DNA from: Selaginella moellendorffii
Taxonomy: Eukaryota > Plantae > Lycopodiophyta
Reading direction: 5' to 3'
Assembly: GCF_000143415.4 (NCBI RefSeq)
Contig: NW_003314400.1
Span: forward strand, 1-64,000
DNA: 64,000 nt
Shown: piece by piece, positions 1-64,000 of the stretch
How positions within the stretch are numbered: the stretch's first letter is position 1
How the letters are laid out: the number at the start of each line of letters is the position of its first letter
Made by a program: the position numbers and the translations under genes
The notes under the pieces: generated by a model
Told to the model about the DNA's origin: nothing
The model's input: only the letters and a program-made list of their open reading frames with translations
Database searches by the model: none

Positions 1-560
1 TCTTCGTCTTTGTCTTTGGACAAGAGCAACAACATCAATCTCCATTAGAATAAGACCATCTCCCACATGAAGGGGAGTTGAAAGACATACAACAAGAAGT
101 GGAAGAGGCAATGTCTCATAATATTGTGTCAGTCAAAAAACATTGTAAAGGATGATTGGAGCAAATGCATATACAAATCCCATAAGATCTTGATGAAGTG
201 TTGGCCTTAATATTTCAACTTGATCCGCTCCAACATATTTGGCTCTGCATGAAGCAAGAGGCTTTAAAAATAAATGCCAAATTGCATTATTGACTCAAGT
301 GGCCTAAAAAGCATCACCATAATCATCAATATGTCCAAATACATACTTGAAGATATCCAAAAGAATGCTCTAATCCACATGAGTGGTTGCGCTCAAATTA
401 TTGTACTATGGCAATGTTGTCCTTTGTAAATGCTAAACATCATCTCAAGAATAATAGGTAGCAATCATAATAAAGTGATTAAACTAATGGTACACATCAT
501 CTCTAGGGTTCCCATAGAATAACTTCAGCCATATGTGAGGATTGACAGTAAGAGCAAGAA
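1..560 (-). mobile_element. Decayed Ty3/Gypsy gag remnant
   Basis: Reverse complement of 1-80 aligns to the PVPMEVD gag region at 62500-62590. Continuation of the remnant at 53110-55080 in the duplicate copy. Right boundary approximate. Confidence 0.65.
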
Positions 561-661
561 GTGCTGTAACATACACTATAAATGCTGCCATCAACTAAGC
601 CTGATTGTTCAATTGCAACCACATAGTTATAAACAACTAAAAGAATGATAGAGAATGTCAG

Positions 662-1022
662 TATATCAAAGAGGTTTCAAGTCCGACTTTATTAGTTGAT
701 TAGGGGAATCACACCATATATTGAGATTTTGGGCTCAACTTGAAAGGTAAGGTGTCAAGGCTCTCGGGAGAGTTATAACTCTCAACTTTCGTTCACGAAG
801 GTGTGAACTTGTAGAGAAGTATGGTGGATTATAAATGACTAAAAAGAACAACTCAAAAAATGATTCATAAAAGTTTAAATATAAAGGGAAAAGATCCATA
901 ACAAAAATGTACCCCATTTTAAATTGGTTAAGAGTTTTATGATATTTAGGATTAAGTGTTTTTGGGTTTAAATAATATTAGACTGAATGACTTCCCAAGA
1001 AATTCAAATTCAAGAGTTTAAA
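662..1022 (+). mobile_element. Decayed Cassandra-type TRIM (internal region + 3' LTR)
   Basis: AT-shifted match to the internal region and LTR of 51769-52358, for example ggggaatcacacca, gtgtgaacttgtagagaagtatggtggat and gacttcccaagaaattcaaattcaagag. Confidence 0.8.
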
Positions 1023-1479
1023 ATTGCATTGAATAACTACACTAATTGCTCCTCCAAAATCAAAGGAGGAGGAAGTTACTCTCACAAAAACATGCATTTT
1101 AATTATCCCAAAACCCCTAGTTTATATAGTTTGGATTGAAACCAATCCAACGCCTCTATCCCCAAGAGTATGATCCTTAAAAGTAGCTCCCCCTATTCAC
1201 CTTTGTCTACAATGCCCCTGGACAATAATGTTTGGAGAGGCTTAAATAGAAGTCTGTAGCCATCTGGTGTCTCCTTAACTGTTAGATACACACTAATGCA
1301 GCTTCAGAAAGAACCTATGTAGTAAATAACGTAGATTGGCAATTTAATGTAATTAGCATATGACCCATAATTAGATCTTTCATGAGTTTGGATCAAAAGT
1401 CTATAGAAATCCCATATCTGATTGCCAACATGGTACTGCACACATGCTCACTGTACTAGGTGATATAACCAAGGTAAGC

Positions 1480-3132
1480 TTATACTGCACAATCCCAAAT
1501 ACCGTTCAAAACGCCTCTGCCTTACATGCATCTGTAGCACGCTCAAGCAATCAGTGAGGATCCTGGCAGGATTCAAATGCATAAATAGCAGGATCCTGAG
1601 CAAGGTTGCTCAAGTAGAGAGACCACCAAAGCAGTCGGCCATACTTGAGCATCCACTCATTACTAACCACCTCCTCAAAACAATTCCCCTGTGTAGATGT
1701 AGCCAGCAGAGTGTGCTGTTTTCCCCGATATCTCCCTTAAAGAAGGCAATTAAAGGAGACGGAAGAAAAAACCCAAGGACCAGATTCCGACTCTGCAAAG
1801 AAGGATCGCACCACTCAGGTTCTAAGAAATTGGTGACCCTGGATGTAGTGTCTATGAACAGAGTTAAACATGTTCCACCTAACGCTCGTGTAGATCTTCG
1901 AAGTGGCGTCCATCTATGGAAGGTAACAGCAACCAGGCTTCATCGAAGACAAACAGCAGCTTCAACGGTTGGCCTGTCATCTCCATACCAATTCCCAAAG
2001 CTAGGGACCTCAAGAATAAAACTCTGGAAGACTTCAGTGGCTTTAGTCTCCCATGTCGTCCATAGTTCAACTGAGTACTAGCGTGTATCTTCTTGAGAAA
2101 CTTAAGTTTCCATTCAAGTTTTTTTATCCGCTTCTCCACTCCCGGTCAAAATCCCTTTCCACCGTCTACCGTCATCATGTTTGAAAACACTTGCAGCGTC
2201 CACGGCTCCTCTTTCCCTAGTCCTCCACCCAGCTCCTCAATGCATGCGATCCAATAAGCCAGACAGTAGGTCATGCATGCGAGATGGCCTGCGTAATCTC
2301 CATTTCCCAGTGCCTGCCTTGCACGGCCGAGGAAAGCATTTCTAAAATATGAGGGCTGAGGATAACAGGAGCCAGAACCCAGCGACAAGTAAATGACCCA
2401 AACCTGTTTCCAATGTAACTCTCAAACCACCCTCGACTTACCCCAGCTGCTGGACTGGAAGAGACCAACGATACGTGAAAAATCAGTCTCCTTCTTGAGC
2501 TTGTTCAGGGCATCGTAAAACGAGTCTACTCCACTGCCCTGATATTCCATGTCAAGTGCTCGACCTGTAGCAGCAGCAAACATAAACATTCATGGAAACT
2601 GACGCACTTACTTGCCATCGTTAACTCTATGCCATGTTGTGGACTTGTCCTTGTACTGCTACTGCTCCTCCGGTGTCAGCTTGTACCAGCAAGCTCTATA
2701 GATTTCATCAAGCCATTCCTCGCCGTTCAGCTTCTCGTGGATACACTCCCAAGATTTGAAAAGAAGCGCTGGGTACTTCTCCAACACCATTCTCACTTTT
2801 GATTCCCGCGCCCGCTTGTCTGCTTGTTGCAGCGCCATTTCAAGTACATACTGTGGGCCGATGCCTTTGTGTTTCTCTTGCTGCTCTGGCGACAACTTGT
2901 CCCAACTCTCAAGCAGCAGAACCAAATACATCAGCTTCCTGTCAGAATTGAAACCTTCAAAAATATCGAACAGGTTCTCCGGGCTTTGAGGATATCTCAT
3001 CTCCACCGATCGCATCCGCTCTTGGGCAGATAGCAGCAGCTCGTATGCCTCGTCGCTCTCTTCTCGAATCCTCTTTCGGGCTTCTTCCGAATCCTCCTGA
3101 TCCTCCCGCTGCCTTTTGCCTCTGTCGGCCAT
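1480..3132 (-). pseudogene. P-loop NTPase pseudogene (QSSGxGKSR type, Crinkler-associated-like)
   Basis: Walker A-like IVGLFQSSSWGKSR, Walker B LLFVFDEA and downstream FIDTTSRVTNF, spread over shifted frames. GT-AG intron at 2565-2611, in-frame stop at 2659. 3' end approximate. Confidence 0.65.
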
Positions 3133-3140
3133 AGTTAGGG

Positions 3141-3824
3141 CTAGGGCTTGTAATCGTGGGGAAGCTGAGAGAGTTCAGGAGCATCCCTTGCCACAGCCTG
3201 GATAAGTCGCACAGGATTTGCAGCAGGAAAAGTTTTCAGGGAAGACATTTCATCGATGAGATGCTCGGCTTCTTGCAGTCTCCGACACCGTGCGAGGAGA
3301 TCGTACAGATATAGTGATCTGGAGAGGCTTAAATTATGCCCTGGAAATTCTGGTGCCGTTCCTGCGTGGCTACATGTTGCCAGAAGGTTGAGAAAAGTGA
3401 TTTGGTTTAGCTTCATCGCCTGGAAGATCTCTAGCGCTGCTTCCTCCGATTCAACGTGGGCAGTGAGCATCGCAGTCCAGGAGATCACGTCGCGCTCCGG
3501 CATGGAATCAAGCACGGCTCTCGTGTCTAGGGAATTGCGATCTTCTTCGACCCCACAGCAACCAAGACTCGTCCGCGCTCCAGGCTGGGGATCGCCGCAC
3601 AGGCATCGATCGCCAGAGTGAAGGAAACCTCCTCGACCAAGACTCCCTCCAGATCCATGCGCACAAAGATCACGAGGGATTCTGGCGCGAATCCACTGAC
3701 CGGGCCCCCAGGAGACGGCATCCTTGCGATCACGAGCAGCCTCTTCAATCCCACTGCTCTCCACCTTTACAATTGAAATGCTGGCCCACACAGACTGGTC
3801 GATGTAAGAAAAATTGAAAAGCAT
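3141..3824 (-). pseudogene. PLS-class PPR pseudogene fragment
   Basis: DSMPERDVISWTAMLTAH, NQITFLNLLATCSHAG and DLLARCRRLQEAEHLI motifs, with frameshifts. Confidence 0.85.
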
Positions 3825-4739
3825 AAGAAAAAGATAGAGTATAACCAGCTTTTAGCTTTTTGTGGTATTTTTGTAACTTCACTTGTAATGTATGCTAAAA
3901 TACATCTGTATGTTAACCAACATCACTTGTAATGTATGAGGTATTCCATCAATTCCAGGATCATCCTTTAACAATGCCAAGCCAGGCAAGAGCATTGACA
4001 AGATCATGAGGCAAATATTTTTTTCTGCGCTTCTTTCTTGTCAGCATCATTTTCCTCCTCATTATCTTTGTCAATTTAGTAGCATTTGTAAAAGTAGTTA
4101 TAGTAAAATAATATAATTTTAGAAAAGATAATGAATTTTGTTTTTGGTTTAAACTTGATATGCCTAGAATATATTTGGATATTCTAGAATATTATACCAT
4201 TTAAGGGTTGTTTATTTATTATAATTTATAAACATGTTTATAATTTATAAATTTTCCTAAACACTTTTTAATATATTCTTTTTTATTCTATGATATTAAT
4301 CTTGTGTTTATAAATTATAATTATAAGTTCAATAAATAAGAATAACACTACTATTAAGCAAACCTACTCTTAATTACTTTTATATTTCAATATTTTAAAG
4401 TTTGTCAAAACCTCGATTAAAATTTCCTTTATAAAACTTATAATTAAGTACATTAACTTGCATTAAATTAACCTAAACTTGTAAACTTTAACTCAATTTT
4501 AGACCAGCCTTAGCTCCTTTCGAGAGGTTTCTTTCTTCCTACGATCTGCTGGGCAATCCCACTGGGTGAAAGAAATTCACAAGATTATTAGCAGCCACAA
4601 TAGGTCAATGTTTTCCTTGCGAATCTCATGTGGGGACATGGTCTAGATTGGCCTTCAATCACATCTGCCGACCCAATGTCTTCTGCTCTTGGCGATTGCC
4701 CAGAATGGAACCTTGGGACGACGTTCCAGCATGGTTCGA

Positions 4740-5632
4740 AGCAATGCCCAAGAGAGATGTTACGACACTACGCAGCTGATGGGAACTTGGATCAAGCCCA
4801 GGAAGTGTTTGATCGAATGCCGAGAAGAATGTAGTGGCATGGACTGTGATGGTTACCGCATTTCACCATAAAGGGGATCTGGATAGTGCGAAAGAGTTGT
4901 TTGATAAGATGCCTGAGAGAAATCCGGTTTCTTGGGGTGCTCTGATAGCGGCTTACGCAGTGCACAACCGGCTTGAAGAAGTGAAGCGTTTGTTTGATGC
5001 GATGGAGAAATCAAACGCTTACGTCTACACTGTGATGATCACTGCGTATGCCAAAGCAGGGGAAATTGCAAATGCGGAGAGGATGTTTGCTCTCATGCCT
5101 GAGAAGGACGTAATCGCTCAAACTACAATGCTGCAAGCGTTTGCTCACAATGGTCTTGTTGAGAAGGCAAGCAAGATCTTTGATGTAATCCTTGACAAGT
5201 ATGAAATGCCTTGGAACGATATGATCAATTGCATATGCTAAAAAAGGGCAGGCATTTCATGCAAAGCAAGTGTTTGATTCCACGGCCGCAAAGAAACAAA
5301 ACATCGTGACTTAGAACTCAATGCTCTAGCTGTTTAATCTCCTAGCTCTAGAGCTGCTGAAAACCATGCAGCTCGAAAGGATCAAACCAAACGAGATAAC
5401 TTTCATCGCAGCACTGGGTGCCTGTGCTGACGCCGGCAAGCTTGAAACTGGACAAGCGTTCCACGCCAAGATCATCGATCAAGGACCAATGCATCCAGGT
5501 CTTGCTGGTGAATATGTATGGGAAATGCCGTAGCCTGGTGGATACTGTCAGTCTTCAACCAAACCCAAGTGAGCCTCCGCAACACTATTTGCTGGATTGT
5601 GATGATCATGGCTTTTGAAGACAACCACCACT
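4740..5632 (+). pseudogene. PPR pseudogene (short S-type repeats)
   Basis: AKELFDKMPERNPVSWGALIAAYA and AERMFALMPEKDVIAQTTMLQAFA repeats, with stops and frameshifts on both sides of ORF 4834-5241. Confidence 0.85.
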
Positions 5633-5825
5633 TGCCGGTCGTGCGCTTCATAGGCTGATATCAGAACACCCCAAAAAACCGGATTTCTCTCCTGTCAAAC
5701 AACTCTATTTTGCGATCAAAGTCCCCTTTCTGGGTACCACCACAGTCCATGCCACTTCGATCAAACAGTTCCTGGGTTTGATCCAAGTTCCCAACAGCTG
5801 CATAGCATCGTATCATCACGACCCC
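5633..5825 (-). pseudogene. Inverted PPR fragment
   Basis: Reverse-complement similarity to ~4755-4975. Same orientation and junction to the unknown gene as 28790-28970. Confidence 0.8.
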
Positions 5826-5931
5826 GGAGCAGCCCAGCGAAGAAAGAAACCTCTCAAAAGGAAGCTCCCGTTTTCACAGTGCTGAAGCTTCTATATAAGA
5901 GTTCCAAGAATTAGGGTTTGATAGGATTCTT

Positions 5932-6657
5932 ATGGGTCATAGCAAAGAATTAGTTGTAGAACTCCCAAGGGTAATGAAAGTGGAGAAGATTTTATTCTCT
6001 TCCAACACAAACAATCTAGAGTGTGAAGTATTTGGGAAAGAGGATCAAGACGGAGAGTGGATGTTTTTGGGTAAAACAGGTCGAGAAGCAAGATTCAAGC
6101 TCACCAAGCTGAGATTCATCCTTGTCAAACCTCTCTCTGGATTTGAGGTATCTACGATTGTGAGTTTTTATAGCAAGGACAATGCCCAGAAGCCTGTGGA
6201 GGAGTTAGAGTTGAAATACATTAATCCTCAAAAGGTGGACTATCAAAATCCTTTTAAAGTTGGCCAGCTTTCCAAGGACACTCTTGTCACGAAAGCAATT
6301 GTTCGATCCAATCTCCGGTATTACAAATTCCGGTTGTGGGGCAACATAGAGTATCCCTGCCAATGGTGGTTTCCAATGGGAGACTACGACCAGGACGAGC
6401 CCAACCCTAGAACGCGAGAGTTGACCATCAGATACTTTGATGTGAAGAACGAAGGGAAGTTAACGCTAGCACCTCAATGCAAGTTGATTGTTTTTGAGAG
6501 GACTTCCACTTGTCACTCAGAGAGTGAGGAATTTGATCTACATAATCTTCCACAGAAGAAGCAGTCAAATAGAAGGGGTTCTGATAAAAAACTATCTAAA
6601 CTCTCTAATCTGAGCTTAAAAGTTTTAAAGGCCTTAAAAGTTGTTAAAAGGAATTAG
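5932..6657 (+). CDS. Uncharacterised 241-aa protein, copy 1
   Basis: Intact intronless ORF with CTATATAA about 40 bp upstream. Paralogues at 29134 and 60442 are also open. Confidence 0.75.
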   Translation: MGHSKELVVELPRVMKVEKILFSSNTNNLECEVFGKEDQDGEWMFLGKTGREARFKLTKLRFILVKPLSGFEVSTIVSFYSKDNAQKPVEELELKYINPQKVDYQNPFKVGQLSKDTLVTKAIVRSNLRYYKFRLWGNIEYPCQWWFPMGDYDQDEPNPRTRELTIRYFDVKNEGKLTLAPQCKLIVFERTSTCHSESEEFDLHNLPQKKQSNRRGSDKKLSKLSNLSLKVLKALKVVKRN

Positions 6658-6958
6658 AATTTATAAACTCAAATCTTAGTAATAAATTCAACTTTAACTT
6701 GTTTGTCCAATTCAGAGTAGGAAGTTTTTATGTGACAAATAACACAAGGACAAAACAAATATGTGTCTGCTAGGCTTCAAGCCAGAATGTAGAATTCTCA
6801 CCACTAAATATTACCCTAATACTGGACTGTATGGTTCCCTATTGCGAATCAAACAAATAATGAAAGACAAGACATAGAGGAAACCACAATGTCCAATTCA
6901 GCCCATAAATGCTAATAGCCCAAAACTCCCTCTTTCTAAACCGGTCTAATCATCATCC

Positions 6959-7879
6959 ATGGGCTCTCTCTCGAAACTTCACGTTGTTCTTATCCCACTT
7001 CCAGCACAGGGACATGTCGTTCCACTCGTCTATCTTGCCCGCAAGCTCGCGCTCCTTGGAGTCACTATGACCATCATCAACGTTGATAGCATCCACGAAA
7101 CCTTGCANNNNNNNNNNNNNNNNNNNNNNNNNNNNNNNNNNNNNNNNNNNNNNNNNNNNNNNNNNNNNNNNNNNNNNNNNNNNNNNNNNNNNNNNNNNNN
7201 NNNNNNNNNNNNNNNNNNNNNNNNNNNNNNNNNNNNNATCTCAGTGCTCCACATGCTGCAAAAAAAAGGCTGGATTGGCTGGAGCGAGCTTTTGGCCGGG
7301 AAGTGCTGCTTGGGATGCCATCGAATTCCACGTTCCAAAGCTCCTGGAGATGGGAGACGTTCCTGTCAAAGGTAAAGCTTCGATGAATCTAGAAGTTTGT
7401 TCTAAGAAAACATGGAAGTTTTCAAGAATGTGATAGAGGGAGATGACAAGCTGATCTCTTACATCCCTGGAATGGAGCTAAGATCACAAGACATTCCACT
7501 CTTCATGCACGACGGAGAATTCCAGAAGGTCAGGGAAGAGCAGTCATTGCATCTCTCCAAGAGGATCACACGGGATTCTTGGTTTCTGATAAACTCTGTC
7601 CATGACATCGAGCTGCGAGTTTTTGAAGCGATGAGGGAAGGATTCGGGGCGAAGTTTGTGCCTGTTGGACCATTGTTTCCTCTCAAGGGAGAAGCGATCA
7701 ATTCAACTGGATTGAAAGAGGTTAGCCTGAGAACTCCAGATGAATCTTGTCTTCCATGGCTAGAGCTTGGTTCTCTATGTTTTGTTTGGAAGCATCTCCT
7801 TCATGACTGCCAAGCAATTTGAGGAGATCACATTGGGATTGGAGGCAAGCAAGGTTCCTTTCCTCTGGGTGATATGATC
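6959..7879 (+). pseudogene. UDP-glycosyltransferase pseudogene (truncated before the PSPG box)
   Basis: HVVLIPLPAQGH start. Frameshift after CLPWL, CGA>TGA, then AT-rich DNA. Paralogue of 30181-31666. Confidence 0.9.
7108..7237. other. Assembly gap (130 N)
   Basis: Run of N. The equivalent interval in copy B (61590-61719) is also 130 bp. Confidence 0.99.
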
Positions 7880-8930
7880 TTTGGTAATACTTTAATTATA
7901 ATATTATAGTATATGGATTATCCATTTAAGATTGAATTTGATCTATCCATTATTATATATAAATATTAGTTATTAGGGGACAATTTATCTTTGGGAGGGA
8001 AAGTTTTTTAACAATGTTTTAGTTAGTGTTTAAAATTATCTTTTTGTTTTTATTCTTTCATTCTTTTTTAGATCTAGATTTGTGTTTGTACTGTTCTTCC
8101 TTTTTAGCTTTTATTACATACTATGCCATGCTATTGTTGATTAAGGAGTGTGTTATTTAAAGCTATAAATGATATATCATTATTATCATCTAACAACATT
8201 GTTTATGTGATTGTATGTCAAGTTTTTGATGCTTATCACATACTAATAGGTTTTTTACATTAGTCATTAGGCATAGTAGCATTGATCTTTATTGTGAGAT
8301 GGACGAACCCTAAAGTAAAAAATCAGAGACTTTATTTTTGTTTAACTGTAATGCATATGGTTTTCACATCGTACCCTATGATGATTTACTATAGGATAAC
8401 TACGAAGTAGAACTTTAACCCTCCACATGCTATATGCCACCTACTATGTGCCACATGCCATATGTCTAAGGATAGTATAGCAAAACCCAAGTTTCAAGAC
8501 CTTAGGCCACTGAATGAAGGGGTAAAGCCAAACTCTTAAGTATAAAACAAAAAAGTGAAAGAAGTAGAGCATAGAACTCCTCTTGAGCATACAATCTAAT
8601 GAATGAAGGGGTAGGAGCATAGTGCGACTTGGAATAATCCTAAAACTTTTAATATCCCTATAACATACCTAAATTTGGGGTTAAATTTCAAATTAATTGC
8701 ACTATGAAACAACGGTCTAATACACTCTCAATCCTATAAACACGAGCACCCTATATTTAGCATCTACATGCTAAATGGTGCTAAATAATGTGTAACACAA
8801 TTTTGGCATACTAGTGGCCTAACATAAGGAGGAGAATATGTTATTGACTAGAGTAGCATGGAGCTTGAGTTTAGACTTAAGCTGGCCAGACATAGAACAA
8901 GGAGCAACACAATCTAGTGGAAGCCAAATT

Positions 8931-9299
8931 AATACCTTAATAGTTAATTATGCATTCCAACCATTATCTTTACTATACATTTGGAACCCTCTATACCCCT
9001 AAAGAACACACACTTTAGGCATTTACTATGAATACCATATACTACTAAAATGAAATTAACACATAAAGCGTGATAGCGAAGGTGGGTAAACTATCATTAC
9101 AATACCTTAAATGGTTAATTATGCATTCCAACCACCCTCTATACCCCTAAAGAACACACACTTTAGGCATTTACTATGAATACCATATAGTACTAAAATG
9201 GATTAACACATAAGGCGTGATAGCGAAGGTGGGTAAACTATATAATACTAAAATGGAATTAACACATAAGGCGTGATAGCGAAGGTGGGTAAACTATCA
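8931..9299. repeat. Local tandem duplication (two longer units plus a partial third)
   Basis: ccctctatacccctaaagaacacacactttaggc occurs twice and gcgtgatagcgaaggtgggtaaactat three times. Confidence 0.85.
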
Positions 9300-9889
9300 T
9301 GTAATGATAGTTTGGACTTCTCGAGAGGTCACCCAGCCCAGTATTATTCAAACCCAAGGACGCTTAACCCCAAATATCTCAAGACTCTTAATTGATTGGA
9401 AAAAAGGGTGCACTTTTATTCATGGGCTTTTTCCCTTTATATTTAAATCCTATGGATTGTCTCTCAAGTCGTTCTCTTTAGTTGCTTACAATCCATCATG
9501 CTTCTCTACAAGTTCATGCTATCATGAATGGAAGCTGAAAGCCACAGCTCTCCCAAGAGCCCCACTCTATTGACACCCTACCCCTCAGGTCGAGCCTAAC
9601 AGGAACAAATTAGACTAGCCAAATATCAATTAACATATGGTGTAATTCCCTTAACCAACCAATAGAGTTGAACCCAAGACCCCTCTAATACCAAATGTAA
9701 GTTCCTGAGTTTGAACTTCTCAGGAAGTCACCTAACCCAGTATTATTCAAACCCAAGGACGTTTAACCCCAAATATCCAAAGACCCTTAACTAATTGAAA
9801 AAGGGAGTGCATTCTTATTCATGGGCCCTTTCTCTCTATATTTGAACCCCATGGATTGTTTTTCAAATTGTTCTCTTTGGTTGCTTACA
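9300..9889 (-). mobile_element. Cassandra-type TRIM
   Basis: LTRs 9300-9490 and 9696-9889 with a 5S-like core. Decayed PBS (ctctaatacca) next to 9696. No clean TSD. Confidence 0.88.
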
Positions 9890-11857
9890 TCAATATCATG
9901 GGTTCCTAACATTAGTAAGTGCAAGTCAATGAATGAGTTTCTTTAACAAAGTCAAGTATGTTTAACTAATAACATTTAAGAATTTTATCCTTATGTTCAT
10001 CTAGTTAAGTGCATACGTGATGACTAGTTTCTCAACTAACTTGGGTGGAAATCATAAAGGGAACTAGCAGTACCAACCTCTTGTTGTTGTGGCAATAAGG
10101 AGAGAGTGTGCATAACGATTAACTGATAAATATCTTTCGATACCCAAAGTCATATTCGCAATACTCTCCTCCCCTTGGGGAAAATTAATGTCCTCGTCGA
10201 TACATACATGAATCTAATAAACCGTCAAGAAAAAAATTCAAAAAGTTAATAGAAAGCACATTATATGAGAAACACACCAATTTAAATGAGTGATGGAACT
10301 ACCTCTCCTCTACATCTAAAGTCAATAAAACTCAAACACCCTCTGGCCATTACCAACAAAGAAATGATTAATAAAGTTAGCCACCCTTGCTACTCTAAGT
10401 ATCACTCGGTATATAAAAGAATGATATATCATTGCCCACAAGGATATAACGAGAGAGCTAAAGGCCCAACTCCCCTGAGCAAAAAATTAAACATATTGGG
10501 AAGATATAGACAATTATTATAAATTGGTAAATGAAGTTGTTTATATGACCATGTCTCTTTCAGAAAATGAGTTAATGAGAGAAAAGTAAGGACTTATGAT
10601 CAGTCTATAATAATTATCCCTATAGTTATAGATTATAACCATACACCAAAGTGTTGAAGTCAACCTGCCAAAACTATCCCAAAAACTAATGAACAAAAAA
10701 AATGTTTAATTGAAATATATTACTTTATTGATTGCAAGATTTATTATAAAGATTTACAAAAGTTATTTTTTATTATGAGTCTCATACTCTGTGACAAGGT
10801 CACAAGCATGTGTAAGATTACTAAGAGGCTCCCAAGTTAATTCACAAGTAGGATAACCATGCCACTTAACTAATTATTCTTTGGTATGACCACCACATTT
10901 TTGACAACATGATAAAATGTTTTCACCTTTGTATTCAGATTCACTGTTCAAAACTTCTAGTGGCAGACAAATCTCCCCTTCACATGCAACATCCATAGTG
11001 TATGGAGCTAATAAATTGGCATGAAATACATTATGAACATTGGATATAGAAGATCTAACCAATAAGATATATCATCAATCCATTTCAAAACTTGATAGGT
11101 CTAATATATCTTGGTAACAGCTTCCGAGATAAAAATCTTTTAATATTCAAGTTTTGGGAAGATAGCTACACTTGATCTCTCACTTGATAAGATACAGTGT
11201 GATGATACTGATCCTTATCATGTTGATACTTATCCTAAGCTTTGCCCATCACCACAGTAGCTCTAAACCAACTGTGGCATAGCTTCTTCACATAAGTCTC
11301 AACAGCCAAGACTAACACTTTAGACATTGATTTTGGTACAAAAATCTATTAAAGAACCCCATGAGCATTCCCTTGCAGCATCTCCTATGGAGAACAATTA
11401 ATAACACTATGAAATGTGTTGTTATAACAAATTTTTGCTGTGTCCAAATGCTCAACCTAGTCACGTTAGTTCACTACAACATAATACCACTAATAATCCC
11501 TAATTTCAGCATTCAAACGTTCTCTCTACCCATCAGTTTGAGGATGATAAATTGTACTAAACTTCAACTTGGTATTGAATAACTGGAATAGTATGCCCTA
11601 AAACTTCCCCGTAAATCTCAAATCTTTATCTGAGATCATTTCTTCATGAAGACTACAAACCTGTACTGCTTTATGGAAAAAGAGCTTTGCTACTTACTTG
11701 GCATTCACTGTTTCCATAGTTGGAATGAAGTGTGCAATCTTCGACAACCAATTCACAACCACCATCAAAGTATTATAACCCTTAGACTTTAGCAAGAAAA
11801 TGACAAAATTAAGTGTCACACTTTGAAATAGCCATGCCAGTGCTGGAATGCATTACA

Positions 11858-13018
11858 TGTAAGCCACAAATTTTTCCTTTCCAATTTGCCAGCTTACCTT
11901 GTCTATCCGACCAACTCTGCCTTGGCTTGTGCTAAGTTCCCTCGCCAAGGTTCCCGCCTATGGTACCAGCTCCTACTTGGTCCTACTTGGTTTCAGCTAC
12001 TCATTGCACGAGCAACGGAGTGTTAGCCATCCATCTACGGATTCCCAAATTTCTCCCAATCCCCCTCCTGGGTTAGACTGGACTTAAGGTTCGGCTACAC
12101 TCCCCGCAGGCACAAGCAGCCAAGCACACCAAGCCTCCAGGTTCCTAACACCCCTTGGTACCACAAGACTTGATCATGGGACCCTCTAAATCCCAAGTCT
12201 TGGGTGCAGCACTTGCTTCAGGACGTCGGGGCGAAACACCGTGGCCTAACGGCCCGGTATGGGTACCTCTACCCCCCCACTTCCATCCCGAAGGGAAGCC
12301 CCAAGCCCCTAGGAAGGGCGAGGACCAATGAGCCACAAGGTACTCAAGTGGGGCACCACTCCACATGAGCCGGGAGCACCGCAGTCAGTTTCCCTTTCGG
12401 GAGTGGGAGCTGCTCTTGAGCACTTCCCTGGGTGGCCCCTCCGGCACCACTCAAGCCCATGCTCACTCCCACCCAAGGCCCTTCGGCCCCAGTCTCAACC
12501 TCAAGTCAGTTTGGAAGCACCACTGGAGAGTTCCTTCAAGACTGGTTCCTGGACCTCACTATCCCTACTATACTTTTGGAACCCCCTGCAGCCCCCCCCC
12601 CCCTGGGAGACGCACGCTTTGGGCTTTCACCCCTTGACCCGTATTAGTATTTGGACTTAGTCTCTGGCTCGATCTCGGACCCAATTTTGGATCTGACTTC
12701 AGATTCAGTCTCGGACTCGATCTCGGACTCGATCTCGGACCCGATCTCGGACTCGACCTCGGACCCGATCTCGGACTCGGTCTCGGACCCGATTTCGGAT
12801 CTCGGACTCCGTCTCGAACTCGGTCTCGAACTCGGACTCGAACTCGGTCCCCGAGTCGGTCTCAGACTCGTTTCCGGACTCTATCTCGAACTCGGTCCTA
12901 GAGTCGGTCTTGGACTCGATCTTCGACTTGGTCCCATCCGATGAACTCTTTGTCATTTTGGTCATGCTTTTTGGGGTTCCTTTTAGCCTACGACACCTCG
13001 GCGAGTTGGTTCCTTACA
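11858..13018 (-). repeat. 3' LTR
   Basis: Near-identical to 18104-19268 (roughly 2-3% differences by eye, mostly transitions). Contains a GACTCGATCTCG-type array at ~12660-12940. Confidence 0.96.
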
Positions 13019-13032
13019 ACTCCACCACCCAT
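13019..13032 (-). promoter_or_regulatory. Polypurine tract-like primer site
   Basis: ATGGGTGGTGGAGT immediately before the 3' LTR on the minus strand. Confidence 0.75.
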
Positions 13033-13421
13033 AGAAGAAGTTCGATGCCCACATCGAACGTCTCGTTTTATCCTACGACTTGTTGACCATGTCTCCGGGG
13101 GCATCCCCCCACTTAGCGGTGTGCCTAAGTTAGCCTCCCCAGTCAAGAGCCCATGACAACGGAATATAGGTGTCCCTATACCCCTCACCTCACCACGCCC
13201 TAGTATGGGGTCGGGACTTGAACCCAGCCTTGCTTTACTAGGGGGTTGGGACTTGAACCCAACCTCTGTAGAATACGTCTACGGATGCGACATCCCCGCG
13301 AGGAGTCGGGAGTAGTGCCCTACACCTGGTCGACTTATCCAACCCATGCTAATTAGCTTACCTTCGGCACGCCTTCGGGTCCTAACATAAGCCATTTGCT
13401 CAACTTTGCAAATTGATATTT

Positions 13422-16400
13422 TTAATTGAACTTTGCATAAGTACATAGAGTTCTGCCTTGTAGAAATTCCTCCACTAGATCTCGCGCGTTCGCTAAGTTC
13501 TCCTCCGGTTCCCATGTTGCTTCGCAGTGTGGAAATCCTTTCCACTTCACATGGAACTCTCTCACCTCGCGTCCTTGTCGCTTGCTCTTGCGCGCATTGA
13601 GGATGGCCTCGACTTCGTATTCCTCTTCCCTTTGGATAACCTCAGGTAAAGGTCTCACTTGGTCCTTGCGAAGCGGATCCTCAAAGTACGGCTTGAGTAA
13701 GTTCACGTGGAACACTGGGTGCATCTTCCCCATCTCTCGAGGAAGTCGGAGTCGGTAAGCCACTTTACCGATTCGTGCCTCAATCTCGTAAGGCCCCGCG
13801 AACCTGCTTAAGGAACTCAAGATCAATTCATTTACAGGAATACATGCATCTTTACCTTTGGGTCAACTTTCGGCTGATCCCACTTGGTAGTCTGAGGTTC
13901 TTGGTGTTCAGCCACACCTTCTCCCCAGCTTGGAACTCTACATCCCGACGCTTTTGGTTCGCGTATTTGGTTTGCCTTTGTTGAGCCCGTTCCAAGGAAT
14001 CCCTCACTAGATTCCAAATGCTGAGTCTTTCCGCCGTGAATGCCTCCACTGCGGGCAACTCTCCATGATACTCGGCCACGCCGAGTTCCACAGGACCTTC
14101 AATAGCTCGCCCATTGATGACTTCCCATGGACTCACCCCGATACTCGAATGTGGTGAGTTGTTATAACACATTTCCGCAAGTCCCAAATGACTTACCCAA
14201 TCGGTCTGGTCTCCCGAGACATAGCATCGCAAATAATCCTCCAGCTGCCTATTCACCCTTTCTGTTTGTCCGTCTGTCTGTGGGTGATAGGCTGTGTTGA
14301 ATTTCAACTTGGTGCGATACTGTTCCAGGAGAGTCCTCAAGAACCTACTGGTGAAGATCTTATCTTGATCTGAGATGATCTCTTCCGGTCTTCCCCACAC
14401 TCGAACCACTTGTTCAAAGAATAGCTTTGCCACACTTTCCGCATCCACCTCTGTTGTGGTGGGTATGAAATGTGCCATTTTCAAAAATCGGTCCACCACC
14501 ACAAATATCGCATCAAACCCCTCGCTTGGGGAAAGTCCTGTGATGAAGTCCATTGTAAGACATTTCCACGGACGATCTGGAATTGGGATGCTTTGCAACA
14601 AGGCCCCACTAGCCTTAGTCACGGCTTTTACCTGCTGACATGTTGGACATGTCTTTACATAGTCTTGGACGTCCTTAGCCATATCTGGCCAATGGTACTT
14701 CCTTTTGAGTAAGCCCATCGTCTTGGGCACTCCACCGTGTCCCACAAGAGGTCCGTCATGACACTCTTCTAATGCCACTTCCTTAGTTCCCCTTCTGGAA
14801 CATACACCCTCGTTTGCTTGTAATAGATGAGTCCGTTGCGTTCCGCATAGCCCGTTTTCTCTTCCGTTGGCAGCTCACCTCTCTAGTGAGCTTCCCGTGC
14901 CTCTAGATTCCTCAGCAACACTTCTTGTGTTAGACCATCGTTCTCATATGCTGTCTGCACATCGTCCCAGAAGGTTGCTGTTGCGCTGGATATTGCCAAC
15001 CTCAAGCTCGCTTTTCGACTTAGCGCATCCGCCACGATGTTGCTCTTCCCAGGCTTGTACAGAATCTCGCAATCAAACTCGGCCAAGGCATTGGCCCACT
15101 GACCTTGTTTCCCTCTTAGGTCGGGCTGTGACAAGAAGTGTTTCGTTGCCACATTGTCCGTGTAAACCTTGAAGTGTCTCCCAAGGTAGTGTCGCCACTC
15201 CTTGAGCGCCTTGACCACCGCAAACAATTCCTTCTCGTGGGCAGGCCACTTCTGTTGAGCCTTGTCCAACTTCTTCGAGAAGAACGCTACCGGATGGTTG
15301 TCTTGCTTCAAAACTGCGCCCAACGCAAAGTCTGAAGCATCCGTTTCTAGCTCAAAGTCCTTACCAAAGTCTGGTAATGCCAATACGGGAGCCTTCCTCA
15401 ACTTCCCTTTGAGGTGGACGAATGCCGCCTCGCATTCCGCTGTCCACACCATCTTCCCTTTTCTTGTTTGGTCCATTAAGGGTAGGGCTACTCTCGAATA
15501 GTGTCTGATAAACTTTCGATAGTAGTTGCATAGCCCCAAGAATGCCCTCAACTCGTGTACATTCGATGGTCGCCCCCATTCCTGGATCGCTTGGACCTTC
15601 TCCGGGTCCACCTTGAGCCCGTCCTGGCCCACCACATGCCCGAGAAACTTTACCTCTTGTTGAGCAAAGTCACATTTGCTCTCTTTAGCATACAGTTTGT
15701 GTTCCCTTAGTTTCTCAAACACCTTCGCCAAGTGTTCGGCATGTTCCTCTAGCATCTCGCTATAGATCAGGATGTCGTTGATATAGATGACCACGAAGTG
15801 ATCCAGATAAGGTACAAAGATGTGGTTCATTAGCGCCGAAAACGTTGCCGACACATTGCATAGCCCAAAGAGCATCACCAGAAACTCGAAGCTCCCCAAA
15901 CTATCGAACAGGTCCTCAATCCTGGGCAAAGGGTACTTGTTCTTCTTTGTATACTTGTTGAGCAACTAGTAGTCTATGCACATGCGCATAGATCCATCTT
16001 TCTTTTTCACAAATAACACCAGCGCCCCATATGGCGACTTGCTCAACCTAACATACCTTTTGTCCACCAACTCCTCTAGTTGGCACTTGAGCTCCTTGAG
16101 TTCTTTTTCGTTCAAACGATAAGGGGGACGAACCACCGCCTCAGCACCCTCGACAAGCTCAATCTTATGTTCTATCGGTCGTGCTGGGGGTAGCCCCGCC
16201 GGTAGCTCCTCCGGCATGGTATCCTGGAATTGGTCCAACACCTGCTAGAGCACTAAAGGTACTTCTTCCATTCATGTCTTTTTGTCACTCTTCACCGAGA
16301 GTAAGCACAAAAAGGCCGCCTTAGTTCCTTTAGTGAGTTGTCCTCTCGTGGACACCAGGTTTAAGCAAGAATCTTTGGCCTTGCTTTGCCCTACCTTTAG

Positions 16401-18044
16401 ATCTTGGGCCTCCACCCTAGATCTTCTTCCTTGGGCATTCGCCAGTACCACAAGGTTTCTACCTTGTCCATGCAGGGCTACCACGAATCGATTGAACCAG
16501 TCCATTCCGAAGATCACATCAAATCCCGCCATATCCAACACGGTGAAATCCATGTCCACCTTCCAAGTCCCCACTTCGACTCTCGCTTGTCGAAGTACCT
16601 CATCGGTGCTTTAGCTACCTTGAACAAACTCTATAGTCCTTGGTTCGCCTAGCCGCTGCACCGTTAGTCCGGCTTGCCGGACTATGTCTGCAGCCACAAA
16701 ATTATCCGAAGCACCCGTGTCAATAAGGATCTTAACAAAGCTACCTCTGAGCTTCCCTCGGAGGGCTAGTAGATGTCGCGAACGACTCTCTACCAAAGTT
16801 GCTCGTGTAATGAGTAACTTTGAGTTAGGGACTGGATCACATACCTCTGTTTGGACTTCACCCAACTTGATGGCCATATTGGCTCTGGCCTTCTTCGGGT
16901 AGGGACATTCCCTCGAGAAGTGTCCCGCTTCACCGCAGTTGTAGCATACGTTTTTTCCCACGCTGCTATACGACTTGACCTTCTTATCCGTGGGTTTGTC
17001 TCTTTTCGCTTGACTCCCCCACATACTCGCTTGCTGGCCACTGGATTTGCCTTTCCAGAACCCCGAGGACTTATTCTTAGAGAAACTCTTCTTGAATTTC
17101 CCTCAGCTAAATGTTCCCCTTGGTTTGGCCCCTTTGCTAAACGTGGATCCCGATCCCTTTGTGTTCCCCTTTCGCAAGTTATCGTTGAAATGCACCTTGA
17201 TGGCTGCATCCAACGCTTCCTTGTAGTTGGTCGGGTTCCACCACATCACTTCGTCGCGAGCCCAGGTTTGCAAACCTGATATGAAGGCATGGAATGCATC
17301 CATATCCCCCATGTCCGTGACAAGTATCCTCTTTGCCATAAACCCATTCACATACTCCTGAATGGTTCCGGTCTGCTTCAGCCTACTCAGCTCGTCCCTT
17401 AGATGTAGAGTAGCATTCGGAGGAACGTAAGTTGCACGGAGCCTCGCTTTCATCATTTCCCAAGTGGCCACCGGTCTTTCGTTGGCCTCTGTCGTTCTCC
17501 ACCAAGACTTGGCATTATCTGCCAAGTATGGTTTTGCACATGGGACCTTCTCCGAGCTCGGTAATCGTAACGCTCGGAAGTAGTCCTTCATATCATAAAA
17601 CCAATCCTCCACCACCTTATAGTCATTCACTCCCTTAAAGACTGGTGGGGGCTTTGGTTTGTACTTGGGAATTGCCTGAGGGACTGATTCCACTTCAGTC
17701 TGTTCAACCTTGTCTGGTTTTGCCTCAGTCCCTATCGAAGGGTCCGCACCTTTTGCGCTGCCAGCATCCGCAGTCTTTCGCTTTTTCTTCCGCTTCTCAT
17801 CACGCTTTAGCTTGCGTATGAGAGTTTCCAGCAGGGCATTAGTCTGTGCCAATTGTCGTTCTAGAACGTCCAATCGAGCCTTGGACAACCGAACCTCACC
17901 ACCAAACTCCTGTTTGGAAGTTGCCTCACTGGAGTCCTCCTCATGCAAGGATTCCTCATCCATAGCCTCCTGTTCGACCGGAGGCTCCAGCTCTGGAGGA
18001 GGTTCCGTCTCTGCCTGGGTTCGCTTACGTCCTGCCCTTGCCAT
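13422..18044 (-). pseudogene. gag-pol polyprotein (disrupted)
   Basis: Gag, CYNCGEAGHFSREC knuckle, protease LIDTGAS, RT (YINDILIYS, with a deletion between LFDSLG and SFEFLVM), RNase H ETDASD, integrase HHCC and core, chromodomain YEVEAIL...VKWKGF...TWEPEENL. Several in-frame stops consistent with C>T changes and a frameshift near 14780. Confidence 0.95.
13804..13855 (-). other. 52-nt GT-AG intron-like insert in the integrase GPY motif
   Basis: CAAAG|GTAAAG...TTAAGCAG|GTTCGCG. Removing it restores KLTQRFAGPY and fuses ORFs 13852-14778 and 13422-13826. Confidence 0.8.
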
Positions 18045-18088
18045 CTCCCAGCAATCCGCCTCTATCCTTTGCTAGAACTGAGGAAGAG

Positions 18089-18100
18089 GCTCCGATACCA
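18089..18100 (-). promoter_or_regulatory. tRNA-iMet primer binding site
   Basis: TGGTATCGGAGC, 3 nt from the 5' LTR (canonical TGGTATCAGAGC with one G:U-compatible change). Confidence 0.92.
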
Positions 18101-18103
18101 AAT

Positions 18104-19268
18104 TGTAAGCCACAAATTTTTCCTTTCCAATTTGCGAGCTTACCTCGTCTATCCGACCAACTCTGCCTTGGCTTGTGCTAAGTTCCCTCGCCAAGGTTCC
18201 CGCCTATGGTACCAGCTCCTACTTGGTCCTACTTGGTTTTAGCTACTCATTGCACGAGCAACGAAGTGTTAGCCATCCATCTACGGATTCCCAAATCTCT
18301 CCCAATCCCCCTCCCGGGTTAGACTGGACTTAAGGTTCGGCTACACTCCCCGTAGGCACAAGCAGCCAAGCACACCAAGCCTCCAGGTTCCTAACACCCC
18401 TTGGTACCACAAGACTTGATCATGGGACCCTCTAAATCCCAAGTCTTGGGTGCAGCACTTGCTTCGGGACGTCGGGGCGAAACACCGTGGCCTAACAGCC
18501 CGGTATGGGTACTTCTACCCCCCCACTTCCATCCCGAAGGGAAGACCCAAGCCCCTAGGAAGGGCGAGGACCAATGAGCCACAAGGTACTCAAGTGGGGC
18601 ACCACTCCACATGAGCCAAGAGCACCGCAGTCAATTTCCCTTTCGGGAGTGGGAGCTGCTCTTGAGCACTTCCCTGGGTGGCCCCTCCGGCACCACTCAA
18701 GCCCATGCTCACTCCCACCCAAGGCCCCTCGGCCCCAGTCTCAACCTCAAGTCAGTTTGGAAGCACCACTGGAGAGTTCCTTCAAGACTGGTTCCTGGAC
18801 CTCACTATTCCTACTATACTTTTGGAACCCCCTGCAGCTCCCCCCCCCCGCCCCCCTGGGAGACGCACGCTTTAGGCTTTCACCCCTTGACCCGTATTAG
18901 TATTTGACTTAGTCTCTGGCTCGATCTCGGACCCGATTTCGGATCCGACTTCGGATTCGGTCTCGGACTCGATCTCGGACTCGATCTCGGACCCGATCTC
19001 GAACCCGACCTCGGACCCGACCTCGGACTCGGTCTCGGACCCGATTTCGGATCTCGGACTCCGTCTCGAACTCGGTCTCGAACTCGGACTCGAACTCGGT
19101 CCCCGAGTTGGTCTCGGACTCGTTTCCGGACTCTATCTCGAACTCGGTCCTAGAGTCGGTCTTGGACTCGATCTTCGACTTGGTCCCATCCGATGAACTC
19201 TTTGTCATTTTGGTCATGCTTTTGGGGTTCCTTTAGCCTACGACACCTCGGCGAGTTGGTTCCTTACA
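18104..19268 (-). repeat. 5' LTR
   Basis: Partner of 11858-13018 and adjacent to the PBS. Confidence 0.96.
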
Positions 19269-19426
19269 CTTCTTAACCTGCTTCTCAGTTCTTTGCTTAC
19301 ACTACTAACATATAGGGCAAGAATAGATGTAATTTGCTACATCATTTTCCATACTAGACTAGAAAAATCCCTTTTTCAATAAAGCAAGAGTTTTTCATTT
19401 ACCACCATATCCCACTACCAGAACAT

Positions 19427-19999
19427 TGTAAGCAACCAAAGGGAACGACTCGAGAGACGGTCCATAGAGTTCAAATATAGAGGGAAAGGGCCCATGAACA
19501 AGAGTGCACCCCCTTTTCCAATCGGTTAAGGGTCTTGGGATATTTGGGGTTAAGCGTCCTTGGGTTTGAATAGTATTGGGTTGGGTGACCTCCCGGGAAG
19601 TCCAAATACAGGAGCGTTACATTTGGTATCGGAGTGGTTTCGGGTCCGACTCTGTTGGTTGGCTAGTTTGCTCCCGCTGGGCTCGACCCGAGGCTAGTCT
19701 AGTTTGCTCCCGCTGAGCTCGACCCGAGGGGTAGGGTGTCGGGAGAGCTACGGCTCTCAGCTTCCGTTCACGAGGGCGTGAATTTGTAGGGAAGCATGGT
19801 GGATTGTAAGCAACCAAAGGGAACGACTCGAGAGACGATCCATGGGGTTCAAATATAGAGGGAAAGGGCCCATGAACAAGAGTGCACCTCTTTTTCTAAT
19901 CGGTTAAGGGTCTTAGGATATTTGGGGTTAAGCGTCCTTGGGTTTGAATAGTACTAGGCTGGGTGACCTCCCGGGAAGTCCAAATACAGGAGCGTTACA
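19427..19999 (+). mobile_element. Cassandra-type TRIM, intact
   Basis: 195-bp LTRs at 19427-19621 and 19805-19999, TSD AACAT, PBS TGGTATCGGAG. The LTR core GTTAAGCGTCCTTGGG...TAGTACTAGGCTGGGTGACCTCCCGGGAAGTCC matches the 5S rRNA A-box/IE/C-box region. Confidence 0.95.
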
Positions 20000-21137
20000 A
20001 ACATTATGATGTTCCTATAGAAACAATTATTGCAAATCCTTAGAGGGAAGATATAATTTTTTTTACTTATAGAAAATAAGCTTGTCCTGAACTGAGAAGT
20101 GAAGTTTTACATTGACACAACTAACAACTTTGCTACTTCACTACCAAGGTTTTGCTTCGACAACTCTACATGGTGCAAGATTACTTTTGCCAATGGATCA
20201 CTTCCATATGAAGCCCAAACATCCTCCAACCAGTCTAAATTGATTGTTGACATTGTTTGGAACTAAGTCTGACAACTCAATGTGTCTTTACTAGGTTTAT
20301 AGATGATTTCAATATCGAATCTAGCGAGCTTCTCTTTCCAAAGAGTCTACTGCAGCATAAACTTTAGCTACATAACAAAGTAAATTAATTACGCCACCAC
20401 CAACATATGCCCAAGAAAGTTCAATTGCAATTGTCCAAAAGTGATTTTACTTTCCATAGCATATAATTTATGTTCATGCAACTTCTAAAATACTATTTCT
20501 AAGTGTTTCAAACAATCCTTTAATGTTTCACTAAAGATTAGAATATTGTCGATATATAGGATAACAAATGTGTCTAAATAATCTCTAAATATTCTATCCA
20601 TCATTGTATTGAATGTGGCTGAAGCATTACATAACCTAAATGGCATGACAAGGAACTCATAAGATCCATACCGAGTTTTAAAGGTTTTTTTCTCCATATC
20701 TTGATTTACCACCCATATTTGATGATACTTGGACTGAAAATCAAGTTGCGTAAAATACTTAGTGTTTAAGAGTTGGTCAAACAAATCATCAATGCGTAAC
20801 AAAAAGGACCAATGCTCTATAAGATGACTTAGTGAGATATGACCTTTATCAAAAAGCTTTGTCAGTTACTTCTTGAGTTCAGCCACCTCCTTGATGTTTA
20901 AACAATATAAAGCTTTTCTAGGTGGTTTAAAACCTAGAACAATCTCAATCCGATAATCAATCTCACGGATAAGAGGTAATATTGGTAGTAAATCCTTTGG
21001 AAAGATATTTACATTTCATGCTAATAACTCCAATATTTCCTTTAGTACAGGATAAACTTTATCACCAATTCGAACTGGGTCACTATCACCCTCAGCTTCC
21101 ATCACTTGAACTTAAAAGGTCTAACATCCCTTCTTAG

Positions 21138-22863
21138 TGTGAGACATAAAATCCCTAGGCCCCAAAGTGGAGCCGAAAAGGGTGCCACGTGGTAGTGGCC
21201 GAAGCGAAAGCCAAACGAGCGTAACACGTTTGGACTAAAAGCTCCGACTTGGAAGGTCGAGAGCAGGAGTGGAACTCCCAACAAAGTGCTCGAGGAGCGA
21301 GCATGAGGCAACTAATAAGCAAGGCTCCAAAAAGGGACCCAAAAAGGACCAACACATGACACATGGAAGTGTCCAAGATGGATCCGAGATGGATCTGAGA
21401 CGGAGTCCGAAATAGAGTCCGAGATGGGGTCCGAGATGGAGTCTGAGATGGACCCGAAGTGGGGTCCGAGATGGACCCAAGATGGAGTCCGAGATGGACT
21501 CGAGATGGAGTCCGAGATGGACCGAGATGGAGTTCGAGATGGACCCAAGATAGAGTCCAAAATGGACCCAAGATGGAGTCTGAGATGGACCGAGATGGAG
21601 TCCAAGATGGACCCGAGATGGAGTCCGAGATGGACCCGAGGTGGAGTCCAAGATGGACCCGAGGTGGAGTCCGAAGTCGAGACCGAGACCGAGACCGAGA
21701 CCGGGACTGAGACCAAGACTGAGACCAGGACCGAGACCGAGACCAAGACCGGGATTGAGACCGAGACCGAGGCCAAGGCCGAGCCCAAGCCCAAGTCCAA
21801 GTCCGAGTCCGAGTCCGAATCCAAGTCCGAGTCCGAGTTCAAATCCAAGTCCGAGTCCAAGTTCGAGTCCGAGTTCGAGTCTGAGAGGGTGAAAGCCCAA
21901 AGCGTTCGTCTCCTAGACCATGGGGGGTTTGGTGAGCTCCAAAAGTATAGTAAGGGGGAGGACTGCAGTGGAGCTAGTTTGGCCCAAGAAGGCCAGACCT
22001 ATTGTTGGGTGATGAACTGACCATTGGGAAGTCCAAGACTAGAGTGAATATGGACCAACAAGCGGGGTAGCTTGGTGAAGTGTTCAAGAGCCGGCTCTAG
22101 TTCCCCCGGGAGATCGTCTAGCCAATGCTCCCAGTCCAAGTGTGGGTGGCACTACTTACTTGGATACCAGGCGTGGCTCAACGGAACCTCGCTCTAAGCC
22201 TATGGCTAGAGCACATAAAGGCGGAAGGTGGGGAGAGTACCCACGGGGCTCGCGTAGGCCCACGGTGTTCCAAAATGTTATCCCAGAGTCCCAAATGGGG
22301 AAAAGGAGGAAGAGCAGTCCTCTAGTGTAGTGACTAAGGATACAGTCACATGGTGAGGAAGTCCCAGAGGACCATGGGACTTAGTGGTCGGGCCTGTAGG
22401 CCTTGATCTAGTGATAGTGTTGGCGAATATGGCCATGGACAGAAAAGGGACTTGGTAGGAATTGACAAAGGGATACTGGGGAAGGCTATTCCCCATGTCT
22501 GTAAGCATCCTAAGGATGCTAAGGAGTGGATATGGGTTAACCACTTGCGGACAGATGGCTCAGTCTTGGAGAGACGGGATTGTGATGCAAGTGGTATTGG
22601 ACCACTAATGTGGCAAAGGTGAATGGACATGGCCTTAGCGTAACGGGCCGATATGTCAATGGTACCTTTGGGTGTTGGTCTTGGGACCGGACACATGGAG
22701 CACTTGGACTAAGTGTTAGGGATGAGTGGCATGGATGCCATCCTCGGGGCTACCAAGTCTCAAGTCCTGAATTGGACTTAAGGAGGTTGTGAATGAAACT
22801 CCTCCAAATGGTCAAAGGTGTGGTTAAGTGACTAAAGTAGAATGGAAAAATTAGTCGTTTACA
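21138..22863 (+). mobile_element. Solo LTR (1726 bp)
   Basis: TG...CA with TSD CTTAG. GAGATGGACCC/GAGACC arrays and a GGGTGAAAGCCCAAAGCG block are shared with the 11858 LTR family (strand assigned from that homology). Confidence 0.9.
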
Positions 22864-23712
22864 CTTAGCTGCTTTTTGAGTGGCTCTTGCAATAAAAAAT
22901 TTAGCATTCTAATCCTTTGAGGAGTGTTTTTGCAATTAGAAGGACACATCATAAGTCCTTCTATATGACTTTATCTAGCACCATAAATCCTTTTAATATA
23001 TTTGTTGAAGAAATTTATACCAAACACCATATAAAAACTTGGTATCTTCAACACTACCAAGTCCAATCTCTTTTTTCACTTGAATATTTTTATTGGAACA
23101 TCACTCACAAATTTTCTAGCTACTTGCCCACCTTCCACAAAATAGAAATGTATGGGTAACATGCCCTTAGCTTTCAATCTTAATAACTTTATTAAGTCCT
23201 TAGATATTATGTTGTGCATAGCTCTTATGTCAATTATCAATCAGATTTAGTATCCATAGATAAAGCTTACAAGATACATTAGTGCTTGCATTCACTGTGA
23301 AAAAAGCTTGAGGGAAGTAATAAAAGTAACTCACCTCTTCTTCCTCATAATTTACATTAACAATCTCATCAACCCTTTCAACTTTGCCACCACCATCTTC
23401 CCTCATGACATTAATACAAGATATTATCTTATGCTTGTTAGGACATTCCGAGGACCTATATCTTACCTCTTCATAATGAAAGCAATAACCCATACTACCC
23501 ATTTTACTAGAAGTAGGTTTTGCAAATCATTATTGCTTGTACCCACCATAAGGAAGAACAAAGGGCCTAAGACCAAAAAAAGCCATTAGTGGTCACAAAC
23601 CACCATCTTTATTAACCATTATTTGTGCCCAAAGTGGAACTTCCCTTCCATTATTTTTGATCATTTTGTTTATTCCCAAAGTTTTTATTTGTGTCCAAGG
23701 TAACAATATATA

Positions 23713-24537
23713 TGTAAGCTCCTGAGTTTGGACTTCCCGGGAGGTCACCCAGCCCAGTACTATTCAAACCCAAGGACGCTTAACTCCAAGTATCCCAAGA
23801 CCCTTAACCGATTGGAAAAGGGGGTGCACTCTTGTTCATGGGCCCTTTCCCTCTATATTTGAACCCTATGGATCGTCTCTCAAGTCGTTCCCTTTGGTTG
23901 CTTACAATCTACCACGCTTCCCTGCAAGTTCACGCCCTCGTGAATAGAAGCTGAGAGCCGTAGCTCTCTCGAGAGCCCCGTTCTCTTGACACCCAGCCAG
24001 ATTGACTCGAGAGCCCTGTTCTCTTGACACCCAGCCAGATGTCAATCAACATGTGGTGTGATTCCCTTAGCCAACCAACAAGTTCACGCCCTCGTGAATG
24101 GAAGCTGAGAGCCGTAGCTCTCCCGAGAGCCCCGTTCTCTTGACACCCAGCCAGATGTCAATCAACATGTGGTGTGATTCCCTTAGCCAACCAACAAGTT
24201 CACGCCCTCGTGAATGGAAGCTGAGAGCCGTAGCTCTCCCGAGAGCCCCGTTCTCTTGACACCCAGCCAGATGTCAATCAACATGTGGTGTGATTCCCTT
24301 AGCCAACCAACAGAGTCGGACCTGAGACCGCTCCGATACCAAATGTAAACTCCTGAGTTTGGACTTCCCGAGAGGTCACCCAGCCCAGTATTATTCAAAC
24401 CCAAGGACGCTTAACTCTAAGTATCCCAAGACCCTTAACCGATTGGAAAAGGGGGTGCACTCTTGTTCATGGGCCCTTTCCCTCTATATTTGAACCCTAT
24501 AGATCGTCTCTCAAGTCGTTCCTTTTGGTTGCTTACA
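23713..24537 (-). mobile_element. Cassandra-type TRIM with amplified internal region
   Basis: LTRs 23713-23906 and 24344-24537, TSD ATATA, PBS TGGTATCGGAGC. Internal unit repeated at 23925, 24079 and 24195. Confidence 0.95.
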
Positions 24538-25799
24538 ATATAGTTGCTAATATTGTTGCATGAGTGAGTGACTAAAGGCAACCTATTGTGTTGCTTTTTT
24601 ACACTCTATATATATCTTTGGCTTAAACTTTAAAATCTCATTATGAGAAAGTGAATTTGAACCTTCTAGGAAATAACTTCAAACATCTTTGTCACTCATA
24701 TTTGCAATCATAATGTGCTTTTATGAATTAACAATCACAAATCACTACACTTCACAGTAAATTGATACAAGGAGGTAAAACATATGTTTTATATGTTTTT
24801 TGGTTTTCTCCACAGCTGTCCAGTGGGCAATATATATATCATCTCATACAATGTGTCAGCTTCTTGCCAAATGGTTTATTATTAAGATCACTAGCATGAT
24901 TTAATCCTAGAGAAGGTGAATTATAATAATTCAAGTATTCAAAAACCAACTAAGTCTCCAACCATTTGGACTCAGAACCTCGCCAGCGACTAAAATTGAA
25001 ATTGTGTATGCTCTAGAGACATGTGTTACACTTAAACCCTAACATGCAACTCTAAATCCTAAACAAAAAACATAATACAAGAAGGTTGGAGCAGGTAAAC
25101 TGTAAAACCCTTCATGATGTATGTTACCCTGGGAGAATTAATGACTACAAAATTATGATTGAAATAGAAAATGGTTGTCAAATATCAAGCATATCACTTG
25201 ATCTGGTAAAAAAACTTACGCTCCCTATATATCATAGTTCACAGTTACATGTATTTTTTAATAAGACCATGTGCAAATGATCAATTGAAAGAAGGATATG
25301 GAATTGAAGATTTATCTTATAAATTTGGAAATTTTCTAGAGAGGAGAACATTCAGTGTTATATGAAAAGCTCTTCTGAGACTAGATTTCTTAAAGATGAT
25401 AAGCATGTGGTAATTATTGACTTTAAAAATCACATTGTTACTTTTAAATGCAATGAATCAAGGTTGGTGGCACAGATTTCAATCTTCACATGGTATATAT
25501 GAGGTGAGTAAAAATAAATTCAAAGATATGAATAACTTATGTTGGTGTTCTAACACTCCAAGAGATATTAGTTTGGCTGCAGAAAAAGTTTGTGCCTTTA
25601 GAAAACTTTCCAGATTTCCTTAGGGTGAGAAGACTTAGATGAACTTTGGGATCTCCCACGCTTCATTTTAAGAAAATAATAAAAACGGAATAATATTTGT
25701 GCTTAGGATCAATCACAATGGCATCGCAAGCAGCACCAACACTCCTTTCAACTTATACAGAGTGGATCTTACAGGCAATCACGAACATCCCCAATTGGA

Positions 25800-26600
25800 A
25801 ACATCTCAAATTAATAGCATTACATTTATGATCTCTTCAGCATCATCCAAGAGCCCACAAGAACACTGATCAAGCAGCAATAGTGATCTCACTTGGGACT
25901 TAGATTGTAGTCAGAAACCATTGGAGCTAGTGTGTCTCTAGTAGGGATTACCAGCACAAGGTGGCAGCAAACGTTCAAAAGGCCCATGAAACTCTTGAGG
26001 TCACGATGTTTGGCTGTAAACAGCATCTAAACAATTGCCAAGCGCTCGTCCAAGTGTCATTTTGCCCATACACTCTGATAATGTAATTCCTTTAGAAATT
26101 CTACGGTGTCAAACAAGCACTTTTGGCATATGTAGTGATCATAACATTCCATGCTAAGAAAACTGTCCATGAGACAAGGTTTCTTTGAGGCATTGAATCA
26201 AAGAGATTGTGAATCCAGTGACAATAACATACAAGGTAGCTCATGCAAACTACGTTCCACTCTAGAATTTGATAAAAAACAAGCCTTGCACGTACATTTG
26301 CCAATCACATTCCATGTCACTACATTCTTCCCGGGCACGGAATAAAAAGCGTGCAAAGCTGATGATTATGAATGTAATCTTGGAGCAGGATTTTCCATGG
26401 AAAGGAGTCTGGGGCGCGAATGGAGTCAAACATGCAGACCAGAGCTCCTGCATTTGCCATGCCTTCGAATCCTGTGGTGTGGCAACACCAAAGATCTAAG
26501 CGATGCTTGCAAGATCCACGCTTTTGAAGGAACATGTTACGAACAACGTCTACATTGCGAATCTCCTCGTCCAAATGCGATATCCCGGCGCTTAAAAGCT
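25800..26600 (-). pseudogene. Decayed PPR pseudogene
   Basis: LFDSMPQRNLVSW, WNVMITTYAK and MFDSIRAPDSFPWKILL fragments in several frames. Boundaries approximate. Confidence 0.7.
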
Positions 26601-27177
26601 TCCTAAGATGACAAGGGTTTAGGGTTTATCATTCCCTCGATTTTCCAATATCAAACCCCGCCAAGGATCCAACGCCAGTGCCAGTGGAGGATGATCCCAA
26701 GAGCTTGTATGGTGCTACAGTGAGAGTGGCAGTCTAGTGTGGTGGGATTTTGAGATCCCTAACTGGGATTTCTATGACGAATGTAGAGTGTCCTTAAGGC
26801 GGCCAGTTTTGCAAAGAGCTCTGATGAGTATGGTGTAGACCGTGACTCCTGGCTTGAATCCTTGGACCTTTGCTTTGTCCAGCATCATGGGCAATAATCA
26901 TCGCTGCAAATGTATATGGCAATACATGGCAGCTCTAGAGCACTTCCACTGGGATTTCTCTCCACCATTTGCCCTCGTGTAAGTTCTCGCTCTTTCCTCT
27001 TTGCTGGATTTGAATCCATTGTTGTGATTTTTGTGGTTCTTCCAGCTCACAAGAATTTGTCATCTGATCGAATTCTCATGCTGGATTTGGTACTGTGGAC
27101 TGTCGATGAGCACATCTCTTCGTCACCTCTACGGACAGTGATCTCTCTAGTGCGTTGCACTCGCTGCAGATGAAGAA

Positions 27178-27456
27178 CTACAACGTTCTTCTGGCATGCA
27201 ACTCTCGGCCTCCCCGGCTCTCCTTGCCGCAGCTTCGGTAGTATGGCAGTGGGGTAAGCTCGCTAGAGCAGAAGGCCTGGTAGCACAGACAATCGTGAGC
27301 AGAGGCGGTGACTAGAGCATTCCAGGAGAGAACGCTGCGCTGGGGCATCCTCTCAAAAAGATCTTTCGCCTCACGGATATGCCCGTTCTGGGCATATGCC
27401 ACCACCACCGCGTTCCAGGACACGTGGCTCTTTCGGCGGATGCGATCGAATGTCAC
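27178..27456 (-). pseudogene. PPR fragment
   Basis: VSWNAVVVAYAQNGHIREAKDLFERMPQRSVLSWNALV. Confidence 0.8.
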
Positions 27457-28005
27457 CAGGGAGTTTTTATAAATTCGTCACCGCCACCATCTTCTCCTCC
27501 ACTATCATTTACGCTGCCAACAACGCTACTTTTACCTTTGTCTCCATCGCCGCCAATATACACTCCAGCTCCGCCACCACCTAGTCCCAGCCTCGCTTCC
27601 GCCACCACACACTCCACCCCGCCACCACCTTGTCCAGACGTCCAGCACAAGATTCTCCGCCAGTGACACTAGAGAAGCAGGAATCTTTACAGGCCTTCCA
27701 CAAGGATATTTGCGCACTGCTCCAACAAGCGGCTTTGACGCTCAGCCAAAAGCCTCCGGAATCGATGCTTTTGAGTGTGACCCTGGGAGAAAGGATGATT
27801 GCTCCACAGCAACAGAGAACAGGAGAGTTTGGGGAAAGCTACTGAGAGCTCGACGTCTCAGTGTAAATGCTGTGAAAGTGAAGGATGGAAACCTAGTCGG
27901 GAGCTCAGCTCGCCAGGTGCTGTCACCAGTGCCCGAGACGAAGGAAAGTGGACGTGGAGAAGGTTTTGTTCGGATCCGGGATGGAGGAAGCGGCAAAAGG
28001 CAAAA

Positions 28006-28209
28006 GACTGCCAAGCAAATCGAGGAGATTGCGCTGGGATTGGAGGCAAGCAAGGTTCCTTTCCTCTGGGTGATACGATCAAACTCTGTTCTTGGCATGG
28101 ACGAGGAAGGTTTCGTGAGCAGGACTGGCGGGAGAGGATTGTTTGTGAGCTGGGCGCTGCAGCTAGAGATCTTGCAGCACGAATCAACCGGGGCTTTTGT
28201 CACTCACTG
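28006..28209 (+). pseudogene. UGT gene fragment
   Basis: TAKQIEEIALGLEASKVPFLWVIRS...WALQLEILQHESTGAFVTHC, a near copy of 31132-31344. Confidence 0.9.
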
Positions 28210-28214
28210 TTCAT

Positions 28215-29030
28215 GAGTTCGAATGTCCGAATGGCCGCCTGGGCCTCACCGGCTCGAGGGTAGGCCGCGACCATGGCGTCGTAAGAAGTTACGTGTGGAG
28301 GGATTTGCCGAAAGACAGCCTCGGCACTGGGCAGTGATCCACACCTCGCAAACATCTGGACGAGAAAGCTTCTGGAGTGGAGGCTCGCCTGGTTGGCTTC
28401 TCCGAGAGGAGTGACCCCGACATGGTTGGCTTCCACGCCTTCCAAGTCCATTCCAGTGAGAGCTCGGATGGCCTCGCGGCAGTGGTGGCTGTTTCCAAAG
28501 GCCGTGATCATCGCAGTCGGCTCGGTCGAAGACTGTGACGGCGTCCGCCAGGCTGCGGCATTTCCCATACATGCTCCTTTCATCCTTGTCAAGGATTACA
28601 TCAAAGATCTTCGTTGCCTGAGCAAACGCTTGCAGCATTGTAGTCTGAGCGACTACGTCCTTCTCAGGCATGAGAGCATACATCCTCTAGGCATTTTCAT
28701 TTTCCCTGGCTTTGGCATACGCAGTGTTCATCGCAGTGTGCACGTAAAATGTTTGGTTTCTCCATCGCATAAAAAAACGCTTCGCTCCTTCCAGCCGGTC
28801 GTGCGCTTCATAGGCTGATATCAGAGCACCCCAAAAAACCGGATTTCTCTCTCCTGCCCCCTTTCTGGGTACCATCACAGACTACATTCGTCTCGGGCAT
28901 TCGATCAAATAGTTCTTGGGTTTGATCCAAGTTCCTATCAACTGCATAGCGTCGTATCATCACGACCCATGGCCCCACATGAGATTCGCAAGGAAAACAT
29001 TGGAGCTATGGTGGCCGCTCAAAGTCCTGT
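28215..29030 (-). pseudogene. PPR pseudogene
   Basis: ERNPVFWGALISAYE, ALMPEKDVVAQTTMLQAFA and MYGKCRSLADA. Paralogue of 4740-5632 in the opposite orientation. Confidence 0.85.
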
Positions 29031-29133
29031 GAATTTCTTTCACCCTTTCCCGGACAGCAAAGAAAGAAACCTCGCTACCTTTTGTGAAACTTCTATATAA
29101 GAGTTCCAAGAATTAGGTTTTGATAGGATTCTC

Positions 29134-29856
29134 ATGGGACGTAGCAAAGAATTAATTGTAGAACTCCCAAGGGTAATGAAAGTGGAGAGGATTTTATTCT
29201 CTTCCAACACCAACAATCTCGAGTGTGAAGTATTTGGGAAAGAGGAGCAAGATGGAGAGTGGAAGTTTTTGGGTAAGACAGGTCGAGAAGCAAGATTCAA
29301 GCTCACTAAGCTGAGATTCATCCTTGTCAAACCTCTCTCTGGATTTGAGGTATCTACAATTGTGAGTTTCTATGGCAAGGACGATGCCCAAAAGCCCGTG
29401 GAGGAGTTGGAGTTGAAATACGTCAATCCTCGACATGTGGACTATCAAAAACCTTTTAAAGTCGGCCAGCTTTCTAAGGACACTCTTGTCACGAAAGCAA
29501 TTGTTCGATCCAATCTTCGGTACTACAAGTTCCGGTTGTGGGGCAACATAGAGTACCCCTGCCAGTGGTGGTTTCCAATGGGACACTATGACCAGGACAA
29601 GCCCAACCCTAAATCGCGAGAGTTGACCATCAGATACTTTGATGTGAAGAACGAAGGGAAGTTAACGCTAGCGCCTCAATGCAAGTTGAAAGTTTTTGAG
29701 AGGACTTCCACTCGTCACTCAGAGTGCGAGGAATTTGATCTACACAATCTTCCACAAAAGAAGCAGCCAAGCATTCGACAAAAGAAGCTGCCAAGCAGAT
29801 GGGATTTTGTTAAAAAGCTACTATACTTTGCTTTAAAGGTTTTTCAAAGGAATTAA
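29134..29856 (+). CDS. Uncharacterised 240-aa protein, copy 2
   Basis: Intact ORF with upstream CTATATAA. C-terminal tail diverges from copies 1 and 3. Confidence 0.75.
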   Translation: MGRSKELIVELPRVMKVERILFSSNTNNLECEVFGKEEQDGEWKFLGKTGREARFKLTKLRFILVKPLSGFEVSTIVSFYGKDDAQKPVEELELKYVNPRHVDYQKPFKVGQLSKDTLVTKAIVRSNLRYYKFRLWGNIEYPCQWWFPMGHYDQDKPNPKSRELTIRYFDVKNEGKLTLAPQCKLKVFERTSTRHSECEEFDLHNLPQKKQPSIRQKKLPSRWDFVKKLLYFALKVFQRN

Positions 29857-30180
29857 AAACGTTTATAGACTTAAATCTATCTTAAATAAAATAAAATCTT
29901 TGTCTCTTCTCTTTGTCTGATTTAGAGGAAGTTTTCATGCGACAGATAAGATAAGGATATGTGTCTGCTACATTGAATTCTCACCACTAAATTTTACCAC
30001 AATACAGCCACCTCTTGGACTGTATGGCTCCTATTGCCAATCATACAATTATTAGTGAAAGACAAGACGTAGAGGAAAGAACAATGTCCAATTCAGCCCA
30101 TAAGTGCTGGTAATTCAACGATCCATCAAAACTTCCTCTTTGAAAAGTTTCTTCTTTGTTTCTTGGTTTAATCATCATCC

Positions 30181-31666
30181 ATGGGCTCTCACAAGAAACT
30201 TCACGTTGTTCTTATCCCACTTCCAGCACAGGGACATGTCATTCCAATAATCTATCTCGCCCGCAAGCTCGCGCTCCTCGGAGTCACTGTGACCATCATC
30301 AACGTTGATAGCATCCACGAAACCTTGCAACAATCCTGGAAGAGCGAGGACAATCCTGTGAGTAATGGCCACGACATTCGCCTCGAGTCCATCTCTATGG
30401 ACTTGCAAGTTCCCAATGGCTTCGACGAGAAGAACTTCGACGCGCAGGCCGCCTTCTGCGAGGCCATCTTCCGAATGGAGGATCCACTCGCGGAGCTCTT
30501 GTCCCGGATCGATCGAGACGGCCCCAGAGTCGCGTGTGTCGTCTCGGACTTTTACCATCTCAGTGCTCCACACGCTGCAAAGAAGGCTGGATTGGCTGGA
30601 GCGAGCTTTTGGCCGGGAAACGCTACTTGGGCTGCCATAGAATTCCACGTTCCAAAGCTCCTGGAGATGGGAGACGTTCCTGTCAAAGGTGAAGCTTTGA
30701 TTGATCTAGAAGTGTGTTCTAAGAAAACTTGGGATTTCTATGGTGCCAGCGGGAGATGAAAAGCTGATTTCTTACATCCCTGGAATGGAGATAAGATCGC
30801 AAGACATTCCAGTCTTCATGCACGACGGAGAATTCCAGAAGACCGGGGAAGAACAATCACTGTATCGCTCCAAGAGGATCGCACTGGATTCTTGGTTTCT
30901 GATAAACTCTGTCCACGACATCGAGCCGCGAATTTTCGAAGCGATGAGGGAAGGATTCGGGGAGAATTTCGTGCCGGTTGGACCATTGTTTCCTCTCAAG
31001 GGAGAGGCGATCGATTCGACTGGATTGCAAGAGGTAAACCTGAGAACTCCGGATGAATCTTGTCTTCCATGGCTAGACGAGCGTGATCGTGGCTCGGTCC
31101 TCTATGTTTCGTTTGGAAGCATCTCCTTCATGACTGCCAAGCAATTCGAGGAGATCGCGCTGGGATTGGAGGCAAGCAAGGTTTCTTTCCTCTGGGTGAT
31201 ACGATCAAACTCTGTTCTTGGCATGGACGAGGAGTTCTACAAAGGTTTCATGAGCAGGACTGGCGGGAGAGGATTGTTCGTGAGATGGGCGCCGCAGCTA
31301 GAGATCTTGCAGCACGAATCAACAGGGGCTTTTCTCACTCACTGCGGATGGAACTCCATGCTCGAGAGCTTGGCGTGTGGAGTGCCAATGCTGGGGTGGC
31401 CATCTATGTTTGAGCAAAACACGAATGCCAAGCTGGTGCTGGAAGGCGAGGGCGTGGGAGTGGCATTCTCGAGATCTGGAGGGAAGGATGGATTTGCGCC
31501 GAGAGAAGAGGTGGAAGAGAAAGTGAGGGCGATCATGGAGGGAGAGCAAGGCAGGAGATTGAAAGCCAGGGCGATGGAGATTCGAGAATTGGCTGTCAAG
31601 GCCGCTTCTCCCGGAGGTTCTTCTCACACGAACCTCAAGAAATTCGTGGAGAGCCTTGCCTCGTAA
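30181..31666 (+). CDS. Family-1 UDP-glycosyltransferase, intact, 2 exons (30181-30688, 30750-31666), 474 aa
   Basis: N-terminal PAQGH catalytic His, a 61-nt GT-AG intron that joins the frames, and a complete PSPG box WAPQLEILQHESTGAFLTHCGWNSMLESLACGVPMLGWPSMFEQ. Confidence 0.95.
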
Positions 31667-31669
31667 AGA

Positions 31670-32400
31670 AGATCTTCGCGGGGATACCGATCAAAAACGC
31701 TGTCGCGGCAACGATCATGATCGTTGCCTACGGCCAAGAGGGCGAGGGGGATTCCGCTAAGCAGGTTTTTGATCGTGCCTTGCCCAGAATCTCGTTTGCT
31801 GGAACGCGATGCTCACAGCATATGCGCAGGCATTTGCATTAATCGAAGCTTCTCTTTGATACCATGCCCGAGAATCTCTTGGACCGCAATGCTACAAAAA
31901 CAATACCTAGTTTGATAGATGCCGAGAATGTTTTTGCAACTAAATGGAATTTAGCAACCTGGACTGCTATGGGTCATGCAAATGCCCAAGCCAGGAATAC
32001 GGAAAAGGCGAGGACACGATGTTAGAGAAAAATCTAGTGTTGTGGAACTCTCTCATTGCAGGATTTGCTCACAATGGATCTATCGAGAAGGCGGAGAAGC
32101 TCTTTCTCGAGATGAGTGGGATCTCATGTCTGTGAATGAATCTCTACTCATGGCAATGTCAATTGAGTGCAAGTTATTTTGGATTCCACTCCTTTGGTGA
32201 GCACCATGCTCTAGAACACAATCCTGATGGCCTACGGTGACAATGATTGCATCATCGAGGCCAAGACCATCTTTGATTATGAGGTGGAGCAGTGGAATCT
32301 CATGTTGTGGAACTCAATGATCTTGGCAGTTGAGTGGCAATCATAATGTAGCCTAGCAGCTGTTCAATGTGATGCTCAAATGAGATATGGTATTTTGCAA
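31670..32400 (+). pseudogene. Decayed PPR fragments
   Basis: MLEKNLVLWNSLIAGFAHNGSIEKAEKLFLEM and neighbouring broken repeats. Confidence 0.7.
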
Positions 32401-34556
32401 CTCAATCCTTACGCAATAAGATCTAAGTATCCCAAGACTTGATTATAAAGGAGATTTAATATACAATTTATTAAGATTTAAATATAGAAAGAAAGAGCTT
32501 ATAAATAAGAGTGTACCCATTAAATACTGAAAAAAATAGCCCATAAATAAAAGTGCATCCAATCCTTTTAGTTATTTATAATAACTTCTTTCTATCATCA
32601 ATTCCTTTTATGCCTCATTTTATATTGGGATTGTGGGGAAGACTCATACCATATATTTAGGAAAACTTCCAAAGCCTCCAACTTTAGAAATTCTAGATGA
32701 CTATAATCTACGAAATAGATGTAATTAATCACGACACCATTTTATGGGTAATAGAGTTAAAATAGGACTTATATTGCTAATAGAGTTTAAAATCAATACC
32801 CAAGAAACATGTAATAAATTTGCTCATTCACAAAGTTGGGTATGATGTTAGTGAAATTATCATACCTAGGCAAAATGTATCTTATATATTTACTATTATG
32901 AAACCTATCATGCATGTTTTTGTAGAAAGTATGGTAAGCCCACATCATAACCTAGAAAATAAATAATTTAGAAGTTTTATAAAATATAAAATACCTCACA
33001 TGGAGAGAATGATTTAAAATGAACTTTCATTGCACGGGTTATTTAGCAGAAGGAAAATGATATGGCTAGCTTCAAGTGGAAGTGTTTTTGACAAAAGGAA
33101 TGTATCATGCATGTTGTCATTGGTCTAATTCTCAACTTTCCCATTAATATATGAAAAACTATCTAGAAAGTTGAAGAAAATGAAGTTTGAGCAAAGTTTT
33201 TTATATTTTTCAACATGAACAGTTAAACTAGTGTTATATATTTATATTCATGTTATTTTCATGAAAGATGTTAACAATCTCCTATAAGAGCCACTAAAGA
33301 CACCTATAGTGCTTTGGTGTGCTATCAGGGAAACAAAGCAAATCTATAAAAATGCTAAGTGAATGAAAAAACAATAAATAAAATGTTATTATTATATAGT
33401 ATATTATTAATGAGAGTTCCTCTAACTCTTCATCATGAGCATTTCGTCAAACATGAATGAAACCACTATAAAAAATCATTGTTATAAAACACATAAGTCC
33501 CCTTTTAGTTTAGTTTTAAAATTGATATAATATTTTTTGAACTTTTCGATTATTGTCATTTATTGGTGGAACTTGTTCCAGATTTTAACCATCTAGTGGT
33601 GGAACTAAATTGTTTGATAGTGGAATATAGGCCTCATTTAGAACTTCCTTATCCTCCTTTTCATCATTATTGACATCACCATCATTACCAGTATTAATAA
33701 CTTCTTCCTAATCTAATGTAGAGGTATCTTTCCCAAGGCATTTTAATTCCCAAACACAATCTATCTTTCATGCCTTTTAAACTCTTATAGATATATTCTT
33801 CCATCCTTTATACCCTTTGCAACAAGTCAAGTGTAAATTGGTGTCTCAAATGGCACACCTTTATATTGAAGAAAATAATATATTTAGAAAAGATCCTAGA
33901 AATTTTATTATACTTTTAAACTATATGTCATATGAAATAAAGCTGGCTATAGTGGCAATTATAAGTTGTTTTACTTCTGGACTTATTTAGCAACCACCCC
34001 TTTGTGATCCCTTCCAAATATGCACTGACACATGTGTCAAAGAATATGAAAATGATATCTAGATCATCATTAATGTGTAGTGTCAAAAACTTCTCATTTT
34101 CACCTATAATTTGTGTGATGTAGAAAGTTCTTCTCAACTACTTCTAGTACTCATTCTTGTAATATACATTATTTATAATGATTTATCATAGGATAACCAC
34201 AGAGTGGAACCTTAACCCTTAAATATATATGGAGTGGGATTTGAGTTTGAAGGCCTTGGGCCACTAAACAAAGGGACAAAATCAAATTCCTAAGCATATA
34301 GCCAAAGAGCAAAAGAATTACGGCATAGAATAATTCTAAAATGTACAATCAAAGAACAAAGGAACAAAAGTATAGAGCAATTTATAAGCATACAACCAAG
34401 GAACTAAAGAACATGAATATGGAGTGATATATTTAAATAATTTATAAACTTCTGAATTTGAACTTCTCGAAAGGTCATATAACCCATAGATCAACTTATA
34501 AGCGAACAACCAAGGAATGAAAGAACATGAATATAAAGTGATATATTTGAATAATC

Positions 34557-35009
34557 TGTAAACTCTTGAATTTGAACTTCCCGGGAGGCCACCTAACCCA
34601 GTATTATTCAAACCCAAGGATGCTTAACCCCAAATATCCCAAGTTCACGCCCTCATAAATAGAAGCTGAGAGCTACAACTCTTCTGAGAGCTCCACTCTC
34701 TTGACACCCTACCCCTTGGGGGAGCAAATTAGACCAGCCAGATGTCAATCAATATATTGTGTGATTTCCTTAACCAACCAACAGAGTCGGACCCGAAACC
34801 GCTATAATACTAAATATAAGCTTCTGAATTTGGACTTCTCGGGAGGTCACCCATCCCAATACTATTCAAACCTAAGAACGTTTAACTCCGAATATCCCAA
34901 GACCTTTAACCAATTGGAAAAGGGGGTGCACTTTTGTTCATGGGCCCTTTCCCTTTATATTTGAACCTCTATGGATCGTCTCTTGAGTTGTTCTATTTAG
35001 TTGCTTATA
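34557..35009 (-). mobile_element. Cassandra-type TRIM with internal deletion
   Basis: TSD TAATC. The left LTR is joined to the internal region at a CAAG microhomology (~34640). The right LTR is complete but decayed. Confidence 0.85.
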
Positions 35010-35089
35010 TAATCTTAGAGCATTTAAGCTAAGACTAATATGTAAATCAAAGCTAAATTTATGAGATTTGAAAAAAAAATTTAACACTT

Positions 35090-35288
35090 TATAAGCTCAT
35101 AAATTTGGATTTCTCATCAAGAGGTCACCCAACTTAGTATTATTCAAACCCAAGGATGCTTAACCTCAAACATCCCAAAACCCTTAACTGATTGAAAAAG
35201 AAGTGCACTTTTATTAATAAGCCCTTTTCTTTTTATATTTGAACTTTATAGATTGTTTCTTAAATCATTATTTTTTTCGTTGCTTATA
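35090..35288 (-). mobile_element. Decayed Cassandra solo LTR
   Basis: gaggtcacccaacttagtattattcaaacccaaggatgcttaacc core, ending tgcttata. Confidence 0.75.
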
Positions 35289-36947
35289 ACTTCCTTCCAC
35301 ACATTCACCAAAAACCTCTATAGCAAGTATTGAAAATAATTACTACTTTTTTTGCCACCACTCAAATAATGCTTAGTAGTGGTGTTTGTCCACCACTTCC
35401 AACCATTTCCTATCTTGTAATTTAAATTTGGTGCTTTGTTTGGTGGCTATTTCTAAAAAATTGTTATAATTGTAGTCATTGCAATTCAAAAAATAGGAAT
35501 CTTCTTGATTTTACTATGTTTAGTTTGTTATTAATACACTTGCATCAAGTTCACCTTATATAATGGTTTATTTAACATGTGTTAAGTAAAAATAAATGGT
35601 GTTAGACTTTAATTTTTTTTTAGCCTGAAGCTTGAATAGTACGTTTTCTATGAGTATCAATCAATATGTGAGTTGGAAATCTTACTTTGCTAGAAATCTT
35701 TCATTTTGATACATTTAATTTTATTTCTACTCGAAGATCCTTATATTGGTTCATGAAGGCACTTGAAAACCATACCTTCTTACCCCTACCTATTTTTATT
35801 ATTAGAATCTAAAGGAATCATGTTTTAGAGAAAGTTGTAAAGGAATGTTACTAAGCTTCTATGGCTCAAGAGAAAGAATAAAATGGGACAACCAATAGTT
35901 AATTTATACTTATTTTCAATAGGTAAAGATGTGATGCTAACCTAAAGAAGTGGTGGAAAATTTTTTTCTCCAAAAAAGATATGAATTCATTGTGAAAAAG
36001 CCATTTCCTTTTTCACAATGTATCTTTGTAATTAAATGTTTGGTGTCACAAATTTTTGCACAAATTCAAGTTGCTCATTTTGCTATAGCTGATGGAGCTC
36101 AAATGGTATTGGTAGATAATTATGGCAAGCCCCTTCAAATAAAAAATACTTCTATTGAAAACTCTTTTATGAGAAGAATTTGCCAAATTTGCTTTTTAGT
36201 TATAAAAGTTTATAAATAATGAACATAAAATTAATCTAAATGCATGTGAAATATTTTATTTTTGCTAGCTTAGAAAAACCAATTCTAGTGCTTAATAAAT
36301 AAATATGCAAAATTTATTAAGCAATGGAATTGGCTTTTATAAGCTAGCAGAGATGACTAGAGAAGCTTTATCATGATTTGAGTATATATTGAATGACTTC
36401 TTCTTCACAAAATTTTGTATCTATTATACTAAATAAAAAATCAATTAGGATGAGATGACCAAATTTCTTGGCATAACTCAATTATTGGTATTTGTAGCCC
36501 ATAACATCAACTAAGAAGCCTTGTCCTTTAACAAAGTTCAAGCTTGAAGTTTGGTAGAATTAGAATAAGTTGCTTCATCAAAGAAATAGTGTGGCTTATT
36601 AGCTTAATAAAGTAACTACAGCATAATCACCTTTTAGTAATGCTTGACAACTATGCAAATATGTATAAAACTTCTCAAAACCCCAAATTGTTGCTAAACA
36701 CTACTACTCTATTCTAGAGTAGTTCACTTCCACTGGTTTTAAAGTACAGATGTATGCAATGCAATGGTACTGACCAGGCATACTCAGGATTTTTTGCATT
36801 AATACACCACCAAGATCAATATCAAAAACATTCACACACAAAATGAAAGGTTAAGTATAGTCATGATATACCAAAATTGGGGGAGTTATCAACAATTATT
36901 AATACCCACTTTTAATCCACAGACTGTAAGTGACTAAATTTTCCATT

Positions 36948-36971
36948 AAGCTTTATTTCGTTAAAGTGGGA
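36948..36971 (+). repeat. Left TIR
   Basis: AAGCTTTATTTCGTTAAAGTGGGA. Confidence 0.92.
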
Positions 36972-37607
36972 TTTATTCAGTAAAATGGGACTAGGTACAA
37001 ATTTTCAAGTATTTAAAAATGACGTGAAATTATATGTTTTTTGTCCAGGGGCTAGACATATCTGGGGCATGGTGACTAGCGCGGTGACCTTATGTCCAGA
37101 CTGTGTCCATCTAGTTGTATAATAAATCTCATTGTTAAGGTGAACAAGCTGAATCTGAAGCTAAAGAAGAGCGATGGCATGCGCGCACACACTATTTGTT
37201 TGTTCATTGAGCGTGTGGTGAGCTTTCCAAGATGAACATCATTCCTATTAGCCAGACATATAGCTTAATGGTGAGAACATTTAGATATTATTCAATGTTA
37301 TCTTTTTCTAACAAATCTAATTGTGAAGGTGTAGCAAGAGGCATTGCTAGTCTGGAGAAGTCATTTAACTCATTTGACCCTTAGTGTATTTTCATGAAAC
37401 TAAATAACATTCATATTATTAAGAAATTTCTCTAGTACCTTTTTTTAACGACATAGAGGCTTGCATTTCTTTCAAAGGTGATTTAGTAAAAGGCCTGAGG
37501 GCACATGCCATTCTATTTCTCAGACCGGTATTAAGATATACTAGTGCAAAGGGAAAAAGGTATTTGGTGATCAAGTAAATGGCATGAGGGCACACGCCAT
37601 TATAAGC

Positions 37608-37865
37608 CTAAGCGCTAGTGGACACCTCCTTTTTGGTACTCTCAGCGGTACTCTCATCCTTCTCCGGGTCAGTTGTTTTGCTTTGGATTGTTGTCTCTGA
37701 CGTTACTGGGGCGTTCTCGATAGTTGTTAATGTTGCCGTTTGTTCAGAAAAATGATCACCTGGAGTATAGTACGGGGAGTTTGGAAGACTTATATATTCT
37801 ACATCTTCACCTATCTCCTTCTTCGTCTCCTTTTCTGCCTCACTTACAGATTTTGTGCTTGCCAT
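37608..37865 (-). CDS. Possible small acidic Ser/Thr-rich protein (85 aa) inside the transposon
   Basis: ATG-initiated MASTKSVSEAEKE... ORF, higher GC than its flanks, TTTTATAA about 40 bp upstream. No recognisable domain. Confidence 0.35.
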   Translation of the reverse strand: MASTKSVSEAEKETKKEIGEDVEYISLPNSPYYTPGDHFSEQTATLTTIENAPVTSETTIQSKTTDPEKDESTAESTKKEVSTSA

Positions 37866-38578
37866 GAGAACGCTCTTCACCCTAAAATATGGAGTTCGTT
37901 GTGTTATAAAAGGAAACCAACACACACGCTACAAGGGAATGATGGTACATAAAGCACGTAAGCCCACAATATGGGTTTATGTGCCATTAATATGGGCCAC
38001 ACGCCATATTATTAGATTTATGCACGTGTGATTGGTAAATGCATATGTCACATCATCTTTGTTTTACCTCACACACTATATCAGGCCTAATGAACCATAT
38101 CACATGTGCGCACATGCTATATATATGGAGAAGTATTATGCAAGGATAGAAAAATTTAATGCATGATTGTGGAGAGCAATGGCATGAAGCCACATGCTAA
38201 ATAACATTTTAGAGAAAGAATTAAAATAAAAACATGCAAACAGTACTGAGTGGACCAAGACTTAGAAGTGCACAATTGAATGAGGTATTTCTAATAAATA
38301 TTTCACTCACCTCATATAGGAATGGCTACCACTCTCAAATGGCGTATCACCTCATGCCATCACCTCGCAATTTGTTATAACAATCCGATGAATTCATATT
38401 CGGCTTGTTCACCTTAAACTTTAAGTAAGATTTGCTAGAACAACTAAGAATTTATACTTGTTATTTGTATCATCTCACCTAGGAATGGCGTAAGGCCACA
38501 TGCCATCACGCCTCCTCTGATTCAGATTCGGATTGTTCACCTTGAAATAAAATACATTAGAAACTTAGTAAAGGAATA

Positions 38579-41500
38579 TTAATGAATCTCACCTTGAACC
38601 CGGGTTATGAATGCTCTTGCTGCATCTCTTGCATGGTCTGGCAAGGTGATGGTGGCACTCTGCTTCCGCATCCAACCATGCACAACATTATCCACCGATA
38701 TGCTCATGCTAGGATCCCTTGGATTTAGCACCCATCTCTTTTCTAGGCAATCCTTCGTATATCCGGAACTTGGCTTGAACCACTCCACAGTTACATTGAA
38801 GGAGTTAGTTTCCGCGTCCTCCTCTGCATCAGTGATGCAGCGCCCCACCCATATCATTTGTTTTTTATTACTGGGTCTGACAAGCACGACCATTCCTTTG
38901 CAGACCTGTACTGGATTGAATGCTGAATCCGGCTTCTTGTTCCTCGGCCCACAATAGTGATCCTCAACATCGTTATCAATCACTGCATTTCCAGAGGACA
39001 TTGTTCCGCTACTATCTGGTGCTCTGGGTTCTGGCCAAAAGGACTCTTCCAATTCTTCATATACAACCGGCCCATTTTGGATAGCAGATATAATCTTCTC
39101 CCAGTATTCGAGCAAAGGCTTGCACCTCTGAAAATAAGATTCTCCACCAAACACCAACCCCCTCTTCCAGAAGGCAATATGCTGTCTAATCCCGGCCACT
39201 ATACTTTCCTGGTCTTTGAGTCCATCCGGGTGCATCGGCCGTGGGGAACCTTGAGGAATCATAGGTTCCCCAGTTATGGGATCTCTCTTGAAGAGTTCAA
39301 TGCCGTCCACTGGCAGCCACACTGTGTCCCATTCTCTCATCTTGTACCTCATCACTGGAGCACCGTCACGCATGCTGAAATGAAACTGAAGAGGCTTGGA
39401 GTGGCCAATCAGCATTTCGGATCCGTCCTTGATGTAGCCTCTTACAAACCCCTTAAAGTCTGGAACCTCTGTCAGAAGTGCAGCTTCAACAATGCCTTTG
39501 ATGCAATTTTGGAATTCATCGTAGAGTTGTGGGAGGGTGAGGACATTGGATCGCCGGAGGGACTCTGCCAGGTGACTGAACATGGCATCGACGTCTTCAT
39601 GAGTGTGCCCAACCATGAGAAAGCCAAGTGTAACCGTTTCAAATATGCCTTTGGCAACAAGCATCGCCAAGTACGCGAAGACGTACATGTTTTTGTTCTC
39701 ACTGCCAGCATTGTCTGTTTGGAGTAGAAGATGGGGTGGAAGGCCACATCGGCCGCAAGAACTTCCTTGAGATTCTGCTTCGTTTGGATGAGGCTGTGCA
39801 TTCACCGGGCGACCAGCCTCGTCGGAATGGCATGAGGCCTCACGTGATAACCCTACAATCTGACGGCCAACATATTCACTGGGATGGCATGGGGCCCCAC
39901 GCGATACTGCAAGCCTTTGCTCCTCCTCCAACTAAACCCTGTATGGGGTTCGATCGACAAGGGCCTTATGCAAGGGTTGGCCGTTCAGCTCAGTCTGCGC
40001 ACTTTGCAGAGACCTTAAGTGTTTTGCTAGGGACGCAATCATCATGTTTGCACCCCCGCCACCCCATAGAGGTACAAAGAAGTTCCCATAGTTCTGGGCA
40101 CCATGCCCATGAGCGATTATGCCAAACAGAGACACAGGCAGCTGCATGGATGAAGAGATTGCCTTGGGGGCAGGATTGAGTTGAGGTAAGCACGTCTTTT
40201 TCTGGTCCATTTTGTCGTGGATGATGCAGAGGTAAGAGTCAGGTCTCTCCATGGAGAGAATCCTGTTATGATAATATGCAGTCCTGCAGCTTCTCTGCTC
40301 GATGTTGTGGTCGAGCCGCCTTCTAACCAACATCTCTCGCTCTTGAGCGCTACAAGAATTCTTCGACAAAGCCATTTTGATAGCAGTGCACTCGTCACAC
40401 TTTGAAAAGCTGGAGTACTTTCTTATACTCACATCCCTGAACCTGTTGCTCCACAATCTACTAAATCTAGATTGGCTCAGCTTCTTGTAGCCATTACTCT
40501 GGAGTTCCCGATTCACATCTTCCAATATGGCCCCCTTGGTATACATGGAAGGGAGAACTCGTTGGGTGTCTCGTGTTCCATCTTCCAAGAGGCGGGTTTT
40601 ATGTGGTTGCTGCTCGCTACATGTCTCGACAAACCTCTTGAAGATTGCCTCTCCATATACAACATGACCCCTGGTTTTGTGCGTACCGTCGTTCCCATGG
40701 ACTGCCTGTTGAACCCTTTGTTCCTCGAACTCAGTTTTGATTCTGTAGAATGTGGTTCGAGGGACTCCATAAATGATTCTCCATGCCTTCATGCAGACCA
40801 AACCCCTCTGGAAGACCATGCCCCCCACCTGATGTTCTGAAGCATCAACAGATGACCGTAATGCCTCATACACAAAATTGCGAGCTGCCTTCCAGGACAA
40901 TGTCTTGTATCTTGCTCTCTCCTCTTCAATAGCATCCCAATCAGCATGTTGACAGCACCTCCTCTTGCAACAAGCAACTGTCGAGACCATTCGAACCTCC
41001 ATCGCCATTTTCTGCCTTTTCGGTTCGTTGCTCAGATCCCTTTGGCTGCGCTTTAGGAAGGTGTACTTTCTTTTCCCATGAAGAGATGTTCTGTCATCAG
41101 TTGTAGTGGTGTTTGATTGTGAATCCTTCACATTCTCAAACACTAAGTGCCTCAATTTCCACCGCACAATGCTTCCAATAGTCAGACTGTTTTCTTCTGT
41201 GTCAACAACCTCTAAAATCGCAACTCCAATATCATCCCAGCCCAATTCTTGATTAGCAACCGCATCTCTTGGATCGACAACTGTGGCTAAGCCCTCAGCT
41301 ACCACCTCCCCCTCGGGGTTGTTTAGAAACACCTTCGCCTGAATCCATGTAACACGGTTCTTAAGATCCACGGAGGGAACATGCGTCGCACTTGCGCTGT
41401 CCCCAACATCTGCTTTCTTCTAAAGATTTTTCAAGGCAACAACAACATTTACCCCGACGACCATCTCTCCTCGTTCAATAGCGACCACATTCCCATCGAA

Positions 41501-41647
41501 GACAGTCTCTACTGATACAGCAGCATTGCCTTCCCTAAGCCTTTGACAGTGTATAACAAAGTTCCGATCCATAGACACAAGGGTCCCTTTTGCAACTCTC
41601 TTCCCACCATTCAAAATGTAAACCTTTTCCCCAACCCTGAAGGCCAT
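38579..41647 (-). pseudogene. Sola-like DDE transposase, ~1020 aa, with two in-frame TAG stops (41420-41422, 39932-39934)
   Basis: ORFs 41420-41647, 39932-41371 and 38579-39931 share one frame. Motifs FSKCDEC, IIHDKMDQ, LQTDNAGSENKN and FLMVGHTHEDVDAMFS. Confidence 0.88.
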
Positions 41648-41799
41648 TCTGAAAGTGCAGAAAAGAAGTTAAGACCATACAAAAAATGATTAGAGAATGG
41701 CCTAAATCATAACATACCAAACAACCTCAATAGCATGAGGCCACATGCCATTATTCAAACATGCTATTGACACCCACGTGAAATTTCGCATTCACAAAA

Positions 41800-42018
41800 T
41801 TGGCATGAGGCCTCATGCCATTAGTGGTACCACTAATGGCATGAGGCCTCACGCTATCTTTGGCCCCTGCTAGCCTGTTACTATATTCCTTTTGCTTTGC
41901 TGCAATTGTATATATTTTTGTGTGCGTGACTAGTCACCCATACAAAAATATATACAGTTCAAAAGGAATATGGCAATAGGCTAGCAGGGGCCAAAGATGG
42001 CATGAGGCCTCATGCCAT
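41800..42018. repeat. Compound inverted repeats upstream of the transposase
   Basis: Hairpin 41800-41857 centred on GGTACC and hairpin 41836-42018 centred on GTGACTAGTCAC. Each arm ends in the 22-bp palindrome. Confidence 0.9.
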
Positions 42019-43139
42019 CTTGATATACACACAGCTGCAGGTAAGTAAAAACATACATGACAATACACTAGCCATGAAATTGCAAGGGCCCAAGATGGCA
42101 TGTGGCCTCATGCCATTTCTAAATGTGGTCCTAAGCCATTCCATGGTGAACATACCAGGAAGCACAAGTGCCGAATATCAAGAGGAAGCGGTAGCCACAC
42201 CAAAGACAGTGCCGCTCGCAACACCGCAACTACTCGTAGCGCCGCTCGCAACACCGCAACTGCTCGTAGCGCCGCTCGCACAAACTGCCACTCGCATAAA
42301 CTGCCGCTCGCAATGGCGCTCGCAATGCCGCAACCGCTCGTAGACGCATAAACCACAGCTCACAACGCCGCTTACACAAGCAGCGCTCACTGCGCTTAGC
42401 GAAACCAAGAACACGGCGCACAAAAATGATAGACCTAGGAATGAGTTCGAGAATTCAAAAATAACACACGCTTGAACGTCACATCAAATCCTCTGACAAA
42501 CCAGATCTTATGACTCCTCTGACAAATTTCAAACTGAGTAGCTTCTAGACTTTGCTGTCAGAGGTTGAACTTTGTCACATCATGTCCTTGCCTCGATCCA
42601 GCTATGCCATGTCAGTGATTCGAACTTTGCCATGCCATGTCAGCGATCTGTGCCAAGATTATTCGCCGTGTAAAGGAATAATTATGCTGTGTGTGTACGT
42701 CCATTTATGGCAATATAAGGCCACACGCCATTCAAAGAATAATGCTAGTCGAGCATTTTTTGGTGCATTTTTGGGTTCAAAATTGCATGAGCCCATACGC
42801 TATAAAGTTTACCTGTACCAAAAATAGAAACAGCTTTATTTACTTGGGAATTTAAGTGGTTGAGGCATTTTTAAACTTACAAACACATGCCCTACTTACA
42901 TTCCTTTGGTTGCTTAAAATTCAAAAATATTATAAACCTTTCTTTTTGCATTTTCAATGTTTTCAATTATGGTTTTTGATTTTCGCAGGACCAGCCTAGT
43001 AATCTATTTGCATCCCGTCATGTTTATAGCTAGCTTTCGTTTGTCCCCTTCGCTAGCCTGAGATACATCTGCTCGGCATCTGCCTCTTACAGCATTTGCC
43101 CAGAAAGGGCATCTTTCTTCATGCAGCATTTGCCACATG

Positions 43140-43165
43140 TTTAGGGTTTAGGGTTTAGGGTTTAG
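43140..43165 (+). repeat. Interstitial plant telomere repeat (TTTAGGG)3+
   Basis: tttagggtttagggtttagggtttag. Confidence 0.85.
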
Positions 43166-44706
43166 CAATTCAGTAGCTTGATAAACATGCAAATACAGAA
43201 CTTGATGCAAAATCCTTTGATATGTCACAATGCCCCTAGGACCATAAACACATTTCATTTCATAACTCCTTACGTAGATCTTGGTGAAACCAGAGTTAGT
43301 GAAGTTAGTTTCTTGTGATCCCGCATCTGATTGTGATGTCCCTTTGCAGTGTCGATGGAAAGGTCAATGCACACCAAACTGTAAAATCTTGGAGCAAAAT
43401 AACGGTCGGATCTATGGCAAATGCCCCTGAAACATTGTAAGGCTCGTGTGGTCTTATGTGGTGTCCGATCGAGATGCTTCTTTGCAGGGTCATCAAGAAA
43501 GACATTGTATACCATTCTGTAAAATCTAGTTGCGATCTAACAGTTGGATCTCCAGAAAACTCAAAAAAATCTCACGCGTGTCAGAATATCCTAGGAATAT
43601 ACTCCTATGTGACCCTGAAAATGGCATGCGGCCCCACGCCATTCAAGAGATAACGCCAGATGACGCCGAGAATTTTTTGGTGCATTTTTTGGGTTCAAAA
43701 TTGCATGAGCCCACACGCTATAAAGTTTATCTTTGCCAAATAGAGAAAAGTTTATCTGTGTCATGTGAGGTAGTTACAGTTTTTTGTGCTCGGCATCTGC
43801 CTCTTGCAGCATTTGCACTGAAAGGGAATTTTTCTCCATTCAGCATTTGGCCCTGAAAATGGCATGCGCCCACACGCTATTCAAGGAATAACGCCACATG
43901 ACGCCTGGATTTTTGGGTTTAAAATGTTTAGGGTTTTTTGGGTTTTTTCAAAATATTTTGGGTCCAATGTTTTTTGGGTTTCTTTGGTTCAAAATTGCAT
44001 GAGCCCACACGCTATAATATTGATTTGAGAGAAAAATAGAAACAGATAGAATTTCTTTATTTAGCTGAACATCTGCCATTTTTGGAAATACAAGATGCTT
44101 TGGAATATCCAATCATGCATGGTATAAATATAGCGAGGGTATTAAATGATATCCCAATCATGATCTTTCTTTTGGATTTCGCGTGCATGCAGTCCGAGGA
44201 ATGATGACGTTGCGGATTTCTTTTGGATTTTGTGTGCTTGCATGCGCGCGGCAATCCAGAAATTAATGGTGGCGCCCAAGTCCGAGGAATGATGACGTGG
44301 CGGGATTACCAACCGTTGTGACATTTCGCGCGTGTGAGGTTAGGTTTTGCATTTTGCTTCATACTCGCGCTCGCATCGCGCTCCCACTCGCGATCACGCT
44401 CACATTCGTGCTCATCTACCTTCTCTACAGGTTTCTCGTGTGCATCGGCGTCCACTCGCGCTTGCATCACACTCGCGCTCGCATCGCGCTCGTGTGCATC
44501 GGCGTCCACTTCAAGACACACCCAATTTGTAACTTCGCCGCCAACTCCGCCACCCACACGCAGCCCACTTGGCGTCCCGGGAGATTTCAGCGCCACTCTC
44601 CAACTGTTAAGTGGCAGAGTAGCCTTGCTGCTACGATCCGCTGCACACACAGTGCACATTTGCCAGTGAGTCCGGCCTCGATTGTCACGCCTCCATTCGG
44701 CTTCAA

Positions 44707-47700
44707 ATGGTAAGTCTTTTAGGCCAAGTAGAAAATGGCATGAGGCCACATGCCATTCAGTAGCAACATTGGCATGCATCAATTGGGCTCTCAAGTGTAG
44801 TCCGGTTACAGATGGCGTGTAGCCTCACGCCATCTTAGGATGCAGCCTCAAGACATCTAATGCAGTGGTGAATGGCGTGTGGCCTCACGTTATTTCCAGC
44901 TGCTAGCTTTTCATCTGTCAGCTCTAATTGTTGTGCATTTCTGAACAGGCGAGGAATTGCGTTCTTCTTCCAGCCACTGTCAATGTGGATGCAGAGAAGG
45001 GGGAGGAGCTCACCAGTTGGACTTTCGGGATGGAAGGCGAGGATCTGAGGCTGTACAACACAGATGGTGGGAGAAAAGAATGCATGGGGATCCTCATCCA
45101 AGTGACAGACACTCCATGCAGTTCCATGCAAGAATATGGACTGGCACTTGTGGTAGAGACAGCGTCCGCCTTCAAGATCCACCCTGCACATCCTAGCGGC
45201 TTCCTGGAGGGGGGCAGCGGCTATGAGGAATTCCTAGAGGGAGCTAGGGAGAGGTTGTCCAGGAGGCCCACAATTTCAAAGACGCTGCGGGTTTATGAAG
45301 ATCACATGGAATCCACGGACCTCACCTACGGCGATGTTCAAAAACTATATTCTAACATTGAGCCGTTGAGAGTGCCTCCAGTTCGCGAAGCGAAGAGGAA
45401 GGGGGTCGATCTGGAAACTACCCCGAAGCAGAAAAGGGTGGTCAAGCTCAAGCCGACGTCCGACTCTCTTGCTCCAAAAAAGAAGCTACTCGGTGATGCC
45501 ATTGCCTCGGGTTCGAACACTACACCCACCAAAAAGAAGAGCCGCAAAGAGCAAAAAGAGCAAGAAGAGGCAGCAAAAATCATCGCAGATAATAGTACTT
45601 GTTACTATTCCAACAAAGTATATACAATCGACGTGAGCCGTATCGACATCCAAAGCAAATACAACCACAGGCTAGTATCTGATGAGTGGGTGGAGAAACT
45701 GAAGCAGAAGATGCTGGCAAGTCCAGTAACACCCGACATCGCAGACGTGATCCCCTACTACCGAACAATGAAGGGCGAGACGAGGTTTCCAGACTTGATC
45801 AATAAGAAGGTGTTGGATGATCAGAACATCTGGTTCTATGCCGTCTCCGGGCAGCATTCTAGCTTGGCAATGCAAGAGATAGTTGTGGATATTATGGTGG
45901 GCGAGGAGGTGAAGAAAGTCTTCAAGACAAGAGTTGTACGCCTGATAAAAGGCAACTCGCCCCTCTGATCTATCATATCCATCTCCCACGCGCAGAATGT
46001 CAAGCAAGAAACGTGCTACAAATCGGGTCTGCACGAGACATTGGCACGAACATGGAAGCTCTGGGTTCAACTGAAGAAGCCACAAAAACCAGGACAAGGA
46101 CGTGCACTAGCAACTAGCGCCTGGCAGGTAAGCCTCGTTGCATGTGGCATAGCATGTGGCCTCACGCCATTTCCATTGTAGGAATTCTCGAGTCTTCTCT
46201 CGAAAACACTGGGGGTCAATGACACACTCAGCATCCATAACATTCTACTCGCGACAAAAGTTGTTTTTGACAAATGGGTAGATGTGCTGAGGAGGTACCA
46301 TGACGGGGAGTTGCTAAACTCAATGGGTGTGGAGGACGGCCGGAAGCCTAATGATTTGAAGCTCAACGCCTTGCGTTTCTCGCGGTCTCTAGATGACGAC
46401 GACCTTCTGACAGTGGCTAATGCTCTTCTACGTGGTGAGGTAGTCTTCAACAAGACCAAAATGACTCCCGGCCATATTGTGACATACGAGGACTTGTGCA
46501 CGACTCTGAGAGCTCGTGCGCTATTGAAAGATTGGATCTTCGAGCAAGTGGCCGTGGAGAGGGTGAGCATCGACACCACGCAAGAGATGATGGAAGAGCT
46601 GGAGTTGTCAAATGAAGACATCGACAACTACGTGAAGGGGGCCCCCAAGTTCATCGATCTGCTGCGGGATGCCACGAAAAGTAAAGTTGAGAAGTTGAAT
46701 CAGTATCCAAATTTCATTAAGAGGGATGTCGACCGCCGGCTTCAGAAACAGCTCGACCCCGCAGCAGAGGCCTATCGAGAACCTTACCGGGTATACGTGA
46801 ATTCGGATGAGGATCAAAGGTGGAGGAGCATCGTTTCCCGCGGAGATGAGCAGGTCAAGAACATCTTTTGTGTTATGGACTTCACAAACGAGGAGATCAC
46901 TCATGCAGACGAAGTCAGCTCCATCATTGACTTAATGGTGGGACTTGCGGAGGTGGAATCTTCAGTCCACTATATGATCTACGACTCCGAATCCTATCAC
47001 AAGTTCTGGAAGGCCTTGAACGAGGTGAAGGCTCGGTTGAAAGGCAAGGAGATGCAGGAGATCCATGGGATAATGGCTAAGAAGAAGATACCGACGAATG
47101 TCCGCATCTTCACACTCGCCCTTGTTATTGGTCCTGCAGCAGAGTGGGACTGGAGTGACTTCCCAGCTTCGTTTGACAAGGCCGATCGAATTGATCTGAG
47201 GGAGGTCAATTTACCCGTGCCTGAGGAACTGAAGACGGCTATGGAGCTTTCGAATCCAGAGAAAGCTCCAGGTGCAGCATGGGAAATGCTCAGTTGGGTC
47301 TTCAACGCAATAGCACCTGCTTCCAACTCCAAGGGCAAATGCGTTGTCGAGTACAACTGCGGCGGACTATTCTTTCGAGCCGCACTACTCAAGGGTGTCC
47401 CGTATGTTGCGGTGACAAACTCCATTGAAGAGGTGACTTCAATGAAACATATAGTTACAGTTGCCAAAGAAAAACAGTATCTTCTCTGCGAACCTGGTGA
47501 GTACGCACTTTAAGTTTAAATGCTATCTCACAAGCTCTGTATGCAGGAGCGTGGCCACCCCCAGATGCTGAAACGGCATTAACAGCTACTGTTGGGCCGA
47601 GCTCACAACCTGCACAAGGTAAGGTCACGTGAGGCCTCACGCCATTTTGATTATAAATCGTTGTGAATATTCAGACACGAGGACTGAAAAGCGCACTGGT

Positions 47701-50238
47701 GGCGCGTCGAAGAAGGACAAACAGACAAGCAATAGGAAAAAAGGAGGTACAAATTATATTTGCAATGGCATGTGGTCTCATGCCATTCCTTGCAGGAGAC
47801 ACTTCTTCAAAGGCAAAACAGGCAAGCACCAGCCAAGCTCAAACTGACAGTGGTCATAAAAAGCGAAAGCACGTTGGACAGTCGTCGGGATCAGAGGCGT
47901 TTGATTCAAAAAGGAAGAAGGGCAACGAAAAGATGATAGGTAATGCCTCGCGGTCACCACCTCCTAACTCAGATTCCTATGGCGGACTCCCCTTCCCCAA
48001 TCTCAATGGAGAGGTACAATGGATGAGGGATGCTTTTCAAGTCAAGGCCACGTTTTTCTCATCTCGTCGTCTTCGAAGGGTGCAAGAACGTGCAAAAACC
48101 ATGTTAAGACAGTCGGGTGAGGATACGATCCTAGGTCACGCACTAAAACAGGCTATGGATGTCTTGTATTTTGAGATGGAGACTCAGCCAGATGATTTTC
48201 CCAAGATGGTCCTGGAAGAACAAGCCATCCAGCCTGAGCAGCCTATGGAAGAAATGCAGGAGGGGGATGAGGAGCCAGAGAAAGATAATGAGCAGGAAGA
48301 GCAGAAGGACGAAGAGGAGGACAAAGAAGAGGAGGACGAAGAGGACTTGGATGGTCCTCACAATGGTGACGATCACAATAACGACGACGACGATGATGAC
48401 GACGATGGCCAGCCTGAGGTGGCCAAAGAGCAGCGAAGGAAGGTCATACAAGACAAACCATCAGGTAAATAATAGTACATCCATTCCTAACCTTTTACCA
48501 TTTCTAACATTGTCCATGTAGGTTGCAAAGCAAATGGTAAGTAGAGATTATTCAGTTGAATTAAGATACAAACTCTAGCTTTTAGTGTCGAGGAAGGATA
48601 GTGCCAAGCAAGGGTCGAAACGTATGTCCAATCCTTCAGAATCAGCAGTGCGCCCAAGTGATATCGGTCCTAGTTCCTCAATAGCAGTTGATGGTAAATA
48701 CAGTATAGTCGATTCAATGTGCTAATGAGTTTGTTTTTAGTAGCCAGTAGGGAGGATACCATCTCAATCGAAGGGAGATATTTGGACATGCATATGGATC
48801 CGCCAGTGGACTCTACTTGCCTGCAAGAGTCATTAGAGCTGGTGGAGGCTACTATTCATATCAACGCCAAGCAAGCTGACCACGCTCCACTTGATGCTGC
48901 CCATACCACTGAGTCAATCTTGTCCACGTATCCAACTGACAGTGACCAGGTGCCATTGGACCTGCATGAGGCCGCCCCAGCCGCCGAGCCGGTCGTATCC
49001 TCATTTCCAACAGACTCAACGTGTGCCCAATCGTCTGACTACGCGCCGTTGGAACCTCCCTACACCGCCCCTGCTGCCTGTTCGGTCATGTCCACTTTGC
49101 CAACGGAGGCACCAGCTGAAATGGCGTGTGATCACACGCCATCGGAACCACCCCATGCCACTGTTGAGCCAGTTGTACCAGAGTCTATAGCTGAAATGGC
49201 ATGTGCCCACACGCCATCGGATGTGATTGACCCCACATTGCAGAGGAGAGTATTTCCGCCCTTCACGTTTCCTCGACCAAAACCCTCTGAACGACCATCG
49301 GGAACACCATTCGCTAATATTGTAGATGGTAAAATTGACTTGTACCATTTTTTATGCTGACGCATTTCATTTCAGAGTCACGGCGAAGGTACTGTATCGT
49401 TTTTGATATGAACGGTGTCCTTTTCTCCCATGAGCGTGGCTCGTCCTCGAATGTCACTGCACCCTCCAAAGCCTGCGGTCGCAAGTTGGTCAAAAGAGAC
49501 AGATTCACATTAATCACACGGGAGAAACTGCGGGATCTAATAATGACCATGCGACACTTAAAACAGAGGGCCGGGTTCAATTTGCAATTGGGAGTTTGGA
49601 CATCCATGATGCACCACAATGCATTAACGTTGCTACAGATGATGCACGATCAGACGCGAGTAATATTACCATTTGACTTTCTCCTAACGCAGGAGGATTG
49701 CTTGACTATGGTCCATGTGAGGGGTAGCAAGCCCATCTTCGTCAAGCCAGAGGCTGTAGTGATGAACCGGACTGCTAGGTCAAGTGAAATCCTCATCATC
49801 GATGACTCGCCGATTAAAACTGCAGCGAACACGCACACATATGCAATGCACCCCATCTCTTGCAATATGGAAACTAGGGAGAAGAAACCGTATGTTCTGG
49901 GGGACCTTGCAGAACGGCTTGGAGCGATGGTGATAGAGAACCGGCCAGTCCAGGAGGTGGCTGCAGAAATCAACCAAATGGCAAATGGAACGGTATATCA
50001 GAAGTCATTTGATCGGACAGACACCAGTCATCATTTATGGCATGTATATTGTCTAGCCAAGCACTATCCGCATCTCCATAATCTGCTCAACCGGATGGGT
50101 TCTTCGACCACTGAACATGAGCGTGGACGTATTAGAGAAGAGATGGCATTACTATTGGGTTTAAATCTTGATAGTGTGGAGAGTGATGAAATTCCAAGAT
50201 TATTGTATAAGCGTTGGAGGCAAAAAATAACAGTCTGA
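44707..50238 (+). CDS. 10-exon ~1627-aa cargo protein: ParB-like, degenerate DNA MTase-like, acidic/disordered linker, FCP1/SCP-like HAD phosphatase. One internal TGA at 45966.
   Basis: Exons 44707-44709, 44949-46127, 46182-47496, 47547-47618, 47675-47746, 47796-48464, 48522-48536, 48586-48693, 48741-49328 and 49376-50238. All introns are GT-AG (239 nt, then 47-57 nt), phases are consistent, and the total is 4884 nt. Confidence 0.8.
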
Positions 50239-50656
50239 GATGGCATGTATTTATTTAAAAATGTAACTTATTATGGCATGGGGTTCCATGCCATTGTATT
50301 AATATTAAAAGACAATTCTTTGAGAGGATTTGCATTATACTAGAAGTGTTACAGCATGTTATTGGAAGTCTACGAAGTTGTTTTATTAATAAGGGGAAAG
50401 TAAAGATTGAATGGGGACTTGGGCTCCACCTAGACTCGGAGCAACTGAGCCAATATTAAAAGGATGGAAAGAAATTGGATGACGATGACAAGGAGAAGAG
50501 AGAGGTGAAGCAGTGGCAGGGGGAGGAGAAGTGATTGAGTAGACATTTCCTTGTTTAAAATAAAATGGCATGTGCCTCAATGCAGTTGAATTTTGTTATA
50601 TTTATATACTATATAAAGGTTTGGAAACCTTATTTTACAAGTGGGATAATGACAAT

Positions 50657-50680
50657 TCCCACTTTAACGAAATAGAGCTT
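50657..50680 (-). repeat. Right TIR
   Basis: TCCCACTTTAACGAAATAGAGCTT. Confidence 0.92.
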
Positions 50681-51768
50681 CATTGTACTTTAGTCATTTA
50701 ACCACACTTCCGGCGACTTGTAGGAGTCTTATGCACAACCTCCATAAATCTTATTCCAGACTTGGGGACTTGCTAGCCTCATGAATGGCATCTATGCCAC
50801 TCAGCTTTTGTATTTGGTCCAAGTGCTCCACATGTTCAATCCCATAACCGACACCCAAAGGTACCATTGGCATATCAACTTGTAATGCTAAGGCTTAGTA
50901 GTCCAAGACCACCTACATCACAATCTTGTCTTTTAAAGACTAGGCTATCTATTTATGAGTAGCCATCCCTTATCAACACTTTAACACCCTTAGAATGCTC
51001 GGAGACATAAGTAACACCCTTCTCTAATGTCCCTTCTTCCATCCCTACCAAGTCCCTCTCTATCCATGGCTATGCTTGCTAATACCGTCATAGGATCAAA
51101 GCCCAAAGGCCTGACTACAAAGTCCCATTGACCTCTAGGGCTTCCTTACCATGTGATCATATCCTTGGTCACTATACTAAAGGACTACTCCTCTTCCTTT
51201 CCATAGTTCGGGACTTTGGGATAACATTTCAAAACACCATGGCCTTACATTAGCCTTGTGGGTACTCCCACCTTCTATCCTTAGGTGCCCTAGCCATGTG
51301 GCTAGAGCAAGGTCTTGATGAGCCACACAAAGTATCTAAGTGGGTAATCCACCCACACTTGGATTGGGAGCATCAATTGTTTGATCTCTTAGGGGAGCTA
51401 AAGTCAGCTCTTGAACACTTCACCAAGCTACCCCACTTGTTTATCCATATTCACTTTAATTTTGGACTCCTCAGTGGTTTTATCATCACTCAATATGTGG
51501 GTATACCCTTCTTTGGTCACACTAGTTTTTCCTGGCCAAATTAGCTCCACTAGAGTCCTCCTCTTACTATACTTTTGGAGCTCACCAAACCCCCCAGCTG
51601 GGAGACAAATGCTTTGGGCTTTCACCCTCAGATTCAGACTCAGACTCAAACTTGGACTCAGACTTGGTCTTGGTCTCAAACTTGGTCTCGGTCTCGGTCT
51701 CGGTCTTAGTCTCGGTTTCGATCTCGGTCTCAGTCTTGGTTTTAGTCTTAACATCAACTTCACCTCAA

Positions 51769-52358
51769 TGTAAGCAACCAAAGGGAACAACTCGAGAGAC
51801 AATCCAAGGGTTCAAATATAGAGGGAAAGGGCCTATGAACAAGAGTGCATCCCCTTTTCCAATCGGTTAAGGGTTTTAGGATATTTGGGGTTAAGCGTCA
51901 TTAGGTTTGAATAGTATTGGGTTGAGTGAATTCCCGGGAAGTCTAAACTCAAGAGCTTACATTTGGTATCAGAGGGGTCTCGGGTCTGACTTTGTTTGTT
52001 GGCTAGGGGAATCACACCACATGTTGATTGACATTTGGCTGGTCCAGTTTGCTCCCACTAGGCTCGACTTGAGGGGTAGGGTGTCCAGAGAGTGGGGCTT
52101 TCGGGAGAGCTGTGGCTCTCAGCTTCCATTCACAAGGGCGTGAACTTGCAGAGAAGCATGGTAGATTGTAAGCAACCAAAGGGAACGACTCAAGAGACGA
52201 TCCAGGGGTTCAAATATAAAGGGAAAGGGCCCATGAACAAGAGTGCACCCCCTTTTCCAATCGGTTAAGGGTCTTGGGATACTTGGGTTTAAACATCCTT
52301 GGTTTGAATAGTACTGGGCTGGATGACCTCCTAGGAAGTTTAAACTCAAAAACTTACA
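51769..52358 (+). mobile_element. Cassandra-type TRIM, intact
   Basis: LTRs 51769-51961 and 52167-52358, TSD CTCAA, PBS TGGTATCAGAG, 5S-like core. Confidence 0.94.
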
Positions 52359-53109
52359 CTCAAGTCCATCTTGGACTCCATCTTAAACTTCATCTCCATC
52401 TCAGACTTAGGTCCATTTTAGACTCTTTTTCAGACTCCTTCTTAGACTCCATCTTGACGTGTGAAAAGACTCCATCTCGAACTCCATCTCAGATGCATCT
52501 TGGACTTCATCTCAGATTCATCTTAGACTCTATCTCGGACTCCATATTAGACGTCATCTTAGACTCAAGTCCATTTTGGACTCTTTTTCATACTCCTTCT
52601 TAGACTCTATCTTGACACTTTCACATGTCATATGTTGGTCCTTTTGTATCCTTTTTCTAGAGACTCATTGCTTGCTTCATGCTCGTTTCTCAAGCACTTC
52701 ATTGAGAGTTCTACTTTAACTCTCGACTGTCTAAATTGGAGCTTCTATTCCAAATGTGTTATACTCATTTGGCTTTCACTTTAGCCACTACCACATGGCA
52801 CCCTTTCGGCTCTACTTTGGGGCATAGGGATTTGTGTCTCACACAGATTAGATGAAAAATAATATTGACGATTTCAACAATGCTCGCAATGATATAGTAC
52901 AATCAAAAAGATGATTAACAAAACAATTGAGATAAGAAGCATTGCATGTCATTTATATACTTGAAAGTAGGGAACTTTAAAATAGCTATAAGTTTGTTAG
53001 GATCAACTTACAAATCTTCACAAAAAATGGTACCTAAGATAAATCATATCTTTGGATTCAAATATGCATTTTAACTACTTTAGTTTTAAACCAACTTTCT
53101 ATAATCAAT

Positions 53110-55080
53110 CTAACACATTACGAACATCATAGATGTGCTCCTTTTACATCCCCTCCAAGTGGATCAAGACATCATTGATGACGTCAGCAGTCACCTCCAA
53201 TATATCATAAAGAACTTTGTCCATCATTCGTTAGAAAGTCATTAAAGCATTATTTAAACCACTAAAAACTTGTACAAACAAAAAAATGTATAAAATATAG
53301 TCATAGGAACATCTTCCTCAGCTATTAACATTTACCAATACCCAAAAGTAAAATCTAACTTTATGAACCAATGACTTCTCCCCAAAAAATTTAGGAGATC
53401 AATAATGTGAGAAAAAGGGTACATATTTGAGATAGTCACCTTGTTAACAAATGATAGTCAATACAGAAGTGAATACTCCCATAAGGTTTTATTAGAAGAT
53501 GAGGTTCACATGTCTAAGGATTTAAGACTTTCGAATAATACCCTTCTTTAACATTTCTTTGATATTCACATATAAAATCTTAATCCCTTTTGATGATTAA
53601 TGCTAAATAAGAATTTTGATTAGACAAGCATCCTCAATTAAAATAGGATGATATGTTGTAATTTTAACCCTAAACAACAGGTCAAAGTCAAAGATATCAA
53701 TATACTCCTTTCGTCTATCCACCACTACAATACAAAGATTGTTGAAGGGATTTAAAGAGGGAATAGAGAAGCAAAATGAAAATATATTAGGAAATGGGGA
53801 GATAATGGGGAGATAAAAGTGATAGAAATAAAGGTAAAACAAAAGGATGAAAGGGAATAAAAGCAAGAGGAATGGAAAAAACATAAATATGAGACAAGGG
53901 GGAGAAGTCTTAAAGTCATATTTGGTATACTTGTGCTTTAATCAATCTATACCAAGGATGAAATCAAAAATTTAACTTAGCATCACTCACAATAATTGAA
54001 TTTAAGCTTAAGATCTCCTATACGCACAACTAAATTCTCTTTATCCCGCACACACATATATATAAGGCCTTTGCCATAAAGAATAAAGACTAACTTTGCC
54101 ACATGACACAACTATAGACAACAACATATAACAATAGGCCGAGCAATAGAAAATAAACTCAAGTTTGTATCAACCAATATAGAAAGAATAAAAGAAGACC
54201 TTTTGTTATAAAAATGAGCTTGAAAAGTAAGCACTGAATGAATTGGCATCAACTGAACACTTTGATAGTACTCTTAAAAGAAAAATGGAGGGGTTACTAA
54301 TTTATTCACATAAGAACCCTCCACTACTCGTGCAACTCCTCGTTTTCTAGAAGAATTTTCGTGTCAAGACCTTCTACTATAGCAACACTAACAAGACGTT
54401 GTTAACATCAAAGCCTACACCCAAAAAATGGAGGATGCCAATCCAAAAAATGCCAACAATGATAATACGTGTGGCTACTCCCAACAATAAATATCATGAT
54501 CATGATCACGTCCTCGTCTTTATCTTTGGACAAGAGCAACAACATCAATTTCCATTAGAATAGGACCATCTCCCACATGAAGGGGAGCTGAAAGATATAC
54601 AACAAAAAGTGAAAGAGGCAATGTCTCATAATATTGTGTCAATCAAAAAACATTGTAAAGGTGATTGGAGCAAATGCATATATAAATCCCACAAGATCTT
54701 GATGAAGTGTTGGCCTTAATATTTCAACTTGATCCACTCCAACATATTTAGCTTTGCATGAAGCAAGAGGCTTTGAAAATAAATGCCAAATTGCATCACT
54801 GACTCAAGTGGCCTAAAAAGCATCACCATAATTACCAATATATCCAAATACATACTTGAAGATATCTAAGAGAATGCTCCAATCTACATGAGTGGTTGCA
54901 CTCAAATTATTGTATTATGGCAATGTTGTCCTTTGTAAATGTTAAGCATCATCTCAAGAATGATAGGTAGCAATCACAATAAAGTGATTGAACTAATGGT
55001 ACACATCATCTCTAGAATTCCTATGGAAGAACTTTAGCCATATGTGAGGATTGGCAGTAAGAGTAGAAGGAGTTGTAACA
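53110..55080 (-). mobile_element. Heavily decayed Gypsy gag-PR-RT remnant, same family as 62461-64000
   Basis: Reverse complement aligns colinearly to 62500-64000, for example gtggatcaagacatcattgatgacgtcagcagtcacctcc vs ggaggtgactactgacttcattgatgatgtcttgatccac. Confidence 0.85.
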
Positions 55081-55169
55081 TACACTGTAAATGCTGCCAT
55101 CAACTAAGCCTGATTATTCAATTACAACCACATAATTATAACCAACTAAAAAGAACGATGGAGAATGCC

Positions 55170-55468
55170 AGTGTATCAAAGATGTTTCAAGTCCAACTCT
55201 ATTAATTGACTAAAGGAATCACACCATATATTAAGATTCTGGGCTCAACTCGAAAGGTGGGTGTCAAGGCTCTCGGGAAAACTGTGACTTTCAACTTTCG
55301 TTTATGAAGGTGTGAACTTGGAGGGAAGTATGATGGATTATAAATGACTAAAAAGAACAACTCAAGAAATGATTCATAAAAGTTTAAATATATAGGATTA
55401 AATGTTTTTGGGTTTAAATAATACTAGATTGAATGACTTCCCAAGAAATTCAAATTCAAAAGTTTAAA
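55170..55468 (+). mobile_element. Decayed Cassandra remnant (copy of 662-1022 with an extra deletion)
   Basis: Same sequence as 662-1022, lacking ~60 bp of the LTR. Confidence 0.75.
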
Positions 55469-55899
55469 ATTGCTGAATAACTGTACTAATTGCTCCTCCA
55501 AAGTCAAAGGAGGAGGAAGCTACTCTCACAAAAATGTGCATTTTAATTATCCCAAAACCCTAGTTTACATAATCTGGATTGAAACCAACTGACACCAGTA
55601 TGATCCTTAAAAATAGCTCCCCCTATTCACCTTTGTCTACAATGCCCCTGGACAATAATGTTTGGAGAGGCTTAAATAGAAGTCTGTAGCCATCTGGTGT
55701 CTCTAGATACACACTAATGCAGCTTCAGAAAGAAGTGGCTTGGTTACCTATGTAGTAAATAACCTAATGTAATTAGCATATGACCCATAATTAGATCTTT
55801 CATGAGTTTGGACCAAAAGTCTATAGAAATCCCATATCTGATTCCCAACATGGTAATGCACACATGCTCACTGTACTAGGTGATATAACCAAGGTAAGC

Positions 55900-57565
55900 T
55901 TATACTGCACAATCCCAAATACCATTCGAAACGCCTCTGCTTTACATGCATCTGTAGCACGCTCAAGCCATCAGTGAGGATCCTGGCAGGATTCAAATGC
56001 ATAAATAGCAGGATCCTGAGCAAGGTTGCTCAAGTAGAGCCAAAGCAGTCGGCCATACTTGAGCATCCACTCATTACTAACCACCTCCTCAAAACAATTC
56101 CCCTGTGTAGATGTAGCCAGCAGAGTGTGCTGTTTTCCCCGATATCTCCCTTAAAGAAGGCAATCAAAGGAGACGGAAGAAAAAACCCAGGGACCAGATT
56201 CCGACTCTGCAAAGAAGGATCACACCACTCGGGTTCTAAGAAATTGGTGACCCTGCATGTAGTGTCTATGGACAGAGTTAAACATTTTCCACTTAACACT
56301 CGTGTAGATCTTCAAAGTGGGATGTACACGTTTTTTTCTCGTCCATCTATGGAAGGTAACAGCGACCGGGCTTCATCGAAGACAAACAGCAGCTTCAACG
56401 GTTGGTCTGTCATCTCCATACCAACTCCCAAAGCCAGGGACCTCAAGAATATAACTCTGGAAGACTTCAGTGGCTTTAGTCTCCCATGTCGTCCATAGTT
56501 CAACTGAGTACTAGCCTGTATCTTCTTGAGAAACTTAAGTTTCCATTCAAGTTTTTTTATCCGATTCTCCACTCCCGGTCAAAATCCCTTTCCACCATCT
56601 ACCGTCATCATGTTTGAAAACACTTGCAGCGTCCACGACTCCTCTTTCCCTAGTCCTCCACCCAGCTCCTCAATGCATGCAATTCAGTAAGCCAGACAGT
56701 AGGTCATGCATGCGAGATGGCCTGCGTAATCTCCATTTCCCAGTGCCTGCCTTGCACGGCCGAGGAAAGCATTTCTAAAATATGAGGGCTGAGGATAACA
56801 GGAGCCAGAACCCAGCGACAAGTAAATGACCCAAACCTGTTTCCGATGTAACTCTCGAACCACCCTCGACTTACCCCAGCTGCTGGACTGGAAGAGACCA
56901 ACGATACGTGAAAAATCAGTCTCCTTCTTGATCTTGTTCAGGGCGTCGTAAAACGAGTCTACTCCACTGCCCTGATATTCCATGTCAAATGCTCGACCTG
57001 TAGCAGCAGCAAACATAAACATTCATGCAAACTGACGCACTTACTTGCCATCGTTAACTCTATGCCATGTTGTGGACTTGTCCTTGTACTGCTACTGCTC
57101 CTCCGGTGTCAGCTTGTACCAGCAAGCTCTATAGATTTCATCAAGCCATTCCTCGCCGTTCAGCTTCTTGTGGATACACTCCCAAGATTTGAAAAGAAGC
57201 GCTGGGTACTTCTCCAACACCATTCTCACTTTTGATTCCCGCGCCTCGTTGTCTGCTTGTTGCAGCGCCATTTCAAGTACATACTGTGGGCCGATGCCTT
57301 TGTGTTTCTCTTGCTGCTCTGGCGACAACTTGTCCCAACTCTCAAGCAGCAGAACCAAATACATCAGCTTCCTGTCAGAATTGAAACCTTCAAAAATATC
57401 GAACAGGTTCTCCGGGCTTTGAGGATATCTCATCTCCACCGATCGCATCCGCTCTTGTGCAGATAGCAGCAGCTCGTATGCCTCGTCGCTCTCTTCTCGA
57501 ATCCTCTTTCGGGCTTCTTCCGAATGCTCCTGATCCTCCCGCTGCCTTTTGCCTCTGTCGGCCAT
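55900..57565 (-). pseudogene. P-loop NTPase pseudogene, copy B
   Basis: QSSSWGKSR, LLFVFDEA and IDTTCRVTNF. Stops at 57092 and 56684. Confidence 0.65.
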
Positions 57566-57609
57566 AGTCAGGGCTAGGGCTTGTAATCGTGGGTCGACTC
57601 ATGTATTCC

Positions 57610-58300
57610 AGGTGTGGAAGCTGAGAGAGTTCAGGAGCATCCCTTGCCGCAGCCTGGTGTCGTGGATAAGTCGCACAGGATTTGCAGCAGGAAAAGTTTT
57701 CAGGGAAGACATTTCATCGATGAGATGCTCGGCTTCTTGCAGTCTCCGACACCGTGCGAGGAGATCGATCGTACAGATATAGTGATCTGGAGAGGCTGAA
57801 ATTATGCCCTGGAAATTCTGGTGGCCGTTCCTGCGTGGCTACATGTTGCCAGAAGGTTGAGAAAAGTGATTTGGTTTGGGAGAATTCCCTCGAGCTTCAT
57901 CGCATGGAAGATCTCTAGCGCTGCTTCCTCCGATTCAACGTGGGCAGTGAGCATCGCAGTCCAGGAGATCACGTCGCGGTCGGGCATGGAATCAAGCACG
58001 GCTCTCGTGTCTAGGGAATTGCAATCTTCTTCGACGCCACAGCAACCAAGACTCGTCCGCGCTCCAGGCTGGGGATCGCCGCACAGGCATCGATTGCCAG
58101 AGTGAAGGAAACCTCCTCGACCAAGACTCCCTCCAGATCCATGCGCACAAAGATCACGAGGGATTCTGGCGCGAACCGACTGACCGGCCCCCCCAGGAGA
58201 CGGCATCCTTGCGATCACGAGCAGCCTCTTCAGTCCCACTGCTCTCCACCTTTACAATTGAAATGCTAGCCCACACAGACTGGTCTATGTAAGAAAAATT
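57610..58300 (-). pseudogene. PPR pseudogene fragment, copy B
   Basis: DSMPDRDVISWTAML and LEGILPNQITFLNLLATCSHAG. Confidence 0.85.
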
Positions 58301-59249
58301 GAAGAGCATAAGAAAAAGATAAAGAGTGTAACCAGCTTTTAGCTTTTTGTGGTATTTTTGTAAATTTTTGTAACTTCACTTGTAATGTATGCTAAAATAC
58401 ATCTGTATGTTAACCAACATCACTTGTAATGTATGAGGTATTCCATCAATTCCAGGATCATCCTTTAACAATGCCAAGCCAGGCAAGAGCATTGACAAGC
58501 TCATGAGGCAAATATTTTTTCCTGCGCTTCTTTCTTGTCAGCATCATTTTCCTCCTCATTATCTTTGTCAATTTAGTAGCATTTGTAAAAGTAGTTATAG
58601 TAAAATAACATAATTTTAGAAAAGATAATGAATTTTGTTTTTGGTTTACTTAAGCAAACCTGATATGCCTAGAATATATTTGGATATTCTAGAATATTAT
58701 ACCATTTAAGGGTTGTTATTTATTTTTTATAATTAAACATGTTTATAATTTATAAATTTTCCTAAACACTTTTTAATATATTCTTTTTTATTCTACCATC
58801 TAAGGTTGATATGCAATAAGATTAATCTTGTGTTTATAAATTATATACATGTTTATAATTATAAGTTTTCATTTGATCAATAAATAAGAATAACACTACT
58901 ATTAAGAAAACCAAACATTACTCTTAATTACTTTTATATTTCAATATTTTAAATTTTGTCAATTTCTTTGATTAAAATTTCCTTTATAATACTTATAATT
59001 AAGTACACTAACTTGCATTAAGTTAACCTAAACTTGTAAACTTTAACTCAATTTTAGACCAGCCTTCGAGAGGTTTCTTTCTTCCTACGATCTGCTGGGC
59101 AATCCCACCGGGTGAAAGAAATTCACAAGATTATTAGCAGCCACAATAGGTCAATGTTTTCCTTGCGAATCTCATGTGGGGACATGGTCTAGATTGCCTT
59201 CAATCACATCTGCCGACCCAATGTCTTCTGCTCTTGGCGATTGCCCAGA

Positions 59250-60340
59250 ACGAAGCAATGCCCAAGAGAGATGTTACGACACTACGCAGGTGATGGGAAC
59301 TTGGATCAAGCCCAGGCACTGTTTGATCGAATGCCGAGAAGAATGTAGTGGCATGGACTGTGATGGTTACCGCATTTACCCATAAAGGGGATCTGGATAG
59401 TTCGAAAGAGTTGTTTGATAAGATGCATGAGAGAAATCCGGTTTCTTGAGGTGCTCTGATATCGGCTTATGCAGTGCACAACCGGCTTGAAGAAGTGAAG
59501 CGTTTTTTTTTATGCGATGGAGAAATCAAACATTCACGTCTACACTGTGATGATCACTGCGTATGCCAAAGCAGGGGAAATTGAAAATACGGAGAGGATG
59601 TTTGCTCTCATGCCTGAGAAGGACGTAATCGCTCAAACTACAATGCTGCAAGCGTTTTCTCACAATGGTCTTGTTGAGAAGGCAAGCAAGATCTTTGATG
59701 TAATCCTTGACAAGTATGAAATGGCTTGGAACGATATGATCAATTGCATATGCTCAAAAAGGGCAAGCATTTTGTGCAAAGCAAGTGTTTGATTCCACGC
59801 CCGCAAAGAAACAAAACATCGTGACTTAGAACTCAATGCTCTCGCTGTTTAATCTCCGAGCTCTAGAGCTGCTGAAAACCATGCAGCTCGAAAGGATCAA
59901 ACCAAACGAGATAACTTTCATCACAGCACTGGGTGCTGACGCCGGCAAGCTTGAAACTGGACAAGCGTTCCACGCCAAGATCATCGATCAAGGACCAATG
60001 CATCCAGGTCTTGCTGGTGAATATGTATGGGAAATACCGTAGACTGTCACAGTCTTCAACCAAACCCAAGCGAGCCTCCGCAACACTATTTGCTGGATTG
60101 TGATGATCATGGCTTTTGAAGACAACCACCAGTTTCTGGTCGTGCGCTTCATAGGCTGATATCAGAGCACCCCAAAAAACCAGATTTCTCTCCTGTCAAG
60201 CAACTCTATTTCGCAATCAAAGTCCCCTTTCTGGGTACCATCACAGTCCATGCCACTACATTCTTCTCGGGCATTTGATCAAACAGTTCCTGGGTTTGAT
60301 CCAAGTTCCCATCAGCTGCATAGTGTCGCATCATCACGAC
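59250..60340 (+). pseudogene. PPR pseudogene plus inverted PPR fragment (60137-60340), copy B
   Basis: Paralogue of 4740-5825 with additional stops. Confidence 0.85.
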
Positions 60341-60441
60341 CCCGGAGCAGCCCAGTGAAGAAAGAAACCTCTCGAAAGGAAGCTACCTTTTGTGAAACTT
60401 CTATATAAGAGTTCCAAGAATTAGGGTTTGATAGGATTCTT

Positions 60442-61155
60442 ATGGGTCATACCAAAGAATTAGTTGTAGAACTCCCAAGGGTAATGAACGTGGAGAAGAT
60501 TTTATTCTCTTCCAACACCAACAATCTAGAGTGTGAAGTATTTGGGAAAGAGGATCAAGGCAGAGAGTGGAAGTTTTTGGGTAAAACAGGTCGAGAAGCA
60601 AGATTCAAGCTCACCAAGCTGAGATTCATCCTTGTCAAGCCTCTCTCTGGATTTGAGGTATCTACGATTGTGAGTTTTTATAGCAAGGACAATGCCCAGA
60701 AGCCTGTGGAGGAGTTGGAGTTGAAATACATTAACCCTCAAAAGGTGGACTATCAAAATCCTTTTGAAGTTGGCCAGCTTTCCAAGGACACTCTTGTCAC
60801 GAAAGCAATTGTTCAATCCAATCTCCGGTATTACAAATTCCGGTTGTGGGGCAACATAGAGTATCCCTGCCAATGGTGGTTTCCAATGGGAGACTACAAC
60901 CAGGACGATCCCAACCCTAAAACGCGAGAGTTGACCATCAGATACTTTGATGTGAAGAACGAGGGGACGTTAACGCTGGCACCTCAATGCAAGTTGATTG
61001 TTTTTGAGAGGACTTCCACTCGTCACTCAGAGCGTGAGGAATTTGATCTACATAATCTTCCACAAAAGAAGCAGTCAAATAGAAGGGGTTCTGCTAAACT
61101 CTCTAATCTGAGCTTAAAAGTTTTAAAGGCATTAAAGGTTGTTAAAAGGAATTAG
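60442..61155 (+). CDS. Uncharacterised 237-aa protein, copy 3
   Basis: Intact ORF with upstream CTATATAA. Differs from copy 1 by substitutions and one in-frame 12-nt indel. Confidence 0.75.
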   Translation: MGHTKELVVELPRVMNVEKILFSSNTNNLECEVFGKEDQGREWKFLGKTGREARFKLTKLRFILVKPLSGFEVSTIVSFYSKDNAQKPVEELELKYINPQKVDYQNPFEVGQLSKDTLVTKAIVQSNLRYYKFRLWGNIEYPCQWWFPMGDYNQDDPNPKTRELTIRYFDVKNEGTLTLAPQCKLIVFERTSTRHSEREEFDLHNLPQKKQSNRRGSAKLSNLSLKVLKALKVVKRN

Positions 61156-61440
61156 AATAATCTTAGTAATAAATTCAACTTTAACTTGTTTGTCTAATTC
61201 AGAGTAGGAAGTTTTCATGCGACAAATAACACAAGGAAAAAACAAATATGTGTCTGCTAGGCTTCAAGCCAGAATGTAGAATTCTCACCACTAAATATTA
61301 CCCTAATGCTGGACTGTATGGTTCCCTATTGCCTACAAATAATGAAAGACAAGACATAGAGGAAACAACAATGTCCAATTCAGCCCATAAATGCTAGTAG
61401 CCCAAAACTCCCTCTTTCTAAACCGGTCTAATCATCATCC

Positions 61441-62359
61441 ATGGGCTCTCTCTCGAAACTTCACGTTGTTCTTATCCCACTTCCAGCACAGGGACATGTC
61501 GTTCCACTCGTCTATCTTGCCTGCAAGCTCGCGCTCCTTGGAGTCACTATGACCATCATCAACGTTGATAGCATCCACGAAAGCTTGCAGCAATCCTGGA
61601 CGAGCGAGGCCAATCCTGTGAATAATGGCCAGGACATTCGCCTCGAGTCCATCGAGGATCCACTCGCGGAGCTCTTGTCCCGGATCGATCGAGAAGCAGA
61701 GTCGTCTCGGAATTTTACCATCTCAGTGCTCCACATGCTGCAAAAAAAAGGCTGGATTGGCTGGAGCGAGCTTTTGGCCGGGAAGTGCTGCTTGGGCTGC
61801 CTTCGAATTCCACGTTCCAAAGCTCCTGGAGATGGGAGACGTTCCTGTCAAAGGTAAAGCTTCGATGAATCTAGAAGTTTGTTCTAAGAAAACATGGAAG
61901 TTTTCAAGAATGTGATAGAGGGAGATGACAAGCTGATCTCTTACATCCCTGGAATGGAGCTAAGATCACAAGACATTCCACTCTTCATGCACGACGGAGA
62001 ATTCCAGAAAGTCAGGGAAGAGCAGTCATTGCATCTCTCCAAGAGGATCACACGGGATTCTTGGTTTCTGATAAACTCTGTCCATGACATGGAGCTGCGA
62101 GTTTTTGAAGCGATGAGGGAAGGATTCGGGGCGAAGTTTGTGCCTGTTGGACCATTGTTTCCTCTCAAGGGAGAAGCAATCAATTCAACTGGATTGAAAG
62201 AGGTTAGCCTGAGAACTCCAGATGAATCTTGTCTTCCATGGCTAGAGCTCGGTTCTCTATGTTTTGTTTGGAAGCATCTCCTTCATGACTGTCAAGCAAT
62301 TTGAGGAGATCACATTGGGATTGGAGGCAAGCAAGGTTCCTTTCCTCTGGGTGATATGA
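61441..62359 (+). pseudogene. UGT pseudogene, copy B
   Basis: Internal deletions, frameshifts, and truncation before the PSPG box. Confidence 0.9.
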
Positions 62360-62460
62360 TCTTTGGTAATACTTTAATTATAATAGTATAGTATATGGAC
62401 TATCCATTTAAGATTGAATTTATTATTGTATATAAATATTAGTTATTAAGTGAAAATTTA

Positions 62461-64000
62461 TCTGCACGTCCTTCCGCTCCACTTCGCTGCACGTCCTTCC
62501 GCTCCACTTCTTATGGGTGATGGTCCTGTTCCAATGGAGGTTGATGCTGCTGCTGCTCGAGTCCAAGGACAAGCGCGAGGACGTGGTCATGGCCGTGATG
62601 TTCACTGCTGGGCGTGTGATGAAGTTGGTCATACTTATCGGCGTTGCCGTTGTTTTCCGGATTGGCGACCTCCATTTCCTGGGTGGAGACGTTGGCGTTA
62701 GCAACGTCCCCTGGGTGCTGCTGCAGTGGAAGATCTGGACACCGAGATGCATCCGGGAAACGAGGAGTCGCACGAGTAACGGAGGGACCTTGCGCGAATA
62801 AATCAGTGACCCCTCCATCTTTCTTTCGGGAGTATCATCAAGGGGTTCACTTGGCACCAGTTCATCTAGTGTTTACTTTCCAAACTCGTTTTTATAACAA
62901 GAGGTCTCCTATTCTTCTCTCCGTGTTGGTTGATACAGGTTCGAGTTTATCTTCTATTGCTCGACCTGTTGCCACACGTTGTCGTCTACACTTGCGTCGT
63001 GCAGCAGAACTAGTTTTCATTCTTTATGGCAACGGCCGTACACATGCATGTGCACGGGATGAGGTGGACCTGGTTGTGCGTGTGGGCGATCTCGAGCTTG
63101 AGTTGCAGTCGTTGCGGGTGGTGCCGAGTCAAGCTTTTGACCTCATTCTTGGTATGGATTGGTTGCAGCGCAATCATGCCAAGTGTGACTTTGAGGCTTC
63201 TCCCCCTTATCTCATACTTCCTTATGTTTCATCCATTCCTCTCACTTCTATACCCCTTCGTCCCTCTACTTCTACCTCTGCTTCCATTACTTTTGTTCCC
63301 CCACTCTTTCCTTCTGTGTTTCCATTTTGTTCTGCTTTTTCCTTTTCCGATCCCTCCGACGATCTTTGTGTTGCAGCAGTTGATCGGCTCATGAAGGAGT
63401 ATTCTGATCTCTTTGAATTTGACCTATCGTCTGGGGCCAAGATTGCCACACGACATCCGATTCCAACTAGGGATGCTCGTCCAATCAAGGTTCCTGTTCG
63501 TCGTCAGTCACCTAAGGAGATCAAGATTTTACGAGCAAACGTCAAGGAAATGCTGGAGAAGGGTGTTATTCGGAAGTTGCGGAGTCCTTGGGCATGTGAA
63601 CCTCATCTTGTGACGAAGCCTGATGGGAGTATTTGTTTCTGCATCGACTATCGTCCGTTAAACGAAGTGACGATCCCAAATGTGTATCCTCTTCCTCACA
63701 CTGCTAATCTCTTGGATCGTCTGGGGTGAAGTCGTTGGTTCACCAAGCTAGATCTTGCTTCTGGGTATTGGCAAGTACCGATGGCCGAAGAAGATATTCC
63801 TAAGATTTCTTTTCGTACACCATTTGGTTTGTACGAGTTCTTGGTGATGCCGTTTGGTTTGAACAATGCTCCAGCAACTTTCCAGCGGATGATGGACGAG
63901 GTTCTTTGCGATATGCCGGAGGTGACTACTGACTTCATTGATGATGTCTTGATCCACTCGGAGGGGACGTGGGAGGAGCACGTTCGTGATGTTTGTAAAG
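62461..64000 (+). mobile_element. 5'-truncated Ty3/Gypsy (gag end, protease, RT), runs off the window
   Basis: PVPMEVD, CWACDEVGHTYRRC, VLVDTGSS, FCIDYRPLN and FIDDVLIHS. No LTR at the left junction. Confidence 0.93.

What the first reader, a model, noticed from the sequence alone, without database searches (positions are those of the whole stretch)
36948..50680. Giant Sola-like transposon pairing a ParB/MTase-like/CTD-phosphatase-like cargo protein with ~30 private palindromic sites: candidate self-recognition system
Seen: exact ends (24-bp TIRs, CATT TSD, empty site restorable), two divergent genes, and a 22-bp palindrome spread from one end of the element to the other that I did not see outside it. 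Established: bacterial ParB loads at palindromic parS sites, and Arabidopsis VANDAL transposons encode VANC proteins that bind short motifs dispersed through their own non-coding DNA to defeat silencing. Inference: the cargo protein, or the transposase N-terminal domains, binds these palindromes and delivers a chromatin- or transcription-modifying activity to its own element. That would be a cis-site plus effector module in a superfamily usually described as carrying only a transposase. I cannot establish novelty without a search.
Basis: partly seen in the sequence, partly recalled or inferred. Interest (0 to 1): 0.95.

Follow-up and report, generated by a model that had tools for sequence, protein, structure and literature searches.

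The report
Sola1 transposon with ParB-like gene, palindromes
This is a real but decayed 13.7-kb cut-and-paste transposon of a non-seed plant that carries, besides its transposase, a large second gene and 29 copies of a private palindrome; liverwort relatives share the design and similar ones were reported in algae in 2025, so it is a new variant of a known kind whose binding protein is still unproven.

Summary
The element spans 36948-50680 and has 24-bp inverted ends with one mismatch. It is flanked by a CATT duplication and holds two divergent genes. It carries 29 copies of a 22-bp palindrome (ATGGCRTG-6 nt-CAYGCCAT); none lies in the other 50 kb.

It is a C>T-decayed copy of a very high-copy family. 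Two stop codons are private C>T changes. The ends and the DUF7869 transposase fit Sola1.

The second gene splices into about 1,650 codons. Its ParB-like, methylase-like and phosphatase-like labels have only weak support here: Pfam, PDB and structure prediction gave nothing.

New here: two Riccia (liverwort) Sola1 families carry a homologous divergent gene and their own palindromes. These sit in the transposase linker and in the same intron of the second gene. Terminal repeats are conserved between these plants, while the palindromes differ by family.

The sites are therefore most likely docking sites for an element-encoded protein. I favour the ParB-like accessory protein (0.45) over the transposase (0.3); neither is shown.

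The idea is not new. A 2025 Ectocarpus paper describes a Sola1 element with a divergent ParB-methylase gene. A 2025 red-alga paper describes ParB-type accessory genes next to inverted-repeat arrays.

This scan has already found the same family many times on other DNA of this genome.

The parts
36944..36947 (.). Left target-site duplication CATT
   Evidence: the same 4 bases lie at 50681-50684.
36948..36971 (+). Left terminal inverted repeat (24 bp, one C>T change relative to the right end and to L001)
   Evidence: (I6). The core TATTTCGTTAAAGTGGGA resembles the Riccia element ends and the insect Sola1 TIR quoted in PMC3845634.
36972..38578 (.). Left subterminal region downstream of the transposase stop, with 7 palindromes (37174, 37490, 37579, 38099, 38179, 38339, 38485)
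38579..41647 (-). Sola1-type DDE transposase gene (about 930-1000 codons). Candidate ATG at 41647-41645. It has N-terminal Cys-rich and HTH-like parts. The catalytic part hits Pfam DUF7869 (about 39332-39742).
   Evidence: PF25273, E 1.2e-39. (homologues in Riccia, Calypogeia, Exaiptasia). (tblastn to L002-L005). (L001 ORF starts at the same ATG).
39932..39934 (-). Private nonsense mutation in the transposase (TAG here, CAG in copy L001)
39818..39937 (-). Non-conserved transposase linker holding 2 palindromes (39827, 39884). It is in-frame as coding in L001 and is also removable as a 120-nt GT..AG intron.
   Evidence: The same linker position holds palindromes in L008, L004, L009 and L005.
41648..44706 (.). 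Intergenic region between the divergent genes. It holds 10 palindromes, 30-nt tandem repeats (42208-42341) and a telomere-type repeat (TTTAGGG)n at about 43142-43166.
44707..50238 (+). Accessory ('cargo') gene. It has about 10 exons and about 1,650 codons, joined by 47-113-nt GT..AG introns that keep the frame.
   Evidence: one path from ATG 44707 to the stop at 50236-50238 with 9 introns and a single read-through. Phases checked by hand.
45966..45968 (+). Private nonsense mutation in the accessory gene (TGA here; the majority of family copies have C at 45966)
   Evidence: table 3.
45726..46538 (+). Conserved N-terminal module of the accessory protein. It comprises a ParB-like core with the motif SGQHSS (45846-45863) and an HTH-like stretch after the intron.
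   Evidence: Riccia L008 ORF vs window, E 1.7e-12. (alignment, shared motif). (language-model features: DUF3723 0.91, ParB_N 0.85). No Pfam or PDB support.
46128..46181 (+). 54-nt phase-0 intron filled by a palindrome (46149). The homologous intron in Riccia L009 and L008 holds their own palindromes.
46840..47496 (+). DNA-methyltransferase-like region (beta-class order). Motif IV is degenerate (DFTN, 46878-46889). A motif-I-like stretch NCGG lies at about 47343-47390.
   Evidence: all top feature hits N6_N4_Mtase, score 0.82, a lead only. (Riccia homologue ORF, PF01555, E 0.03, motif-I region). (its only phage hit is a DNA methyltransferase, E 0.3). No direct Pfam hit.
47619..47795 (+). Two further small palindrome-bearing segments (47624, 47765) flanked by GT..AG. 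They are introns of 56 and 49 nt in one phase-consistent model.
   Evidence: with the hand phase check. One search gives an alternative model that reads the second as coding.
49114..49221 (+). 75-bp tandem duplication in a Pro-rich coding linker. Each copy carries a palindrome (49121, 49196) read in frame.
   Evidence: (D7).
49376..50238 (+). C-terminal HAD/NIF-like domain. Motif I is D-M-N-G-V (49405-49419), so the second Asp is replaced by Asn. Motif IV is DD at 49801-49806.
   Evidence: features 0.95, 207 shared, NIF/FCP1 clusters. (weak homologues P0040 and P0041 hit PF03031). (motifs invariant). No direct Pfam or PDB hit.
50239..50656 (.). Right subterminal region with 2 palindromes (50273, 50565)
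50657..50680 (-). Right terminal inverted repeat
   Evidence: I6.
50681..50684 (.). Right target-site duplication CATT

Best explanation
What it is: a decayed, full-length copy of a high-copy Sola1-superfamily cut-and-paste transposon. It encodes (i) a DDE transposase and (ii) a divergently transcribed accessory protein of about 1,650 aa. The accessory protein has a conserved ParB-like/HTH-like N-terminal module, a methyltransferase-like region with a degenerate catalytic motif, and a HAD/NIF-like C-terminus.

The palindromes: the 29 family-specific 22-26-bp palindromes are cis sites for an element-encoded dimeric DNA-binding protein. The most likely binder is the accessory protein's ParB-like/HTH module.

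How it would work: the sites are seeded along the whole element wherever sequence is free to vary (subterminal DNA, the intergenic promoter region, introns, coding linkers). The protein can therefore recognise and coat its own element and bring its C-terminal domains to it.

Shown: the anatomy; the privacy of the sites; conservation of the three-part design in liverworts; family-specific change of the palindrome against conserved ends.

Inferred: which protein binds, and that binding changes chromatin, methylation or transcription.
For: 1. Site privacy: 29 of 29 sites lie inside the element, and chance expectation is about 0.

2. Site placement: sites avoid conserved coding sequence. Inside genes they sit in small introns or low-complexity linkers.

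3. Riccia families: family A (L008, L004) and family B (L009) have a divergent upstream gene homologous to the window's N-terminal module (E 1.7e-12). They also have their own palindromes, with 11, 14 and 18 copies against about 0 expected.

4. Homologous intron: the intron of the accessory gene at the same position holds the family's own palindrome in all three families.

5. Ends versus palindromes: the terminal-repeat core is conserved between the window, the Riccia elements and an insect Sola1. The palindromes are unrelated between families. This points to a reader other than the end-binding function of the transposase.

6. Literature: ParB-type accessory genes occur with inverted-repeat arrays in Plavaka elements. 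A ParB-methylase gene lies divergent to the transposase in Ectocarpus Sola1-1. The shared element across transposase superfamilies is therefore the ParB-like gene.

7. Site form: half-sites of 9-13 bp in a perfect dyad are typical of dimeric HTH proteins (established knowledge).
Against: 1. No profile or structure tool confirmed a ParB fold. Pfam, PHROGs, NCBIfam and PDB gave nothing, and AlphaFold on a single sequence failed with pLDDT 32. The ParB arginine of the GxxR/GxHR box is Ser here (SGQHSS).

2. The Calypogeia locus L005 has 8 own palindromes around a related transposase. It has no detectable accessory gene in 7.7 kb upstream, though its boundaries are unknown.

3. L002 and L003 have 21 and 23 own palindromes upstream of the transposase and no accessory gene in the contig. 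These contigs stop 4.4-5.6 kb upstream, which is less than the 6.3-kb spacer seen in L008.

4. The transposase has its own Cys-rich and HTH-like N-terminus.

5. There is no RNA evidence that the gene is expressed; all runs laid behaved as DNA.
Confidence: 0.45

Rival explanations
1. The palindromes are binding sites of the Sola1 transposase itself, through its N-terminal zinc-finger/HTH part. They would help transposase loading, end pairing of a very long element, or autoregulation of the transposase promoter. The accessory protein would do something else.
For: Arrays are densest directly upstream of the transposase gene in the window (10 sites), L002 (21), L003 (23) and L005 (6). Palindromes lie inside the transposase linker in the window and in L008, L004, L009 and L005. 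No accessory gene was detectable in L002, L003 or L005. Subterminal repeats that bind transposase or a transposon protein are well known in Ac and En/Spm (established knowledge).
Against: The terminal repeats, which the transposase must recognise, are conserved across lycophyte, liverwort and insect Sola1 and show no similarity to the palindromes. The palindromes differ completely by family. Sites kept deep inside the accessory gene, including a homologous intron, are hard to explain by transposition chemistry. L002 and L003 are truncated contigs, so absence of the accessory gene is not shown.
Confidence: 0.3
2. The palindromes are regulatory or structural DNA read by host factors, or act as hairpins. 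Examples are enhancer or insulator sites for the two divergent promoters, intronic hairpins that affect splicing, or cruciforms. They would not be read by an element-encoded protein.
For: The highest density lies in the divergent promoter region next to telomere-type repeats, which are known plant promoter elements. Several sites sit in tiny introns.
Against: Host-factor sites should be shared between families in one host, yet Riccia families A and B differ. They should also occur outside the element, and none does in 50 kb. Sites also lie in untranscribed subterminal DNA and in coding linkers.
Confidence: 0.15
3. The palindromes have no function. They are by-products of a palindrome-generating repair or duplication process, or remnants of a tiny nested mobile unit.
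For: Some sites lie in locally duplicated blocks (D6, D9 and D7), so part of the copy number comes from segmental duplication.
Against: There are no direct-repeat flanks. The flanks continue the dyad (AAA...TTT), so these are not insertions with target duplications. Introns that carry them share nothing but the palindrome. Independent families keep arrays of their own sequence at homologous positions.
Confidence: 0.1

Closest known systems
Sola1-1_Ec32 of the brown alga Ectocarpus (Genome Biol 2025, PMC12477816)
   Same: A giant Sola1 element. [quoted passage not shown] The authors propose that it binds and epigenetically modifies its own transposon.
   Different: The element here is from a land plant. 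Its protein is about 1,650 aa against 1,104 aa and adds a HAD/NIF-like C-terminus. Its methylase motif IV is degenerate. The text I read does not mention an element-wide palindrome array in the alga. Sequence homology to the algal protein could not be tested.
Plavaka (KDZ) elements of red algae with accessory gene PAG3 (Petroll et al. 2025, bioRxiv 10.1101/2025.02.11.637652)
   Same: An accessory protein with an N-terminal ParB-like domain. Tandem arrays of inverted repeats lie next to the gene in each family. The authors make the same self-binding proposal.
   Different: The transposase superfamily is different. The effector domain is a 2OG oxygenase, not methylase-like or phosphatase-like. 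Their arrays are adjacent to the gene, whereas here the sites are dispersed from end to end, including introns.
Bacterial ParB-parS partition and ParB-methyltransferase fusions of phages and plasmids
   Same: A dimeric reader plus palindromic sites in several copies on the replicon it serves. The domain order is ParB-like followed by a beta-class methylase.
   Different: There is no ParA partner. The CTP/arginine box is not conserved (Ser in place of Arg). There is no profile-level match. The setting is a chromosomal eukaryotic transposon.
En/Spm TNPA and VANDAL VANC systems of seed plants
   Same: A transposon-encoded non-transposase protein that reads short motifs repeated in its own element. 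TNPA reads subterminal 12-bp motifs. VANC reads motifs dispersed through non-coding DNA and causes loss of methylation.
   Different: No homology was tested or expected. The motifs here are long perfect dyads. No methylation or expression data are available here.

Membership tests
Sola1 superfamily of DNA transposons | 4-bp target-site duplication, with AWWT preference (Bao et al. 2009 as quoted in PMC3845634) | tested here: met
   There is a 4-bp TSD, CATT. It matches AWWT at 3 of 4 positions. The flank of copy L001 reads AAAG. The length criterion is met; the sequence preference cannot be judged from two sites.
Sola1 superfamily of DNA transposons | Terminal inverted repeats related to known Sola1 termini | tested here: met
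   The window TIR shares TATTT...AAAGTGG with the insect Sola1 TIR printed in PMC3845634. It also shares a core with the ends of Riccia elements that carry a homologous transposase.
Sola1 superfamily of DNA transposons | Sola1-type DDE transposase | tested here: inconclusive
   Pfam DUF7869 hits at E 1e-39, and there are homologues in liverworts and a cnidarian. No reference Sola1 transposase was available to align. No paper in the library links DUF7869 to Sola1.
ParB/Srx (ParB_N) domain proteins | Profile match to PF02195 or a solved ParB | tested here: not met
   There was no Pfam hit at E<=10 for the window pieces and none at E<=1 for the Riccia L008 homologue. There was no significant PDB hit with single sequences or a small profile.
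ParB/Srx (ParB_N) domain proteins | ParB/Srx fold | tested here: inconclusive
   AlphaFold without an alignment gave pLDDT 32. Language-model features list ParB_N only at rank 35 with score 0.85, and DUF3723 at 0.91.
ParB/Srx (ParB_N) domain proteins | Conserved GxxR / GxHR box | tested here: not met
   The motif is SGQHSS in the window and (R/G)QHSS in Riccia. Gly and His are kept, but Arg is replaced by Ser in all three.
Beta-class N6A/N4C DNA methyltransferases (PF01555) | Catalytic motif IV (D/S/N)PP(Y/F/W) | tested here: not met
   The window has DFTN and Riccia L009 has DLTH at the matching place (read by eye).
Beta-class N6A/N4C DNA methyltransferases (PF01555) | Profile match including SAM motif I | tested here: inconclusive
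   The window has no Pfam hit. The Riccia homologue ORF hits PF01555 at E 0.03 on the motif-I end of the profile. Features score 0.82 with all top hits in this family. The only phage hit is a DNA methyltransferase at E 0.3.
FCP1/SCP (NIF) HAD phosphatases (PF03031) | Motif I DxDx(T/V) with both aspartates | tested here: not met
   Motif I is D-M-N-G-V, so the second Asp is Asn. This is invariant in the three weak homologues, so it is not decay.
FCP1/SCP (NIF) HAD phosphatases (PF03031) | Profile match to NIF | tested here: inconclusive
   The window piece has no Pfam or PDB hit. Its only homologues (E about 5e-5) hit PF03031 at E 1e-5. Features score 0.95 with 207 shared.
Bacterial ParABS partition system | ParA ATPase partner and centromere function | tested here: not met
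   No ParA-like ORF exists in the element. Function is not testable.
Algal transposon ParB-methylase accessory genes (Ectocarpus Sola1-1_Ec32) | Gene divergent to a Sola1 transposase that encodes a ParB-like plus a methylase-like domain | tested here: inconclusive
   Orientation and superfamily match. The domain calls here are weak.

The most novel reading that the evidence does not exclude
A transposon-encoded reader (ParB-like/HTH accessory protein) and a private palindrome code form an ancient self-recognition system. The system would be shared by Sola1 elements of lycophytes and liverworts and, with other transposases, by algal elements. The element could then mark or shield itself from host silencing, using dead-enzyme domains as adaptors.
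Probability: 0.35. Interest if true: 0.8.

Novelty: new variant of a known kind. Interest (0 to 1): 0.55.

Why it matters
If an element-encoded protein really reads these sites, this would be a land-plant example of a transposon that tells its own DNA from the host's. Only a few such cases (VANC, TNPA) have been worked out.

Three features make a concrete, testable system for how giant DNA transposons persist or escape silencing. The palindrome changes by family. The terminal repeats stay conserved. A site is retained in a homologous intron.

The concept has been in print for algal elements since 2025. The gain here is therefore extension to land plants, a new domain combination, and sharper comparative evidence, not a new kind of system.

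Tried and rejected
1. Profile and sequence searches: Pfam, PHROGs, NCBIfam and PDB searches of the accessory-gene pieces gave no usable hits.

2. Representative library: phmmer of the 409-aa middle ORF against 1.84 billion representatives gave two hits. Both are spurious repeat proteins, one RTX and one thrombospondin.

3. Other homologue searches: the word-index search with the ParB-like part found nothing. The metagenome scan found nothing. The palindrome is absent from viral contigs.

4. Structure: AlphaFold without an alignment failed for both pieces (pLDDT 32-33). I therefore ran no fold search.

5. RNA evidence: every run laid behaved as unspliced DNA. Splicing and expression remain inferred from phase-consistent GT..AG introns.

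6. 'Cargo-less relatives show the transposase is the binder': rejected as unproven. The L002 and L003 contigs end 4.4-5.6 kb upstream of the transposase, while the spacer is 6.3 kb in L008. L004 at first looked array-free, but it belongs to the L008 family and has 14 degenerate sites.

7. Palindromes as tiny MITEs: rejected, because the flanks extend the dyad and do not form direct repeats.

8. Introner-like copies: rejected, because the introns share only the palindrome.

9. The NIF-like homologues P0040 and P0042 lie in compact, gene-dense, non-transposon contigs. They say nothing about transposon context.


Full report
OBSERVATION

The element runs from 36948 to 50680 (13,733 bp). Its two ends are 24-bp inverted repeats with one mismatch, and CATT lies directly outside both ends.

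A Logan contig from another sample (L001) carries an internally deleted copy of the same family. That copy ends at exactly the same base but continues into a different flank. The boundary is therefore real and the duplication is not a fixed sequence. L001 also shows that the mismatch in the left repeat is a C>T change private to the window copy.

With one CATT removed, the two flanks form a 10-of-11 inverted repeat. This fits a single restored target site (read).

The palindrome ATGGCRTG-N6-CAYGCCAT occurs 25 times at up to 2 mismatches, against 0.06 expected from shuffles. It occurs 29 times at up to 3 mismatches. Every hit is inside the element and none is in the remaining 50.3 kb. Many sites extend to 26-28 bp with AAA/TTT flanks.

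STATE OF THIS COPY

Contigs of public runs show that the family is present in very many copies in the host; 25,220 contig pieces were laid in one run. The window copy differs from the majority mostly by having A or T where the majority has G or C, that is, C>T decay.

- The stop that splits the transposase (TAG at 39934-39932) is CAG in L001.
- The stop that ends the first large accessory ORF (TGA at 45966) is CGA in the majority.
- Other copies carry extra sequence, including a palindrome, near 47954.

The window copy is therefore dead but nearly complete. No splice joints were seen and all runs behaved as DNA, so there is no expression evidence.

TRANSPOSASE AND SUPERFAMILY

The minus-strand gene (38579-41647) hits Pfam DUF7869 at E 1e-39. 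It has homologues at 30-45% identity in the liverworts Riccia and Calypogeia, in unnamed assemblies, and in a sea anemone.

A paper quoting Bao et al. 2009 gives a 4-bp AWWT duplication as the Sola1 hallmark. It prints an insect Sola1 terminal repeat that shares TATTT...AAAGTGG with the repeat here. The ends of the Riccia elements share the same core. I accept Sola1, although no reference Sola1 transposase could be aligned.

ACCESSORY GENE

A search over GT..AG introns finds one path from the ATG at 44707 to the stop at 50236-50238. It uses nine introns of 47-113 nt and a single read-through, the known C>T stop. The product is about 1,650 aa.

I checked several junctions by hand, and they keep the frame:
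- 46128-46181 (54 nt)
- 47497-47546 (50 nt)
- 47619-47674 (56 nt)
- 47747-47795 (49 nt)
- 49329-49375 (47 nt)

These were read. The 5' end and the 47.5-47.8 kb part remain ambiguous without RNA.

The domain labels are weak here.
- Pfam gives nothing even at E<=10. PHROGs, NCBIfam and PDB give nothing.
- An exhaustive phmmer of the middle ORF against 1.84 billion representatives gives only two spurious repeat-protein hits.
- Single-sequence AlphaFold fails.

What does support the labels:
- C-terminus: language-model features point to NIF/FCP1 (0.95, 207 shared features).
- Middle: features point to N6_N4 methylases (0.82, a lead only).
- N-terminal ORF: features point to DUF3723 and, far down the list, ParB_N.
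- C-terminus again: it has three weak homologues, two of which hit Pfam NIF. All share FDMNGVLFS, a HAD motif I whose second aspartate is asparagine.
- Methylase-like part: it has DFTN where (D/S)PP(Y/F) is expected, and a motif-I-like NCGG near its end.
- Riccia counterpart: it has DLTH and FSGG. Its last ORF hits PF01555 at E 0.03 on the motif-I end of the profile. Its only phage match is a DNA methyltransferase at E 0.3.

Both enzyme-like domains therefore look non-canonical and may be inactive.

RELATIVES

- L002 and L003 (40% and 35% transposase identity) carry 21 and 23 copies of their own palindromes, CCCTATGGC-N6-GCCATAGGG and TAGCTTGGTC-N4-GACCAAGCTA. All lie upstream of the transposase. 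No accessory gene is detectable, but these contigs stop 4.4-5.6 kb upstream.
- Riccia L008 has an ORF 6.3 kb upstream, divergent to the transposase, that matches window 45726-46538 at E 1.7e-12.
- Riccia L009 has the same gene, at 48-55% identity to L008.
- The three proteins share the motif A(V/I)S(G/R)QHSS and the stretch that follows.
- L008 has 11 copies, its sister copy L004 has 14, and L009 has 18 copies of their own dyads built on GGGACGCRTCCC. These are spread from the accessory gene to beyond the transposase.

In the window and in L008, L004, L009 and L005, palindromes sit in the non-conserved linker inside the transposase gene.

In the window, L009 and L008, the homologous intron of the accessory gene contains the family's own palindrome. 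This intron lies between the ParB-like core and the HTH-like stretch.

Calypogeia L005 has 8 copies of TCACGAACCATGGTTCGTGA around its transposase. It has no accessory gene in 7.7 kb upstream. Its ends could not be found, and a Ty3 element abuts it.

INTERPRETATION

Three findings argue that the sites are read by an element-encoded sequence-specific protein:
- The sites are private to each family.
- They are kept at homologous places while their sequence changes.
- They avoid conserved coding sequence but are tolerated in introns and linkers.

Which protein reads them is open. I favour the accessory protein (0.45) for four reasons.
- The terminal repeats, which the transposase must read, are conserved from lycophyte to liverwort to insect, while the palindromes are unrelated between families.
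- Sites maintained deep inside the accessory gene fit coating of the whole element better than transposition chemistry.
- The accessory gene is present in every relative where enough flank was available.
- Published cases couple ParB-like accessory genes with inverted-repeat arrays under a different transposase, Plavaka.

The transposase remains a serious rival (0.3). The arrays concentrate upstream of its gene, and L005, L002 and L003 show arrays without a detectable accessory gene.

Earlier follow-ups of this scan on other copies concluded for the transposase from 'cargo-less' relatives. My data show that this premise is not secure, because those contigs are truncated.

COMPARISON WITH WHAT IS KNOWN

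The 2025 Ectocarpus paper describes a 21.5-kb Sola1 family with a divergent 1,104-aa ParB-plus-N4C/N6A-methylase gene. It proposes that such proteins bind and modify their own transposon, citing Iyer et al. 2011 and Petroll et al. 2025. The Bostrychia paper reports ParB-2OG-oxygenase genes with adjacent inverted-repeat arrays.

No paper in the searchable library joins ParB, transposon, methyltransferase and Selaginella.

The differences here are:
- a land-plant host;
- a fused HAD/NIF-like C-terminus, not detected in the Riccia loci;
- degenerate enzyme motifs;
- element-wide dispersal of the sites, including a conserved intron.

I rate this as a new variant of a known kind. The scan has already reported the same family many times on other DNA of this genome. 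I did not let that move the score.

Noticed in passing
window 43142-43166 and about 43929; L008 12865-12885: Short telomere-type repeats, (TTTAGGG)n or its complement, lie inside the element in the window's intergenic region and near the end of the Riccia element. Some other family copies carry such a repeat inside the first accessory exon (table 5c).
   Followed up: no
window 41397-41638: A 242-nt stretch just after the transposase ATG is absent from copy L001. It encodes a second copy of a small N-terminal domain similar to the one that follows, so the window copy has a duplicated N-terminal module or L001 has lost one.
   Followed up: partly
L001 1-2218: This is a non-autonomous deletion derivative of the family. 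The sequence jumps from window position 39515 to 37081, removing the catalytic half of the transposase, and keeps the left end.
   Followed up: yes
window 36930-36943 and 50685-50699: The insertion target lies in the middle of an 11-bp inverted repeat (10 of 11 matching). The element may prefer palindromic or hairpin-prone targets, or it may have landed in another small repeat.
   Followed up: no
window about 1700-6830 and about 56100-61300: Two stretches about 54.4 kb apart share near-identical segments (seen as paired hits). They are probably two copies of another repeat family flanking the region.
   Followed up: no
L006 2350-2901 and L007 2146-2793: The only sequence homologues of the HAD/NIF-like C-terminus have the same D-x-N motif I. 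They are small stand-alone genes in very compact, intron-poor, gene-dense eukaryote-like contigs next to MOZ/SAS, ThiF and RFC-like genes. They are not in transposons.
   Followed up: partly
L008 4961-5446, 5856-6344, 7040-7540 (also L004 5280-7381): Three tandem ORFs of about 160 aa encode a repeated unknown domain. They fill the spacer between the accessory gene and the transposase in the Riccia family. Nothing similar is in the window.
   Followed up: no
window palindromes, positions 5-6 and 17-18 of each site: The only tolerated variation in the arms is CG versus CA/TG. In the window, 14 of 29 sites keep one CpG, 4 keep two and 11 keep none. The differences listed (40 of 82 shown) include none inside the sites it covers. 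The mixture may therefore already be in the family consensus, perhaps from methylation-driven decay in the master copy.
   Followed up: partly
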